A DNA stretch of 64,000 nt from a virus: positions 96,001 to 160,000 of the IMG/VR virus record IMGVR_UViG_3300042465_009257; one strand, written 5' to 3'. The notes beneath the pieces were generated by a model. The model did not search any database. It saw only the letters and a program-made list of their open reading frames with translations, and had not been told where the DNA came from. The translations under genes and the position numbers were made by a program. Of this stretch, positions 1 to 64,000 are shown piece by piece. Numbering within the stretch: position 1 is the first letter of the stretch; the number at the start of each line of letters is the position of its first letter.

Positions 1-1128
1 TCCAGTAATTATAAAAGAATTTACACCAGTAAAATAAACTTGTGTAGTTCGTGATGGGGCAGCTTTTGAAATACTAATTATAGTATCTACAAGATTATAT
101 TGGGTATTGAATGGTTCGTTTTCTGGATCTAAAAGGTTCGCAGTTCCAGTAATTTTTGGTGCAGAATAAATTAATCCACTTCCTCTTACATTCCCAGAAT
201 AATTTAGAATACCCGTGCCTGTCCCCGAAAGATTAGAAGTCGCAAAACTAGAAGCCGTCTCTAATTCTAAAGTCATCTTATTATCATAATTAGAATAATA
301 ATCAATTTCAAATTCTAAAGAGCTATTAGTTTGAACTAAATTAGATGGGCCGTAAAGACTTAAATAGATTCCTGAATCATATATGCCCGCAACGGTTGAC
401 GTTCCTGTCGTCGCAATTAGCGTCTTTGAAATACGACCAAATAAAGTATCAAATTCAACATTAACGGATTGATTGCTGAAAATATTATTCCCACTAATAA
501 TATAATGGACTCCACCAGATCCAGAAGCTTGGAAGCTTTTGACTGATCCATCTGACGCAGCAACAGAAACGCCTAATAATCCATAAGGAACGCTCTGAGA
601 AGGATAACCACTTAGACCTGATTGTATAAGATTTCCAGAAAATAAGTTTTCTCCAATTCCAATAAGATTAGAATATTCAGTGGGCGGGGCGAATCCATTA
701 ATTGATAAATCAAAATTTACATTTTCCGATCCTAGATTTTGAATAAAAAATCTATCAAATGGTTTTCCCGTATATCCAGAGTATAGATCCTCTGAAGAAA
801 TTAACCGTCCATTAAATTTCTGATAACTATAGTAATCCTCTGTTCCAAGATTAAAGATTAATTCCTTTTTTAATCCATAATCAAAGCGGTTCTCTCCGCT
901 CTGGTATGTGGTAATAAAACGGTCTTGATAATCAAATACTAGACCGCTTTTAAGAGTATATTGTGATCTTACTGTTCCGTCACTAGACTTAAGGCCGAAA
1001 ATAAGATTTTTTCCTGGCGAGTAAAGAGATAAAGAGTAATTAAAATCAAGATTATCTCCCAAGTAGTCAGGCGGAAGCTGCTGTTGGAATCGACGAGTTT
1101 TAGAGGTATTTCCTGAAACGGTAATCAT
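1..1128 (-). CDS. partial virion (tail-tip) protein, runs off the left edge
   Basis: ATG at 1126-1128 overlaps the TGA of the upstream gene (ATGA). It reads MITVSGNTSKTRRFQQQLPPDYLGD..., is S/T/G-rich like its neighbours, and is absent from the ORF track, consistent with no stop inside the window. Confidence 0.7.
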   Translation of the reverse strand, partial: MITVSGNTSKTRRFQQQLPPDYLGDNLDFNYSLSLYSPGKNLIFGLKSSDGTVRSQYTLKSGLVFDYQDRFITTYQSGENRFDYGLKKELIFNLGTEDYYSYQKFNGRLISSEDLYSGYTGKPFDRFFIQNLGSENVNFDLSINGFAPPTEYSNLIGIGENLFSGNLIQSGLSGYPSQSVPYGLLGVSVAASDGSVKSFQASGSGGVHYIISGNNIFSNQSVNVEFDTLFGRISKTLIATTGTSTVAGIYDSGIYLSLYGPSNLVQTNSSLEFEIDYYSNYDNKMTLELETASSFATSNLSGTGTGILNYSGNVRGSGLIYSAPKITGTANLLDPENEPFNTQYNLVDTIISISKAAPSRTTQVYFTGVNSFIITG

Positions 1129-3620
1129 GATTTTCTAAAATAGTTCTTTGCTTTGCCAAGAATAGCTGCATTTTTTTTAAAATTTTTCTCTAAAATAGAG
1201 TCAGATTTGCTTTGCGGAGGTAAGTTTGAAAAAGAAAGAGAAGATCGCAGCCCGCTCTCGCTGACATTAATAGTAAAACTTTGTAGTCCGTCTTTTGCCG
1301 AAAAAGCCACGTTCGGAATCCCTGAAATATCATACCTCTTTTCAATTCTTTCAATATTTGGAAACATTTTTTGGCGAGCATTAAATTTAAATAATAGTTG
1401 CCGAATTGCATTATCGCTGTAACCACAAGTATTTGTTCCAGATGACTCAAGAAATTCTATCAAATTTTGAGTAGCATCTTCAAAAACCAATTCAGTTGAA
1501 ATATCTTTATTTGATTCCGTTATAGAGTCCCCTAGAATTACTTCTTTTTTCTCTAAAACTATATTATAGTCACTTGTAGAGTTGTCACTATTAGCAATAA
1601 CTCGATATCCTCCATAATTAGATCCAAATCTTGCTCCAGCTTGACTTGGAAGATGAATTTGTAGATTTGATCCAGCCGTTTTTATTACAAAATATTGAGT
1701 TTCTGATGAAAGCAGGCCATAAGGAGTTATCGTACCATCCCTTTCAGATGAAAGGCCAGTATTTTTAGAATCCAACGGATTTCTATCAGATTGAGTTTCC
1801 CCTTTTGTTATTTCAAGATCTAGTTTTTCTGGTTTTGGATAAACTTCAAAAATGGTATAATCATCATTTTCCGCAAATATACTTGTTGCCTCTGATCCCG
1901 TAAGATTTGCTCCGTCAATGTCCTCTTTACCTAATTCTATCATTCGATAAGGTCGGACTGTGTTTAAAACCTTTTCCATTACAGTAGAATTACGAGCGGG
2001 TGACCAAAGACCAGTTCTCTTCATCATTAGAAATTTTCCATGAGCCTGTGTTGAAGTAATAACTCCAGGCTCACTTTCCTGAGAAGATTCAATTAAATCT
2101 TGTAGAAAATCACTTGATTTTTGAATATCTTCAGGAAGATCATTGATAAAAGGGAATTGAATATCAGAGCCATTAGAATAATAATCAACTGTTCCATCTG
2201 GAGCATCAAACGAGTATCTTGTTCCATCAGCAAAAGGTCTAATCCAGTATTGGCCAATAAAATTTTCAGCTAAAGATGTTTCGAGTTTTTCCAATTTCTC
2301 TTGAGCGTCTTTTTCCCAAGAGGCTACAATAAAAAAGCCTTTCTTCTTCTTAAATTTTAAACCATCTTCAGCCTTCTTCTTCCCTAAAAGTTTTTTATAA
2401 ATACCTAAATATATTTTATTTTGCGAATCTGCGCTTAAAACAATTGTTGGTTTCAAATTTCCCAAAGCTGGAATTGACTTCTTTTTAGGATTTTTTATCC
2501 AATCTTCAAAAGCCTTAGCATCAACAAGTCCTTCTTTTTCATAAAGAAAATATAAATCTCTCAGAATTCCTGAATAGTAAGAAAGAACAATTGCATCATA
2601 GAAGTTTTCTAGTGCCGTTTTCGAACTCTTAACGTGTGGGTCGTAATTCTTTTTTAAGTAAGTGTCGGCTGGAGATGGAGAAGTTATTCCATCTGGTCCT
2701 GGCCTTGGTTCGTCAGTAAGAAGATCGTAGAGAGTTATAGGTTTTAAGACAATCGTTCGCGATCCTGAAGAAGAACAAGAATAGCTCCTTTCTTCTCCAT
2801 CTGCTCCAAAATATACGACTTTAGCTTTTGCTGAATTATCTCGAATTGATTTTGTTTCCGTATAGTTTGTAACGTTAAATCCAGTATCTAGTCCCGCTAC
2901 ATTAATATTTATTCCACGAGATAAATCATAAAAATAAACAGAATTCGATTCCCAGTAAAATCCAATTCCAAAATCGCCGCACCAGTTTTGCAGAACCTCA
3001 CGAACAGTTCCCGTGTAACTTGCTCGATATTCAGAATTAATAGATTCTGGAAAACCTCCAAATTGAATTTTAGATGATAGGGCTGCTTTCAGTTCAGGAA
3101 AGGAATAATCTACCTGTAGAATCTTTAATAGACGCTCTTTATTACAGTCAAAATTCTGTCTTTGACCTGCACTATCATCGCAGGCTGGAGCACACGGATC
3201 AGTTGGGGTATTAGTTACATTTTGACAAGGGTCTACTTGAGTTCCAACCAAGACAATATCAGAGCTAAAATTACCTGTAACTGCACTAGTAAATCCGGCA
3301 CCATGAATTCCACGCAAACCAATTACTGTTTTATCAAGAACAATACTTGAATCAACGTAAGTAATATGAAGGAGTTTTCCTCCATTTGGTGCAGAAGTAG
3401 TGGTCGTTTCTACTACATAAGCATCAATACTACGAAAATTCCCAATCTTTATCTTAACTAATTGGGTAGAGTCTGTTGATGGAACATCATAATCTCCATC
3501 TTTATTCACGAAGCTTAATGAAATCTCTGACGCCTCTGCGCCACCATCACTATAGTCAATTGAATAAGGGTAGACATTTTGTCCATCAACCAGAGTATTT
3601 GGAATAGCAATAATATTCAT
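1125..3620 (-). CDS. tail-tip/baseplate hub-like protein
   Basis: 831 aa, downstream of the tape measure gene. Hub-like segment TVREVLQNWCGDFGIGFYWE...FYDL. Confidence 0.55.
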   Translation of the reverse strand: MNIIAIPNTLVDGQNVYPYSIDYSDGGAEASEISLSFVNKDGDYDVPSTDSTQLVKIKIGNFRSIDAYVVETTTTSAPNGGKLLHITYVDSSIVLDKTVIGLRGIHGAGFTSAVTGNFSSDIVLVGTQVDPCQNVTNTPTDPCAPACDDSAGQRQNFDCNKERLLKILQVDYSFPELKAALSSKIQFGGFPESINSEYRASYTGTVREVLQNWCGDFGIGFYWESNSVYFYDLSRGININVAGLDTGFNVTNYTETKSIRDNSAKAKVVYFGADGEERSYSCSSSGSRTIVLKPITLYDLLTDEPRPGPDGITSPSPADTYLKKNYDPHVKSSKTALENFYDAIVLSYYSGILRDLYFLYEKEGLVDAKAFEDWIKNPKKKSIPALGNLKPTIVLSADSQNKIYLGIYKKLLGKKKAEDGLKFKKKKGFFIVASWEKDAQEKLEKLETSLAENFIGQYWIRPFADGTRYSFDAPDGTVDYYSNGSDIQFPFINDLPEDIQKSSDFLQDLIESSQESEPGVITSTQAHGKFLMMKRTGLWSPARNSTVMEKVLNTVRPYRMIELGKEDIDGANLTGSEATSIFAENDDYTIFEVYPKPEKLDLEITKGETQSDRNPLDSKNTGLSSERDGTITPYGLLSSETQYFVIKTAGSNLQIHLPSQAGARFGSNYGGYRVIANSDNSTSDYNIVLEKKEVILGDSITESNKDISTELVFEDATQNLIEFLESSGTNTCGYSDNAIRQLLFKFNARQKMFPNIERIEKRYDISGIPNVAFSAKDGLQSFTINVSESGLRSSLSFSNLPPQSKSDSILEKNFKKNAAILGKAKNYFRKS

Positions 3621-3621
3621 T

Positions 3622-5205
3622 TTAAATCCAATTCTCGTCTATATTGTTAAAAATTCCAGAAGCAGAACTAGTAGCATATTGTTTATTATGATATAAATGA
3701 TAACGATGAGTTTCTAAAAAGCTACTTTCTTGTAACCGATAAAGTGGTTCAAAAGAAAAAATTCCTGTAGCAACAAATGCTGTTCCAGGCCAATAGTCTC
3801 CAGTAGCTTTGCTTGAATTCGCCAAAGCTACTAATTGAATCCCAGACACTTCATCATAAATAATAGTATCGCTTGAAGCCTCATTATAAGCGAGAACATC
3901 AATCCTTCCATCCACGACAGTAAAACCAGTAACTTGTAAACCATTTAAATAAATTGGAATTCCGGTAGAAGCGCCAGAACCGAAAAATGCCCCTAAGGTT
4001 GAATCGAATACGGCTTCTTTCCCGACTTGATCAAAAGATCCAGGGACAACCCCAAAAACAATTTGACTTGAGTTTGGCGCAACGACACCATTCATTTCGT
4101 ACCCAGCAAAATAACCAGTATTAGAGGTTTGGACGAAAGACTCGTCGAAAGTCAGAGTCCACAGATCATTGAACCTTAAGCCTTGATATACTTCAGAAAT
4201 GTCATAAGTGAAATACATCTCTTGCGGCTGATAAATTGAAATCTCGTTATCTAAAGGGCCTATCGTAAAATTGATATTAACTGCAAAGCCAGTTGGGAAT
4301 AAACCAGTTTCAGCAAAAGTAAATTCATCGGTACCTCCCATTTGGATTGAAGCGCCAGTTTGGCAAAATCCAAGCTGCGATAAACCATAATAATTTCTTG
4401 TTGTAAATCCTCCAGAATGACCTGAAAATGTAATTCGGCCTAAATAATCCAGTCCCTCTTGAAGATTTTCTCCAGAAACGTAGTTCTGATAAACTCCAGT
4501 AAAATAATCTTGTAAACCTGACTGCATTCCAGAAGTAAATCCAGTATTTGAAATAAACCATTCACTAGAAGTTACTTCATATGTCCCCCAAATATCTTCT
4601 ACTACTGTTAAATTTGAGAAACCTGAGAAAATAGTGAGGGCATTTTGAGGAGATACTTTCTCAGAAAGAAATAAAAGTTGATCGACTTCTCCGTAAAAAT
4701 TATTAATTCCTGAAACAGCAGGTGTATATCCTCCGAAACGATACCCCGTTCCATTTAAATTAGTTAAAGCGCTGACTACTGTATTCTGTGTTGAAGTAAT
4801 TCCTGAAGATGGAATATTATAATTTAGAACTGAAAATAGATTATCTGATTTCTGTAAACAGATCGTATTTTTGCCTCCTAAATTAATCTTATCGAATGTA
4901 TAGCAATCCCCGTTAGTTTTTAAGTAAGGAAAATTTCCAGCATCTAAGCCAAAATCAAAACCATTCGTTCCGCTGATATTAGAAAAAAGAGAAACTGCTT
5001 TGTTATTAAAGGTAGACTGTTCTTTTTTATATGTAAAGAAAAGACTGAAGTCGTTGTAATTCAAACCAGAAACTACTCTTGTCGTCGTATTCGCGGTAGA
5101 ATTCGTCATAAAATCCCCCAATCCCACCGAGGCGTTGTAATCCCATTGGTCTCGGACAATGCCCGTTCCTAATTGCGTTAGACCATAAAAATATTCTAGA
5201 CTCAT
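3622..5205 (-). CDS. virion tail protein with LamG-like N-terminal domain
   Basis: FYGEVDQLLFLSEKVS resembles the LamG C-terminal motif; lies in the tail-tip module. Confidence 0.5.
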   Translation of the reverse strand: MSLEYFYGLTQLGTGIVRDQWDYNASVGLGDFMTNSTANTTTRVVSGLNYNDFSLFFTYKKEQSTFNNKAVSLFSNISGTNGFDFGLDAGNFPYLKTNGDCYTFDKINLGGKNTICLQKSDNLFSVLNYNIPSSGITSTQNTVVSALTNLNGTGYRFGGYTPAVSGINNFYGEVDQLLFLSEKVSPQNALTIFSGFSNLTVVEDIWGTYEVTSSEWFISNTGFTSGMQSGLQDYFTGVYQNYVSGENLQEGLDYLGRITFSGHSGGFTTRNYYGLSQLGFCQTGASIQMGGTDEFTFAETGLFPTGFAVNINFTIGPLDNEISIYQPQEMYFTYDISEVYQGLRFNDLWTLTFDESFVQTSNTGYFAGYEMNGVVAPNSSQIVFGVVPGSFDQVGKEAVFDSTLGAFFGSGASTGIPIYLNGLQVTGFTVVDGRIDVLAYNEASSDTIIYDEVSGIQLVALANSSKATGDYWPGTAFVATGIFSFEPLYRLQESSFLETHRYHLYHNKQYATSSASGIFNNIDENWI

Positions 5206-5232
5206 TTTTTACCCGTCATCCTTACCATTATT

Positions 5233-5258
5233 ATACAGTTTCAAGGATAAAAAGGAAA
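5233..5258 (-). promoter_or_regulatory. late promoter variant (TTTCC-N16-TGTAT)
   Basis: Variant of the recurring motif, 27 nt upstream of the ATG at 5205. Confidence 0.55.
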
Positions 5259-5266
5259 TTAAATAA

Positions 5267-7156
5267 TCAATTATATTGGATGATAATTGCATTATAAACT
5301 ATTGCATTCCCATTATAAAGCAAGCCAGAGAAGTTCATGAACTCGCTTGCTATATATTTTGCATCAGCGCTCCAGCTAAAATTAAAGGAATAGAAGTCTC
5401 CATTTTTATCTTCTTCAATTTGACTATTGAGAAGAACCCTGTTTGACCCAGGGAAATATTTGAGCATAAGGAGATTAACTCTTGATTTAATTTCTCCTAT
5501 AGCAGATTCTTTAGAATAGCATTTTACCCTTTTTGCTGTTCCATTCATCGCAAACTGTTTGCGATTTTTAAATCCAAGATCTTGCACGCTATAATAACCC
5601 ATGCCATTTAAAATTGGCTCAGGCGCATACTTTTGAATTGATGGCGTAAAGTCCATCGTATATTTAAAAGCTTCAATTGCTGAACACTCAACTTCGACTT
5701 CAGCGCAATACTGAACCGAGAAAGAAATTTCTCCAGAAAAAGGATTATATGTAAGTGATTTGGAATTTGCGTTGGCATTTAAAGTTTCCCCATTTCCATA
5801 AATCGCCCATTTCTGTAAAACCCGCGCATCCCAATTTATGTTTTCAAAGAAAGTTTTAACTAGATCATAGCGAGTCCCTGGACATCCAGAGTCTGATTTC
5901 ACTTTTCCTGTATATTGGAAACAGGTTGGACCGCCTGATTTGCTAATAGAAACAGTTGAAGTATCTATGATATATGGAGAACTTTCCGCTTGGGAATTCC
6001 ATCCCATGTCAAAAGAAACTGTACCAAGATCTGGATTTTCAGTTATAGATAAGTTAACAATCGATGCCAAGATTAAAGTTCCGCCATTTGCGGTATATTC
6101 GCTTTGAGCAATTGCTTGGAAATCAATAGAGTCAAACGTTGTTTTGGCATTGACAATTTCATTTGCCGCCGCGTCAACCCGAGCAACTTGAATTTCGCCG
6201 GAAATATTAACGGTAGTCGTTCCTTCTGATTCGGAAACAGAAGTCGTATAAGTGATGATTCCGTATCCCGCGCCCGTGTATTCAGGATTATACAGCCAAG
6301 TTTCAACCATCCTAAATTCGCCAGTGAGACGATTGCAGAAGCTTTTTCTTGAAATCAGTGGATATTTGCGATTTTTAGAATCGACTAATAAAGGAGTTGT
6401 GTCATTATCTAATAAAAGGAATGTTTCTACTCCTCCGTCCATAAATAAGAAAACATCGTCTGCCCCATCTGATTGAGAAAATACGAAATCTCTTGCTTTT
6501 TCAAATGCTTGATTTCCAACCCCACGAGCCGAAACAGTATGGGTGATTGTAACTGTAGAATCTGCTGTCTCGTCAGTAGTCCACTGGTTTACTGGATCAA
6601 GAATATTTGAATCATTATAAGAGGCAATACAGTCGATGACAATCTCATATCGGTAAAATCCAGAGAAATTAGATTCTGGGAAAGAGATTGAAATAATCTT
6701 TGCGGCAGAATGATAAAAGATCTGATTAGAGTCTTCTAGAATTTCAAAAGTCTTAAACTGCTGAGAGAAATAATATTTGAGTAAATCAAAATCATTTTTA
6801 TAATCTAAGAAGGATGCGTTACAAGAAGACCCTTTTACCTCAAAAGGAGAATAAGTTGAACTTCCATCAGGTCGAAAAATTGAGGAGACCCCATCTGAAC
6901 GTATGTAAATAGAACCGCTTTCAGGAGATAGCTCTGTTCCAAAAAAAGAATCTCCATCTGAGTCGGCAATCAAGCTTCCGTCTGAATCAATAATAGAAAA
7001 AAATGCAGCATTCGGGCGAGGGCGAGTTCCAGAAAGAGTCAGCCGAGTGACTCCAGAAATATATCCATTAACCTCCTGCCGATTAAATTCGCGTGAAACG
7101 AAAGGAGTCCGAGTTCCGAATGGATTAACTCCATTATATTTAATTTCAATAGCCAT
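5267..7156 (-). CDS. tail-tip/distal tail structural protein carrying short hairpin peptide inserts
   Basis: Beta-rich 629 aa, second gene after tape measure, similar in style to 7156..8799. Confidence 0.5.
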   Translation of the reverse strand: MAIEIKYNGVNPFGTRTPFVSREFNRQEVNGYISGVTRLTLSGTRPRPNAAFFSIIDSDGSLIADSDGDSFFGTELSPESGSIYIRSDGVSSIFRPDGSSTYSPFEVKGSSCNASFLDYKNDFDLLKYYFSQQFKTFEILEDSNQIFYHSAAKIISISFPESNFSGFYRYEIVIDCIASYNDSNILDPVNQWTTDETADSTVTITHTVSARGVGNQAFEKARDFVFSQSDGADDVFLFMDGGVETFLLLDNDTTPLLVDSKNRKYPLISRKSFCNRLTGEFRMVETWLYNPEYTGAGYGIITYTTSVSESEGTTTVNISGEIQVARVDAAANEIVNAKTTFDSIDFQAIAQSEYTANGGTLILASIVNLSITENPDLGTVSFDMGWNSQAESSPYIIDTSTVSISKSGGPTCFQYTGKVKSDSGCPGTRYDLVKTFFENINWDARVLQKWAIYGNGETLNANANSKSLTYNPFSGEISFSVQYCAEVEVECSAIEAFKYTMDFTPSIQKYAPEPILNGMGYYSVQDLGFKNRKQFAMNGTAKRVKCYSKESAIGEIKSRVNLLMLKYFPGSNRVLLNSQIEEDKNGDFYSFNFSWSADAKYIASEFMNFSGLLYNGNAIVYNAIIIQYN

Positions 7157-8799
7157 TATACTTTGTAGTCATTAAGTTGGCGATACTTCGAGTAAGTATA
7201 GTCGCGATTGAAAGAAAAAGAATAAGAGAAAGGATCAAAAGAAAATTTTTCATCTGAAATGAATGAAACGCCGCTGGGTACTCTAATTTCCTGAATGGCG
7301 CGGGCATAATAAGCAGGAATTATCACGCCTGGAGTTCCGATAATCTCTACCCGATTTGATAAAACTCCAAGAGTTGATTGATTTGATCCTTGAACCAATT
7401 CTTCACTATTAATAATAGTAAAATTATTTGCCAAATGAACTGGCTTGGTATCAGAATAAGTAGATTTTACTCTTCTAATAGTCCCAGATCCAATAAAAGA
7501 GGGATCGTCTGTAAAATTATAAGTATAATCAATCGATGGCGGGCGCTCAGTATATGATTTATCATTATTGGTTTCCACTAAAATTCCAGTATACCCAGTA
7601 GAGCAAACAGCGTTTTTAAAGAAACTGGATGAAGATGAGTATATTGAATTAACTCGACTCACAATTCCTGACTCAACACCAGACATTGCTAAAATTAAAA
7701 CCCCAATTTCCCCAGTAGTATATTTTTTACTTCTTAGGCCACCATTTTCAGATACTTCCGCCCATCCATCTTGGCTTTGTGAGATTTGATTTTCGTAGGA
7801 CCAGTAGTAGCCCGATTGATTTGATGGGTCATTAGAATAAGAATATCCATAAGAGACGCTTCCCTCAAAATAATTCTTAGAAACACTTTTTTCAATTGGA
7901 TCGTTTAGAAACTCACAAGTAGAATCATAAACGCCAGACCAACGGGAGTATACTCCTGAAATTCGATTAAAAATTCCAGTTTCAACTATAGCCCATCCCA
8001 AAAGAGCAGAATTAATTTTACTATCTTCAGCTATATTCCTACGAGTGGATATAATTTTCCCATTTTCCGCAACAGTAGAAACCCCATTTTCCGAATAAGT
8101 CAGATTATGACTATAGTCCCAATTATAAGGAAGTCCAGATTGATAAGAGTATGATTCGCCGTAGGAATAAGTCCCATTAATTTCGTCAAGAGATGATGAA
8201 CTTTGTTTGATTCCTTGACCACTGAAATATTGACCTGGTTGAATCGGATGGTAAATTCCAAAATCTGTTAGCGTCCCTAGAATCGTCGCTTGAATCCCAC
8301 TCGCTCCAGACAGAGTATTAGTGAAACCGCGCTCAAAATTAATATCCAGATTACGGCTAAAATCAACTGTTCGATTATGGTCTTGAGAGTAGTCAAAGGT
8401 TTCAGTAAAAGAGTTTAAATAAGGGAAAAAAGAAGTATTACCAGCATATCCAGAAAATAATTGACCCGTTAGAAAAGCTAAATCGCCAGTTTTAAGAATT
8501 TGAAAGCCGACATTATAAAGTTTATTAGAGATGTCCTGCCCGCCTTCAGAAGAAAAAGAGGTGATTTTTCCTGAGCCAAGATTAACTCCGTTTGCGTAAA
8601 TTTGAAAATAATCCCCTGTAATATAAGGAGTCAGTCCTGAAATTCCAGACCAAAGTGGCGCGGCGAGACCTAAGTAAGTTTTAAATCTGGCGCGGGCTGT
8701 ATAATCCTCGACATTACGGTAATTGATGGTATCTCCCCAGAAATCACATCTTTGGGAGAAACCAAGAACTTCGGCGCAATCTAGGAAAAAGTCAGGCAT
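7156..8799 (-). CDS. distal tail/baseplate protein
   Basis: Immediately downstream of tape measure; repeated Y-x-Y-x-Y beta strands. Confidence 0.5.
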   Translation of the reverse strand: MPDFFLDCAEVLGFSQRCDFWGDTINYRNVEDYTARARFKTYLGLAAPLWSGISGLTPYITGDYFQIYANGVNLGSGKITSFSSEGGQDISNKLYNVGFQILKTGDLAFLTGQLFSGYAGNTSFFPYLNSFTETFDYSQDHNRTVDFSRNLDINFERGFTNTLSGASGIQATILGTLTDFGIYHPIQPGQYFSGQGIKQSSSSLDEINGTYSYGESYSYQSGLPYNWDYSHNLTYSENGVSTVAENGKIISTRRNIAEDSKINSALLGWAIVETGIFNRISGVYSRWSGVYDSTCEFLNDPIEKSVSKNYFEGSVSYGYSYSNDPSNQSGYYWSYENQISQSQDGWAEVSENGGLRSKKYTTGEIGVLILAMSGVESGIVSRVNSIYSSSSSFFKNAVCSTGYTGILVETNNDKSYTERPPSIDYTYNFTDDPSFIGSGTIRRVKSTYSDTKPVHLANNFTIINSEELVQGSNQSTLGVLSNRVEIIGTPGVIIPAYYARAIQEIRVPSGVSFISDEKFSFDPFSYSFSFNRDYTYSKYRQLNDYKV

Positions 8800-8800
8800 A

Positions 8801-11800
8801 TTAGACCGTTGCGGTAGATGGTGCTAGAACTGGGGTTACACCTTTTGATTCTTCTTCATATTGTATGTATAAACGTTTAAAAGTAGAAGCAAGTTCTTCT
8901 GTAGCTTTTGGAGTATTAAAAGGTCCAGTGACGGCAACATTTACATTAGCATTAGTATTGATATTTTGGACTGTTCCTTTTGCAAAGAGTTCGGCGGCAG
9001 TCTGAATAGCAGCGGCGCTGACTTCAAAAGACCTCGCAGAATCTTCGGTTTTCTTTTGAGAATCTTCCAAAGCTTTCTTCTCTGCTTCTTTTGTTTTTTG
9101 ATCAGATTTGATTTTACTTTCTTGTTGGTCTAAAGGCGATAAATTTAGATTAGTATCTAGAGACGGAAGTTTTTGCAGTACCCCTCTAGACAATTGTTCA
9201 AAACGCCCCTGAGGAAGTTTTTCTTTTAAAAATGCTTCTTTATCTTGTAAATTTCCAGGCATACTATAAGCCTGTCGAAGTAAACCTGCCTCCTGATCAT
9301 TAATTTTATTATTAACTAAATTAGCTTGTCTTTCTCCAGCTTGAGGCCCAGCCATATCAGTATAGTTACTATATCTAGCTGTATCAGGAGCTTTTAGAGC
9401 ATTTCCAATTACATTTTCTATAGTAGATCTATCACCTTGCATTTTAAGACGATCATCAGCAATCTTTTTTAAATCGGCATTTGATTTTTCTAAAGATTTT
9501 GTTAATTCTGAAATCTTCGAGTCTCTTTCAAATCCTTTTGTTTGATCTGATAAAGAAACCTCTTTCGGAGTAATATTAACTAAATCCTTAATTTCTTTAT
9601 CTGCCTCAGCGCTAATTCTAGTGTACTCTGCAATATTTTTAAGATTTATAGCGTTTTCAGTTTCTAAATTAGCGAGAGGACCCGCTTTTAGATTTCTCTC
9701 ACTTTCAGCTACAATCTGATCTTGAAGTTTAGCCTTATCTTCGTCTTTCACACCGATCAAATTAGAAACCATTTTACTGGCTTCCATAAAATCACCTTTT
9801 AGAACAGAAGCTTGTATTTTCTTTCCAGTCGATGCATTTATATCTTTTGATGATTTATTTTGGTATTTAAATTGATCACCACTCAACAAATTAGTAATTT
9901 CATCTCCAATGATAGAACTCCCCTGCCGCTGATTAACCTGTTCAGCTTTTGTTTTAGTAGCAAGAATTCTAATAGGATCAGAGAAAGCCCCTTCTCTCCC
10001 AAGTGTTTTTTGATCCTCATCAGCCTTACGAATAGCATCTGCTTCAGCCTCCGTTAAAGTAGCTTTTTTATCTGGAGTTTCTTTCCTTTTTCTTTCATTA
10101 AAAGCTCGTTCAGCGGCCTTACCAGCACTCAAGGAAGAAATAGCTTCAGACTGATCTGCATTTAAATCTCCAAAAGTATTTCTAAGGGCATCATCTTTAG
10201 CTTTTTTTAGCTGAGCATCTGTCAAAGCCTTTAAAGAAAGTTTAGCTAAATCTGCTTTAGTTCTAGATTTGTCTAATTCATCAGTAAAGCCCTCCATAGA
10301 CTTTGTCACAGATTTTATTGTAAGCTCATCAATACCAAGAGACTTCAAATCACCTCCAATATTATTAATATTATAATCTTGTGAAGTGAATTTTTCCAAA
10401 AACTTAGAGACTTTCGCTTGATCTTCTGAGCTTTTAGCAGACTTATTAAGATCTTGTGAGATCCCCATTTTTACTGCAAGCTTAGCAGCTTTCTGTTCTT
10501 CTGAGGCCGAAATAGAAATTTCTGCTAAGCCTTTAGCATAAGACTCTTGGACTTGTTGCATTTCGTTTCCGGCTCCATCAAAAACACCAGCAGCAGAAAG
10601 ACGAGACTTAAGACCAGCAGTTTTACGTTCATCATCTTTAGCAGTTTTTTCAAATGATCTTGAAATAGCTTTTTCAAAATTAGCCGTTAATTGACGAGTA
10701 GAAATAGCAAGCTTAGCTTGGGCATCACTGAATTTTTTAGTTGCATCTTTTGCCGCTAAAGCTTCAAAAACAAGTAAAGCCAATGCTTCTGAACCGCCTT
10801 CAAAATTAGTAGTTAAAATTTCAAAATTAGGAACAAGGCTTGAAATTACATCTTTAATACCAGAAGATTCACCAGTTTGAATAAAGTTAGACTGAAGAAC
10901 AGGGATAGCCTTAGTAATTTTTGAAAGATCAATAGAACCAACTACAGAATCTACAAGAGGTTTTGCATCAGCCTTATTAAGAGTTTTTTGATAACCGAAA
11001 AGAGACAAAGCTTTTTCAAAACCATTATATGATTTTTCAGCTAAATCATTTGCATTTACCATTGATAAAAGTGCAGACTGAGCGCGTTCAGAAGATTCCG
11101 TTAACTTTTCATAAGCGGACGCAAGTTTTTCTGGATCAGTAATACTTAATAGTGAAGTAAAATCGCCTGTTAATGAGCCACCAGCAGTTGCTAAATTCTT
11201 ACGTGATCTTTCGATCAAATTTTGATCACCATCTTCTAAAGCTTTATTAAATTCAAATTGTGCTTGTAAATATGCTTCGCCAGCCTTACCTTCTTTTTGC
11301 TTTTGTAAAATCTCATCTGTTAATTTTACATTTAAATCTTTAAAATTACCGAAAAGCTCTTCAGTGACAGTCGAAAGAAGTTTAAATCCTCCCACCGCCG
11401 CTGCAATTGGTGCCGCAATCCCGCCAATAGCCAAACCAACAGCCGCGATTCCAAGTCCTTGTCCTGCTGATTCGGCAATCCTTCCCCCTTTTCCTCCGAT
11501 AGCTTGCCCAACGGCAGAGCCGATTAATGGAGCTAAGAAGGAAGCTCCAAAAGCTCCACCTCTTATTGTTTGAGAGCGGTCAGCTCTAGATTGAGCAATC
11601 CTATCTTTAACTACTTGTTTATTTTCGCTTACTCCCTGACTTCTGGCAAACTCTTTCTCTCTTTTCGCAATTCCGAAAAACCCACCTTGACGGGCAGTTT
11701 GACTATAAGCTCCCTCTCTTGATAATTTTTCTCTAGCATAAGCTGATGATCCAGCCTTATTTTGAGCCGCCCTAGTTGATACTTGAGCATTATAGTTTGA

Positions 11801-13441
11801 CATGTCCCTAAGGTAATTCCTAGGAAGGGACGATGTAGGTTGAGCCGTTAAAGATATTGATTGTCTATATTTTGGATCAGCCCTATCAGGCTTAATGATT
11901 GGAGAATTATTAGGTAAAAATCTACCACCACCTAAAGGATTTGGCCCATATGGGGCAGAAGGAGCCATAGTGGTAGCGCCAGTTCTACCAGATGCTCCTG
12001 CCCCATAAACTCTACCTGATAAAGCAGCTAATCTCTCCATCAAAGCCACTTGAGATGAAAGTTGTGAAGTAATTCCTTTTAATAAACCTTGGCTGGAGGC
12101 AAAACCATTATTCATGCCAATGACACTCTTAGTCGCATTAAATAAATCAGTGCCTATCTTTTTTATCAGCTTTAAAATCAACGCGCCCCCAAGAATCAAA
12201 ACAGGACCCCCTAATACTCCAGAAATCCCTGCCGCTAAAGCCTTGCCTACTGGATTCTCTTTTTCAAAAATAGATCCAAGAGTTGTGGCGGCATTACTTG
12301 CGAAGTCACTAAGACCTTTAATAGCATCCGTAAAAATTCCACCAATATTAGTCGTAGCTAATTTAGTAACAGCGTTTTGCAAACGTTGAATAGAAGTCTC
12401 TGTAGTATCATTTAGAGTCGCCAATCGCTCTGCAATAGAACCTCCAGCATTATTCGCTACATCAAGAGCTTTTTGGGAAACCCCTTGATTCTGAGCAAAA
12501 ATTGCGCCTTGGAGAACGTTCTTATTATATTTTCCAGCGACTTTAAAAGTAATATTAGCTTGTTGAGCATCAGTCAGATTCTCGTAAGCCTTGGCTAGAT
12601 TTTGTAAAATCTTTTCAGCATCAATAAAAGATCCATCTAAATTACGAGTCTCGACCCCAATCGCCCGAAGTTCTTCTTGAACCTTATCCGTACCAATGTT
12701 GGTAAAAATAGATTTAAAAGCATTACCAATAACCGCTTCAGAACGACCTGTCACCTGCTTAGTCGCCGCAATTAAAGCCGACATTTCTGTAAAACTGACC
12801 CCTACATCATTAGCAATCGAAGCTACTCGAGCTAGACCTTCCGCCAAGCCTGTCGTAGTAGTAGAGAAAGCCGCGTCTAATGCGCCCAAGGTATCAGCTA
12901 CTTCGCTGTAAGCTAGAGCCTCATTACCGAAAGCGGAGCTAATAGCTACCAAATCGCCAACAGTCTTTGTAAGATTGCCCCCGGACACGCGGGCGAGAGA
13001 CATTGCGGCCTCAGTTGCCTTGAGAGTTTTCTCAAGAGATAAACCTTGGCGGGAGAATTCTTCAGCGGCCATCGCTGCCTCAGTAAAGCCCAAGCCAGTT
13101 TTGTTTGCCAAATCAAAAAGAGAACTAGTAAAACTATTTAAGTCAGAACTAGTTGCTTGTAGAATACTTTGGATTTTGGAAATGGCAGTTTCTACCGAAA
13201 TGGCATCAGTAGCCAAGCGGCGCATTGCGGTCCCAACAGAGGCTAAGACTGTAGTAGCGGCGGTAAAACTAAGAACGCGATTAGTAGCCTGATCTAAAGA
13301 ACGATTAAAACCTTTTGAATCTAAATTTAACTGGTAACCATTTTTAGAAAAAAGGGTATTTCCTTGCCTGTGAAGATCCAGCAGAACCTTGCGGGCCTGA
13401 TCTCCGTTTAAATTAAGAATGAAATCGACGTTTTGTGCCAT
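8801..13441 (-). CDS. tail tape measure protein (TP901-like N-terminal region)
   Basis: 1546 aa, Ala/Gly-rich and helical. Motif LFDLANKTG...AAEEFSRQG...GVSFTEMSALIAATKQVTGRSEAVIGNAFKSIF; hydrophobic stretches; follows the chaperone genes. Confidence 0.92.
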   Translation of the reverse strand: MAQNVDFILNLNGDQARKVLLDLHRQGNTLFSKNGYQLNLDSKGFNRSLDQATNRVLSFTAATTVLASVGTAMRRLATDAISVETAISKIQSILQATSSDLNSFTSSLFDLANKTGLGFTEAAMAAEEFSRQGLSLEKTLKATEAAMSLARVSGGNLTKTVGDLVAISSAFGNEALAYSEVADTLGALDAAFSTTTTGLAEGLARVASIANDVGVSFTEMSALIAATKQVTGRSEAVIGNAFKSIFTNIGTDKVQEELRAIGVETRNLDGSFIDAEKILQNLAKAYENLTDAQQANITFKVAGKYNKNVLQGAIFAQNQGVSQKALDVANNAGGSIAERLATLNDTTETSIQRLQNAVTKLATTNIGGIFTDAIKGLSDFASNAATTLGSIFEKENPVGKALAAGISGVLGGPVLILGGALILKLIKKIGTDLFNATKSVIGMNNGFASSQGLLKGITSQLSSQVALMERLAALSGRVYGAGASGRTGATTMAPSAPYGPNPLGGGRFLPNNSPIIKPDRADPKYRQSISLTAQPTSSLPRNYLRDMSNYNAQVSTRAAQNKAGSSAYAREKLSREGAYSQTARQGGFFGIAKREKEFARSQGVSENKQVVKDRIAQSRADRSQTIRGGAFGASFLAPLIGSAVGQAIGGKGGRIAESAGQGLGIAAVGLAIGGIAAPIAAAVGGFKLLSTVTEELFGNFKDLNVKLTDEILQKQKEGKAGEAYLQAQFEFNKALEDGDQNLIERSRKNLATAGGSLTGDFTSLLSITDPEKLASAYEKLTESSERAQSALLSMVNANDLAEKSYNGFEKALSLFGYQKTLNKADAKPLVDSVVGSIDLSKITKAIPVLQSNFIQTGESSGIKDVISSLVPNFEILTTNFEGGSEALALLVFEALAAKDATKKFSDAQAKLAISTRQLTANFEKAISRSFEKTAKDDERKTAGLKSRLSAAGVFDGAGNEMQQVQESYAKGLAEISISASEEQKAAKLAVKMGISQDLNKSAKSSEDQAKVSKFLEKFTSQDYNINNIGGDLKSLGIDELTIKSVTKSMEGFTDELDKSRTKADLAKLSLKALTDAQLKKAKDDALRNTFGDLNADQSEAISSLSAGKAAERAFNERKRKETPDKKATLTEAEADAIRKADEDQKTLGREGAFSDPIRILATKTKAEQVNQRQGSSIIGDEITNLLSGDQFKYQNKSSKDINASTGKKIQASVLKGDFMEASKMVSNLIGVKDEDKAKLQDQIVAESERNLKAGPLANLETENAINLKNIAEYTRISAEADKEIKDLVNITPKEVSLSDQTKGFERDSKISELTKSLEKSNADLKKIADDRLKMQGDRSTIENVIGNALKAPDTARYSNYTDMAGPQAGERQANLVNNKINDQEAGLLRQAYSMPGNLQDKEAFLKEKLPQGRFEQLSRGVLQKLPSLDTNLNLSPLDQQESKIKSDQKTKEAEKKALEDSQKKTEDSARSFEVSAAAIQTAAELFAKGTVQNINTNANVNVAVTGPFNTPKATEELASTFKRLYIQYEEESKGVTPVLAPSTATV

Positions 13442-13461
13442 GACCTTTTACCTATCACATA

Positions 13462-13488
13462 TTACAATCGACTACTCCAAAATGGAAA
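13462..13488 (-). promoter_or_regulatory. late promoter TTTCC-N17-TGTAA
   Basis: Perfect motif, 20 nt before the tape measure ATG. Confidence 0.75.
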
Positions 13489-13489
13489 T

Positions 13490-14362
13490 TTAATTGCGTT
13501 TTTTCTTACTCTGCGCCAAATCAGCCTCAACCTCCGATCCCGACAATTCTTTTTCCTCTGGCGGCGCGTTATTTTTAACGATAGCGTAGGTCTCCAGCAT
13601 TTTCGGCTCTTTATAGAAATCCTCTGGCGCTTCCCAAGCAATTTTAATAACCTCATTATATCTCTTAGCCAAACGAAGCAAATTCATTTGATATACTGTC
13701 AATTCCGGCGCGGGTTTTTTAAAGAAATCTCCTGGATTTGAAACGTAATTATCAAAAACAGAATAGAAAAAAGAAGAAACAACAAGAAGTTCTAGGTATT
13801 CCTCATTGAATTTTAATACTTTATTAGAGTAATCATTGCGCAAAATGGTCAATTCAACTTCGCCCAATAGATTAAATTCTTCTTCTTCAAAGAACGGCGA
13901 CCCATCAAGTTTGCGGCTGGCCAAGAAAATTTCAAAATCATACGAGCGACTATAGGCATAAGACTCGCAACAATCCTGGGTAGCAATATTCCGCTTCATA
14001 GCGTCAGAATCAATGTCGTCCTTCATCTCCCGCAAAGTCTCATGGAAGCTTCGAATATTCTGCACCATTCCCATTGCCGGAATTTTGGAACGCCGCGCCC
14101 AAATCATCTTATAATCATCTAATTTTCTTTTAAATGATTCTTCATTTTCTTGGCTCCAAAAAGTCGGATCATTAAATTTATTTAATATAGTATCCCGCAA
14201 CTCTACTCCGTGATCTTTGGCCCATTTTAGATGTTTCTCGCGGTCCTCATCTACTAAACACTGGTCAAAAATAGATTGATGAATATATACGATAGGCTGG
14301 CCCCTGAAAACAGAGGTAGTCTTACCTTCGCAAATCTCTTTATATCCGAAAACTTGGCTCAC
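13490..14362 (-). CDS. putative tail assembly chaperone (second)
   Basis: Lies between tail tube and tape measure genes; helical and charged; C-terminal ELTVYQMNLL segment. Confidence 0.55.
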   Translation of the reverse strand: MSQVFGYKEICEGKTTSVFRGQPIVYIHQSIFDQCLVDEDREKHLKWAKDHGVELRDTILNKFNDPTFWSQENEESFKRKLDDYKMIWARRSKIPAMGMVQNIRSFHETLREMKDDIDSDAMKRNIATQDCCESYAYSRSYDFEIFLASRKLDGSPFFEEEEFNLLGEVELTILRNDYSNKVLKFNEEYLELLVVSSFFYSVFDNYVSNPGDFFKKPAPELTVYQMNLLRLAKRYNEVIKIAWEAPEDFYKEPKMLETYAIVKNNAPPEEKELSGSEVEADLAQSKKKRN

Positions 14363-15060
14363 TCGGTTCTAATGAGTTCGGCAAAATCTTCCATTTTATC
14401 TTCTGTAACCCCCTTGAAAAGGAAAGCGTCAAGAATTAGAAAGGCTCTTTCAAAGGCGGCAATTTCAGCACCGTGCGTTTCTACACCGTCGAAAGCCTCG
14501 TAGTAATGAGTGCGCCGCGTTTCGTCTGCATGGCCCGCAAAGACAGGTTGACCTGATTCCCAGTGAAGAAGATTCAAGACCGCCCAGAGGCACGTTTCGC
14601 GCTCAGAAATCGATTCTGCGGTATGTTCATAAACCTCCAAGAGTCGCGCTTCCATTTTCTGGACCTGTTCGTAAAGATCTTGGAATTCCAGTTCAACTTT
14701 AGAGGTATCGCCACCTTCAACCTTAATTTTCTGGTATTCGTTACGCTTAATATTCAATTCCGGCAGGATAACATCAAGTTCTTCCAAATCAGCCTTGGCA
14801 TAAGCAAAACCACCTTGATTTAGAATTGCAGTTCGCATTGATTCGCGGCTTTGAACACCCATAGCGACAGCTTTGCCGAATTCGGCGGATTGAATTACCC
14901 GCATTTGCTCAATTTCGCGGCGACCTGGGAGTTTGACAAAACATCCAACATCCTCAACTAATTTTACTTCTTTGGTAAGAATTCCATCTTCTGTTTTTTC
15001 TTCAACTTTTTTAGTAATCGTCTTCGGGACGGTAAACGTGTGTAATTTCTTAATAGTCAT
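14359..15060 (-). CDS. putative tail assembly chaperone (first)
   Basis: Synteny and coiled-coil character. The ATG at 15060 (MTIKKL) is preferred over the TTG at 15084. Confidence 0.55.
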   Translation of the reverse strand: MTIKKLHTFTVPKTITKKVEEKTEDGILTKEVKLVEDVGCFVKLPGRREIEQMRVIQSAEFGKAVAMGVQSRESMRTAILNQGGFAYAKADLEELDVILPELNIKRNEYQKIKVEGGDTSKVELEFQDLYEQVQKMEARLLEVYEHTAESISERETCLWAVLNLLHWESGQPVFAGHADETRRTHYYEAFDGVETHGAEIAAFERAFLILDAFLFKGVTEDKMEDFAELIRTE

Positions 15061-15125
15061 ATGCTTTTTAGAAAAGTATGGCAAAATTTAATAGCCAAGC
15101 TTAGTTTTAATTTTTAATAAATAGT

Positions 15126-15416
15126 TTATAATCCTCTCCGTAATTCTCCACCGTAATCCAGCAATTTTTTCCTGTAGACTTGGTACTGAGCCTCACCTAA
15201 AGATTCTGCGTGTTTTGCCAAATGGGTCAATTCCACATCAATCCCTGATTTTTCGAAAACAAATAATTCATATTCCGAAAGCGACTCTCCAAGCTTCTCT
15301 ACTTGGGTTTCCTGCTGCACACGGGCATCCTCAAGAATTCCAAGACAGTATTTGACCATCTCTGTGATTCTCCGCTCGGCACGAAACCGCAGAACTTCTT
15401 CTTTCACCTCATCCAT
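15126..15416 (-). CDS. hypothetical helical protein
   Basis: 96-aa ORF preceded by a late promoter motif. Confidence 0.7.
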   Translation of the reverse strand: MDEVKEEVLRFRAERRITEMVKYCLGILEDARVQQETQVEKLGESLSEYELFVFEKSGIDVELTHLAKHAESLGEAQYQVYRKKLLDYGGELRRGL

Positions 15417-15431
15417 ATTCCTTAATCTATT

Positions 15432-15458
15432 TTACAAGAAAAAGGAAAAAAAGAGAAA
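15432..15458 (-). promoter_or_regulatory. late promoter variant TTTCT-N17-TGTAA
   Basis: One mismatch; 15 nt before the ATG at 15416. Confidence 0.65.
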
Positions 15459-15474
15459 GTTTATTTAAATAAAA

Positions 15475-17268
15475 TTAAAAAACCGGACCTGTAAAGAACT
15501 GGCGTGAAGTATTTACTGGGTTTGACGGATTGACCGGATCATAAGCTCCTCCACTAGGCGATCCGGCTACTGGTGTATAAGGTAAAGTGGTCGTCCATGC
15601 GTAGGCATTCCCACGGCTGTAGTGGGCAATACCAGCTAGTCCCTGAATCGTTGGCGACTGACCTTGACCAAATGCTCGGATATTTTTATTATACATTGCG
15701 TCACGAATCAGGAAAGTTACTCCACCGCTGCATTTCAGCCCGTTAATGTTTACGCGGTCTTTGACATTATACGGAACGGGATTAAGGGCAACTGTTGAGT
15801 ACGCTCTGCTAATTAAAACGCCAGTTCCGTAGCCAAAGTAACGTGTAGAATCATTAGTTGCATTGTATGTAATTGCATTTACCGCCGTTACTTCTGATTC
15901 ATTTGCAAAATCTACTCCAGAAAGTCCATCTTCATAATATAATGCGCCTCGTGCAGGGTCTTGCAGTTGCCAGATATTCAAACTCGTTAAACTAATATTA
16001 TTTCCGCCTGTGCTATTTTCTTCAACATGGATACCAACGACCGGACCTTCAATGTGAATATTTGAAACAGACATATTTCCTTGCGCCTTAATTCCGATCA
16101 GTGGATATGTAACAACCCATGCAGGTTCTGGGTCCGCAGGCGCAACATTCCAAGCTGAGCTGATTCTTTTTACCATGCTCATGTCGATTGTTCCAACATT
16201 GACACTCGCGTTATTGGTAGCATATGAAAAATAAATAGGTATCATATCACGAACAGTACGCCCGGTAATCCAGAAATTTTTAATACTTAGACCGTTGACA
16301 ACTGATGCTGGATAAGACCCTCCTGCGACCCTATGGGAGCAGAACCCAATTCCAAACCCAGTTGGATTTGAAATAACAACTTCATCAATAATTGAACATT
16401 CCTCGACATTTCCTTTAGAGGAAATCCCTGAGATTCGTTTATTAGTTAAACGGTAGGCAAACGAAGCGTAGTAACATTCAATTAAGACTCCCGTAACTTG
16501 ATTGCGATAAGTCGCTCCACCTCCAGGTCCTCCAATCCAAATAACTGCTCCGTGATTTGGCACATCCAGTGAAGGGTTATCCCAGACATCCGACTGAAGC
16601 CAAGTGTCTGCCACCCATTCAGATGTGGCAGTGATAGAAGTTTGCGCTGAGCCTGATCCTTTGATGTGAATGTATCCGCCATGGCAGTCGATTGGTCTCG
16701 CAACGTAGTAGATGCGTGGGCCAAGGCTGACGGTAGTCCCATGCCAATCAGGATATGTTAAACCAACGGCTCCGGCGCGGGTAGATGACTGAATCGCGCA
16801 GTTGATGGCAATGTCGTGACGGTCAGTTTGCAAGCCCCACCACTCAGGGTAGACTTCTGTTCTGCCGAACATTCCGACGATATCTCCTGCATCAAATCCG
16901 CTAAAGATCTGACTTCTATCGGCCAAGCACTGGCCAAAGAATTTCAAGGTAGATCCAGAGCCTTTTATTAATTTAAAAGTATTAAAATCAATTGTTTTTT
17001 CTACTGGAATTACTGTAGATCCAGCAGGAAGAGTAATATTTGCCCCAAGTCTAAGAGTTAAAGTTCCAGCTTCCGCTAAAGCGCTTGTTAATTGAGCTTG
17101 AGTAGTAATAAATCTTAAAGAGGAATCGGAATTAGTCTGTAACCAATTTTGCATTGCCGCCCGATCAGCCTTTGAATCTCCACTACTATCAATAAGATAA
17201 GTAAAGGCCGCACTACTAGGAGCGGTAGCTAAAGGTAAATCGCGAATTCTGTCTCCTGCTGTTGCCAT
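15475..17268 (-). CDS. tailspike-like beta-helix protein (putative depolymerase)
   Basis: N-terminal virion-docking motif (RIRDLPLAT), then VYPEWWG...AINCAI...YYVARPI...IKGSG, typical of a pectate-lyase-3-like beta-helix start. Confidence 0.7.
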   Translation of the reverse strand: MATAGDRIRDLPLATAPSSAAFTYLIDSSGDSKADRAAMQNWLQTNSDSSLRFITTQAQLTSALAEAGTLTLRLGANITLPAGSTVIPVEKTIDFNTFKLIKGSGSTLKFFGQCLADRSQIFSGFDAGDIVGMFGRTEVYPEWWGLQTDRHDIAINCAIQSSTRAGAVGLTYPDWHGTTVSLGPRIYYVARPIDCHGGYIHIKGSGSAQTSITATSEWVADTWLQSDVWDNPSLDVPNHGAVIWIGGPGGGATYRNQVTGVLIECYYASFAYRLTNKRISGISSKGNVEECSIIDEVVISNPTGFGIGFCSHRVAGGSYPASVVNGLSIKNFWITGRTVRDMIPIYFSYATNNASVNVGTIDMSMVKRISSAWNVAPADPEPAWVVTYPLIGIKAQGNMSVSNIHIEGPVVGIHVEENSTGGNNISLTSLNIWQLQDPARGALYYEDGLSGVDFANESEVTAVNAITYNATNDSTRYFGYGTGVLISRAYSTVALNPVPYNVKDRVNINGLKCSGGVTFLIRDAMYNKNIRAFGQGQSPTIQGLAGIAHYSRGNAYAWTTTLPYTPVAGSPSGGAYDPVNPSNPVNTSRQFFTGPVF

Positions 17269-17276
17269 AATGTTTA

Positions 17277-17303
17277 TTACAATTCTTTTTTAAAAAATGG
17301 AAA
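17277..17303 (-). promoter_or_regulatory. late promoter TTTCC-N17-TGTAA
   Basis: Perfect motif, 8 nt before the ATG at 17268. Confidence 0.75.
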
Positions 17304-17343
17304 AAAATAAAGAGCCGCCCCGGAACTTTCCAGAGCGACTCTT
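17302..17343 (-). terminator. intrinsic terminator after tail tube gene
   Basis: AAGAGTCGCTCTGGA-AAGT-TCCGGGGCGGCTCTT followed by TATTTTTTT. Confidence 0.85.
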
Positions 17344-17396
17344 CATAAACCTACTCAGAGAATTCCAAGGGGGTCCATAGGGAAATTTATCCCCTA

Positions 17397-18476
17397 TTAA
17401 GTGTTTGCGATACCAGACATAAACAATCCATTCAGAGAATCATTACCGCCACCGACAGTTCCTTGGAAGTTCATTGTTACCGTGGAAGCGTCCCCACCGA
17501 TAGAGAAATCATGAGCTTGGCTTTCGTAAGAGAGGTTTTTCAGGCGGAAAAGAGAGGCAACTGCGCCAGTTCCAGAACAGTTTGGACGACGGATGGTGAC
17601 ATCAACACTATAAGATCCGGTTTCACAAGCAAAAGTGGACAAACGCCCAGCCGTCATATCTTTTGCAAGGAATTCAACCGCAAAAGTTACAGGGATAACA
17701 TCAGCAATAATACTATCTTTACGATAGAAAGCGCCGAGACATTGCTGCTGCTGACGACCGAACTCAACTCCAATATCTACACTTTGCACGCAGGCATTGG
17801 CTAAATCGTAGAAAACCCCAGACGCGCCGGAAAGGTTGACGCTGATATCGCGGGGACGGAGAATTGGGTCGCGACCACCGAAAGCATTTCCAGAAGCGGT
17901 CGGTAGAGTAAATGTACCAGTGGCAATCGCTCCAGTATTTACGTTAATAGCGGGCAAACGCTCAGCACTAGAATCAACGTAGTATTCCGCGTCAACAGCC
18001 TCAAAAGACATGGAAACAGTAGGATAAGAGCCGACTGCCGCATTAAAATTATACGAAGAGATCGTAGCATTTCCGAAACCAATACAAGGAGTAGAGCCAG
18101 GAACTGCGCCGATAGCATCAATCCCATCCGAAGAAATCATCGCAAAAATGTTACGTTCATCTTTCGTTCCGTCAAGAAGATTTGAAAAAGCGCCGCTGAT
18201 AGTACTATCAGTGATAAATCCGAAGCTTTTCTCGTTATCGAAATTACTTAGGTAGTAAGATAGATCAAAAGTCACTACGGGAGCAGCAGGATCTTCGCGA
18301 CGATCAGCGGCACGTTTACCGAAGACCAGGATATCTTCCTTAGAGGTTGCGAAATTGTAACCAAAACTCTGAGTTCCGTAGATCTCTTTAATATTGGCGG
18401 TAGTATGTGTTCCAGTCGCAGGAGATGGGCCTGCGTAAAGGACAACGTTGGAAGAGGCGATTTTTTTGCGTGGCAT
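17397..18476 (-). CDS. major tail tube protein
   Basis: 359 aa, beta-rich, two-fold internal repeat (TQSFGYNF...VTFDLSYYL; VQSVDIGVEF...VTFAVEFL). Has its own promoter and terminator and precedes the chaperone and tape measure genes. Confidence 0.8.
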   Translation of the reverse strand: MPRKKIASSNVVLYAGPSPATGTHTTANIKEIYGTQSFGYNFATSKEDILVFGKRAADRREDPAAPVVTFDLSYYLSNFDNEKSFGFITDSTISGAFSNLLDGTKDERNIFAMISSDGIDAIGAVPGSTPCIGFGNATISSYNFNAAVGSYPTVSMSFEAVDAEYYVDSSAERLPAINVNTGAIATGTFTLPTASGNAFGGRDPILRPRDISVNLSGASGVFYDLANACVQSVDIGVEFGRQQQQCLGAFYRKDSIIADVIPVTFAVEFLAKDMTAGRLSTFACETGSYSVDVTIRRPNCSGTGAVASLFRLKNLSYESQAHDFSIGGDASTVTMNFQGTVGGGNDSLNGLFMSGIANT

Positions 18477-18499
18477 ACAGTAAAATTAGTTAATATTCT

Positions 18500-18526
18500 T
18501 TACAATCAGTCGGTTTTAAATGGAAA
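18500..18526 (-). promoter_or_regulatory. late promoter TTTCC-N17-TGTAA
   Basis: Perfect motif upstream of the tail tube gene. Confidence 0.75.
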
Positions 18527-18551
18527 TTTTAATTTTTGTTTTTTAATTAGC

Positions 18552-20168
18552 TTAAGGGGCCACTATTGGAGGTGCAGTTACAATGACTAAACGAGGGCGA
18601 ATAGAGGCAACAAGATTATTAGCTGAATTAAATTGTAATCCATCTCCACTACTTTCATCAGGCCCTTGAAGTAGCCAACCATTATTAGAAGATGGAGTCG
18701 TAACCCAGCCTTGTACGGTAGCTACATTTAGATTTATTGTGCAAAATCCAGTATAATTATCCAAGCCTTGCCCTACAGGAGTGGGACCATAAATTGTTTC
18801 AGGAGTACTTACAGCATCTACGTTATTAGCGCTGATTCCATTTACAAGGGTATCCCAAGTATCTGTAGCTACCCATGGAATTAAGATCTTATGCATTACG
18901 AAGCCAAGCCCTTCAGTTCCGATAAGTATTTCCAGATAAGCCTGGATTACTATTTGATCTGTAGGTATAGATGATAAATCAAACTGAATAAATGCTTGTC
19001 TTGTTCTAGAGACAGTTGGATAAGCCGAATAATCCCAGTCAACCACCAAAGTTGTTGATGTTCCATTCGCAGTAGTAGGAAGACTTGAATCTAAATACGT
19101 ATCAACATTTCCCGTGTAAGATGATACCCCTTGTTGAAAACTATAAGTAGTAGGTGCTCCCAATGAACGATCAAAGCGAAAAAGTGGATAATTCGTACTA
19201 GTCCCGCCGTGTGTTGTAACGTATTCAGAACAGGTATAATAATATAAACCAGATGAGTCAAAGCAGATTGCTTCCCCCTGAGGTTCTGCGTTGGTTTGAA
19301 CAGCTTTAAAACCACTTGCTTTTATTCCTGTCGCGCATGGCATTTGAGTTGGCGCAGTCGCCAAAGCATCATAAACGGTTTGAGTTGATGGATTGCGGGA
19401 AAAACGAGAGACTTTATCGTAAGAGCGAACTAGAATTTCGGTTCCATTTGGGGAAATACAGCCCCCGGTCGCATACCCATCATTACCAGAAGGTGTGGTG
19501 GAAAGTGTATTAAAAGTAGCATCTGCCGAAAGTTCCCCCATGTAAGTCAGCGTTTGAGTTCCGGTGTAACTCGCGGCCCATGACAATTTATAACATAAAG
19601 TTGGTGTAATTCTCTTTGTAATAATAAAAAGATCTCCAGTAAGAGGGTCTATAATCGCCGCCTCAACATCTTTATGCGTAGGAATATTCCCTCCTGGAAA
19701 GGCACAGACGATTTCTTCCCAATCAGTTCCGCTGGCTAAAGTCCCATCACTTCCTGTGACAACTGGCTCTTTTATCCGAAATACTTTAAATGTAGCCCTG
19801 GCATTGGCATTATCACCAGTATCCAGTAAATATACATAAGCGATGCCGCCGCGCCGAACTGAGCCGCATTCTTCTACGTCAGAAACACTCGCTCCAGTAA
19901 GAACCCACTTTCCTGCATTGGCGGCAGTGGCGCGATTAATGGCGATAATATGAGGATTTGCGCCGTCCTCAATTGCCCAAATATAATTCTTATTTTCTTG
20001 ACGTTGAGCAGTAGCTAATCCAGAAAGTTCAACATAAGCAATCGGTAAATTGCCAACCTTGACTGGGCCATAAAACCACCCTTTTTTACTCTGCTGTGAA
20101 GCAGCAGGATGCCCTGATAAGCTGACAACCGATAAGAGTAAAAAAATAATAAATAGAATACGATTCAT
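18552..20168 (-). CDS. secreted beta-propeller plus DNRLRE-type carbohydrate-binding domain protein
   Basis: Signal peptide MNRILFIIFLLLSVVSLSG. Propeller motifs DVEE, DTGDN, DVEA, PQGEAICF. C-terminal DTYLDS...AFIQFDLSSIP...RPRLVI. Confidence 0.65.
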   Translation of the reverse strand: MNRILFIIFLLLSVVSLSGHPAASQQSKKGWFYGPVKVGNLPIAYVELSGLATAQRQENKNYIWAIEDGANPHIIAINRATAANAGKWVLTGASVSDVEECGSVRRGGIAYVYLLDTGDNANARATFKVFRIKEPVVTGSDGTLASGTDWEEIVCAFPGGNIPTHKDVEAAIIDPLTGDLFIITKRITPTLCYKLSWAASYTGTQTLTYMGELSADATFNTLSTTPSGNDGYATGGCISPNGTEILVRSYDKVSRFSRNPSTQTVYDALATAPTQMPCATGIKASGFKAVQTNAEPQGEAICFDSSGLYYYTCSEYVTTHGGTSTNYPLFRFDRSLGAPTTYSFQQGVSSYTGNVDTYLDSSLPTTANGTSTTLVVDWDYSAYPTVSRTRQAFIQFDLSSIPTDQIVIQAYLEILIGTEGLGFVMHKILIPWVATDTWDTLVNGISANNVDAVSTPETIYGPTPVGQGLDNYTGFCTINLNVATVQGWVTTPSSNNGWLLQGPDESSGDGLQFNSANNLVASIRPRLVIVTAPPIVAP

Positions 20169-20169
20169 A

Positions 20170-21909
20170 TTATTGCAGATTTCCAGAGATTACAACGGCA
20201 TTGGTGGCGTAGCTCATTATATCTACGACAGCGAATTGACCTTGGGTGGAGAGAAGAGTTCCGAAACTATTAATGGTCGCCGAAGCTCCTGGCGCGAGAG
20301 TAACAACGCCCGCTCCCCCTTGAACGATTTTGCAGGTAAAGTTCGCGGCGAGACCACTTGGAACAGTAAGAGTAATAGCTGAAGCATTTGTAAGAGTCAC
20401 AACCTTATCTTTATCAGAAGCTTGAAGAGTATAAGTAGTTCCTGTTTGGGCATTAATACCCCCAAGTGTAGCCCATTGTGGAGCAGTTGCCCCAGCATTA
20501 ACTTGCAAAACTTGTCCAGCTGTTCCAATTGCAAGCCGAGTCGCTGTGTCGGAACCAGTCCCATAGGCAAGATCTCCAGCTACATTCCATAATACATCAG
20601 TAGCCATATTCCCGCCTGAGGAAGGAGTCTGCCATGTTGCAGTTGTCCCACTTGTTGCCATTAGAACTTGACCATTAGTTGGAGCGGTTGCGGCTGATAC
20701 GCTTACAGTGGTGGTCGCAGATCTTAAAGCATTAGAAGTTCCAGCTGTAAATCCATTAGCAGTTCCGCTAATATTCGTTCCAACCAAAGTAGAAGGAGTT
20801 CCTAAATTAGGATTTATTAGGGTTGGCGAATCATTCATGACAACGAATCCCGTTCCTGTTTCATTAGAAATTACTCCTGCAAATTGGGCCGAGGTTGTGG
20901 CGGCAAATTGACTAAGGGGATTAGTAGTTAAAGCGTTTCCTGATGTAGCAGGATTTTGCCAACTTGCGACGCTTGAACTTGTGGCCGTTAAAATTTGACC
21001 AGCACTAGGAGCAGCAGAGGCCGATACACTGACAGTCGTAGTAGCAGACTTTAATGCATTGGAAACGCCAGAAGTAAGATTAGCAGCAGTTCCACTAATG
21101 TTTGTTCCGACTAAAGTGGAAGGAGTTCCTAAATTTGGAGCAATCAGAGTAGGATTATTGTTCATAACAACAAAACCAATTCCCGTTTCATCTGAAATCG
21201 CATTGGCAAAATTTCCACTGCTAGGAGTTCCCAAAAAGGTGGCAACTGCTGGCCCTAAACCGCTTACACCAGTACTGATTGGCAAGCCCGTCGCATTCGT
21301 TAAAGTCACGCTGGTCGGAGTTCCTAAAATTGGAGTTACTAAAGTTGGGGAGGTATTATAAACTAAAAGATTAGTTCCTGTTTCATTTGACATAACTCCG
21401 GCGAGTTGGGCGGAAGTCGTTGCCGCAAACTGGCTGAGAGGATTTTCCGTTAAAGCATTCCCTGATCCAACCGAAACAGTTGCCCCGTTAATTCTAGCTT
21501 TTAAAGCATTTGCGGTAGAATCATACCATAAATCACCGTTGACAAGAGTTGATGGATCAGAGGCTACCGCGCCGACATTAATGCCCGCCACTGTAGCACC
21601 AGGATTAAAACTAATGCGGACATTATCAAGCCAAGTCGCCGCGCCATTGACGGTCAAAGACGCGAAAGTCCCCGCGCCTGGAGTCACTGCCCCGATTGCG
21701 CCGGGTGCCCCCATCATTGTAGAAAGCAACGTACTATAATAGAGATTTTGGGTGGCATTGGTTCCAGAGTCCCAAAATAGAAAGGCATCCCCGGCGGCGG
21801 GGGTAGAATTAGTTGGGTAATCAGTTCCAGACCCTTGTTTCTTCCACGCGCCAAAAGAGGAGGTCGTAAGAGCCAGGACTAAAATCAGAGAGAGATAGAT
21901 TTTATTCAT
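20170..21909 (-). CDS. fibre-like protein with signal peptide and internal repeats
   Basis: Signal-like MNKIYLSLILVLALTTSSFGA; repeated SNETG..VV.N.SPTL..P.LGTPS; C-terminal INAQTGTTYTLQASD...SGNL fibre-tip domain. Confidence 0.7.
   Translation of the reverse strand: MNKIYLSLILVLALTTSSFGAWKKQGSGTDYPTNSTPAAGDAFLFWDSGTNATQNLYYSTLLSTMMGAPGAIGAVTPGAGTFASLTVNGAATWLDNVRISFNPGATVAGINVGAVASDPSTLVNGDLWYDSTANALKARINGATVSVGSGNALTENPLSQFAATTSAQLAGVMSNETGTNLLVYNTSPTLVTPILGTPTSVTLTNATGLPISTGVSGLGPAVATFLGTPSSGNFANAISDETGIGFVVMNNNPTLIAPNLGTPSTLVGTNISGTAANLTSGVSNALKSATTTVSVSASAAPSAGQILTATSSSVASWQNPATSGNALTTNPLSQFAATTSAQFAGVISNETGTGFVVMNDSPTLINPNLGTPSTLVGTNISGTANGFTAGTSNALRSATTTVSVSAATAPTNGQVLMATSGTTATWQTPSSGGNMATDVLWNVAGDLAYGTGSDTATRLAIGTAGQVLQVNAGATAPQWATLGGINAQTGTTYTLQASDKDKVVTLTNASAITLTVPSGLAANFTCKIVQGGAGVVTLAPGASATINSFGTLLSTQGQFAVVDIMSYATNAVVISGNLQ
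20640..21455 (-). repeat. internal duplication in fibre gene
   Basis: Two copies of NALT.NPLSQFAATTSAQ.AGV.SNETG and of SNAL.SATTTVSVSA..AP..GQ.L.ATS; three copies of the PTL..P.LGTP unit. Boundaries are approximate. Confidence 0.75.
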
Positions 21910-21930
21910 TTTTAAATTATTTAAATAATA

Positions 21931-23433
21931 TTATGCTAGAGTGAGGGAGACGGATCTGACTACGCCATCAGAGCCTTTCAGTCTGAGAGTTAATGAGGTA
22001 TTACTAGTTGCCTCGACAACAAGGTCACCGTTGCTAGCTGGAATTACAGATGCCAAGGGCTGCTGTACGAAAGTTCCATTATTTGTAATTTTAACCGTTT
22101 TACCATTTGCGTTCGCTTCAAGTAAATTATCGCATGTAACACTAGTTGAATTAAGAACAATTCCTTTATGACCATTTGGAACTGAAACCCCCACCTCAGT
22201 AGAGCCAAGGGCGGCTCCAGCAACCATTATTTTAGCTACAGAAAATGTACATACACTTGATATATTATTAGAATCTAACATTCTTAAAACAGTAGTGCCG
22301 CCTAATATAAAATCAATCCCACGATTATCAGCGTAAGATCCGCCTTTCTCCGTCCCAATCCTTAGAATATTACTTGTCCAGCCAAATGTCGCCCGGTCAA
22401 AATTGGTGGCTGGGGTGGCGTCAGTAGAATTATAAACGCGGAATGTTTGAGCGTTACCAATATTACGCTGGGCTAGAGTTCCGGTTGCATCTCGAAATAA
22501 AAATAAATCGTTGCCGCCGTTGTAATTATTATTTACGTTATTCCACCCAATACGAGCGGTACTAATTAAGCTAATACCGTTATAGTTCCCAGTTGGATGG
22601 TAAATATTATTTCCAATTAATGCCCCATCTGCCCCAGCGATATAAACATTACCGCCTCCATGGGCAGAAATTCCCGCCCCTCCACCGCAATAGATTAATC
22701 CTGATTTATTTACAGTAAACTTACTTATCCCACCAACTTGCAAATCTATCAAATTTGATGAAATATTCGACGCCGTATCAGTCACATTCAACTTCACACT
22801 TGTAAACAACTGCTGAATCGTCCCCCCGGAAACCCAGGTAGCCGTAGTAGCATTTGCATAAGAAACTGAAGTCGTAGTAGAAGCAGTCACCACAAAAGTC
22901 CCGTTATATCCAGCTGGATTGATACTCGCGACGACAATAGTAGATCCAACCACTATCGCGGCACTTTGCGCGGCAAAAGTAATAGTCGCAATCGAACCCG
23001 TGCCGCTTGCGCCCGTGACGGTGATATTACTATTCCAAGTTTCGGCGATGTCGAGTTTGGCCGTTGGCGCGGGATTACCGATACCAATTTTATTATCATT
23101 AACAACCAAAGCATTACTTCCGTAAGTCCCCATTGTAATTTTGTCCGTAAAATTAGATTCAACTTCAACAATAGGCAGGCCCGCCGCGTCATTGACGGAA
23201 AATACAACCCCAGTCACACTATCGGACACGCCGAATAATCTGCCGTAAGAGCCGTCAACAGTAAATCTATCCAAGAAGCTTTCCCCGGTAGTGTAGCTGC
23301 TTATATTCAAGCCGCCAGCATTATCGTAAGACAATCGCGGCGCGGCGGAAAGGGGGGAAATTCCGCTGAAATTCGGCGATTGTGAATCGAAAATAATAGC
23401 GCCTGAAGCGGGAATCATTAATATATTTGCCAT
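21931..23433 (-). CDS. modular tail fibre protein
   Basis: KIGIGNPAPTAKLDI fibre repeat; shares modules with 25564..29328 and 35376..36608. Confidence 0.75.
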   Translation of the reverse strand: MANILMIPASGAIIFDSQSPNFSGISPLSAAPRLSYDNAGGLNISSYTTGESFLDRFTVDGSYGRLFGVSDSVTGVVFSVNDAAGLPIVEVESNFTDKITMGTYGSNALVVNDNKIGIGNPAPTAKLDIAETWNSNITVTGASGTGSIATITFAAQSAAIVVGSTIVVASINPAGYNGTFVVTASTTTSVSYANATTATWVSGGTIQQLFTSVKLNVTDTASNISSNLIDLQVGGISKFTVNKSGLIYCGGGAGISAHGGGNVYIAGADGALIGNNIYHPTGNYNGISLISTARIGWNNVNNNYNGGNDLFLFRDATGTLAQRNIGNAQTFRVYNSTDATPATNFDRATFGWTSNILRIGTEKGGSYADNRGIDFILGGTTVLRMLDSNNISSVCTFSVAKIMVAGAALGSTEVGVSVPNGHKGIVLNSTSVTCDNLLEANANGKTVKITNNGTFVQQPLASVIPASNGDLVVEATSNTSLTLRLKGSDGVVRSVSLTLA

Positions 23434-23451
23434 TTTAATTATTTATTAGTT

Positions 23452-24138
23452 TTAGAGTAATCCAAATCTGGATTTAGTCGCGTTAAAATTTTGTTTGATT
23501 TCTTGAGGAGATAAGGCTCTGTTGTAAATAGATGTTTGAGCAATATTACCTTTCCAAAAACTATTGCCAGCAACACTTCCATTTCCAATCCATGGACCAT
23601 CAGGAAATCCCGCAGATGATCCAGCAGATGATTGAGATAATAATACTGAATTTACATATATTTTAGCGGCTCCATCATAAACTGCGACTGCATTATACCA
23701 AGTATTGATTAAAGGCGCATTATTATTATTATTTGTTTGTATAGCTGGACCTAAATATAAATTAAATCCATTTGCGCCATTATTTCCGACATTAATTCCA
23801 AAAAAAGAACCAATGCCACCTCCAACGTAAACCTTAGGACATGCTATCATTGGAAAATTTCCAGCGCCAGAAATAAGATAGACCCAAGAAGATATAGTAA
23901 AAAAACTATTAGATGTGATAATAGATGACGTATCTACATAATCATTTGTCCCATCAAAAACTATATTTCCACCATTAGCGCCACTAAATGTGGAACCATT
24001 AATTAATGTCCCATTATTCCCATTCCCGCTCCGATCAAACCAAGTCGCGCCGCTGCCAGGATAACTTTTCTTATCCGCCGCGTCTAAACATAATACCAAA
24101 CCATTTGTCACAATATCAGGACTGGCGCTAGAACTCAT
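23452..24138 (-). CDS. LamG/concanavalin A-like lectin domain virion protein (copy 3)
   Basis: IVTNGLVLCLDAADKKSYPG...FDGTNDYV...IYNRALS..EI.QNFNA. Confidence 0.85.
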   Translation of the reverse strand: MSSSASPDIVTNGLVLCLDAADKKSYPGSGATWFDRSGNGNNGTLINGSTFSGANGGNIVFDGTNDYVDTSSIITSNSFFTISSWVYLISGAGNFPMIACPKVYVGGGIGSFFGINVGNNGANGFNLYLGPAIQTNNNNNAPLINTWYNAVAVYDGAAKIYVNSVLLSQSSAGSSAGFPDGPWIGNGSVAGNSFWKGNIAQTSIYNRALSPQEIKQNFNATKSRFGLL

Positions 24139-24830
24139 ATTCCATACCTCCCTCTTGTGGCGTTGAAGTTTTGGAGGATTTCTTGTGCTGTGAGCGCTCT
24201 ATTGTATATTTTAACGCCACCAATGCTACCACCAAATCCTGAACCTCCAGAACGAGAGCCTATAAGTAAAGGTTGAGTGTGGCCCGTTGGTCCATTTAAA
24301 ATAGAGGAATTGGTGTTTCTTAAAATGCCATTAACATAAATTTTAGCCGTAGTTACCGTTCGATCATAAGTTCCTACTACATGATACCAGTTTCCATCAT
24401 TAGTAACAATTCCAGTAACTACCCAATTATCACTATTAGGTTGTAACATAAAAACTAATTGACCAGGTATTCCAGGTGATCCTAGCGAACTACTAAAAAT
24501 TTGAAGTTGATAGTGACTGTTAATACTAGATTTCTCTATTAATACAGTGTTAAGAGGTGTCGTATATTTTACCCATGTCTCTAAACTAATAGTATTTACT
24601 AAATTTATATTATCGCTATTAGGTACTGTTACATAATCTGTTCCATCAAAACTCAAAGAACCTCCATTGCCACTATTAAATGTTGGGGTACTTACTAATG
24701 TTCCATTATTCCCATTCCCGCTCCGATCAGTCCAAAGCGTTCCAGTCCCAGGATAACTCTTCTTATCGGCGGCGTCTAAACACAAGACCAGCCCATTAGT
24801 TACAATTTTAGGAGAGTGACTTAAGCTCAT
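24135..24830 (-). CDS. LamG/concanavalin A-like lectin domain virion protein (copy 2)
   Basis: Same motifs as copy 3, plus WYHVVGTYD. Confidence 0.85.
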   Translation of the reverse strand: MSLSHSPKIVTNGLVLCLDAADKKSYPGTGTLWTDRSGNGNNGTLVSTPTFNSGNGGSLSFDGTDYVTVPNSDNINLVNTISLETWVKYTTPLNTVLIEKSSINSHYQLQIFSSSLGSPGIPGQLVFMLQPNSDNWVVTGIVTNDGNWYHVVGTYDRTVTTAKIYVNGILRNTNSSILNGPTGHTQPLLIGSRSGGSGFGGSIGGVKIYNRALTAQEILQNFNATRGRYGI

Positions 24831-25561
24831 ATTCCGAACCTTCCTCTTGTTGAATTGAAGTTTTGTTGAATTTCTGCTGTAGAGAATGCTCTATTATAAA
24901 ATCGTATTAGCGGTATAGTTCCTATCCAGTTATTTGCTCCGCCACTGGACCTTGAACCAATGTTCCTATGGGTTGTTCCAGCACCTAGTGTATTTACATT
25001 CGGTCTGCCGTTTCCAATCTGATTTGTACTAGTAGTACTTTGTAATACTCCATTTAAGTATATAGAAACGCTAGATCCATTCCAAGAGCATACTAAATAG
25101 TAAAAAGTGTTTGCGAATAATGTTGAAGTAGTTCTTGCTCCTGTATTAAAACCTCCAGCATTGTCAAACCAACCTGATCCATTATTTAAATCTATTCCAA
25201 AAGCTATTACACCAGAAGGATTATAAAGCGCTATCCAAGTGCTATTTTCTTGAATATAAAGTTGATGATAGTTTCCTACTGTTGGTAGTGAATTTGAATA
25301 GCAAATAAATTCATACGTAGCCGAAGTAAATCCTGATTGTATATTTGTTGTCAAATTAACATGATCATTGGTCCCATCAAAAATAATAGACCCGCCATTG
25401 GCACTGCTAAATGTAGGTCCATTTGTTAAAGTGCCATTATTTCCTCTACCACTCCTATCCGCCCAAACAGTGCCGCTTCCAGGATAGCTCTTCTTATCCG
25501 CCGCATCTAAACACAGCACCAGCCCATTACTCACAATCTTATTCTGATAATTACACGCCAT
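24827..25561 (-). CDS. LamG/concanavalin A-like lectin domain virion protein (copy 1)
   Basis: Same motifs; the three copies are coupled by ATGA overlaps. Confidence 0.85.
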   Translation of the reverse strand: MACNYQNKIVSNGLVLCLDAADKKSYPGSGTVWADRSGRGNNGTLTNGPTFSSANGGSIIFDGTNDHVNLTTNIQSGFTSATYEFICYSNSLPTVGNYHQLYIQENSTWIALYNPSGVIAFGIDLNNGSGWFDNAGGFNTGARTTSTLFANTFYYLVCSWNGSSVSIYLNGVLQSTTSTNQIGNGRPNVNTLGAGTTHRNIGSRSSGGANNWIGTIPLIRFYNRAFSTAEIQQNFNSTRGRFGI

Positions 25562-25563
25562 AT

Positions 25564-28500
25564 TTAAATCTCAGTCTGTAGTTTATCAACGTCTTTGCGC
25601 TCCCCGAAAATTACGTAATTGTAAAAACCATCAACATTGCCCACCTCGACGCTCTCGGAATTCTGAGACGCGACGAATAGCTGCTGGGGCTTGCCGATTT
25701 GCGTGAGGGTGACGGTGACGGAATCTTCGTCTACTAATTCGCGCCAATACTCCGGCAAAAGAATAATGGATTCATTTGTTTTGCCGCGAATGTAAACGCC
25801 GTTTTCTGGACCTTCCAAACAGGCGTATTGGAGTTGTTTGGCGGCTTTGGTGGGATGCGGGATTAGGAATGATTTAGTCGCGGCGGAAAAGTGGCCGGAG
25901 ACTTTGGCATTGCCGACAACGTCGAGTTTTTCTGTGGGAAGGGCTATCCCAATACCAATATTTCCTGTTCTTAATATAGTTAAAGATGGAGTAGCATTCC
26001 ATGATCCTAATTTAGAATCAATATTAAAACTGCCGTTAAGATCAAGTCTAAATGCGCAGTATATATTGCTTGTGCCTGCTTGGCCAAGCATTACAGAACT
26101 ATCAGTCGATCCAATAGTACTGGTTAAAGGGCTTTGTACATTTAGTCTTGCGCCTGGAGCATTTGTTCCAATACCAACATCCCCAGTACTAGTAACCGTC
26201 ATTCGAGTCGTACCGTCCGTCTGAAACTCCATCGCACGAGCCGCGCCGCCGACGCTCCCCTTCTCAGTCCCGATCTTCAGAACATTAGTGTCCCATTTCA
26301 GATTTAAGCGCTCAAATGTCGTCGCGTCTGTGTAGGTGTTATAGAGTCTGAAGGTTTGAGCGTTGGCAAGATTACGTTGAGCTAGGATTCCTGCTCCTTC
26401 TCTGGAAAGGACAATATCTTGAGCTACTAATCCCCAGCTTAAAGTACATCCCGTCATTTCATATTGTAGCCCCGAATAAGCAGTTGTATCATTTAAACTG
26501 CTTACTCCGCTCATAGCGAATTGTATTTTATAACTACTAGGGCTATATACACCTACTGCATAGCTACCAGACAATGGGAATGCTAAAGCAGGACTATTAG
26601 AAGCTCCTGATGCTCCTCCAATGTAACTTCCGTATTTTGTAACTTTAGCTTTACTTACTCCACCAACTTGGAAATCTAAAAGATTACTACCAACATTCGA
26701 TGCCGTATCAGTCACATTAAGCTTTACCGCTGTAAATAATTGCTGCACAGTTCCTCCAGAAACCCAGGCTGCCGTAGTTGTATTCGCGTAAGAAACCGAA
26801 GTTAAACTCGAAGCCGTTACAATGAAAGTTCCATTATATCCAGAAGGATTAATACCCGTGACAACAATCGTAGATCCAACTGGAATTACAGCAGTTTGCG
26901 TAGCGAAAGTAATTGTTGCAATTGTGCCCGTGCCACTCGCTCCAGTAATAGCCACGCTATTATTATTCCATGTTTCTGCTATATCTAGTTTAGCAAATGG
27001 CGCGGCAGTTCCGATGCCGACATTACCAATTGCGGTAGTGCCATCATGAGCCAGAATTACATCTCCGTCTTTCGGACTAGTATTGGCCGCAACAGCTTTG
27101 CCGCCATAAACAAAAATTTTACCGCCAAAATTAAGACCACCTGTTGCTGCACTATTAGCGTCACCAGCCTTAAGTTTTAGCATTTCTCCAGGATGACCAG
27201 TTGACGCAGTTTCATTGATTTGGATAAATCTAGAACCTGTACCATTAGTTCCTGTTGTACTAAATTGGATTCCCGTATTGGTATAGTTGCCACCCTGATC
27301 ACCGGGGTTTTGAACTAGATTTCCTGATGAATCTAGTTGCCACATTCTTCTCAAAACTCCAGCAGAATCTGAGATAAAGAAGTTTAAAGAATTAAATCCT
27401 GCGGGGCGATACGCAGATCCTTCAATTTTAGCTGACTCGTAATTCCCTTGGCTATTATTAGAATGAAAACTAATTGATGGTAATACATAAACTGCTCCTG
27501 CATCGTAACCTTCGATTTTGATTGTAGGGGATACGCCGCCGCGCAAATGAAGAAGAGTGGAAGGAGTCGTGGTTCCAATACCAACATTCCCTGCGCTTGG
27601 ATTAAGAAGAACTTTCCCATTATCACCATTGAAAATTTGAATCTTAGATAATTGATCTGATGATCCTAAAGAGTTATAAACTGTAAAGTTAATTGCAGGA
27701 TTTGTCGTATCCCCTGATGGAAACCAGTTTGAAGTTAACTTTAACTGATTATATGTAGCCCCTGCAATACTACTACTTGTAATAGTTTTTACATGTAACC
27801 CAACTCCATCAAATGAGAATAAAGTATTACCTGTATTTCCAGAATCTATAACACTAAATCCTCCTCCACCAAGTTGTAATGTTGTTCCAAAAACCCCTTG
27901 TACGAAAGCCTCTATAGATGTATTATACGGCTTAAAGCTTATACGAGAATTATTTGATGTATCACCAAAACTTCCAATAATAACGCCCGTACCGCCAGAC
28001 TTTTTAACATCAAGAAGATATGAAGGAGCATTCGTACCAATACCAACATTCCCCGTACTTAATACCCTTAATCTTTCCGTCGCATCAGTTTCTAAAACAA
28101 GATCTCTCGCCGCGCCGCCGACACTGCCTTTTTCAGTCCCGATCTTCAGAACATTCGTGTCCCATTTTAGGTTTAGTCTCTCGAAGGCAGTGGCATCTGT
28201 ATATGTATTATAAAGTCGGAAGGTTTGAGCGTTTAATCCGTTTCGTTGGGCTAGGGTCCCTGTCGCATCTCTAAAAAGTGCTAAATCTCCATTACCATTT
28301 GCGGCATAACTTAAAGAGGACCATGAAAAACTTCCATTATTAGCTAATTGGACTAGTCCAAGAAGACTTTCCCAAAATGCAATTTTAGATGTATTTGGAG
28401 TTAAAACATTAGCTTTGCTTCCAATTTCAATCCATCCGCTTGGAGCAGCACCTTTTATGGCGAAAGCATCGTCTAAAATAATTGCATTTGCTCCAAGATT

Positions 28501-30416
28501 TGCATATGTAGAATCATCCGCCAGTCTAATATCTAGCCCCGCGCCGTTGCGTTTAATCGCGGGGAATGAGGAAGTAATTCCTCCTATACAAAGAGAATTA
28601 GCTACGTTTGGACTTGCGCGAAGTAATAATTGCGCTCCAGAAGCAGGATCAGAATTTGAGTTTGAAAAATGAATAGGAGCATCTCTTAATGTGAAATAAC
28701 CCCCATTTGCTAAAACACTACTTCCTACATAAAGATTCCTTGGTCTAGTCGCCCCACTTGCGCCAATATCATAGATATTGTCAGTATTAGCTAGTAAATA
28801 CCCAGCATTAGATATTTTCCATTTTACTGCTGTTCCAGTTTTAAAACGGATTTCTTGGGATGTATTATCGCCGTAGATTCCAGTCCCACTGCCCGATTCT
28901 GCCGTTAACGAGCCAAAGGAAAATGAGCCTACATTAATAGTTGAGTTTGTCGCTACGCTACGTGCGAATAAGTTTCCTGAACCGTCAATATAGGTTTCAT
29001 TTGGACTACTCGCCCAGCCCCATGACTGTAATTTGGCGGCTTGACCTCCACTTTGCCCCAAAACGGTAATAGCCTGCGTATTTGTATCAGGGGTACTAAT
29101 TGTAATAGTTGGGGTAATGACACTTGTCCCAAAATAGCCAGTCCTCGGCCTAGTCGCCCCACTTGCGCCGATGTCCTTGGTGTTATCCGTCCCAGTCAAC
29201 AAGTGACCGGCACTAAAGGTCCAGTCTACTCCTGCATTTGCTAAAGAGCCAAATCCCACAACTGATGATCCGCCAGTAATATTGATGGGTCTCGCAATTC
29301 CTGTTCCTGACCATTCTCTGCCAATCACAAAAGTGCCAGCAGACCAGCCATTGAAATCCGCTCGTAATCAACTCCTGAGTTAGTATATGTATTATAAATT
29401 CTAAAAGTCTGAGCAACTCCTGCATTACGTAATGCTAGACTATTTGCAGCATCACGCTGTAAGTAAACATCAGGATTCGGCGTACTTGCTCCCATAGCAA
29501 GGTGACCTACCGTTACTAGTCCATTTGTACTAGTCTGAAAGATGCGATTTGTGCCATCTATAATAGAGAAACTGCGACTGCCTCCACCAGCAGGAACTTT
29601 AAAAGAAAAGTCATTATACTACCCTCCAATTGTAATATTACGATCACTATCAATAGTTAAAGCTGCTAATAAAGCATTCTGAGCAGAGCCTGAGCTTCCT
29701 GCGGGGGCGACTTGAAAGATTACAGATCCACCCGCCCCAGTCCCCGTTCCTTGGGACCCGGCGATGGTTAAGTTTGTTCCAGCGGTATTAGTTGTTCCCG
29801 CTATTACGGATTGAACGGATATAGTTTGAGCTATTGGGGCGGCGACATCTGTGTTTCCTAATCTAATGTTGGCGGCAGCGCGGCGAGTGAGAAATAAATC
29901 ATAACTACCACCATCGGCAAAAGATCCAGTAGACCACTGTAGGGCCAAAGAGTTTCCTAGAAATAATCCTGCAAATTGACCATTATAAAGACCCGCTCCA
30001 GCATAAGCTTGCGTTGGCACGTCGCCACGAGCAAAAATAACTAATTGACCAGTACCACTATTAATAACTGATCTTTGATTAGGGGTATTTGATGGACCGA
30101 AATCCATAGCCCCTGTCTTAGTAATTTTAAATCTACTAATTGCATTAAGCTGCAAATCTAAAAGATTACTAGACGGACTAGAAAATACATCATTGACATT
30201 CAGCTTTATAGCCGAAGGAATCCCACTGGTATTCCAAGTCGTCGCCAGATCCAGCAGCGAATTCGCCGCCGTCCCAGTGATAGACTGCCCCGTTAATACC
30301 AGTGATGAAAAACCCGCGCTACCAGAAGACCCAAGGCCAATCGAAGAGCGTATTTGCGCTTGCTGCTGAGGGGTCGGCGGGGTGCCTTTCGGCATGTCTC
30401 CAAGGTCAATTGCCAT
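25564..30416 (-). pseudogene. long tail fibre (~1600 aa) interrupted by an in-frame TAG and a frameshift; fragments 29619..30416 and 25564..29328
   Basis: Reading through the TAG at 29619-29621 gives YNDFSFKV...DVYLQRDAANSLALRNAGVAQTFRIYNTYTNSGVDYER, a fibre module. It continues as FNGWSAGTFVIGREWSG only after a 1-nt shift near 29355. The C-terminal fragment has GNVGIGT repeats and an ATKSFLIPHPTK...LEGPENGVY chaperone-like end. Confidence 0.75.
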
Positions 30417-30432
30417 AATTAGTTAGTACTAA

Positions 30433-30459
30433 TTACAAATATTGAAGGGAAAATGGAAA
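30433..30459 (-). promoter_or_regulatory. late promoter TTTCC-N17-TGTAA
   Basis: Perfect motif, 16 nt before the ATG at 30416. Confidence 0.75.
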
Positions 30460-30498
30460 TTTTAATTTCTAATATTATTAGCTCCCTATTTACATATA

Positions 30499-33333
30499 TT
30501 AAAAGATTAATGTCCTATAAGCTTTCGTTCCAGTGTGCTGCATCAGGTATAGATAAGGAACCCCATCTACAGATTTAACGATTTCCATCCTATTCCCAAC
30601 TGTCGCGGTTGAGTGCAAGTCCGTAAGCTGGAAAGCGGCCCTTTGTTCTTCAGTTACAACATTGAGAGAAAACACCCTGCCCGTCCCGTCCTTATGCAAG
30701 TAAATGGTATCAACTCCGTCATAAGCATACATTGAGCCGGTAGTATAAGTCTCTTGCTGAGGGGAGAAGAACGATCCATAATTCCAAGTTCCGGTTGTGA
30801 GATCGTAAATGTCAAACATATTCGAAACACCGCCCCTTGGAGCGAACATATACTTGCCCTTGGTCGCAGTATCCGAAGTTCCCCACAGCCAGAGCAACTG
30901 AATGCCTGCGCCGCGTTGAGGAATTCCAAGAATTGCATATGTAGAAGTTATGTCAGGAGCAGTCATTGCGCCAGTCGTCAAAACGGTTGACGTATTTGAT
31001 GCAATTGTAACTTCTTGACCCAATCCGGTTCCAGCCGTTACGCGAAGACGTTTACCGCCAAACGCATTTACAGCCCAGTTCTTTGTTCCCGTTTCTGTAA
31101 CAGAGCTTGCGCTACCGGCAGTCATGAGACCCCATGTATCAGCAATCTCATAGAATGTTGCAGCGGTTGGAGTAAATGTCTGCGTAGCATAAGTCAAAGT
31201 ATTAGCAGTGTTCGAGATAATAGCAATAATACCAAAACCAAGTCCTGGACCAGCCTCAATCCTAATTTTATATCCAGCCCATTGATTGATAAACCAATTT
31301 TTGGTTGAATCTACAAGAGTTGCAGTTGTGCCGCCAGTTGCAAATCCGTCACGGCCTTTATCAGCTTGTTTGTATTGCTCATCAACACCAAATACTTTGG
31401 AATCTTCAATAACGTATTTTGAAGTTCCGTTAATACCAGCAACAATTGGTGCGACTACAAGGGAGCTTGCGGTGTTGGATATAATCCACCTTTTTTGAGC
31501 GGTGCCGCCAGTGCCAGCAGTAATAAGACTTACAATTCTTCCTGCGTGCTCGTTTATAGTCCAGTTCTTTGAGCTATCAACAATTAGGGTTGTTGTCTGC
31601 GTAAGAGACGGAGCCATATTCGCAGCAGCCGAAGTGGTAATGTCAAAAGACGTAATACCATTTGCGCATAATACAGTTGTCGATACATTATAAGGAGTTT
31701 CCGTACAGCCAGAAATGGTAATGTTATCGCCTTTTTCGAGGAAATGGCTTGTTGCTGTAACTACTTTACAAACAACTCCAACGGAGGTGATTGAAATAGT
31801 GCAACCAGTTCCAGTGCCGCCAGTTGTTGCTTGCCCAGTTGCAACGGTATAACCCGTGGTTACGCCAGCATTTTGCAATTCAATAGCCGTGACAACACCG
31901 CCAGTTGTAATGCCTGTAACAATTACTTGCGCTCCAGTTCCGCCAACAGAACAGGTCAATACATCACCAAGGGAATAGTTTGTTCCGCCAGCAGTTGGTG
32001 CTGAGGCAACTCCGGTAACGCCTGCCGCCAACCGTGTTCCAGTATTGATACCAAAAGGAATCCAGCCGTTAAGCTGAACAGACATATTGGCTGTAACGCC
32101 ATCATCAAACGAATGCCCTTGCATCCAATAGTCGTTTTCTGGAGAGTAAGCGTAAATTGCTGAAGCAGCATTTCCAGCAAGATATAACTTGTCATAATCT
32201 GCCCAAATTTCAAATGTAGATGTTGCGTCAGGGGTAAGAGTCCATGCTCTTCCAAAGTTGAACGTATTTGCCGTATGAGAAACAATTCGTAAATTTTGAC
32301 CAACACCTGTTCCACCAGTAATTAGCATTCGGTAATTCCTATACCTATTTGGAACAAGGGATAGCCCGGTAACAAGAGTTCTTGAGCTACCAGACGAAGC
32401 GGTGCCGCTCAAGAATGCAGAACCAAATTTGCCGGTCCTTTCTAATGAAAGATCAGTTCCGTAAGCGGCCAAGATAAGACCTTGTGGCACCGTCTTTGTT
32501 TGCCAGTTATCGTTGGCAATATCATAGTATTGTAAAGAGATAAATGGAGCAGCACTAGAAGAGGATGCAAGATAAATACCGCCAGTCAAAGTAGTAAAGA
32601 ATGAACTCAAGTCTGGAGTAACCGTCCAAGCTGTAACGCTATAGGTAGACGAGAAAATCCGATAATGAGCTTGAGTATTTACGTTTGCATTGGCAAGTGC
32701 GTATGGAGCATTAGCTACAATAGCTTGGTTATTCCAAGGATCATGTGGTTGCAAGTTTACATCGTTGAAATACAAAGTCGTTGCATCATTATACAATACT
32801 TTTTTGTAAACAGATTGACCACTACCAAAAGTAATACCAACTTGATAACCAGCCCATTGATTTATTTTCCATTTCTTCAACCCATCAGTAATATTGGTTG
32901 AACCAGTGCCAGCCGTCATTACGCCAAAATCATGAGTCGTTTCACCAGTATAGGTAAGTGTGCGCTCTTGACCTGCCCCAGTTCCTTGGAGGATTCGCAA
33001 TTTCTTTCCGTCAAATATTTTCCCTCTCAATCCGGGAATTGTAACGCTTGTAGACGTTGCTCCAAGAACGCGGCCATGGAAGCCTCTGTTCATTGTAACC
33101 CGTAGACTTGCAACAGTCAATGGAACAACGTTAGGAGTCGCGAGTTGCTGCCAAGCATCGCCATCAATGTCATAACGATAAAACAAAGCTCCAGCGAGGT
33201 AGTAGATATATTTGCTATCTCCAGTTTCGACGGTGGTCCATGAAGAAAGTGCTGACGACGCAGTCGGAGCTTGGTTAAGGAGTTCCCAAACCGGGAGATC
33301 TACAGTTTTTTTAAGATTGCTAGTATAAGACAT
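30499..33333 (-). CDS. virion adhesin: Kelch-like propeller with ~6 inserted beta modules
   Basis: FYRYDIDGDAWQQLA and FDIYDLTTGTW blades; repeats of K.W..N.(W/F)AG..(I/V)..G.G.GQ...I.SNT. Confidence 0.6.
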   Translation of the reverse strand: MSYTSNLKKTVDLPVWELLNQAPTASSALSSWTTVETGDSKYIYYLAGALFYRYDIDGDAWQQLATPNVVPLTVASLRVTMNRGFHGRVLGATSTSVTIPGLRGKIFDGKKLRILQGTGAGQERTLTYTGETTHDFGVMTAGTGSTNITDGLKKWKINQWAGYQVGITFGSGQSVYKKVLYNDATTLYFNDVNLQPHDPWNNQAIVANAPYALANANVNTQAHYRIFSSTYSVTAWTVTPDLSSFFTTLTGGIYLASSSSAAPFISLQYYDIANDNWQTKTVPQGLILAAYGTDLSLERTGKFGSAFLSGTASSGSSRTLVTGLSLVPNRYRNYRMLITGGTGVGQNLRIVSHTANTFNFGRAWTLTPDATSTFEIWADYDKLYLAGNAASAIYAYSPENDYWMQGHSFDDGVTANMSVQLNGWIPFGINTGTRLAAGVTGVASAPTAGGTNYSLGDVLTCSVGGTGAQVIVTGITTGGVVTAIELQNAGVTTGYTVATGQATTGGTGTGCTISITSVGVVCKVVTATSHFLEKGDNITISGCTETPYNVSTTVLCANGITSFDITTSAAANMAPSLTQTTTLIVDSSKNWTINEHAGRIVSLITAGTGGTAQKRWIISNTASSLVVAPIVAGINGTSKYVIEDSKVFGVDEQYKQADKGRDGFATGGTTATLVDSTKNWFINQWAGYKIRIEAGPGLGFGIIAIISNTANTLTYATQTFTPTAATFYEIADTWGLMTAGSASSVTETGTKNWAVNAFGGKRLRVTAGTGLGQEVTIASNTSTVLTTGAMTAPDITSTYAILGIPQRGAGIQLLWLWGTSDTATKGKYMFAPRGGVSNMFDIYDLTTGTWNYGSFFSPQQETYTTGSMYAYDGVDTIYLHKDGTGRVFSLNVVTEEQRAAFQLTDLHSTATVGNRMEIVKSVDGVPYLYLMQHTGTKAYRTLIF

Positions 33334-33337
33334 ATTT

Positions 33338-33616
33338 CTAAAAAGTTAAATTGTTTCTTACGGAATTTGCGTAAGTGTTACGAGCCTGGTCTTTAGCCAT
33401 CACAAAAGCGTTTACAGTTCCCATATTCGCTTGGTTTGTGACGGAGGAAACGGTATTAACGGTTCCCACGGTAGTAACGGTAGTCACGGTGCCCGAGGCA
33501 ACATCAACACTTAAGTTATTTCTTCCTCCACCCGTAATAATTCCAAGAGGCTTCAGTAGTATTAAAATTTTCTTTAATACTGAGTTTGTTTCATCGAGTG
33601 ATTCAAAATATGACAT
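33338..33616 (-). CDS. small virion protein, probable partner of the 944-aa adhesin
   Basis: TVTTVTTVGTVNTV beta repeat; closely coupled to the next gene. Confidence 0.6.
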   Translation of the reverse strand: MSYFESLDETNSVLKKILILLKPLGIITGGGRNNLSVDVASGTVTTVTTVGTVNTVSSVTNQANMGTVNAFVMAKDQARNTYANSVRNNLTF

Positions 33617-33630
33617 ATATTTGTTTTATT

Positions 33631-34620
33631 TTATACAATATACCAATTAAAGCCAGAAGACCTTAGTTGTGCTGTAGAGTTATGATTTTTAATAATAAGT
33701 TGTGAATCATCATCAACAAAATCTCCAGCAAACGCAGTGACGGTGACTTCGCCAGATGACTGGTTTGAGATAGTTATACTCCTACTGACGGATGTGACTT
33801 TGGGCAAGAAAATTGTCACAGGATTGGTAGCGATGATATATTGATTTTCGTCAGTCGCCGTTAAATTAGACGTAGCTATAATTGTCCCCACCTCAAGGCC
33901 GAGGGCGATTCGGTGAGCCAAAGCAGAACCAGTCCCGTATGAATAGGCGGCAGAGTTGCCCCATGTGGTTGATCCGATAGAAGTTGTCCCGTTGACGTTT
34001 AGCCCTGCGAAGGTTGGGCTGTCTGCCGTCCCAACGCCGAGGGCAGTTCGGTGGGCCAAAGCGGAACCAGTTCCGTATGAATAACTAGCAGAGTTACCCC
34101 ATGTAGTTGATCCAAGAGAAGTGGTTCCGCTGACGTTTAATCCTGCGAAGGTCGGGCTGTCTGTCGTCCCTAAGCCTAAGTTTGTCCGCGCTCCCGCAGC
34201 CGTAGTGGCCCCTGTGCCGCCCCGTGAGAGGCCCCCGATATCCACAGTCCACTTGCTAATTCCGTCAGAGACCAGTGTCGGAGACGATCCCGAGGTCGAC
34301 AGCACTACACTGACGCCCCCGTTAATCGTATCCGCCCCGGACCTGGCAAGGGTTACGGTGTTGGTTGCGGTAATGGTTGACGCACCGTCTGAGAAATTAA
34401 GCCTGAATCCAGCCTGGTACGAGCTTGCGGGGGGGATCGTATAGATTCGCGCAGCCGTCAGTGCGCTGGTCAGGATAATGTCTATTGTCCCATTAGGAAT
34501 CGTGGCGTTGGCATTGCCTACGAATTGCGTATTGATCAGGCCAAGGGCGGTGAGAATCTGCAATTTTTCAGCCGGGGACGGCGGGGTGCCTACCGGGGCG
34601 TTTCCTAAGTCGATTGACAT
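33631..34620 (-). CDS. tail fibre protein
   Basis: N-terminal MSIDLGNAPVGTPPSP anchor shared with the gene starting at 30416; GGTGATTAAGARTNLGLG fibre motif; internal duplication. Confidence 0.75.
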   Translation of the reverse strand: MSIDLGNAPVGTPPSPAEKLQILTALGLINTQFVGNANATIPNGTIDIILTSALTAARIYTIPPASSYQAGFRLNFSDGASTITATNTVTLARSGADTINGGVSVVLSTSGSSPTLVSDGISKWTVDIGGLSRGGTGATTAAGARTNLGLGTTDSPTFAGLNVSGTTSLGSTTWGNSASYSYGTGSALAHRTALGVGTADSPTFAGLNVNGTTSIGSTTWGNSAAYSYGTGSALAHRIALGLEVGTIIATSNLTATDENQYIIATNPVTIFLPKVTSVSRSITISNQSSGEVTVTAFAGDFVDDDSQLIIKNHNSTAQLRSSGFNWYIV

Positions 34621-34637
34621 AAATTAATTAATACTGT

Positions 34638-34664
34638 TTACAGCTATTTCTTTTTAAAATGAAA
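34638..34664 (-). promoter_or_regulatory. late promoter variant TTTCA-N17-TGTAA
   Basis: One mismatch; 17 nt before the ATG at 34620. Confidence 0.65.
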
Positions 34665-34742
34665 TTCTATTTTAGTATTATTTTAATTAAGATCCGATTT
34701 TTGACCTAATCAAGATCTAAAGGCAAATTTCTTTGCTTTTTA

Positions 34743-35156
34743 TCAAGGAGCGACAGGCTCAGCAGGTGCAACAGGCTCAGCAGGTGCAACAGGCTCAGCA
34801 GGTGCGGCAGGCTCAACGGGAGCAACAGGTGCAACAGGCTCAACAGGAGGATTGTTCTTTGCCTCTTGATAAGCAATCAAATCGGGCAGACATGTGGCGA
34901 CGGCGGCGAAGGCGGCTCCAGCAGTCGGGACGGCTTGCACTACTTCCCAGAAAGGAAGGCGAACTTCGCGACGATCAGATAGCAGACGATCACCTGTTAC
35001 CTGGTCATAGGGAACATATTCAACATAAATGCTGTCCTGTTCGCCCATCGACCGGGCCGCGATGGCAAGGTCCATGATGTAAATTTCATTGAATGTCTTC
35101 GGGGTTACCTCGGGACGTTCGGCGGGAGTAGAGAGTGGAATTGTAATTGCGGCCAT
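34743..35156 (-). CDS. putative fibre assembly protein with PAEPVA tail
   Basis: Downstream of a fibre gene; Pro/Ala/Glu C-terminal repeat. Confidence 0.55.
   Translation of the reverse strand: MAAITIPLSTPAERPEVTPKTFNEIYIMDLAIAARSMGEQDSIYVEYVPYDQVTGDRLLSDRREVRLPFWEVVQAVPTAGAAFAAVATCLPDLIAYQEAKNNPPVEPVAPVAPVEPAAPAEPVAPAEPVAPAEPVAP
34746..34848 (-). repeat. 9/18-bp tandem coding repeat (PAEPVA)n
   Basis: aggctcagcaggtgcaac-type units. Confidence 0.8.
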
Positions 35157-35164
35157 ATTATTAT

Positions 35165-35362
35165 TTATTTAGTAGAGGTTGCTTGGGGTTCAGGCTTGGC
35201 GCTTTCGGCTTCGGCTGCTTCGATTTGGCTCAAGACGGCGATAGCTCCCTTGAGTTGGGTCTCTTCGCTTTCGAGTTGTTTAAGCCGTTCCCGCAGATCG
35301 TGCTGTTCGGCGAGGTTGGCGTTACGGGAGGTGATGAGGTTGGTTTTGTAGGTTTGGTTCAT
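35165..35362 (-). CDS. small coiled-coil protein (fibre chaperone-like)
   Basis: 65 aa, LRERLKQLESEETQLKGAIAVL; sits directly after a fibre gene. Confidence 0.6.
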   Translation of the reverse strand: MNQTYKTNLITSRNANLAEQHDLRERLKQLESEETQLKGAIAVLSQIEAAEAESAKPEPQATSTK

Positions 35363-35375
35363 GTGGGAATTGTTG

Positions 35376-36608
35376 TTAGACAGCAGTAATCGTCAGCACC
35401 GTCCCACCGTTCGGCACCGTAACTCGGTATCGTGTGCCGTCTGGGGATTTCAGGATCACTCCTTTTGCGATGGTATCGACCTCAATGTCTCCGGAAGATA
35501 CTTGCAGTTTAGATGCCGGAGTGGTCGTGCCGATGCCAAGGTTGCCGTTGGCAGACATCTGCATATAAGTGGTTGTATAATTGACCCACGTAAACAATGG
35601 GCGTGTGCCAACCGCGCTTAAAGTCCCATTGTTTGGATCAGCGGCATTACTTGTAATAGCCGCAGAAAAAGCGACTATTGGCGCGGTGCCTGTGTCGTTG
35701 GCTGAGGTTGTTTGGCCCGACATATTAAGGCAGTAGCGAGCAGAAGAAGAAAACACAGCTCCAATAAACCCCGGAACAAAACTGCCATCCGAAACTGTGC
35801 CGTTTGCCATGTAAAAGGCATCATTCCCAGAATCAGAAACCGTGCATTTTAACAAGTTTTCTCTGACGCCAGTTTGCCCGGTCGCCTGAATGTGCAACGG
35901 AGACCCCGGAGCAGTTGTTCCAATCCCAACATTCCCACCCGCAGCAATCGACATCCGAACCACCCCACCCGTAACAAAATCAATCGGACGAGCCGTCCCC
36001 GTCCCACCATGCTCCGTCCCGATCCGAAGCGTATTGGCCGTGGTCAGCCAGTCAAATCCACCCCATTCATTGGCGGTTGTTCCCAAGAAGGTGTTATAGA
36101 CCCGGTGGACCTGTTTTGCTGTCCCGTTCCGCTGGGCTAGGATTCCGGCGGCGTCTCTAATTAAGATGGCATCAAGCGCAATGCTGTCTGGATTAAAGTA
36201 AGGGCCAAATCCAATATATCCGTTACCTCCAATGGCAATTGGAATGTGAGATGCTACACGGGTGTTTGTTGTGTTAAAATTTCCACTTCCAGCGGAAACC
36301 TGCCCGCCTTTGTCTACATTAAACTTACTCACCCCACCCACCTGAAGGTCCATCAAGTTTGACGTAGCGCCGCTTGCTGTATTTGTTACGTTAAGCTTCA
36401 ATGCGCTCGGCGTTCCGGTCGTGTTCCATGTTGTCGCCAGGTCGACCAGACTAGTCGCCTGCGTCCCGGTCAGCGATTGGCCGGTCAGGGATTGGGCCAA
36501 AAACGTCGGCGCGTCCGTTTGGCCTAGGCCGATGGCGGTGCGGATCGCGGCGTTATCGGCGGCACGGAGCATCGTGTCTACATTCGTGGATACAGTATGA
36601 TTAGGCAT
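35376..36608 (-). CDS. modular tail fibre protein
   Basis: AIRTAIGLG anchor, GNVGIGT repeats, GVILKSPDGTRYRVTV C-terminus. Confidence 0.78.
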   Translation of the reverse strand: MPNHTVSTNVDTMLRAADNAAIRTAIGLGQTDAPTFLAQSLTGQSLTGTQATSLVDLATTWNTTGTPSALKLNVTNTASGATSNLMDLQVGGVSKFNVDKGGQVSAGSGNFNTTNTRVASHIPIAIGGNGYIGFGPYFNPDSIALDAILIRDAAGILAQRNGTAKQVHRVYNTFLGTTANEWGGFDWLTTANTLRIGTEHGGTGTARPIDFVTGGVVRMSIAAGGNVGIGTTAPGSPLHIQATGQTGVRENLLKCTVSDSGNDAFYMANGTVSDGSFVPGFIGAVFSSSARYCLNMSGQTTSANDTGTAPIVAFSAAITSNAADPNNGTLSAVGTRPLFTWVNYTTTYMQMSANGNLGIGTTTPASKLQVSSGDIEVDTIAKGVILKSPDGTRYRVTVPNGGTVLTITAV

Positions 36609-36612
36609 AAAA

Positions 36613-36783
36613 TTAAGGAATCAAGTAAAGTGAAGAGCCGTCTGGTTGGAAATAGTTGGTACCGTCAGACTGGACGTAAGTTGAAGGGCTAGTAGTAGTA
36701 GAAGTCCTGGTCCTGACTCCGGACAAAGCTCCGCTAAGAATAGGCCGAAGAATTGGCCCGAGAATCGAACGAAGAACGGTCAT
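36613..36783 (-). CDS. 56-aa mini-protein, putative fibre adaptor (not in ORF track)
   Basis: TAATG overlap with the upstream gene and fills the gap exactly: MTVLRSILGPILRPILSGALSG...TYVQSDGTNYFQPDGSSLYLIP. Confidence 0.7.
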   Translation of the reverse strand: MTVLRSILGPILRPILSGALSGVRTRTSTTTSPSTYVQSDGTNYFQPDGSSLYLIP

Positions 36784-37058
36784 TAAGGGAAAGTGGTTAC
36801 TTCAACGTTAATCGCGTTATAAGGATCTGGATTTAAAATCTCAAATTTCAAATTCGCGCCTGGGAAAACAATAGATTCCGCGAAATTGCCGTTATAGGAG
36901 GCCAGGCCCGCGAAAGTCCCCGAAGTCGCGCCCGCAAAACTATAGGAGACTTTAACCTTAGTATTCGGCGCAAACGGCCCGGTGGAAGAGATAACCCCGT
37001 TCGCGCCAGGAGTCGTGGTAAATAGTCCTGTTCCGGACGCTGAATTTAGTGTGATCAT
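36783..37058 (-). CDS. stand-alone MITLNS anchor domain protein
   Basis: 91 aa, closely similar to the N-termini of 37140..39200 and 39254..41221. Confidence 0.75.
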   Translation of the reverse strand: MITLNSASGTGLFTTTPGANGVISSTGPFAPNTKVKVSYSFAGATSGTFAGLASYNGNFAESIVFPGANLKFEILNPDPYNAINVEVTTFP

Positions 37059-37070
37059 ACCTGCTACTTT

Positions 37071-37097
37071 TTACAGTCAAAGGTAAAATTAAGGAAA
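37071..37097 (-). promoter_or_regulatory. late promoter TTTCC-N17-TGTAA
   Basis: Perfect motif, 12 nt before the ATG at 37058. Confidence 0.75.
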
Positions 37098-37139
37098 TAA
37101 AAAGAAAAATAAAATTTCGGTTGGCGGCGGGATGAAAAA

Positions 37140-39200
37140 TTAAAGTTTATTGTAGTAAGTACTTAAGGAAACGTTTCTATTGAAGGCTCCTGTACCACCT
37201 TGAAATACTCCCACGTTTGTTGAATTAAGCGGAATGAGAATGATTTTTCCACTTGAAATCATAACCGCTCCATGAAAAGCACTAACTCCTTTGCCATGCG
37301 TTGGACCATCTGTATAAGTATTAGCAACTGGATCGTAAATTCCTATAGCTGTAGAATTGAAAGGGGCTAAAATAACTTTTCCACTTGGAGTTAAAACTCC
37401 TCCGATAAAAGCACTAGCCCCTTTTCCATGCGCTGGGCCATCTGTGTAAGTATTGGCAATAGGATCGTAAATGGCTATATTTGTAGAATTGAAAGGAACT
37501 AAAATAACTTTTCCACTTGGAGATAAAACCCCTCCGGCAAAAGCACTAGTCCCTTTTCCATGCGTTGGACCATCTATATAAGTATTAGCAACTGGATCGT
37601 AAATTCCTATATTCGTTGAATAATGAGGTATAAAAATCACTTTTCCGCCTGGAGTTAAAATACCTACAACAAAAGCATATATCCCTTTCCCATGAACTGG
37701 ACCATCTGTATAAGTATTGGCGACAGGATCATAAATTCCTATATTTGTTGAACTATGAGGTATTAAAATGACTTTTCCGCTTGGGGTTAAAATAGTTCCA
37801 ACGAAAGCTCCTGCACCTTTCCCGTGCGTTGGACCATCTGTGTAAGTATTAGCGACAGGGTCATAAATTCCTATAGTTGTTGAGTTCAAAGAATCCAAAA
37901 TAATTTTTCCATTTGGGGCTAAAGTTGCTCCTCCACCAAAAGCACTGGTTCCTTTCCCATGCGCGGGACCATTTGTATAAGTATTGGCAACAGGGTCGTA
38001 AATTCCTATATTCACTGAGTTTCTTGGAATTAAAATAACTTTTCCATCTAGAGTTAAAATGCCTCCAGCAAAAGCAGTAGCCCCCTTTCCATGCAACGGC
38101 CCATCCACATAAGCATTCGGATCAGTCGGCCCGGTCGCAATCGTCGCGTCAATACTCGCCTTGTAATCTGGCCAATACGTCGGCCCGACATCCCGCCAGT
38201 CAAGTACAACCGGAATACCATACTTTCCGCCCAAATAAAGCTCAACGTTCTGGCGGTCAGCGTCTGAAAGTGCGGTGGGGAAAACGAGGATTTCGGCAAG
38301 ATCTATGTTGGAGCATTGAGTGAATGCTGTTGAAGAAGGACAACCAATGGTAATTTCAATAGATGGGGTATCGCTTGTATTTCCATCTGTTTGAAAATTT
38401 GTAACTTGACCGTTAGCGCCTCCATTTATATATTGAAATAAATTAGAATTAGCATAATCCCATACTCCTGTATGAACAAAATACGAAGTTGGGCTGTCAT
38501 CAATAGAATCTAATCTTCCAAAAACATCTGCATCTAATCTGCGTCCACCACATGCAAGTTTTGTGGTTCCAAATCCTGAGCCAAAAAATGTTCTTGAGCT
38601 TGACGCACCTATACCATTTGTAGCAACAAATACTCCTTTATTATTTACAGAATTTGTTATGTATTTGTATACAGCTATGACTGTTGCTCCAGGTACGTTT
38701 TGTAACATTCCCAAGCCTGTAGTTAAGGACAGAAGATCATCAACCCCATCAAACCTTCTTACCTGCCGCCCATTCAGCGCACTCGTAATAATTGCTGGCC
38801 GACTCCCCGCCGTCGCTTGTGTAGCGTGCCTATTATTGCCCGAAATATCAGACCAAATTGAAACATCCGAACCTGTATCTGAAAGCCACAGTGCGGGCGA
38901 AAGAGAAAGGGGACTAAATGCCTCGGCGGATGACGCAAAAACATCAATATTAATCTGATTATAAGGATCTGGATTAATAATCTCAAATTTAAGATTAGAA
39001 CTTGGAAAAACAATAGACTGAGCGAAATTCCCTTTATAAGCTACTAGTCCAGCATAAATCCCAGAAGTCGCCCCATCGAAACTATAAGAAACTTTAACAA
39101 ATGAATTTGGGGAAAACGGGCCTGTTGAAGCCATAACACCTTTCGCGCCAGCAATTGTAGAAATTATCCCTGTCCCTGATGCTGAATTTAGTGTGATCAT
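37140..39200 (-). CDS. virion adhesin: MITLNS anchor + LamG-like domain + 7-blade beta-propeller
   Basis: WSDISGNNRHATQ...FDGVDD...AEILVF..ALS...ELYLGGKYG, followed by seven ~44-aa repeats. Confidence 0.75.
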   Translation of the reverse strand: MITLNSASGTGIISTIAGAKGVMASTGPFSPNSFVKVSYSFDGATSGIYAGLVAYKGNFAQSIVFPSSNLKFEIINPDPYNQINIDVFASSAEAFSPLSLSPALWLSDTGSDVSIWSDISGNNRHATQATAGSRPAIITSALNGRQVRRFDGVDDLLSLTTGLGMLQNVPGATVIAVYKYITNSVNNKGVFVATNGIGASSSRTFFGSGFGTTKLACGGRRLDADVFGRLDSIDDSPTSYFVHTGVWDYANSNLFQYINGGANGQVTNFQTDGNTSDTPSIEITIGCPSSTAFTQCSNIDLAEILVFPTALSDADRQNVELYLGGKYGIPVVLDWRDVGPTYWPDYKASIDATIATGPTDPNAYVDGPLHGKGATAFAGGILTLDGKVILIPRNSVNIGIYDPVANTYTNGPAHGKGTSAFGGGATLAPNGKIILDSLNSTTIGIYDPVANTYTDGPTHGKGAGAFVGTILTPSGKVILIPHSSTNIGIYDPVANTYTDGPVHGKGIYAFVVGILTPGGKVIFIPHYSTNIGIYDPVANTYIDGPTHGKGTSAFAGGVLSPSGKVILVPFNSTNIAIYDPIANTYTDGPAHGKGASAFIGGVLTPSGKVILAPFNSTAIGIYDPVANTYTDGPTHGKGVSAFHGAVMISSGKIILIPLNSTNVGVFQGGTGAFNRNVSLSTYYNKL
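37200..38112 (-). repeat. seven tandem ~132-bp coding repeats
   Basis: Consensus YTDGPTHGKG.SAF.GG.LTPSGKVILIP.NSTNIGIYDPVANT. Confidence 0.9.
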
Positions 39201-39253
39201 ACTTAACTTTGTTTATATTTTAAAATAATAAAAATGAGATTATTTAAATCTTT

Positions 39254-41221
39254 TTATAGCCCATTAATTATTGGCCGAATTACTGCCTCCAATAGAACTT
39301 GTCCCGCATTGGTAGGATTAGTCCCATCAGAATAGTAAGTAACGTTTGATGCGGCGGCATCTGGCCCCATTGTTGCATCTGCCGCAAAATTGGCAATAGC
39401 GTCACAATGGAGTCCTACCCAAGTAGTAAGTGTAGAGTTTGCTGTATTCCGCGCCGCATTGAATCCTACTGCCGTTGAAGGTAGAATTGTTCCCAAGACA
39501 ACAATCCAGCCAGCGGCGCGGCGTGCGTCAAGATAAGCGGCGAGATTAACCAGCCAAGTAGCAGTTCCAAGTGTAAGTAAATCATTTCTTCCAATCATTA
39601 CAGAAAGAATGAATTTCCGCCCAGCTACGGATGGCGGTAGAATTGCGTCTAATGTTGCGGCCCGTGCAGCCATAGTTGCAATTGTTGAACCGTTGAGAGC
39701 TACTACGTTACCAAATACGGCAGGCAAAGCATTCGCTCCAAATTTATGAGCATAAGAAGTTGCCCCAGAAGCCTGAGTAATACTATCTCCTTCTGCAACA
39801 TAGATTCGTGGAGCTGGAGTCGCCGTCAGCCCATTTTCAATAGCGTGGGTCGCGAGGGAAGAATAGGCGTTTCTTATTTCCGCATTCGATAATGCTCTAT
39901 TATAAAGGGCCATTCCAAAAAGTTTTAGGCCACTTGATAAAGTAGTATCAGTAACAATACCTACAAAGAAATCCCTGACCGTTTGTGCCGTAAGTGCTCC
40001 AGGAATTTGGAATAATAGAATATCATCCAGCCAGAACTGAGTTAAGGCACCATCATAAACGTGGGTAAAAGCATGATAACCTTTATTGAGTAGACTCCAG
40101 AGTCCAGCTTCATTAATGATAGCTGTTCCATTAATTCCTCGATATGGAGAATTAGAAACTTCTGTATAACCACTAAAATGCGTATAGTTTTGCATTTTAG
40201 AAATCCAGGCTTGATAGGCGCTTCCCGCGCTTACCTTGGAAACAAGGGCAATTGTAGTCGCGGCAGTAGTGATGAAACCACTTGCAAGTTGAATTTGGCC
40301 CCAGCCCACAGAGCTTAGATTTAATTCACTTCCAGAGCAGCTTGGGCGGGGGTCAAAGGCATTGCTCCCAAGATAAAGGTGCCCAGATGGAACGGACGGG
40401 CCAAGATCAGATGACCCAGCATAAAGTTCAAAATCACAAATATGCAGGACAGTTCCAGTTGACCCATTGAAAGAGCAGATTACCAACGCCGCAGTATTAG
40501 TAGGAGCATCTAAAGTAAATGTATAGTGAAAGCGTTGCCAGGCATTACTCGTAACCATCGTGCTAGATCGTGTAGCAGCATTATCTTTAGAAAAAGCAAA
40601 AGAATGATTACCAGTATTATGCCTTTTAGCATTAATGGCCATAGTATAGGTTCCCGCTGGAATATTATAACTTGCCTTTGGCCCCATAGACCAATTGGCC
40701 GCAGCATCTAATGTAGTAGCGTCAGAGCTTCCATCTGGAGCAATGGCGTTTTCATCTGTAATCGTTGCCCCACTATATTGCCAAAATGGGAAGGTATTAG
40801 AGAAAACTCTTCGCGGCGCGGCGAACAGATTAGAGCTAGTACCTCCTACAGAAATAGAATTTGGAATATAAGGGCGCGGATTTGCCTGATATTCGTCTGC
40901 ATACCAGATTCCAATTGCGCCAGACGGCATCATAGGCACTGATAATTCTGAAGAAACTATAACTTGAATATTAATATCATTATAAGAATCTGGATTAATA
41001 ATTTCAAATTTAAGATAAGACCCAGGAAAAGTAATAGATTGACTAAAATTCCCATTATAACTCACCAGTCCCGCATAAATATTAGAAAGAGATCCTGAAA
41101 AACTATAAGAGATTTTAACGCGAGAATTAGCACCAAACGAGCCTGTAGAAGAAATCATCCCAATCGCACCAGGACTTGTAGCAATCAGTCCTATTGGGGT
41201 CTCTGAATTTAATGTAATCAT
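39254..41221 (-). CDS. virion adhesin: MITLNS anchor + CBM/LamG-like + SGNH esterase-like domain
   Basis: SGNH blocks GDSIT, IGRND and DGTNP. Confidence 0.75.
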   Translation of the reverse strand: MITLNSETPIGLIATSPGAIGMISSTGSFGANSRVKISYSFSGSLSNIYAGLVSYNGNFSQSITFPGSYLKFEIINPDSYNDINIQVIVSSELSVPMMPSGAIGIWYADEYQANPRPYIPNSISVGGTSSNLFAAPRRVFSNTFPFWQYSGATITDENAIAPDGSSDATTLDAAANWSMGPKASYNIPAGTYTMAINAKRHNTGNHSFAFSKDNAATRSSTMVTSNAWQRFHYTFTLDAPTNTAALVICSFNGSTGTVLHICDFELYAGSSDLGPSVPSGHLYLGSNAFDPRPSCSGSELNLSSVGWGQIQLASGFITTAATTIALVSKVSAGSAYQAWISKMQNYTHFSGYTEVSNSPYRGINGTAIINEAGLWSLLNKGYHAFTHVYDGALTQFWLDDILLFQIPGALTAQTVRDFFVGIVTDTTLSSGLKLFGMALYNRALSNAEIRNAYSSLATHAIENGLTATPAPRIYVAEGDSITQASGATSYAHKFGANALPAVFGNVVALNGSTIATMAARAATLDAILPPSVAGRKFILSVMIGRNDLLTLGTATWLVNLAAYLDARRAAGWIVVLGTILPSTAVGFNAARNTANSTLTTWVGLHCDAIANFAADATMGPDAAASNVTYYSDGTNPTNAGQVLLEAVIRPIINGL

Positions 41222-41240
41222 AGTTAATTTTTATTATTAA

Positions 41241-42089
41241 TTAATTATATCTAATCGCCGCTCCATTGTATTGCATAGTTGATGTCGGCGAGATAAAATA
41301 ACAAATATCAATATTACCTATTCCCACATACATATTCGGCTGATCGTCGGTAAACACATCCAACTCTTGAATTTTAAAAGTTGAATTATCTATTATTCCG
41401 TAATCGGTCATTGCCTCCATCTCCGATTGATAAGTCCAATTTGGATCGTTTAGTCCATTGTATTGATTCATTACTGAGGTAGAAATCAAAGGAAAGATAT
41501 CTTGGCGGCAATTTCTTACGACATTCTGAAAACCAATAAGCTGCGATTCACTTCGCATCATGGCGATTAAACGAAAATTTATTTTAGCTTCTGTTTCGCC
41601 ACCAAGGCAATGATCAACATTCTCAGAGCGGTAGCTTTTAACGAAAACACACGGCGCAATAAATGATCTCGGCGGCAAAACGCCCGTCGCTGCTTTAAAA
41701 GTAGGATTTTGTAGATATTTGTCCCGAAAAATCAATTTAGCGTCTGGATCAGAACTGACATAGAAATTAATGTCGTTGACAGAAAAAGAAGTAGATAGTC
41801 CCGTAGCCACAGTCCCCGTTGGCGCAAGGAACCTTCCATTTTTATAATCGACAATTATATCAGAATACCCTGGAAGTCCCATGGGAACCGTCGCGCCAGG
41901 AATAGAAGAGTCATAAACGAAGCTGGCGTAACTAGAGCCAATCGCGGTTTTCTGAGTCCATTTCGGATCTGTATATTGTGTGAGCGCCGCCCCAGAAACT
42001 GTAGTAAAAGCCTGTAGCTCCGTCAGACAACGATAATTAAGAAACTCCTTTAGAGAAGACGCCAAGAAGTGATCGACCGTTTTAATCAT
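41241..42089 (-). CDS. putative tail terminator/neck protein
   Basis: Last neck gene; APCVFV...CLGG...NFRLIAM pattern. Confidence 0.5.
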   Translation of the reverse strand: MIKTVDHFLASSLKEFLNYRCLTELQAFTTVSGAALTQYTDPKWTQKTAIGSSYASFVYDSSIPGATVPMGLPGYSDIIVDYKNGRFLAPTGTVATGLSTSFSVNDINFYVSSDPDAKLIFRDKYLQNPTFKAATGVLPPRSFIAPCVFVKSYRSENVDHCLGGETEAKINFRLIAMMRSESQLIGFQNVVRNCRQDIFPLISTSVMNQYNGLNDPNWTYQSEMEAMTDYGIIDNSTFKIQELDVFTDDQPNMYVGIGNIDICYFISPTSTMQYNGAAIRYN

Positions 42090-42103
42090 TGTTTCAGGTT
42101 ATA

Positions 42104-42130
42104 TTACAGTTAAAAATAGAAAAAAGGAAA
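42104..42130 (-). promoter_or_regulatory. late promoter TTTCC-N17-TGTAA
   Basis: Perfect motif, 14 nt before the ATG at 42089. Confidence 0.75.
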
Positions 42131-42727
42131 TTATCTAAACTTCTTCATTTCGTCCTTGAAGGATTTTAAGATTGGAGTCAGCCACGGGCGCGATTGGAAT
42201 TGCCTGGCCCTGACAGGATTTTTGGATTGAATACCTTCCTGCGAAACGGACCTAGCTGGCATTTTGCGCGGGTATAAATAATAGTGCAAACCAGATACTC
42301 CTTTTTCAATCCCATCAACAATTCCGCCGCCGCCCTCCCAAGGCATTTGTAAAGTTTTCGTTCTAAAATCAGATAATTCAGGAATTTTTGTTGAAACTTT
42401 AACCCCGCCGCGAACTAAACGGCGCGAAACCTTTGGAACCATAATTCTATTAATAATTGATATGATTTCGGCGACAGGATCACTTCCGGCGGGAAGTCCA
42501 AGAAAACCAAATAATGTTCCATGAATGCCTCCCAGAATTGGGGAAGGATCAGGGTGATTAATCAACTCTTGGGTAACAGTATCGTTTATAATTCGATCAA
42601 TTAATTGGGCTTTAATATTTTCAAAAAAGATATGAGCAACCGTCAATTGTTCCCGCGAAATTCCCTTTTTGTCAACTTCCTTAAAGAATAAATTGACAAA
42701 TTGAGACGGGGAAGTTCTCCTGGCCAT
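42131..42727 (-). CDS. putative tail completion protein
   Basis: Basic protein with C-terminal RPWLTPIL; neck-module synteny. Confidence 0.5.
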   Translation of the reverse strand: MARRTSPSQFVNLFFKEVDKKGISREQLTVAHIFFENIKAQLIDRIINDTVTQELINHPDPSPILGGIHGTLFGFLGLPAGSDPVAEIISIINRIMVPKVSRRLVRGGVKVSTKIPELSDFRTKTLQMPWEGGGGIVDGIEKGVSGLHYYLYPRKMPARSVSQEGIQSKNPVRARQFQSRPWLTPILKSFKDEMKKFR

Positions 42728-43176
42728 TATGCAATTCTTTGAAGGGCGATTTGATAAATTTGGAAATCCTCCAAGACTCCGAGTTTACTCCACCCCTGTT
42801 CAATTGCGAATTGCTGTCCATCAAACTCAAAAGCTACGGCATCTTTCATAAACTCAAAAGCATCAGCTTCCACCTGAACTCTAATTCTATTATAAACAGC
42901 TTTGAACCTAATATTTGAATCGTCGCCCTTGATAAAATCACTGAACTCCTGCCGCTCCATATAAGAGACGCACGCTGGGAAATCAGAAGAGACAACAGTT
43001 GAAATATTATTATTGCCGTCAACTTCATCAAAATCCGCCATGTAGTTCGGATCATAGACGACGACTTCTTTTGCTTGGAGATAAAAACGGAAAGTCAGAG
43101 TTCTTTTAAAAGAATCAAAGATATTCTTATGAACCCTTGTTACCTGGGCGCGAAGTTCGGCGTCAAATAAATTCAT
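42727..43176 (-). CDS. putative head closure (stopper) protein
   Basis: Start reassigned to the ATG at 43176 (TAATG coupling, MNLFDAEL); beta-rich; synteny. Confidence 0.5.
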   Translation of the reverse strand: MNLFDAELRAQVTRVHKNIFDSFKRTLTFRFYLQAKEVVVYDPNYMADFDEVDGNNNISTVVSSDFPACVSYMERQEFSDFIKGDDSNIRFKAVYNRIRVQVEADAFEFMKDAVAFEFDGQQFAIEQGWSKLGVLEDFQIYQIALQRIA

Positions 43177-43703
43177 TAAGGATCGTATCGATAGAATTGA
43201 GAGAAAACCGTGGCACTCGTCATTGGGTCGCAAGGATTATTGCCATAAATCATATTTTGCCGGTCGCCGAAGATAATTTGAGCAGCTAGTGGTGATCCGC
43301 CTTGGTCATCATCGATTTGTTTAATTAATGCGGCGAGTCTTAAGTCACAGTCTTTAGCCAAGGAGCGATAAGTCTTGCTGCGCTCATTTCGGGAAACAAA
43401 ACGCATCCTTCCCTGCTGATTCATCTCAGACTCAACCAAGTCAAACTCGGCGACTCCAAGAGTATCCATCGCCCGCTTATTTAAATAATAGCAGGTAAAA
43501 ATTCCTTCATAAACCCCAGAGTGATCTCTTACAATAGTAGGAGTAATCCCTGATCCAGACAGCGCGTAATTTGTTCCAAGTGCCGCATTAAGGCGATAAG
43601 GATTATATTGTAGCCACGAGACAATCTGTCCAGTCGTGGAAGTCCCTGACTGGAGATTTTCCAGGATTCGTCCCGCCCATTCTGTCAGATCTTCAGAGGC
43701 CAT
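43176..43703 (-). CDS. putative head-tail adaptor
   Basis: Helical 175 aa following the capsid genes. Confidence 0.5.
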   Translation of the reverse strand: MASEDLTEWAGRILENLQSGTSTTGQIVSWLQYNPYRLNAALGTNYALSGSGITPTIVRDHSGVYEGIFTCYYLNKRAMDTLGVAEFDLVESEMNQQGRMRFVSRNERSKTYRSLAKDCDLRLAALIKQIDDDQGGSPLAAQIIFGDRQNMIYGNNPCDPMTSATVFSQFYRYDP

Positions 43704-44056
43704 TAAGATTTAAAGGTGCTGATGAATTTTTCGAAATTTTCGTTGATCTCGCGGGTTTCGGGCGAGACAGCGGAAAAAGATTGATCACTATATCGTTCAA
43801 CTGACCTGGCGGCGTCATCATAAGCCTTCATCATCCCTAAGGTTAACATGCGGCGTTCCCCAGATGGGCGCAAACCAATCTTGGAGGCATAATTGGATAG
43901 GTCACAATTGCTCATAGCCTTAATTTTGGCTTCATATTCGGCGCGAGTCTGACCCTCGAATAGATTCATTTTCTTTTTCGCCTGGGCGTAATCTAAGCTT
44001 AGAATTACTGGATTTCCAGTGCGCCCCGTGGCGACTTGATCGATTTTCTTTTTCAT
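43703..44056 (-). CDS. hypothetical protein (head completion region)
   Basis: 117 aa with its own late promoter. Confidence 0.65.
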   Translation of the reverse strand: MKKKIDQVATGRTGNPVILSLDYAQAKKKMNLFEGQTRAEYEAKIKAMSNCDLSNYASKIGLRPSGERRMLTLGMMKAYDDAARSVERYSDQSFSAVSPETREINENFEKFISTFKS

Positions 44057-44067
44057 CTTAATGGTGT

Positions 44068-44094
44068 TTACAGGAGTAATGAGAAAAAAGGAAA
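44068..44094 (-). promoter_or_regulatory. late promoter TTTCC-N17-TGTAA
   Basis: Perfect motif, 11 nt before the ATG at 44056. Confidence 0.75.
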
Positions 44095-44115
44095 ATTTAA
44101 TTTCCTAAAAATATA

Positions 44116-44150
44116 CAATAAAAAGGAGCGCCCTGTTTCCAGAGCGCCCC
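44116..44150 (-). terminator. intrinsic terminator after major capsid gene
   Basis: GGGGCGCTCTG-GAAA-CAGGGCGCTCC followed by TTTTTATTG. Confidence 0.88.
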
Positions 44151-44216
44151 AATCTTATTTTTATTCCCTACTCAAAGAATCGAGCGGGAGGTCATAGGAG
44201 GGGTGAACCCCCCTTA

Positions 44217-45341
44217 TTACCAGAGGAGACCGACGATAGCCTTGTCGAGACCAACCAACCAGCCTTCTTCGGTGAAACCGTAGTAGCCCATTTTCTCAGA
44301 GCGGGCAAGGTGTTGGTCATCAACCAGAAGCTGGAAGGTAGAACCGTTGGTATCAGCGTTGATCACGCGGGCGAAAGCACCGAGGGACTTGTCAATACCG
44401 ATTACGAGTTCATCAGTCGCCACGGTCCAAGCAGGAGCGCCGCCGCCAACCGCATTATACTTCTGGCGGAAGAGTTCGTTATAGACCTGACCAACGCCCA
44501 TTTCGTTGAGTTCGTGGAGGGTTTTACCGTAGATTTCGGTGGCACCACCGTTACGGTAGATTTCCATCCGCATTTCATCAGGAAGACCGAGAGCAGTGGA
44601 CTCAGCGCTATCAGGAACGCCAGTGGTGTTCATTGGGTTGTAGGTCATCTTGCGGATCTGTTCCATAGTCTCTGGGGAGATATAGAGATCAGTAAGACCG
44701 GAACCGGCAGAACGGGAGGTCCCGTTAGCCCAGGAACTGTTCAGGCGCTTGATTTTGGTCATCAAACGATTGACATCGTCAAGCTGGAACTGGCGGGCAG
44801 TGCTGTTGGTTTTCGCGGTTGAGGCGATAACGTGGGACTGATTTGCGGTACGAGCAGCGCCAAGGGCGTCAGCCAAAACCGTGAAGGCGTTGAACTGGCT
44901 CTTAACCATGATTTCGTCCATCAAGCGCATCAGGCCGCGCTCCACAACTTTCATACGAGCATCAGCGGCGTAGGACTTATTCCAAGCAATCGCGGAATCC
45001 ATACGGGAAGTCCGGAAGCGGAAGCTGTCAAAGCCAGAGATTTCGTTGTAAGCTAGACCACCGGGATAACCGTTGGACCAGACGCGGAAGGCACCTTCAC
45101 CGACTCCATAATAGAGATCGATTGGGATTTCAGGGACATCGCGGCCCGTATAAACTTCCACTTCCGTGAAAATATCGTTAGCGACATTGAGGGGTTCTAG
45201 AACACGGGAGAGGGACGAACTCATGATAGAAGCAAAAGCTTCTTGAGCGGCGTCGGCAACCGACTTGTTGGTGGAGCCGGAATCGCGGAGGAGTTGAAGA
45301 GTCTTCGCTTCCGCTTCCTTGGTTTTGAATTGAATAGCCAT
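44217..45341 (-). CDS. major capsid protein
   Basis: 374 aa after protease/scaffold and decoration genes; LTDLYISPETMEQIR and C-terminal GYYGFTEEG; strong codon bias; followed by a terminator. Confidence 0.85.
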   Translation of the reverse strand: MAIQFKTKEAEAKTLQLLRDSGSTNKSVADAAQEAFASIMSSSLSRVLEPLNVANDIFTEVEVYTGRDVPEIPIDLYYGVGEGAFRVWSNGYPGGLAYNEISGFDSFRFRTSRMDSAIAWNKSYAADARMKVVERGLMRLMDEIMVKSQFNAFTVLADALGAARTANQSHVIASTAKTNSTARQFQLDDVNRLMTKIKRLNSSWANGTSRSAGSGLTDLYISPETMEQIRKMTYNPMNTTGVPDSAESTALGLPDEMRMEIYRNGGATEIYGKTLHELNEMGVGQVYNELFRQKYNAVGGGAPAWTVATDELVIGIDKSLGAFARVINADTNGSTFQLLVDDQHLARSEKMGYYGFTEEGWLVGLDKAIVGLLW

Positions 45342-45367
45342 ATTAGTATTTTTTCAGGATTTGAAGA

Positions 45368-45970
45368 TTAGAGTTCAAGTTTGAAGAGGGCGTAACCATC
45401 AGCGTCAGCGCCTTCAAGGAACTTTCCAACGATTCCTGGGAAAAGGGTTTTATTATATACACAAGGAACGAGAGAGCCATTGTTAACATAAGCACCAGAG
45501 TTAAAAGCAGCGACACCAGTGATATTGTTAACAGAGAAGATTCCCTTGGTTACGATCTTGAGACCTTCGCCAGAGAGAACCACTTGGGCTTCATTGCGTT
45601 TGTCCCGACCTTGGTAAGCGTAGTTGACGCCATAGTCGTCATTTTCAACGCAGTCAACGAGGGTCATCCCGAGAACGACTTCACCAGAGTTCGCGGCGCG
45701 AACTTTATTCCCACCAATACCGAAACGGAGGGAGGTAGCGTAAACGGGAGCGTTGCCCCAATTGCCAAGAGCGCCAACGAAAGGAACAACAGGAGTTAAC
45801 CCAGTACCAGTGAGGTTGACATTAGGATTGCCGGATGACACCGTTACGGTGACAAAAGATCCCTTATAAAGAGGGATTGTGGTTGCGGAGTATAGTCCAT
45901 TGACTACATCATGTTCGGAGTACGAACGGAAAGCTTTCAAATCGATAGCTCTAGAGTGGGCGATTGCCAT
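45368..45970 (-). CDS. capsid decoration/cement protein
   Basis: 200 aa between scaffold and capsid genes; VLGMTL...VVLSGE..KIVTKG...VGKFL. Confidence 0.65.
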   Translation of the reverse strand: MAIAHSRAIDLKAFRSYSEHDVVNGLYSATTIPLYKGSFVTVTVSSGNPNVNLTGTGLTPVVPFVGALGNWGNAPVYATSLRFGIGGNKVRAANSGEVVLGMTLVDCVENDDYGVNYAYQGRDKRNEAQVVLSGEGLKIVTKGIFSVNNITGVAAFNSGAYVNNGSLVPCVYNKTLFPGIVGKFLEGADADGYALFKLEL

Positions 45971-46000
45971 TTTAGTTTAGTGTTAGTTGTTGATTATTAA

Positions 46001-46579
46001 TTAAGCCTTGATTTCGATTAAGTCCGATAAATCAAGAATATTAAATTTTGGTTTGTCCGCGAGATCTTGAGCATTTGGCAGATCTTCAACGGAAGCTTTC
46101 GCTTCTTTCATAAGTTCTGTAGCTTGTTCAATATTTACAGGAGTTTTTTCTTTCTCTTTACCCGCAAGGATAACGAGTCCGTCCTCTTGTTTCCAAGATT
46201 CAAAAGCCGCTTCATCTAGGTCACGGATTTGTTTGGCGATAAGGGAACGAAGTTTTGGATCTTCGACATTGTAAACCTCTGAAAGAGAGTTAAAACGTGC
46301 GTCAAAAATATCTTGAGCAGCTTGTGCGGCAGCTTGAGCTTCAACTTCGGCAAGACGAGCGGAAAGCTCTTCAAACTTGGCTTTGGCTTCAGTAGCGTCG
46401 GAAAGAGCAGCAGCAAGGCTGGCTTCACTTTCAGCTTTCAAAGTTTGTTCAGTGACGTAAAGCTCATTGGCCTTAGCGATCTCCGAAGTAATAAAGTCAC
46501 AGACGGCCTTGGACGCGAACGCCTCGGAGTCTACTCCTTCAATTGCGGCGATAGCCGATTTTAGATCTGTAATTTTCAT
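46001..46579 (-). CDS. nested in-frame scaffold protein (192 aa)
   Basis: In-frame ATG (MKITDLK) 17 nt downstream of an internal perfect late promoter. Confidence 0.65.
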   Translation of the reverse strand: MKITDLKSAIAAIEGVDSEAFASKAVCDFITSEIAKANELYVTEQTLKAESEASLAAALSDATEAKAKFEELSARLAEVEAQAAAQAAQDIFDARFNSLSEVYNVEDPKLRSLIAKQIRDLDEAAFESWKQEDGLVILAGKEKEKTPVNIEQATELMKEAKASVEDLPNAQDLADKPKFNILDLSDLIEIKA

Positions 46580-48322
46580 AGGTTGGTTAATAGGAGTTAC
46601 AATAGGTTTATTAGATGAGGAAATTTTATTTTCACTTTTTTTAATATTTTTTCCAGCATAAGATTCCTCTACTTCTTTGGCACTTGCTAGCGTTGGATCA
46701 ATGCGTAAAAGTTCTGCTTGGGAAAACTCTTTTTCACCATCCCATTCGTAGTCATCCCCTTGAGCCTTTTTATAGGCATCTTTATCTGGATAGTCATCAC
46801 TACCTGGCTTTGCAGGTCTGTAATTCTTGCCCATTTTCTTTTTCTTATCACGAATATTTTCCCAAAGACCTTTCTTCGCGGCCTCAATCTTTTCCATATC
46901 TTCCTCGTCTTCCATTTCTGATGGCTCTTGGCTATAAATGACATAGTCATGAATGCTAGAAACATAATCTTCTGCTAAAGCCGCCATCCCTTGTAGAAAA
47001 GGCTCAGAAAGGTTTTCTTTTACAACTGGATCATTAGCATAAGTTAAAATAGTTTCAGCGTGCTTTTGGATGGAAGAAATAGACCCAAGAACCATTTCCG
47101 CAAGATCTTCTTTTAGATCCATCATTTCTTCTTCTACGGAAGCGACAATTTCACTGACAGGTTCGCCGCTCCACATTTTGCAACTCCAATAATTAGCTTT
47201 CCACTTTGGCCCAGGATTGACATCACAACCATGACGAGAACGGTAAGCTTTTCGACGATCAGGATCATCCCGCTTAATTTCCATATTTGGGTCGCCGAAC
47301 TTTACAGTAACGACATTCCCCTTATCATTTTTAACATAGACACCAAATTTCTTTTTTGATCCAGATGGAAGACGGAAAGGTTTATTTAAAACTTTTTCAG
47401 CAGCAGAAACTTCAATTTCAAGTTCAATTTTAACCATCTTTTTGCCCTCTTCGTCATCATCCTCCATTTCAGGAGATTCTTCTTCTGGTTCTTCCATCTC
47501 TGGTTCTTCCATTTCCATTTCTGGATCTTCCATTTCAGAATCGTCCATTTCCATATCAGGTTCTTTCATTTCCATATCATTTTTATAAGTCAAAATTCCT
47601 TTAACATCTGCCGCTGGTTGTAGAACCAAGCCCGCCCCAAGAATAGTAGGCTTTGAAATTACCCTGTATAGTGATTGACCATCTGGTGTAATTCCTTTCC
47701 CACCGTTGCACCTTAAATATTTAGATAAGCTTTCAACTTCTTTTTCGTCTTCAATAATTGTGGCATAAGCAAGATTCCTACTATTTAAAGCGATCTTATA
47801 GCTTTGGAATCCAACTTCGAAAGAGGTAGAAATGCTTTGATAATGTGGAGAATCTGGATTATCACACTCTTCTACGATTTGATCAATATCTCCAATAACT
47901 CTCCAAATAACGGCAGAAGCGGCAAGGTTAAAGGGAGTGGAAAGACCCATCACTTCTTTTTCAGTCATTAATTTGCTATCAGCATAGCTGGAAAAAGATG
48001 CTGAGGTAAGACATCCTACTACTTCTTCTCGATTGTGTTCAATATTAAATTGTTTATACTTAATATTCTTAGCCATTTCAATAATATCTGCTGTTAAAAC
48101 AGCATCGTCATTTAAATTAGCTTGATTGGCTACAGCTAAATTAAAACTGACATAAAGTAAATCTGGATTTTTATCAATTTCTTCTTTGCTTGGGAGAAGA
48201 CCGGATAAAGCGGAAATATCCCGCGCCGCTGAAGCAAAAGCGGAAAAACTCTCGAAGTCTTTGCGTTCCCGGTGTAAAATAGAAGCCTTCGAAGTAAAGG
48301 TCGTGCGATATTTAAAATCCAT
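46001..48322 (-). CDS. prohead protease-scaffold multidomain protein
   Basis: N-terminal NIEHNREEVVG...STSFEVGF...GAGLVLQPAAD protease motifs; acidic linkers; basic inserts; C-terminal coiled coil. Confidence 0.8.
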   Translation of the reverse strand: MDFKYRTTFTSKASILHRERKDFESFSAFASAARDISALSGLLPSKEEIDKNPDLLYVSFNLAVANQANLNDDAVLTADIIEMAKNIKYKQFNIEHNREEVVGCLTSASFSSYADSKLMTEKEVMGLSTPFNLAASAVIWRVIGDIDQIVEECDNPDSPHYQSISTSFEVGFQSYKIALNSRNLAYATIIEDEKEVESLSKYLRCNGGKGITPDGQSLYRVISKPTILGAGLVLQPAADVKGILTYKNDMEMKEPDMEMDDSEMEDPEMEMEEPEMEEPEEESPEMEDDDEEGKKMVKIELEIEVSAAEKVLNKPFRLPSGSKKKFGVYVKNDKGNVVTVKFGDPNMEIKRDDPDRRKAYRSRHGCDVNPGPKWKANYWSCKMWSGEPVSEIVASVEEEMMDLKEDLAEMVLGSISSIQKHAETILTYANDPVVKENLSEPFLQGMAALAEDYVSSIHDYVIYSQEPSEMEDEEDMEKIEAAKKGLWENIRDKKKKMGKNYRPAKPGSDDYPDKDAYKKAQGDDYEWDGEKEFSQAELLRIDPTLASAKEVEESYAGKNIKKSENKISSSNKPIVTPINQPMKITDLKSAIAAIEGVDSEAFASKAVCDFITSEIAKANELYVTEQTLKAESEASLAAALSDATEAKAKFEELSARLAEVEAQAAAQAAQDIFDARFNSLSEVYNVEDPKLRSLIAKQIRDLDEAAFESWKQEDGLVILAGKEKEKTPVNIEQATELMKEAKASVEDLPNAQDLADKPKFNILDLSDLIEIKA
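46597..46623 (-). promoter_or_regulatory. internal late promoter TTTCC-N17-TGTAA
   Basis: Perfect motif inside the coding sequence (encodes ISSSNKPIVT). Confidence 0.7.
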
Positions 48323-48331
48323 ATATTTTTG

Positions 48332-48358
48332 TTACAATCAAATGTAAAAAAAAGGAAA
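48332..48358 (-). promoter_or_regulatory. late promoter TTTCC-N17-TGTAA
   Basis: Perfect motif, 9 nt before the ATG at 48322. Confidence 0.75.
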
Positions 48359-49207
48359 TTAAAATTTCACAACTAAATCTTGATCTGAAAATATTGGCCG
48401 AATCAATTTGTTTCCAATACAATCTAAATCATTAATTTTGAAATCACCTTTATTTAAAAAGAAATAAATATCTGAGAAGACATTAAATTTCGCCGCAGAT
48501 TTAGGCAGTTCCGATAACGCGATAAATACAGAATCTCCTCCATTCCCAGAAATCGACAGATTTGAAAATCGATTGTAGTTTGAATGTCTCATAAAAATTC
48601 CTTCCTTTTTATTCCCATTAATAGAGCTATAAAGAATAGTATTCTTATCAAAATTTAAGTCTAAGCTAATCCCTGCGGCCTCATTCTGCGTAGATTCTAA
48701 ATTATATAATAAACATCCTTCTGATTCATAACCTGCGACTCCATCGAAAAAGTTTTCGCTGAATACTGAGTTTAGTACAGCAACCCGCCGCGAACCTCTT
48801 TCTAAAACCAAGCCGCCCGACCGGCAATTCCGTACCGAGACATTGCTTATAATCACATTGTCAGCGTTTCTCACGGAAATTCCGTTATTCCTAATATGGC
48901 CGCGCTTTTCAATTTCAAATTGCTGATTGGCTTTATTTCCATCTATCTCAACACCATAGATAAAAATGTCACGGCTGACCGTGGGAAAATCTTCGTCCGA
49001 CCCCGCAATTATGACTGGGCAATTCGCGCCGCTTTCAAGGTAAAGTGTGGAGTTATCGCCGATCAAACTCTGTCCGGATTTCAGGATAATAGGAGTTTTG
49101 ACGATGGTTACTCCGGGTGGAAGAAAAATTGTATTTGCGTCTGCGCCTACAGGCTTATAAGACGGGAACAGGCAAAAAATAAGAATAGCTACAATGGAGG
49201 CTTTCAT
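48359..49207 (-). CDS. secreted right-handed beta-helix protein
   Basis: Signal-like N-terminus; IFLPPG...EIDGNKANQ...GISV..ADNVIISNV beta-helix rungs. Confidence 0.75.
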   Translation of the reverse strand: MKASIVAILIFCLFPSYKPVGADANTIFLPPGVTIVKTPIILKSGQSLIGDNSTLYLESGANCPVIIAGSDEDFPTVSRDIFIYGVEIDGNKANQQFEIEKRGHIRNNGISVRNADNVIISNVSVRNCRSGGLVLERGSRRVAVLNSVFSENFFDGVAGYESEGCLLYNLESTQNEAAGISLDLNFDKNTILYSSINGNKKEGIFMRHSNYNRFSNLSISGNGGDSVFIALSELPKSAAKFNVFSDIYFFLNKGDFKINDLDCIGNKLIRPIFSDQDLVVKF

Positions 49208-50481
49208 GATGTTATTTTAATTTTAGATATCAGAGTCCATTTTTTATAATGGTTCGCATTGTCACACACAATTCTTCTTAACCCCTGATAGTTAAGATTG
49301 TGGTCTTTAGCGAATTGATAAACATTTTCAAATTCATATTCTTTTCCCTCTGGAGATCTGACTTTGAATAAAAACCTATTGCCGTTCTTACCCAAAAACC
49401 AACCAGATAAAGAGTCTATTTCCTTGGAAATAAGAAGTCTTAAATCAGATGAATTAAGCCCATGATCCAAGGAAAATTTATCAATATTGTCAACTCTAAA
49501 GGATATCTTATCTGGTGACGTAACATACTTTTTCATAACAATTTCTGCTCCTGCGATTCTTGTCCATCCATCAATAACATTAATTTTTCCTTCAAAGAGA
49601 TGGTAAATACTTCTCCATGGCACATCATACTCTTCCGCAAACTTAATAATAGATTCAAACTTAACTACACCAAAACTATCTTTAAATAGGGAAAACTGAT
49701 TTCTGGGGATTTCAATTCCTGGTAATGTCCACCCCTTAGCTTCCATGAAAGTAGATTTTAACACTGAAGTGACAGAAACGGGACTTAAATGGTTTTCTTT
49801 GCAAAATTTTCTAATATTCGAAAATGAATGAATTCTTCCATCAGGCGACTTTAATTTATAAATTGGAATATCAGTTTCTGGTAGACTCCATCCCTTATGT
49901 TTCTTTCTTACCCCACTTATGACTGAATTAACTTTAGATTCGATAAGTCCGTGAATTTGAGAAAAACGACGAACGCTTGTAGAAAACTCATGAATTTTTC
50001 CTTCTGGATCTTTTAATTTAATTGTAGATCCACCTCTTCTTTCCATCGCTCGAAGATCACACTCCTCTTGAGTAAGAATTTTTCCATATCCCGCAGAATA
50101 TGTTGATCTACACAAATTCATTCCATTGCCTGTCCAAGGAAATGGCTGTAGCAAATCAAGGTAAGTTTGTTCAACTGTTGTTACCGCTTCTGGATTTTGA
50201 ATAGATTCAAGAAGATACCAAGCGAAGCTAGAACCATATTTTTCATACTCAGCCTGAAGAACACGATTCTCATGCTTTTTATTTTTTAGCAAGCGTATAT
50301 GATTTCTCAATCTTTTTTTAATATTAGTAGAACTTCCAATATAGACTCTTCCAGTTTTAACTGACAGGCAAGCATAAACTCCGCACATACAAGTTTTAAG
50401 AAAACCCTCTTTAAAAATATCGAAACCTTCTGCTATTAATAGCACAGGTTCAATTTCAATGTCCATTAAATCAAATATCAT
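49204..50481 (-). CDS. GIY-YIG endonuclease with 5 tandem SPxG..KGW repeats
   Basis: GVY...VYIGSS..IKKRLRNH...EQTYLD...GMN. Confidence 0.88.
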   Translation of the reverse strand: MIFDLMDIEIEPVLLIAEGFDIFKEGFLKTCMCGVYACLSVKTGRVYIGSSTNIKKRLRNHIRLLKNKKHENRVLQAEYEKYGSSFAWYLLESIQNPEAVTTVEQTYLDLLQPFPWTGNGMNLCRSTYSAGYGKILTQEECDLRAMERRGGSTIKLKDPEGKIHEFSTSVRRFSQIHGLIESKVNSVISGVRKKHKGWSLPETDIPIYKLKSPDGRIHSFSNIRKFCKENHLSPVSVTSVLKSTFMEAKGWTLPGIEIPRNQFSLFKDSFGVVKFESIIKFAEEYDVPWRSIYHLFEGKINVIDGWTRIAGAEIVMKKYVTSPDKISFRVDNIDKFSLDHGLNSSDLRLLISKEIDSLSGWFLGKNGNRFLFKVRSPEGKEYEFENVYQFAKDHNLNYQGLRRIVCDNANHYKKWTLISKIKITS

Positions 50482-51131
50482 TAACCTTTTTTAAATAAAG
50501 CTGCTTCAGCACGGCGACGACGACGTAAACCAGGGTGTCCGCTTTGAGGGTCATCGCTCGGCCAGACCCGTTGCATAGCTAAAAACTGAGTCGTGATTTT
50601 ATCAACCTTTTCCCCCAAATCAATATTAGATTTAAGGATTGTAGCTATATTTTTCATTTCTACCCTACGTGAACCTTCTAATAGAGTTCCGCGATTAAAA
50701 ACTAAACTTGTCAAAACTCCACGCTGATTAGGAGTCAGAAGCTCAAGGCCAGGAAAAGTGTCATAAGCTTTTTTCGTCCATTTCGGAACAATGCATCTAT
50801 CAAAGACTTCCCGCGCCTGAATTTTTGTGATTGGAGTAATTCCACGAAAACGAGATTCAATAGCCTCTGCCGCCGCCCCTTTTTTCCCAATAGCAGTTAA
50901 AAGTAAATTAAAATCCTGTAGAGATAAATGCTGCTTCCAATAGTCTGTAAATTCTGCTACTGTAGTATAACCTAAATCTACTCCATATCCTAAAGTAATT
51001 CCAGAGTCGCCAGGGGGTCTCTTCCAAGGTTGGTCGATTCCTTCAAATTCTAAAATGAGATCAATTGATTCTTTTCCGATTATCATAGTTTTTTCTTTGC
51101 GCGAAAATAGATTATTAAGCCACTTCCACAT
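50481..51131 (-). CDS. endolysin (lysozyme fold, GH24/pesticin-like)
   Basis: EFEG...SGITLGYGVDLG...SLVFNRG...GLRRRRRAEAALF. Confidence 0.85.
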   Translation of the reverse strand: MWKWLNNLFSRKEKTMIIGKESIDLILEFEGIDQPWKRPPGDSGITLGYGVDLGYTTVAEFTDYWKQHLSLQDFNLLLTAIGKKGAAAEAIESRFRGITPITKIQAREVFDRCIVPKWTKKAYDTFPGLELLTPNQRGVLTSLVFNRGTLLEGSRRVEMKNIATILKSNIDLGEKVDKITTQFLAMQRVWPSDDPQSGHPGLRRRRRAEAALFKKG

Positions 51132-51144
51132 AATTTTTAATTAG

Positions 51145-51519
51145 TTATCGAACTCCCGCTTTAAATTTATCAGATAAAACGACAAAATGAACTGCTGCTT
51201 CCGAAGTCAGATAAATTTTGCCGCTTGGTTCAATGGTTACGCCCTCGCCAGATAGAATCGGCGGAATTTCCTTTGTGCCTAATAGAGCAACAAGAGATTC
51301 ATATCTCGTTAAAGCCTTATTGGTAATAAGAAATCCTTTTCCTTCCACGTATTCAATAATGCCAGAGTTCTGGGTATTCTCGTCCCAAGAGGGTTGTTCC
51401 TCTACAATACGTGGTGGAATAATCGTTTTAATATCCGCCGCTTTACAAGCGACAAAAACGAAACTAGCCAGAAACGCGAATACGCAATTGATCCAAAGCT
51501 TCTTGTTTTTGTTTTTCAT
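51145..51519 (-). CDS. putative outer spanin lipoprotein
   Basis: Lipobox FVA-C after a basic/hydrophobic leader; overlaps the i-spanin gene. Confidence 0.6.
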   Translation of the reverse strand: MKNKNKKLWINCVFAFLASFVFVACKAADIKTIIPPRIVEEQPSWDENTQNSGIIEYVEGKGFLITNKALTRYESLVALLGTKEIPPILSGEGVTIEPSGKIYLTSEAAVHFVVLSDKFKAGVR

Positions 51520-51715
51520 TTCCAGTATTGATTATTTTGACAAGATTTTCTGCGCTGTCCTTGGCCTTAATATCCTCTATTTGTTCTGCACGTTTAACTT
51601 GTTCATCTGTATTCTTCTTTTTAAACTCTTCTACTTTGAGATCCTCTTTCGATTTTCTAATTCCAAAAAATTTATCAATAATAGAGAGAACGGCGGCAAC
51701 GATACTAGTCCACAT
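51464..51715 (-). CDS. putative inner spanin
   Basis: N-terminal hydrophobic segment plus coiled coil; overlaps the lipoprotein gene. Confidence 0.6.
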   Translation of the reverse strand: MWTSIVAAVLSIIDKFFGIRKSKEDLKVEEFKKKNTDEQVKRAEQIEDIKAKDSAENLVKIINTGNEKQKQEALDQLRIRVSG

Positions 51716-51718
51716 GAA

Positions 51719-52150
51719 TTAAATATATTTTTGAGAAGAAAGGCTTAAGCCAAGCGCAATTTCATTAATTAGCTTTGCAGCTTTTACTACATCGTCATCA
51801 GAAAGTCCCTTGGTTGTGGATTCATAATAACTCCCCAAGGTCGCGGCAAGTACAACCCAATGGGGTTTATCAGGAAGACTATTCATAACAAACTGTTCCA
51901 AATCTTCACGGGTTGGCTTTGCGTCAAAAGTGATGCCCTTAAGTTTTTCAGAAAGATTAAAAACAATCCTAGCTTTTTCGATGCGATCTTCGTCAGATAC
52001 AGCTTTTTCAAAGATTACAGAAGAAATTAATGCCGCAGTAGGAGCAACGAGAATTTGATTATCGGTGACAGAGTCAATGACCTTACGGTAGGTCGTGCAA
52101 GAAGTAAATAAAAGTGAGGTCGCTAGTGCGGCGAGGATTGCGGTTTTCAT
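51719..52150 (-). CDS. lipoprotein in lysis cassette
   Basis: MKTAILAALATSLLFTS-C lipobox. Confidence 0.7.
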   Translation of the reverse strand: MKTAILAALATSLLFTSCTTYRKVIDSVTDNQILVAPTAALISSVIFEKAVSDEDRIEKARIVFNLSEKLKGITFDAKPTREDLEQFVMNSLPDKPHWVVLAATLGSYYESTTKGLSDDDVVKAAKLINEIALGLSLSSQKYI

Positions 52151-52154
52151 ATAA

Positions 52155-52484
52155 TTAATTAATCTTTTTCTGGTTTACGTCCGATTCATCAGACATTAAT
52201 TCCTTCTTACCTTCTGGTTGATTTTCAGTAAGTACTTCTTTGATTACATCTTTTTCTACTAAAGTCTCTGGGCGAGATTGAGCGGCGAAGAAAAGACCGG
52301 CTGCGAGACTCATCTCTTTTAAGAAATTAGCCATCCCTACGAGGAAAGTAGCGACATCTGGACCGAGAAAAGCTACAGACCCAGGATTGTTTGAAATCGA
52401 GTATGAGAGTAAAGCCACTAATCCGCACCACGATGTTAATGGATCACGCCGAAAGTTTGTCAGAAATTTAGTTAGAGACTCCAT
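52155..52484 (-). CDS. putative holin
   Basis: Two hydrophobic segments and a charged tail. Start moved to the ATG at 52484 (MESLTKF), 8 nt after the promoter motif. Confidence 0.6.
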   Translation of the reverse strand: MESLTKFLTNFRRDPLTSWCGLVALLSYSISNNPGSVAFLGPDVATFLVGMANFLKEMSLAAGLFFAAQSRPETLVEKDVIKEVLTENQPEGKKELMSDESDVNQKKIN

Positions 52485-52488
52485 AATT

Positions 52489-52686
52489 CTAGTTACAATA
52501 GTTTTTCGATTTAGGGAAATTATATTCACTCGGGGTATATATTGACCACCCTTTATAAAATTTCCGGTATCCGTTTAACATCCGTTTAAAAGGAGATTGA
52601 ATTAAGAAGTGCGTTTTGCAAAACTCGTCAACATTTGAAACTAAAAATAAAATTCCCTTCGGACTGTGTAAAATTATAGATTTCAT
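52489..52686 (-). CDS. single SPxG..KGW repeat mini-protein
   Basis: LHSPKG...NVDEFCKTH...LNGYRKFYKGW matches the GIY-YIG C-terminal repeats. Confidence 0.65.
   Translation of the reverse strand: MKSIILHSPKGILFLVSNVDEFCKTHFLIQSPFKRMLNGYRKFYKGWSIYTPSEYNFPKSKNYCN
52493..52519 (-). promoter_or_regulatory. late promoter TTTCC-N17-TGTAA for lysis genes
   Basis: Perfect motif, embedded in the 3' end of ORF 52489..52686. Confidence 0.75.
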
Positions 52687-52688
52687 TA

Positions 52689-53819
52689 TTAATTATTTGA
52701 AAATTCAGACACTTTGAATCTATTAATTTCACTTAAAGTTGAAGAAAAACCTTTATGTTCTTTGTGAGAGCCATTAAAAATTTTAGCTAAATTTGATAGT
52801 GTTATATCGTTCTCTTCGCAAAAATGATAACGATTTTTAATCTTTACGAAATGCCCCTCCGAAGAAATTAAATACTCTGGATCGCTTGAAAGTTTCCACC
52901 CCTTATAAATTTTTACCTTGCCGTTTAAGACATTTAAAAGAGAACTACACACTAAATTATGACGTTTTGCAAATTCTACGTTGTTGACAACTTTTAAAAG
53001 CTCTCCGTCAGGGCTTTCTATCCACGGATAAGAAGATTCTGGAAGAGGATTACCCCCTTTTAAGAACCAGCCACGGAATGAATCTCTTTTCCCTTTAAGT
53101 AAATCGTATACCTTATCTTTATGAAGCTTATATTTTTTAATAAAATCGCTTGCGACTGGCACACTGACCTCTTCACCAGTTGGAGAAACTAAAACAGGGA
53201 TAGCTTGAAATTCTGATTCTGGTAATGTCCACCCACGATGGCTTTTTATCGAGCCGTTTGTTAAGTGAGATATTCCATTAGAAGAAATCCCGTGCTTGGA
53301 AGCAAAATTCTTAAATGATCCTGAAAATTCATGAGTGACTCCATTTGGGTCCCTAATCTTTACGGGGTCTAGACTCCCCCTCTTTTTTTGAAGGTAATCC
53401 AAACCTCTTTCCCTTTGTCTTGTTTTACCAGCAACCGTGCATATGTTAAATCCAGTCCCTTCGAATGGCAATAAAACGTCTAAAAATATCTGCTCCAAAG
53501 AAAATAGTTCATCTTTATCCTCGACTCGCACTAAAGCGTACCATACAAAAGAATCATTGCCATATTTGTTATAAGATCGTTGAAGGTAGGAATTACCATG
53601 AATATTCTTCCCCAAGAGTCTTTTATGACCATTTATCCTGCGTCTAATATCTGCGGAACTCCCTATGTAAAATTTTCCATTTCCTTTACAGTAGGCTGCA
53701 TACACTGCCATAAAAGTTCCGGAAGCTCTTTTCAAAAAGTCTTCTGAATCAGATAAAATAACAAAAGGGTCTACCTCTAATGTTATTTGGTTCCAAAAAT
53801 TAAAAACCTCGTTATTCAT
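52689..53819 (-). CDS. GIY-YIG endonuclease with 4 tandem repeats
   Basis: AVY...FYIGSSADIRRRINGH...LEQIFLD...GFNI. Confidence 0.88.
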   Translation of the reverse strand: MNNEVFNFWNQITLEVDPFVILSDSEDFLKRASGTFMAVYAAYCKGNGKFYIGSSADIRRRINGHKRLLGKNIHGNSYLQRSYNKYGNDSFVWYALVRVEDKDELFSLEQIFLDVLLPFEGTGFNICTVAGKTRQRERGLDYLQKKRGSLDPVKIRDPNGVTHEFSGSFKNFASKHGISSNGISHLTNGSIKSHRGWTLPESEFQAIPVLVSPTGEEVSVPVASDFIKKYKLHKDKVYDLLKGKRDSFRGWFLKGGNPLPESSYPWIESPDGELLKVVNNVEFAKRHNLVCSSLLNVLNGKVKIYKGWKLSSDPEYLISSEGHFVKIKNRYHFCEENDITLSNLAKIFNGSHKEHKGFSSTLSEINRFKVSEFSNN

Positions 53820-53847
53820 ATTTCACCGTTAATTTTCAGAAATAAGA

Positions 53848-55758
53848 CTATTCACCCATACCATGGAAAAGAATCGTTGCTGCGGTCAAATCTAACTCGT
53901 GATCCTCCATTAATTCGCAAATTTTGTTATATTGAGTGCCAGAGTAATCGAAACTCAACGGGCTCTCAACGTAATTGGCGACAACTCCTCCAATCCACCT
54001 ATCAATCGGCTCAATAGACATGATTCGCTCCCACATGGAATCTACCAGTTTTTTATGATTCTGGCTTAGACGGGTAATAGAATTCTTCTCCTTGTAAATG
54101 GAGCCAACCATATTTGCCAATTCCTGCATTTTCGGCATATTCTCTTTGATTTTTGCCAAGCTTGCCTTTCCTTGTGGGGAAATAGTATTCTTGCTCTTTG
54201 GCGCAGTAGTTCCAGTTGGGCGACCAGCTTCGGCTTTGTTCCCGATTAGAGGTTCATAAATTTTATCTTTTTTCTGCGCTTTAAATACCTTTTGATTCTC
54301 CAAGGACTCTTCCTCAATGGGGAGGTGGTTGGTTTCGTAAGCATTGAATAGTTCTTTTGGCGTCAAAGCTCCGAGTTCATAGAGTCGGTTGTAGAGTTTC
54401 TTGCTTTCGTTCAGGGACTCCAAGGTGACCTCTTCAAATCGTGGCATTGGGGTTTCTTTAAAACCCATCTCCTCAGCAATTAACTTCATTTCAGGATAAA
54501 GGAAGTATTGGATGAATGATTCCCTTGCCTGTGATAAAAGCTCAAGATAAATCTTTGTTTTAGTTTGACCTGTGGCGAAATTCTCATCAGAACCCATGAT
54601 ATCATTCATTCCGTTCAGGATTTCTTTGTCCACGTTTACATACTTCTCATTTCCGAAAATCTCGTTCAATTTAGGAATAACAAATTGAGCTTGGGCACTA
54701 TAATCTGCGAAAAGAACTCTTCCTACGCTTTGGGCGGAAAAAAGATTAGCCATGCCTTCAAGCAATTGACGATTCTTCTTGCCTTCTCTTTTTTCATCCC
54801 CCGCCGTAATCAAAAGAATGCAGTAATCCGCCGAGGCCGCGACCTTCTCTTCCGAGGAGCGGAGAATTTGCTTAAAGTTAATCGATTTAAGAACTCCAAA
54901 ATAAGGAGGGACAGCCATTGGCTCATAAGACTGTTTAGCATTGAACGCCAAACGCAAACGGTCCATTTCCAATTTAATTACTGGTTGCTGACCAGTTGAA
55001 ATTGCTTTTTTAGATTGTTCGTCCAGCCCGCTAAAAATGTCCTTATCATGCTGGGTTGTTCCATTCTTAAGCATCTCAACTTCATAAGGATTAAGCACTT
55101 TACCATATTCCTGTCCAGAAAAAACAGAAGATCCAATGCCGCGAACATCGACAGGATTAATGATGATATACTTGAGAGGAATTTTGCGGGCCTTGGCGAT
55201 AGCTTCCTTTTCTCCCGCCACAGCGAGTTTTTTTACTTCAGATAATTTAATCTCTCCATCAAAACGATAAACTAAAACATTTCCTGAACGGAACCACTCC
55301 AGAAAGAATTGATTTGCAATATCCCAGATATTTACCTTTTGTGCCCACTCATCAAAAAATTTAATTATTTTTTTATCCTTACCCATGAAGTGAATCGGAG
55401 TATTGGATAGATAAGACTGCATCAAAATTGGATTGCGGAAAGAAGGAAAAGAATAAAATGCTTTTTGGCATAATTCAATACTTTCGTGTGAGCCGATTCC
55501 ACAGCGGTCATAAGAAAACGGATTGGCCGAATTTAAGATATGGAAATACTGGCTGGTTTCCGATTTATAAACTTGATTATCATAGCTTTCTGGGTTAACT
55601 CGGGAGATGCTGGCCTTTACCTCGTAGCCCTGCTTATTGAGAACCTCACTATTGATCATTGCCCCGGCGCATAACTCATCCTCCCCTTTCCCAAAAATTT
55701 CGAGGACTACGCCTCTTGTATCTTTTTCACGCGGCTTATTAGGGTTGAGTCTGGACAT
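53848..55758 (-). CDS. portal protein
   Basis: 636 aa directly after terL; QFFLEWFRSGNVLVY and YIIINP portal-like motifs. Confidence 0.8.
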   Translation of the reverse strand: MSRLNPNKPREKDTRGVVLEIFGKGEDELCAGAMINSEVLNKQGYEVKASISRVNPESYDNQVYKSETSQYFHILNSANPFSYDRCGIGSHESIELCQKAFYSFPSFRNPILMQSYLSNTPIHFMGKDKKIIKFFDEWAQKVNIWDIANQFFLEWFRSGNVLVYRFDGEIKLSEVKKLAVAGEKEAIAKARKIPLKYIIINPVDVRGIGSSVFSGQEYGKVLNPYEVEMLKNGTTQHDKDIFSGLDEQSKKAISTGQQPVIKLEMDRLRLAFNAKQSYEPMAVPPYFGVLKSINFKQILRSSEEKVAASADYCILLITAGDEKREGKKNRQLLEGMANLFSAQSVGRVLFADYSAQAQFVIPKLNEIFGNEKYVNVDKEILNGMNDIMGSDENFATGQTKTKIYLELLSQARESFIQYFLYPEMKLIAEEMGFKETPMPRFEEVTLESLNESKKLYNRLYELGALTPKELFNAYETNHLPIEEESLENQKVFKAQKKDKIYEPLIGNKAEAGRPTGTTAPKSKNTISPQGKASLAKIKENMPKMQELANMVGSIYKEKNSITRLSQNHKKLVDSMWERIMSIEPIDRWIGGVVANYVESPLSFDYSGTQYNKICELMEDHELDLTAATILFHGMGE

Positions 55759-55801
55759 AATTAGGTAAAATTAGGGATTAAAGTTGAATATCTGCTCTTA
55801 A

Positions 55802-55828
55802 TTACAGGATAAAGCGTATTAAAGGAAA
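55802..55828 (-). promoter_or_regulatory. late promoter TTTCC-N17-TGTAA
   Basis: Perfect motif upstream of the portal gene. Confidence 0.75.
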
Positions 55829-55830
55829 AT

Positions 55831-57690
55831 TTAATTGATGAAAAATCCCGCGAAGACTTCTTCATTATCATCATCGTCGCTCATCAATTTTTCATAACAT
55901 CGCCGAGCATAATTACCTAAAAGAAGGCTAGTGTAGGAATCCTTTCGCGCACGATGTTTATTTCCAGATTTCGCTTCAGCGGGAAGATCAAAACTAATAT
56001 TCCCTACTGAGTCTGTTTTTGTTTGAATCAAAGCAAGTTCCTTAGCTGTGTCGGCGACAACTTTGTCAACATGTTCGATGAACTCGCGGCGGCGCTCGTC
56101 ACCTGTAATTGAACTTGAAATCTGGTTAAATTCAAGATCTGGAACGTTCTTCAATAGATTAATGTTATAATCAACATCCGCATCACTATAATTGGAAATA
56201 GGAGAGGCAAACATAATCTTACTATGCTGAAGGTCGCCCTGCATCATTTCATTAGCATCACGAATCCAATTCTTTTTATTGAAAATCTGAGTAAATGCAA
56301 TATGGCTAGTTTGTTTATTGTATAAGTGCTTTGTTTCCCGATAAGTATCTTCATCAGTAAAATCTAAGCCAGACATGAAAATCTGTTTTTCATCTGGAAC
56401 CAAAGAATTATATTCTTCGATAAACCGAGGCCCGCCCGCGTGGTCAAGAATAATTAAAACGACATTAAATGAATCCATAAGATAGCGGAAATATTCCACT
56501 TTTCTTTTTACTTCACTTTTCGGCGAGGCATAGCCATGAACTAAGGTCGCCACGCCTGTTCCGTTTCCTGCTAGCTCTAGAACCGAAATTGCAAAGTTAT
56601 CCGCAGTTTCAGATCCAGCACTGGAGTTCGGGTCAACTGCGATAATATATTCCATTCCTCTTTTACCTTTAAACCTTACCTTTGGCTCTTCACCAACAGG
56701 CACAGTTGATCTAAGAATGTGTTCTACATTATAAAATCCGCCGCTGTCATCAGTGAAAATAGCATTATACTCTCTGTCAAATTGTTGAGAAGAAAGAGTT
56801 TTTCTGGCGTTCTCAATACTGTCTAAATCTAGTAAATTAGCTGCGGCGCATTTGTAGCCGAGTCTAAATAAGGAGTGACTTACATGAGCCGCCGTTGGAT
56901 CATGAATCGTATTTAGATATTGGAGATAAGTATTCTTATAGAGTGGCTGAAATTTATAAGTAGCAGAAGAAAGACCGATAATTTTATTGTTCTGGTAAAC
57001 AGTCCTCTCCCACTCCTGCATTTCGCCGCGATCAATCAGGATTTGCTCTGCTTCCGCCACTTTTCTTTGCTCTGCTCCATTGCCGCGCTTTACAGCTAAA
57101 AATGGAATAATAATATCTGATACAATCTTTTCCGGAACAGAAAGATATTCGTCAATAATTACTAAGTTGGCGCGATAACCACGATTCTTTTCTGTTAAAG
57201 GGGTCGCCGTAATAGTAGAGGTTCCAATTTTCATTTCCCACCGGTCAGTCCCGCGAGAAGCTGGTTTTGGTGAACATTGTTTTAAGAATCCGCCCTGTTC
57301 AGATTCGATGAACTTTTCCACCTGGTCAAAGATCATCTTTGCTTGACGGAAAGACGCTGAGCAAATAATTACTTTTGTCCCTGGGTTGAAAAGTGCGTAG
57401 AGAACAATAAAAATACTGACTGTGTAACTCTTGCTGAAACCTCTTCCTGCTACAATTAAATTAAAATCCTTTTTAAACCACGTCCTAATAATAATATCTT
57501 GGATGGGGTGAATTTTTCCTAACTTAGGCCCTATCAAAAATTCGGCTGCTAAAAAAGGATTACTAGCTAAAAACTTTGTAAACCATATGGCTGCATCCTC
57601 CGTACTTATATCACCTTTTACGTCCCGCCAATCGCTATTTATTTTTTCAATATTAATTTCTGGGGCATGCTCCCCTTCGTGCCAACTCAT
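55831..57690 (-). CDS. terL: terminase large subunit
   Basis: Q motif HPIQ, Walker A AGRGFSKS, Walker B VIIDE, motif III SSA, nuclease IAVDP and RKDSYTS. Confidence 0.93.
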   Translation of the reverse strand: MSWHEGEHAPEINIEKINSDWRDVKGDISTEDAAIWFTKFLASNPFLAAEFLIGPKLGKIHPIQDIIIRTWFKKDFNLIVAGRGFSKSYTVSIFIVLYALFNPGTKVIICSASFRQAKMIFDQVEKFIESEQGGFLKQCSPKPASRGTDRWEMKIGTSTITATPLTEKNRGYRANLVIIDEYLSVPEKIVSDIIIPFLAVKRGNGAEQRKVAEAEQILIDRGEMQEWERTVYQNNKIIGLSSATYKFQPLYKNTYLQYLNTIHDPTAAHVSHSLFRLGYKCAAANLLDLDSIENARKTLSSQQFDREYNAIFTDDSGGFYNVEHILRSTVPVGEEPKVRFKGKRGMEYIIAVDPNSSAGSETADNFAISVLELAGNGTGVATLVHGYASPKSEVKRKVEYFRYLMDSFNVVLIILDHAGGPRFIEEYNSLVPDEKQIFMSGLDFTDEDTYRETKHLYNKQTSHIAFTQIFNKKNWIRDANEMMQGDLQHSKIMFASPISNYSDADVDYNINLLKNVPDLEFNQISSSITGDERRREFIEHVDKVVADTAKELALIQTKTDSVGNISFDLPAEAKSGNKHRARKDSYTSLLLGNYARRCYEKLMSDDDDNEEVFAGFFIN

Positions 57691-57720
57691 AGTATATTTA
57701 TTTCTGTAAGGTATATAAAA

Positions 57721-58689
57721 TTAAAAAGTTTCATCAATAATCGGGTATAATTGCATATCCTCTTCCGTAGGTATACTCCAATTGTAATTTTTCGTGAGGC
57801 TGCTCTTCCTCCTCCCTTCGAAAAAAGTGCGTAAGATTCCACAAGGAACGCTGTATTTACTAGCAAACGTTTTAATCACTACGAATCTAGAAATAATCCC
57901 AAGATCTTTATTGAGTAGTAACTTTTTATTAAAAAGTCTATCAAGATTTTTTTGGTGTTCGGGCAATGGATTTTCAAGATGATAGCCTTTAGTATTGGAA
58001 TATTTACCTTGGCAAACTAAGACTACAGAGCTTTCAGGTGCGCCTATTTTTCTTGCGAATTCGGCCATATTATCGAATATGATTAATTCCTTTTCGGGGG
58101 AGAGCATGCGATACTCTCTTTTAACTACGTGAAACGAGGGGTTGACTGATTTCCAACCTTTGCAGGATTTCTCCGCTCCGGTTACAACATTAGATATACC
58201 TTGTCTGGGTAGTCCGCGCTCTTCGCAAAATTGACTTAAATTTTTCCCCTTAATTAAATTTCCTTCGGGGTCAAGAATTTCGAACTCTTTTGCTTTAGCG
58301 TGATTTTCTCTGTATACTCCTGGGTATTCTTCAATAGACTGGTCATGCCTAAGATTGTAACCATCCTGAAAATACATAGCTTTTAAATTTACTATATATT
58401 CTGACTCTAGACTCAATAATGGTTCTCCATAACTTTTAAGCTCCAAAATTTCAAAAGTAAAGCAGTCCTCTCCATGCTTGTTAAAAGAATGCTGCAAATA
58501 AGGACAACAGTGTATATTTTGCCTTAAGTCGCTCCTGTGTTTTGACCATCTCTTGTAAAACCCCTGTCTATCAGCAGCCTTTCCAATATAAAATCTTCCC
58601 GTTTTGCGATTTGTTATCTTGTAAATTCCATTTGTTCTTGGCCAAAATCGTTTGAAGTTGGAATTCATATGAAAAATCACGCCTATCAT
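57721..58689 (-). CDS. GIY-YIG endonuclease with 3 tandem repeats
   Basis: GIYKITNRKTGRFYIGK...KRWSKH...LESEYI...GYNL. Confidence 0.9.
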   Translation of the reverse strand: MIGVIFHMNSNFKRFWPRTNGIYKITNRKTGRFYIGKAADRQGFYKRWSKHRSDLRQNIHCCPYLQHSFNKHGEDCFTFEILELKSYGEPLLSLESEYIVNLKAMYFQDGYNLRHDQSIEEYPGVYRENHAKAKEFEILDPEGNLIKGKNLSQFCEERGLPRQGISNVVTGAEKSCKGWKSVNPSFHVVKREYRMLSPEKELIIFDNMAEFARKIGAPESSVVLVCQGKYSNTKGYHLENPLPEHQKNLDRLFNKKLLLNKDLGIISRFVVIKTFASKYSVPCGILRTFFEGRRKSSLTKNYNWSIPTEEDMQLYPIIDETF

Positions 58690-59609
58690 TATAGAAGCCC
58701 CCTATCTTTTAAGTACTCAAGATCCGTCGTCTTAGCTGCTTCCCCCATACGAAAAATCTTATCAATAATCTCAACGCTACGGTAACGATTCGGCGCGAAA
58801 ACAAATTGAATATTATTGTAATCGGTCATAAATTTGCGTAACTTGTTGAATAAGAACGCGCCTCCTATCTTTTGAGAAAAAGAATTCTTTGGAGAATATT
58901 CAAAAGCATCAATAAAAGAGCATTCTGTAACTACAACTAAGTAAATTCCAAGCTCCGCTGCCCGCTCAACCTCCTTAGCAAATCTTTCGATTCCTTTTGT
59001 AAGGGTTCCCGCAAGGTCGTAAATCGATTTCCTTTCAACAAAAACATTACAGAAGAATTCTTCACTGGGGCAATAATCACCAACAATCAGTTTTTTTACT
59101 TCCGACGCCTGGCCGAAGTTCAATGGTGTCTGCTCTCGCGTATCGACATAAACATTCATTGGGCCACTTTTAAACTCTGGACTTTCTGTCTGTAGTTTCA
59201 TTTCCAGCCCCACTGTCCTCAAATTTGTTTTCAAATTTTCTACTCCCCCAAACATCGTAATATAGTCACTCAAGCATGGGACAAATAAACTCTTCATTTC
59301 AACATGGGACGGAATCAGATTAGTCTGTTTTTCTTCTGCTCTTTCTTTTAAAATATTAATAGAATAATCTTGAACTTCTTTGCCGCCTGGAGCAATCCAC
59401 TTAAGAAAATTGTACTTACTGTTGAAATTCGTAGAAAAATATTGTTTAATATCCTTAAACTCAATTAATTCTCCATCGAATAGGTCGCGCCGATTGAAAA
59501 ACAAAGGGTAGTAATCCCTTGGAATTAGACCGTGGTCCTTTTTAATATGGCGGTGAAGTGTCGAAAAGCTTCCTGTTTCCGCGCCGCATACTTGACATTT
59601 AAAATCCAT
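58689..59609 (-). CDS. C2H2 zinc finger + ERCC4 (XPF/Mus81-type) nuclease
   Basis: CQVC...HIKKDH; VDTREQ...GDY...VERKS..DL. Confidence 0.88.
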   Translation of the reverse strand: MDFKCQVCGAETGSFSTLHRHIKKDHGLIPRDYYPLFFNRRDLFDGELIEFKDIKQYFSTNFNSKYNFLKWIAPGGKEVQDYSINILKERAEEKQTNLIPSHVEMKSLFVPCLSDYITMFGGVENLKTNLRTVGLEMKLQTESPEFKSGPMNVYVDTREQTPLNFGQASEVKKLIVGDYCPSEEFFCNVFVERKSIYDLAGTLTKGIERFAKEVERAAELGIYLVVVTECSFIDAFEYSPKNSFSQKIGGAFLFNKLRKFMTDYNNIQFVFAPNRYRSVEIIDKIFRMGEAAKTTDLEYLKDRGLL

Positions 59610-59611
59610 GA

Positions 59612-60763
59612 TTAATCATTTATCTGGTGAGAGAACCCTAATATTTCGTTGATTCCCATCCCGTGGGCTTCTCCGATTTCTTGGGGAGTGTCTTTTATTT
59701 TTTGAATCTCAGTCATGAGAACCTTTTCCGCATAAACTTTCGATTTAAGAATAAATTTTTCACGATTACCTTGGTCGCAGACAGCATTAATATAACGCGC
59801 CAAAGACTCATGGTATTTCGATTCAGTATCTTTTCTTTTTGAATAAGATTTATTTAATGTATCTTGCAGAGCCTTGATGTTCTTCTGACATTTATCTAAT
59901 TCGTTGGTTTTTGCTGAAAGGTTTTCCGCGAATACCATATTCGTCTTTTCGTCCCCTTCAAGCGAAGATTTTACTCTGCCGTCTAAAAGATTCATCATTT
60001 CCCGAATCTGCATTTCTCGAATATATTCGCCGCAGAGCATCATACAAGCGTTGATGTCATCTGGAATCATATCGGGTTTATTGTAGGTCGCCCGAATGAA
60101 TTCAATTTCGAATAATTCTCTTTCCTGAATCTTTTTAAAACTATTAATAGTAAGACAGAATTTCTTTAAACCCAAATTGGCTTTAAGAACTCTTACGCAC
60201 TTGCGTTCAAAAGAAGAAAGTCTGTGTTTCGCCATGTCCGCGCCGCCATCTGCCCGATTGATCTTTCTGATCACTGTTTCGTCTGTAAGCGGCGGGCGGT
60301 ACTCTCCGTCCTGAATATCGTCAACTTCATGTAGAACCTCAGCAGGACCCTTGTATTCGCGTCCTAAGGCTACCTGTAGAGCTTTTACGCTATTGGCGCG
60401 GCTATTCGCTTCCCCGCTTTCAATTGTGCCCTCAAAAAGAATATTAACAATCTCACCTGGCTTGCGGGAAGCGGTAAGACTAATAATTTTTTCAATTTCT
60501 TTATCGGTAAAATTATAATATTCGCGGCCTTGTTTAAGTCGAAGATAAAAAGCCTTTGCTTTCGTAAACTTCGTGTCACGCTTGTCAATCATCATGTCCC
60601 CAAAAGCCTTGCGGACAAAGTCAAGCATATCCTTCGTTTCCTCAGATTCTAAATTCTCCCGAATATACTTTTGGGCATGATAAGGAATTTTCTGAGTAGC
60701 TTCGATGATAATAGCGTCAGTTTTATTGACGGCATCAAAGGATAGTAGTGATGCAGGATTCAT
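59612..60763 (-). CDS. hypothetical coiled-coil protein (terminase small subunit candidate)
   Basis: Helical and upstream of terL. Function inferred from position only. Confidence 0.4.
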   Translation of the reverse strand: MNPASLLSFDAVNKTDAIIIEATQKIPYHAQKYIRENLESEETKDMLDFVRKAFGDMMIDKRDTKFTKAKAFYLRLKQGREYYNFTDKEIEKIISLTASRKPGEIVNILFEGTIESGEANSRANSVKALQVALGREYKGPAEVLHEVDDIQDGEYRPPLTDETVIRKINRADGGADMAKHRLSSFERKCVRVLKANLGLKKFCLTINSFKKIQERELFEIEFIRATYNKPDMIPDDINACMMLCGEYIREMQIREMMNLLDGRVKSSLEGDEKTNMVFAENLSAKTNELDKCQKNIKALQDTLNKSYSKRKDTESKYHESLARYINAVCDQGNREKFILKSKVYAEKVLMTEIQKIKDTPQEIGEAHGMGINEILGFSHQIND

Positions 60764-61473
60764 TGTGCAAAAATATCGATATCTTTCATTATAACTTTCG
60801 CCCGATTAATTAAAACTTTTTTAATGTTTGTAATTTGGCGATAACCGGGCAATTTACCCTCTTCCGAAGTTTTAAATTTCATAGCCTCAGAAATAAATTC
60901 ATCAGAGCGGTGTTCAATGTACAACCAACGGTAAAGCTTTTGCATTTTCGGGGTTAATCCCGTCATTACTAGTTGGTGTAAACGGTCTGATGCGGCGGCG
61001 TAATCAGGAGACTCTTTGGATTCTAAAGTAATTCTACTTTCCCCTTCTGGGTCTGAATCATAAGCCTTATCAGTTGATTCCGCCAAGAGCATATTGTAGC
61101 CAACCCCTTTTGAGACTTCCCATTTTGCGAATTTAGAGCATTGAGAGTTTTTTGCGCCACTGGGAGTAAAGGAACATTGTCCGCCACCGATATTAAATTC
61201 ACATGTTTGGCATGGAGGGGCAAGTCGCCCGTAGAATTTCTTTTTTAAATTAATAATTTGGCGGTTAATTAGACTTGCCGCCCAAGGAGAAAAAGGAAGG
61301 TTTTGATTCCACTGGTCGAATTTAGTAAAGATATGAAGTCTAATGATCTGGGATACATCATCATATCCAACTTGGCTAATAGAATCTAACGTCCAGAACG
61401 AACGCTTAGATGATAAAATTGAGTCAATCTCCTCTTGACAATCTTCGTAAGTTTTAACCTTTATCATCGGCAT
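60760..61473 (-). CDS. phage-encoded ECF-like RNA polymerase sigma factor with Cys4 insert
   Basis: Region-2-like YDDVSQIIRLHIFTKFDQW...FSPWAASLINRQIINLKKK; region-4-like LTPKMQKLYRWLYIEHRSDEFISEAM; CQTC..C..C between them. Confidence 0.75.
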   Translation of the reverse strand: MPMIKVKTYEDCQEEIDSILSSKRSFWTLDSISQVGYDDVSQIIRLHIFTKFDQWNQNLPFSPWAASLINRQIINLKKKFYGRLAPPCQTCEFNIGGGQCSFTPSGAKNSQCSKFAKWEVSKGVGYNMLLAESTDKAYDSDPEGESRITLESKESPDYAAASDRLHQLVMTGLTPKMQKLYRWLYIEHRSDEFISEAMKFKTSEEGKLPGYRQITNIKKVLINRAKVIMKDIDIFAQ

Positions 61474-61816
61474 CCATCTTGGTCGTTGTGGTCATCCGCT
61501 TTGTAAATTCTTTGAAATCTTTTTGAGAAACTTTTTTACGATCAACCCAACCCGTTTCTCCTTGGCCGATTACTGAACCGAATTTAACCCCTTGTTTGGC
61601 GCTTGCAGTAATAGCAACTTGATCAAGATCAGGGATTTCTGGTTCATATTCCTCTTCGAAGTAGCGGCGCGGGGGCGTCGGACGCGAAACTGGTGCAGGG
61701 GCGGGAGAAGAAGCGATAGCCCCACCATTCATTTTAGTGCCACATTGAGTGCAAAAATTTGGACGCTGGGAATGATATTCCATTGAATGCCCACAATGGG
61801 CGCAAAAACTTTTCAT
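61454..61816 (-). CDS. zinc-ribbon protein
   Basis: FCAHCG...PNFCTQCG followed by a Pro-rich linker. Confidence 0.75.
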   Translation of the reverse strand: MKSFCAHCGHSMEYHSQRPNFCTQCGTKMNGGAIASSPAPAPVSRPTPPRRYFEEEYEPEIPDLDQVAITASAKQGVKFGSVIGQGETGWVDRKKVSQKDFKEFTKRMTTTTKMDADDKG

Positions 61817-61830
61817 GATATACTACTTAA

Positions 61831-61859
61831 ATTAAATGAACTTTTTCAAAAAAAGTCAA
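61831..61859 (-). promoter_or_regulatory. host sigma70-type promoter TTGACT-N17-TTTAAT
   Basis: 5/6 match at both boxes with a 17-nt spacer; 14 nt before the ATG at 61816. Confidence 0.65.
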
Positions 61860-61871
61860 CTAAAAATAAAT

Positions 61872-63518
61872 TTAGGTTTTAATAATTGTCACGCCCAAGA
61901 GTCTTGCGTCGGCAGTAAATGTATCCGATGCGTTGGTTGCATTGCGATAAACTTGAAGTTTGATCGGGGCATATGCGGCTGGAACTGGCGGGGTAATAGA
62001 GGAGGTGAAGCTACTTATATGAACTCCGCTAGATGTGACTTTAGTATCAATAATGTTTTGAGGTGGACCGTAAATAACATCTAAAGCGCCAAAATCTGCC
62101 AGAGCTATACCTCTTGCACCCCACATGATAGCCCCCGCACCTACTGTCCCACAAGTCCAAATAAATTGGCATTTAAAGCTATCCCATCCCAATGGTAATA
62201 AAAAGTCACCTTGAGCGTACTCAATAGCAGACTGATCAAAGTCAAGAACTTTATAATCGATTTTATTCGTAGTAGTCGTAATTAAACCAGTTGCCGCTCC
62301 GCTTACAGTCGTAGGATACAATTGCCCGACAGGAAGATGGATTATGGAAGAGGTATCACAATTATTGAGATATAAATTATTCCCTTTCACGGAAACAAAT
62401 GTTCTACCACCCAGCCCAGGACCTCTCAAAGTTCCACCAGCTAGAGTCAGATAATCATTATCGGTAGACGACATCGTACAAGCTGCACTAGTTTGGTGGA
62501 TAATTTGACATGAGAACCCATCTACTAGTGGACCGTATTCAAAATTGATAAAATGATCTGTAGCTTTTGTATTATATAGAATTTTACCGTCGTACTCTGC
62601 CCCAATCTCAATAAAATCATTTATTCCATAGTCCAATGTTCTATAAATATCGTCTGAATGAGCATAACGATTAACTCCAGTAATTCCTGGCGCTAGTTGG
62701 ATATTAACACCACTAGAAGTGCGGACATTTAAACTTGAATTTCCAGAGGAGAAAAGAATTGTCCCGCTGGGGTGAAAAGTTGTAGGATTGACATTTGCAT
62801 GACGAATAACAAATGATCCTTTTCCCCCAATATCAGTGCGCGTACCAAATTCTTGGAAATAACCCACTTCTACTGAATCTCTTTGAGCTTTTAAGACACT
62901 AAATAAATTGTATGCTCCGTCCCACATGCCCCAGCCAAATCCCATGAAATTTGAAGGAATAGTAGCAGAGTTGACTTGTGGATTTACATAATCAAAACTT
63001 GAATAAGTATTGGCAGCGGTAAAATCGTAGATTCCCGGAAGAGTAGCGCTGGCATAACCACCTAAATTCGATTTAAATAGCGCCTTAGATCCTACGAAAT
63101 TAGAAACTTCTGTATATTTCAGATTTGCGTTTGTTCGTTTTACGATTTGGGGTGGACCGTAACCTGCATTAAAATCAGTTTGATTAACGCCAAATCCGAA
63201 GTCAGTATTAGAAGTATAATCACCGTTCCAATAAACTTGTAATGCTCCAGATCCAGATGTTCCGCCTATAGTTCCGTTGCCAAATCGCATCCGGCCTTGA
63301 TTAAAATAGAAATCATTATTATTTCCTGAGATCAGATTTAAAGTCGGAACTTCGCCTGAAAATGTGGAAAATAAAACTTTTGGTATCCCCGTCGAACTCG
63401 CCAAGTAAAGGTCAATTAAACCGGGAGAACTCCCACTTCTAAAAAAAGCGAAACCTGGGGGATCTGCAACCAATGATGGGTAGACCGCTACTAAACCGAA
63501 TCCTGATGGGAATGACAT
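61872..63518 (-). CDS. fibre/spike-like virion protein
   Basis: G/S/T-rich; C-terminal LDFDQ..EYAQ...YRNATNASDTFTADARLLGV domain of phage fibre-tip type. Confidence 0.55.
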   Translation of the reverse strand: MSFPSGFGLVAVYPSLVADPPGFAFFRSGSSPGLIDLYLASSTGIPKVLFSTFSGEVPTLNLISGNNNDFYFNQGRMRFGNGTIGGTSGSGALQVYWNGDYTSNTDFGFGVNQTDFNAGYGPPQIVKRTNANLKYTEVSNFVGSKALFKSNLGGYASATLPGIYDFTAANTYSSFDYVNPQVNSATIPSNFMGFGWGMWDGAYNLFSVLKAQRDSVEVGYFQEFGTRTDIGGKGSFVIRHANVNPTTFHPSGTILFSSGNSSLNVRTSSGVNIQLAPGITGVNRYAHSDDIYRTLDYGINDFIEIGAEYDGKILYNTKATDHFINFEYGPLVDGFSCQIIHQTSAACTMSSTDNDYLTLAGGTLRGPGLGGRTFVSVKGNNLYLNNCDTSSIIHLPVGQLYPTTVSGAATGLITTTTNKIDYKVLDFDQSAIEYAQGDFLLPLGWDSFKCQFIWTCGTVGAGAIMWGARGIALADFGALDVIYGPPQNIIDTKVTSSGVHISSFTSSITPPVPAAYAPIKLQVYRNATNASDTFTADARLLGVTIIKT

Positions 63519-63521
63519 ATA

Positions 63522-64000
63522 TTAAGAAATAATTTTAAACAGATTTCCTCTCCTAGAGGGTTTATCCAATTTACTTGACCTTGAAACGGAGTTCCAAGTA
63601 TCTCCTGTGTAAAGCGTGGCATCCTTAATAGAACGAAAAGATTTAATAATGTTACTATTTTCATCTATAAGATTAACAATTGTGTAGGAGACACGCAAGT
63701 TTTTTTTAAACCCTTGAATTTTATCGCCTCTGTATTCAAGGAAAAACATAAAACCATTTGTAGATTTTTGCCTTTTCCGATTAACCTGTAAACTATTTTC
63801 TCTATTAGCTATTTCACTAATAGTCCTTTGATTTACACCTAAATCTCTTGAGCAGTCAGCCATGCAGTCATATTTTTTGTAAAACTCTCCATCAATAGTA
63901 TAAGCGAAAACTTTAACCGCTTTTGGATTTAATGCACCTTTCCGATTCTTAGATGTGTTATTTTTTCTCATATTGGCCCGAGCTTCATCCGTATATATAT
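63522..64000 (-). CDS. C-terminal part of a homing endonuclease-like protein (NUMOD3-like + 2 NUMOD1-like)
   Basis: The frame stays open to the window edge (YTDEARANMRK...GALNP); VFAYTIDGEFYKKY...DLGV and IIKSFRSIKDA. Confidence 0.7.
   Translation of the reverse strand, partial: IYTDEARANMRKNNTSKNRKGALNPKAVKVFAYTIDGEFYKKYDCMADCSRDLGVNQRTISEIANRENSLQVNRKRQKSTNGFMFFLEYRGDKIQGFKKNLRVSYTIVNLIDENSNIIKSFRSIKDATLYTGDTWNSVSRSSKLDKPSRRGNLFKIIS

Follow-up and report, generated by a model that had tools for sequence, protein, structure and literature searches.

Phage sigma cascades are textbook knowledge, and the characterised cases originate from a handful of cultured phages. Within sigma factors, region 2 represents the promoter-melting and core-binding domain responsible for recognition of the -10 element, and the helix-turn-helix domain of region 4 recognises the -35 element and binds the flap. 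ECF sigma factors (group 4) are reduced to regions 2 and 4, with a short unstructured linker connecting the two; their anti-sigma factors are co-transcribed, usually from a downstream gene, and often bind zinc by means of an HxxxCxxC motif. In phage T4, gp55 corresponds to the region-2-like part only, with gp33 standing in for region 4. For gp36 of phage phiEco32, the promoter core tAATGTAtA was described, with transcription starting 6–8 bp downstream (PMC8948821, PMC12276001), and the protein was reported to be devoid of homology to region 4 (PMC8948821). Gp47 of phage 7-11 is ECF-like, features region 4, and was shown in vitro to use the bipartite late promoter GTAAtg-16-aCTA (PMC8948821). 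The initial annotation of the locus studied here credited some ECF groups with zinc-binding inserts between regions 2 and 4, which holds only loosely: in ECF238 (CorE2, SigZ), functional cysteines are mainly located in a C-terminal extension of approximately 20 aa, and some members have them in the linker as well (PMC7826278).

The locus resides on the 173-kb genome of an uncultured phage, of which a stretch of 64,000 nucleotides (positions 96,001 to 160,000 of the IMG/VR record IMGVR_UViG_3300042465_009257), referred to as the window, was analysed. Its features are compiled in Table 1. The 237-aa protein encoded there, termed the Cys4 sigma in the following, is a genuine, very divergent phage-encoded sigma-70-family factor. 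Searched alone, it was matched by TIGR02937 with E = 3.5e-6 and 26.8 bits (curated cut-off 42.9) and by Pfam r2 with 14.9 bits, under the curated cut-off of 24. Among 90 relatives, TIGR02937 matched 87 at E ≤ 0.01 (best 8.1e-14) and Pfam Sigma70_r2 matched 74 (best 4.5e-9); phrog_1740 (sigma factor), the SigZ models, and Pfam Sigma70_r4_2 were found in 28, 13–14 (weakly), and 5 of them, respectively. A PDB search with the family profile led to region 2 of SigR (E = 4.4e-4), SigW, and CnrH. The AF2 model reached a pLDDT of 92, and the best 50 Foldseek matches were all sigma factors. Region 2, being the best-conserved part of the protein with the conserved residues D39, Q42, W64, and N75, resembled the sigmaE region 2 structures 2map and 8b3z (Z 7.3–7.4, VIA). 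Region 4 resembled both sigmaE region 4 bound to -35 DNA (2h27; Z 7.6, VIA) and SigA region 4 (6onu; Z 7.5, rmsd 1.7, VIA). The chain ends 5–6 residues past the last region-4 helix, and C-terminal cysteines are absent. Regions 2 and 4, which had been proposed for this protein from the letters of the sequence, were thus matched by profile as well as by fold, and the suggested comparison with both regions by structure prediction and profile returned a sigma fold. The Cys4 sigma presumably binds core RNA polymerase.

Table 1. Features of the sigma operon and occurrences of the late promoter motif, with coordinates referring to the window.
Feature	Coordinates	Strand	Basis
Sigma70-type promoter TTGACT-17-TTTAAT heading the zinc-ribbon/sigma operon	61831..61859	-	direct reading
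120-aa zinc-ribbon protein	61454..61816	-	CxxC-x13-CxxC at N-terminus
237-aa sigma-70-family protein, ECF-like, internal Cys4 module	60760..61473	-	profile and fold
Sigma region 2 domain, residues ~10-85	61219..61446	-	Pfam r2 aligned to residues 36-78
Cys4 module, residues 86-130, short strands followed by helix 113-129	61084..61218	-	conservation and pLDDT 95-98
Low-confidence acidic linker, residues 131-157	61003..61083	-	pLDDT 52-63
Sigma region 4 domain, residues 158-232	60778..61002	-	fold match and Sigma70_r4_2 matches among relatives
KTSEEGKLPG loop (larger helix-turn-helix turn), residues 201-210	60844..60873	-	model and family alignment
Remaining operon genes: unknown (383 aa), ERCC4 nuclease, homing-type GIY-YIG nuclease, terL	55831..60763	-	
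Late promoter TTTCC-N17-TGTAA, preceding the probable portal gene that follows terL	55802..55828	-	
Late promoter motif, exact	52493..52519	-	
Late promoter motif, exact	48332..48358	-	
Late promoter motif, exact, directly after terminator-like hairpin	44068..44094	-	
Late promoter motif, exact	42104..42130	-	
Late promoter motif, exact	37071..37097	-	
Late promoter motif, TTTCA variant	34638..34664	-	
Late promoter motif, exact	30433..30459	-	
Late promoter motif, exact	18500..18526	-	
Late promoter motif, exact, directly after terminator-like hairpin	17277..17303	-	
Late promoter motif, TTTCT variant	15432..15458	-	
Late promoter motif, exact	13462..13488	-	
Late promoter motif variant, spacer 16, TGTAT	5233..5258	-	

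Two structural peculiarities distinguish the family. The pattern CQTC...C...C noticed between regions 2 and 4 corresponds to four cysteines (C88-Q-T-C91, C100, and C112). Among the 90 relatives, the last two are invariant, and conservation of C88 and C91 is at least 90%. The module harbouring them occupies the position where group-3 sigmas have region 3, and it probably binds zinc. The second peculiarity, the KTSEEGKLPG insert described for the helix-turn-helix, was borne out by the AF2 model, which places this loop between helices 191–198 and 211–231 of region 4. With a length of approximately 10 residues, making the turn larger by about 5–7 residues, it is common to the family and represents one of its hallmarks. 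The TIGR02937 and SigW alignments end directly before the loop, and the hhalign alignment with phiEco32 gp36 shows a 5-residue gap at this place.

The gene is part of an operon whose open reading frames are as initially described, comprising a zinc-ribbon protein, the sigma-like protein, nucleases, and terL. The ERCC4 nuclease bears an N-terminal C2H2 finger, and the GIY-YIG nuclease gene represents an insertion that relative L009 does not have. Across the Cys4-sigma family, the order zinc-ribbon protein, sigma, protein of approximately 400 aa, ERCC4 nuclease, and terL is conserved. This conserved order and the fixed place of the sigma gene two genes before terL would also suit a small-terminase-like protein serving DNA recognition within the packaging machinery, and helix-turn-helix domains are indeed frequent in small terminases. 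Such a function is hardly credible for the Cys4 protein, however, as its conservation peaks in region 2 and its architecture is sigma-like from end to end.

The operon is headed, as had been proposed, by a sigma70-type promoter consisting of TTGACT (61859–61854), a spacer of 17 nt, and TTTAAT (61836–61831), located 14 nt before the ATG. Along the coding strand of the late arm, no other strict sigma70-like match is intergenic. The promoter is kept in two relatives, L009 and L012: TTGAAT-17-TATAAT accompanies a sigma of 63% identity and TTGACG-17-TACAAT one of 56% identity. A generic promoter scan of positions 55000–64000 yielded 20 sites compared to 23.1 expected, i.e., no excess over chance, and the case for this promoter therefore rests on the stricter pattern and on its conservation.

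The overlap between the zinc-ribbon gene and the sigma gene, also part of the initial annotation, amounts to 20 nt at the start of the sigma open reading frame. In approximately 37 of the 40 related loci examined, the zinc-ribbon gene likewise precedes the sigma gene and overlaps with it. Its product is organised into the N-terminal CxxC-x13-CxxC motif, a Pro/Ala-rich and then acidic linker, and a conserved tail, with C5, C8, C22, C25, and R93 being invariant in the alignment. Profile searches with this protein returned generic zinc-finger/zinc-ribbon similarity only, at sub-threshold level, and the HxxxCxxC anti-sigma motif is absent from it. In a search for zinc-ribbon/sigma fusions among longer family members, their N-terminal extensions were found to lack CxxC pairs. 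The complex prediction for sigma and zinc-ribbon protein scored 0.00, with the fold of the partner being uncertain, and this score speaks for binding as little as against it. The co-activator or anti-sigma role suggested earlier is a candidate function that takes its basis from the conserved gene pairing. The zinc-ribbon protein appears to be a dedicated partner that more likely acts as a co-factor on polymerase or sigma than as a classical anti-sigma factor.

The late motif TTTCC-N17-TGTAA itself is real. Exact matches in the window numbered 11 on the minus strand versus 1 on the plus strand, and 29 matches versus 8.4 expected were obtained there when one mismatch was allowed. Genome-wide, 24 out of 30 matches were intergenic, in a genome of which 8.6% is intergenic (P of approximately 9e-21), and a control pattern read backwards gave 0 matches as opposed to 22 for the real pattern. 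Furthermore, TTTC-N18-TGTA was the top dyad discovered de novo in upstream regions, and relatives carry a TGTAA-type motif at the position homologous to the copy preceding the probable portal gene. The claim that the motif first appears just after terL applies to the window but not to the entire genome, where copies are also located upstream of the sigma operon (genome positions 161152–161178 and approximately 160340–160385) as well as ahead of plus-strand cassettes belonging to the early arm.

Regarding the reader of these promoters, the TGTAA core of the -10 element was found to be conserved wherever the Cys4-sigma family occurs, and the Cys4 sigma is therefore the best candidate. In three large relatives, one of them being 100% complete at 148 kb, it is the only Sigma70_r2 match. 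No other upstream hexamer of the complete relative is as enriched as GTGTAA, which was counted 17 times versus 1.57 expected. For 80 related loci pooled, GTGTAA was counted 86 times upstream of sigma-strand genes versus 3.5 expected, the counts being inflated by relatedness. The TTTCC half of the motif is limited to the clade of the window phage, and distant clades appear to use a single-element promoter, GTGTAA. In a distant clade this hexamer is nearly fixed at 8–17 nt before start codons, a spacing that could fit a translation signal, too. The pattern AAAGT-N17-TGTAA, at first sight a bipartite motif specific to one clade, was rejected as a general -35 element, with 1–2 copies per distant genome. 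Clades share the start of the region-4 recognition helix (GY[KR]QI) regardless of whether they have a conserved -35 element, and the helix therefore gives no sign of residue-level co-variation between sigma and -35 element. The proposed co-variation check accordingly had a mixed outcome: the TGTAA core follows the family, but TTTCC is clade-limited and the recognition helix is uninformative. Rpb1 and Rpb2 domains were not detected in the phage genome.

The assignment of TTTCC/TGTAA promoters to the Cys4 sigma, as put forward in the initial annotation, was strengthened for the TGTAA core, which tracks the family, and weakened by the confinement of TTTCC to one clade and by the existence of a rival sigma gene. 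This second sigma-like gene, encoding 166 aa (genome positions 54694–55194), is located in the early arm outside the window, and its product gave a strong Sigma70_r2 match (E = 1e-12). Its homologues form 5 clusters of 165–168 aa, confined to the clade featuring the TTTCC -35 element; a search for it in IMG/VR returned no match. If the 166-aa sigma were to read the late motif, the Cys4 sigma would control a small gene subset or a middle class. We regard this as unlikely. The 166-aa protein has no detectable region 4, yet the late motif consists of two elements at a rigid spacing of 17 bp. The region 2 of this protein is similar to those of primary sigmas (best PDB matches: cyanobacterial SigA and RpoS) and retains the aromatic residues that, according to established sigma70 work, read TATAAT-like -10 elements. 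Moreover, TGTAA-type promoters persist in relatives devoid of the 166-aa sigma, and the promoter search of upstream regions revealed no third promoter class as a possible target of the Cys4 sigma.

Late promoters might also be read by host polymerase with a re-targeted host sigma, in a manner similar to T4 MotA/AsiA, which would reduce the Cys4 protein to an accessory DNA binder. Only one base separates TGTAAT from TATAAT, and a zinc-ribbon protein with an acidic linker could modify polymerase or sigma. However, the changed base is that at position -11, the critical flipped-out A of established sigma70 structures. A complete region 2 including W64 and N75, as retained by the Cys4 protein, would be needless for an accessory DNA binder, and its fold matches whole sigma factors, making host sigma re-targeting very improbable.

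Considering all evidence, we assign a probability of approximately 65% to the proposal that the Cys4 sigma redirects host polymerase to the phage late promoters, together with its zinc-ribbon partner and with feedback. Host RNA polymerase carrying the primary sigma would initiate from the sigma70-type promoter that precedes the zinc-ribbon gene, and zinc-ribbon protein and sigma would be made together by translational coupling. The phage sigma would then bind host core polymerase and direct it to late promoters with the TGTAA -10 core, preceded in the clade of the window phage by the TTTCC -35 element exactly 17 bp upstream, and the zinc-ribbon partner would act as a co-factor on polymerase or sigma. 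Read-through from the late promoters upstream of the operon may amplify the sigma. The two-step cascade envisaged before agrees with the conserved sigma70-type promoter in front of the sigma, but late motifs occur upstream of the operon and terminator prediction gave none between it and the late genes ahead of it, which argues for positive feedback rather than a strict two-step order. A further, more speculative and on balance rather unlikely reading is that of a two-part initiation factor, in which the metal module replaces region 3 and either contacts DNA upstream of TGTAA or senses metal or redox state, and the zinc-ribbon protein docks and licenses late transcription. Late mRNAs would then be nearly leaderless, because the promoters are located so close to the start codons. 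If true, this would represent an orthogonal sigma/promoter system that is compact, portable, perhaps switchable, and widespread in uncultured aquatic phages.

Clustered at 50% identity, the Cys4-sigma family forms approximately 500 clusters, and IMG/VR contains 283 of its loci. Searches by tblastn with the window sigma and a distant relative against 50,697 phage records gave no match, cultured phages included, and the family is nearly absent from cellular genomes, with 3 contigs among 185,579 species genomes. Most likely, the system represents a known strategy, namely a phage sigma redirecting host polymerase, in a structural variant so far found only in uncultured phages. Its metal-type module between regions 2 and 4, the enlarged helix-turn-helix turn, and the obligate zinc-ribbon partner gene are undescribed for phage sigmas in the literature cited here. 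Short, well-defined promoters are predicted, which are bipartite or single-element depending on the clade, with the -10 core kept; they therefore offer a testable case of promoter architecture evolving together with its sigma. The family is also a source of candidate orthogonal sigma/promoter pairs, and the predicted promoters would permit late-gene calling from sequence in many uncultured phage genomes.

Compared to bacterial ECF sigmas, the Cys4 sigma shares the combination of region 2 and region 4, and TIGR02937 as well as several ECF models match the family. It departs from them in having a folded 45-residue module (pLDDT 95–98) that separates region 2 from the linker and in its larger helix-turn-helix turn, and its partner gene is located upstream and encodes no HxxxCxxC motif. 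Cysteines also occur in members of ECF238, where they are functional, whereas those of the Cys4 sigma reside in the module between the domains and not at the C-terminus. The T4 pair gp55/gp33, a late sigma with a small dedicated partner and with late promoters dominated by a -10-type element, resembles the system proposed here; unlike gp55, the Cys4 sigma has both region 2 and region 4, and similarity to gp33 was limited to one weak Pfam match in 1 of the 90 relatives.

The comparison with phiEco32 gp36 reveals a very divergent phage sigma that redirects host core to middle or late promoters, as would the Cys4 sigma. The TGTA promoter core also occurs in Cys4-sigma phages, the single-element promoter is comparable to GTGTAA in the distant clade, and gp36 is assisted by gp79, a small helper encoded by the phage. 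However, gp36 is free of cysteines, and gp79 is neither a zinc-ribbon protein nor encoded beside the sigma. Alignment of gp36 with the 90-sequence Cys4-sigma profile (hhalign) gave a probability of 6% over 51 columns, with a weak region-4 alignment only. Gp47 of the Salmonella phage 7-11 differs in its promoter sequences, and no zinc or cysteine feature is mentioned for it (PMC8948821). In common with what is proposed for the Cys4 sigma, it is an ECF-like phage late sigma with region 4 and a bipartite promoter, the early genes of its phage are read by host sigma70, and its phage group contains related sigmas with bipartite or single-element promoters, as predicted here for two Cys4-sigma clades.

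Analyzed alone, the 237-aa protein (Cys4 sigma) matched the Pfam domain Sigma70_r2 weakly (E = 0.024); its match to the NCBIfam model TIGR02937 (residues 35–199) reached 26.8 bits (E = 3.5e-6), short of the curated cut-off. A word-indexed search returned 11 relatives. When 1.84 billion representatives were searched with a profile, 495 clusters passed E ≤ 1e-3, with 306 also passing E ≤ 1e-10; almost all are 220–245 aa in length. In an alignment of 90 relatives, TIGR02937 was matched by 87 members, Sigma70_r2 by 74 (best 4.5e-9), the PHROG sigma family phrog_1740 by 28, and Sigma70_r4_2 by five (best 1.2e-7); the PDB matches of the alignment profile were region 2 of SigR, SigW, and CnrH. An AlphaFold2 model based on this alignment reached a mean pLDDT of 92, and for both models the 50 best Foldseek matches were sigma factors without exception. 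Domain-wise structure alignment related region 2 to that of sigmaE (2map, 8b3z; Z 7.3–7.4) and region 4 to 2h27 (sigmaE, bound to −35 DNA; Z 7.6) and 6onu (Z 7.5, rmsd 1.7), these Z values being middling when taken alone. Furthermore, one JGI member of the family already carries an automatic annotation as a sigma24-family protein. Since the Foldseek ranking was uniform and the sequence profiles agreed, the family context being decisive, assignment to the sigma-70 family is secure. The protein had been called sigma-like in the initial annotation, and the comparison with sigma regions 2 and 4 upheld this for both.

The CQTC...C...C arrangement previously noticed between regions 2 and 4 comprises C88, C91, C100, and C112 (CxxC-x8-C-x11-C) and is kept across the 90 aligned sequences, whose identity to the window protein is just 23–63%; C100 and C112 occur in every one of them, and conservation reaches at least 90% for C88 and C91. 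Residues 86–130, modeled as short strands leading into a helix (pLDDT 95–98), occupy the place of region 3 in group-3 sigmas, and a low-confidence linker (residues 131–157) leads to region 4. Judging from the sequence, the ligand is most likely zinc; an iron–sulfur cluster may be the alternative. The canonical turn of region 4.2 has 3–4 residues. The reported helix-turn-helix insert, KTSEEGKLPG, was recovered as a loop (residues 201–210) between helices 191–198 and 211–231, and is a family hallmark with the pattern [FY]K[TS]xE..GR.PGY[KR]QI. The SigW and TIGR02937 alignments end at the edge of this loop, and hhalign placed a 5-residue gap there against phiEco32 gp36.

The source record is 173,358 bp long (CheckV completeness 100%; the window covers 96001–160000), and nearly all window genes are carried on the minus strand. 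Local GC content is 0.49–0.52 at 34001–36000 and 44001–46000, compared to approximately 0.35–0.45 in the rest of the window. At 37423–37845 (+), a 27-nt stretch occurs on the non-coding strand in three near-identical copies, ~130–260 nt apart, reflecting a repeated coding segment within a 686-aa gene (37140–39200).

The zinc-ribbon/sigma pair is preceded by a 55-nt spacer and followed on the same strand, without large gaps, by genes for a 383-aa protein, an ERCC4-type nuclease bearing a C2H2 finger at its N-terminus, a GIY-YIG nuclease, and the large terminase (terL). ORF layout and domain matches thus corroborated the proposed operon order of zinc-ribbon protein, sigma-like protein, nucleases, and terL. 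No family matches were obtained for the 383-aa protein, which belongs to the sigma–terL module; in close relatives, homologues of 387 and 385 aa occupy the corresponding site, where distant loci carry an ORF of similar size. The GIY-YIG nuclease is probably a homing-endonuclease insertion, because it is missing at this place in the close relative L009; in L012, another close relative, the site is occupied by a different nuclease-like gene.

Coordinates of genes in and around the sigma–terL operon and of the second sigma-like gene (window-based unless marked genome)
Feature	Position	Strand	Remark
NUMOD1-domain gene	63522–63971	−	second gene 5' of the zinc-ribbon gene, ahead of a 548-aa gene
Zinc-ribbon ORF, 120 aa	61454–61816	−	
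Cys4 sigma ORF, 237 aa	60760–61473	−	20-nt overlap with the zinc-ribbon ORF
383-aa protein	59612–60763	−	between Cys4 sigma and ERCC4 nuclease
GIY-YIG nuclease	57721–58689	−	between ERCC4 nuclease and terL
Second sigma-like gene, 166 aa	genome 54694–55194 (L094:1276–1776)	−	outside the window

An ORF of 113–130 aa, usually overlapping, was found directly 5' of the sigma gene in approximately 37 of the 40 IMG/VR loci having enough sequence upstream of that gene. It starts with MNK.FC..CG, the second CxxC lies 13 residues past the first, and the zinc-ribbon part is followed by an acidic linker and a conserved tail. Residues C5, C8, G9, P19, F21, C22, C25, G26, and R93 are invariant in the partner alignment, which includes the window protein. 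Profile searches with the partner revealed nothing beyond generic, sub-threshold zinc-ribbon similarity. The two genes stay paired even where sigma identity falls to 35%, and this speaks for a joint function of the two proteins, in which the zinc-ribbon protein might activate, stabilize, or restrain the sigma.

Reading of all intergenic spacers in the window revealed that TTTCC, 17 nt, and TGTAA precede many genes. Exact matches of this late motif numbered 11 on the coding strand and one on the other; with one mismatch allowed, 29 were counted where 8.4 were expected, a number not reached by any of 100 shuffles. The whole genome contains 22 exact matches versus none for a backwards-read control pattern, and TTTC-N18-TGTA ranks first in a de novo dyad count of upstream regions. 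Moreover, 24 of the 30 genome matches of TTTC[CAT]-N17-TGTAA are intergenic, the intergenic share of the genome being 8.6% (P ~9e-21). The extended consensus is aaAATTTCc...TGTAAt. Late-arm sites are located 7–44 nt ahead of start codons, and in the early arm the motif also occurs ahead of single plus-strand cassettes. TGTAA elements end just 7–29 nt from the start codon, and a Shine-Dalgarno sequence is often missing. Because TGTAA, or GTGTAA in distant relatives, lies so close to start codons, late mRNAs would be nearly leaderless; alternatively, the element might have a role in translation as well.

At 17269–17396 and 44057–44216 (−), a GC-rich hairpin, a T-run, and the TTTCC element run together into terminator–promoter cassettes, and relatives feature the same hairpin–T-run arrangement ahead of GTGTAA. 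Two exact late motifs lie within called ORFs (46597–46623 and 52493–52519 (−)): one, 627 nt inside a 773-aa ORF, may be an internal promoter, and the other is placed at the extreme start of a 124-aa GTG-start ORF, the true start of which is probably further downstream.

Rpb1 and Rpb2 domains were not detectable in the whole genome, and late transcription is therefore expected to depend on the host polymerase with an altered specificity factor. A bipartite promoter whose spacer is rigid requires two reading domains, both present in the Cys4 sigma, and the best evidence for this protein as the reader of the late motif is comparative. Close relatives retain (T/C)TTCC-N17-TGTAA; distant relatives (35–41% identity) have GTGTAA, the −35 element not being conserved. 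In three large distant-clade records, one of them complete (148 kb), the Cys4-type sigma is the only Sigma70_r2 match. In the complete record, GTGTAA tops the hexamer enrichment within the 60 nt upstream of genes (17 versus 1.57 expected), outranking TTGACA, with 19 sites at most 60 nt from a start codon; in the distant clade (G003, L100–L107), it mostly lies 9–13 nt before ATG. In 80 pooled loci, GTGTAA was counted 86 times ahead of sigma-strand genes versus 3.5 expected, the loci being related and independent events fewer. Given TGTAA in close relatives and GTGTAA in distant ones with a sole Cys4-type sigma, the −10 core follows the sigma family. In the suggested comparison of sigma and promoter across related phages, only this core is kept, the TTTCC −35 half being confined to the window's clade.

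The main rival reader is another sigma-like protein, 166 aa in length, which features a strong region 2 match (Sigma70_r2, E = 1e-12), its best PDB matches being primary sigmas (SigA, RpoS; the top three are SigA and SigA1 chains). However, region 4 was not detectable in this protein, its region 2 looks TATAAT-type, judging from well-known sigma70 residues, and TGTAA promoters are present where it is missing; for these reasons, it is ranked below the Cys4 sigma. Its few homologues (53–88% identical, 165–168 aa) were found only in the window's clade.

Genome-wide, TTGAC[AT]-N16-19-TAnAAT has 13 intergenic matches, 12 of them within genome 17–93 kb, and early promoters are consistent with the TTGACA/TATAAT type. 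The sigma70-type promoter previously placed at the head of the operon was confirmed as the single such intergenic site of the late arm (TTGACT-17-TTTAAT, directly 5' of the zinc-ribbon gene). It is kept in L009 (sigma 63% identical) as TTGAAT-17-TATAAT and in L012 (56%) as TTGACG-17-TACAAT, although the flanking spacer has diverged. The late motif, said to appear first just after terL, also occurs upstream of the sigma operon (genome 161152–161178 and ~160340–160385), and in L009 directly 5' of the gene preceding the zinc-ribbon gene. Because of these upstream motifs, and since no terminator was predicted in the 55-nt spacer, the circuit is better described as priming plus positive feedback than as the strict two-step cascade originally proposed: host sigma70 would prime the zinc-ribbon/sigma operon, and positive feedback via late motifs would then follow. 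Distant-clade spacers before the pair-bearing unit contain a TATAAT- or TTGACT-like sequence plus a GTGTAA or GTGTAT element, which would fit the same logic.

The family was detected at 283 loci in IMG/VR. Among 185,579 prokaryote species genomes, just three matches were obtained, on MAG contigs of 75–139 kb (L109–L111); these are probably mis-binned phage contigs, since their labels (Gammaproteobacteria, Saccharibacteria, and Flavobacteriales) are taxonomically discordant. From the initial interpretation, the strict cascade was dropped, and a phage sigma redirecting host polymerase to late genes is partly supported, representing a known strategy in a new structural variant. The phiEco32 protein gp36 uses a single element, tAATGTAtA, with starts 6–8 bp downstream of it; gp47 of phage 7-11, a distant relative of gp36, uses a bipartite promoter (PMC8948821; PMC12276001). 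In contrast to the Cys4 sigma family, gp36 has no cysteines, and hhalign detected no significant similarity between them. However, the TGTA core is notably common to the gp36 promoter and the candidate promoters of this family, and the split between single-element and bipartite promoters among phiEco32-like phages resembles the clade split described here.
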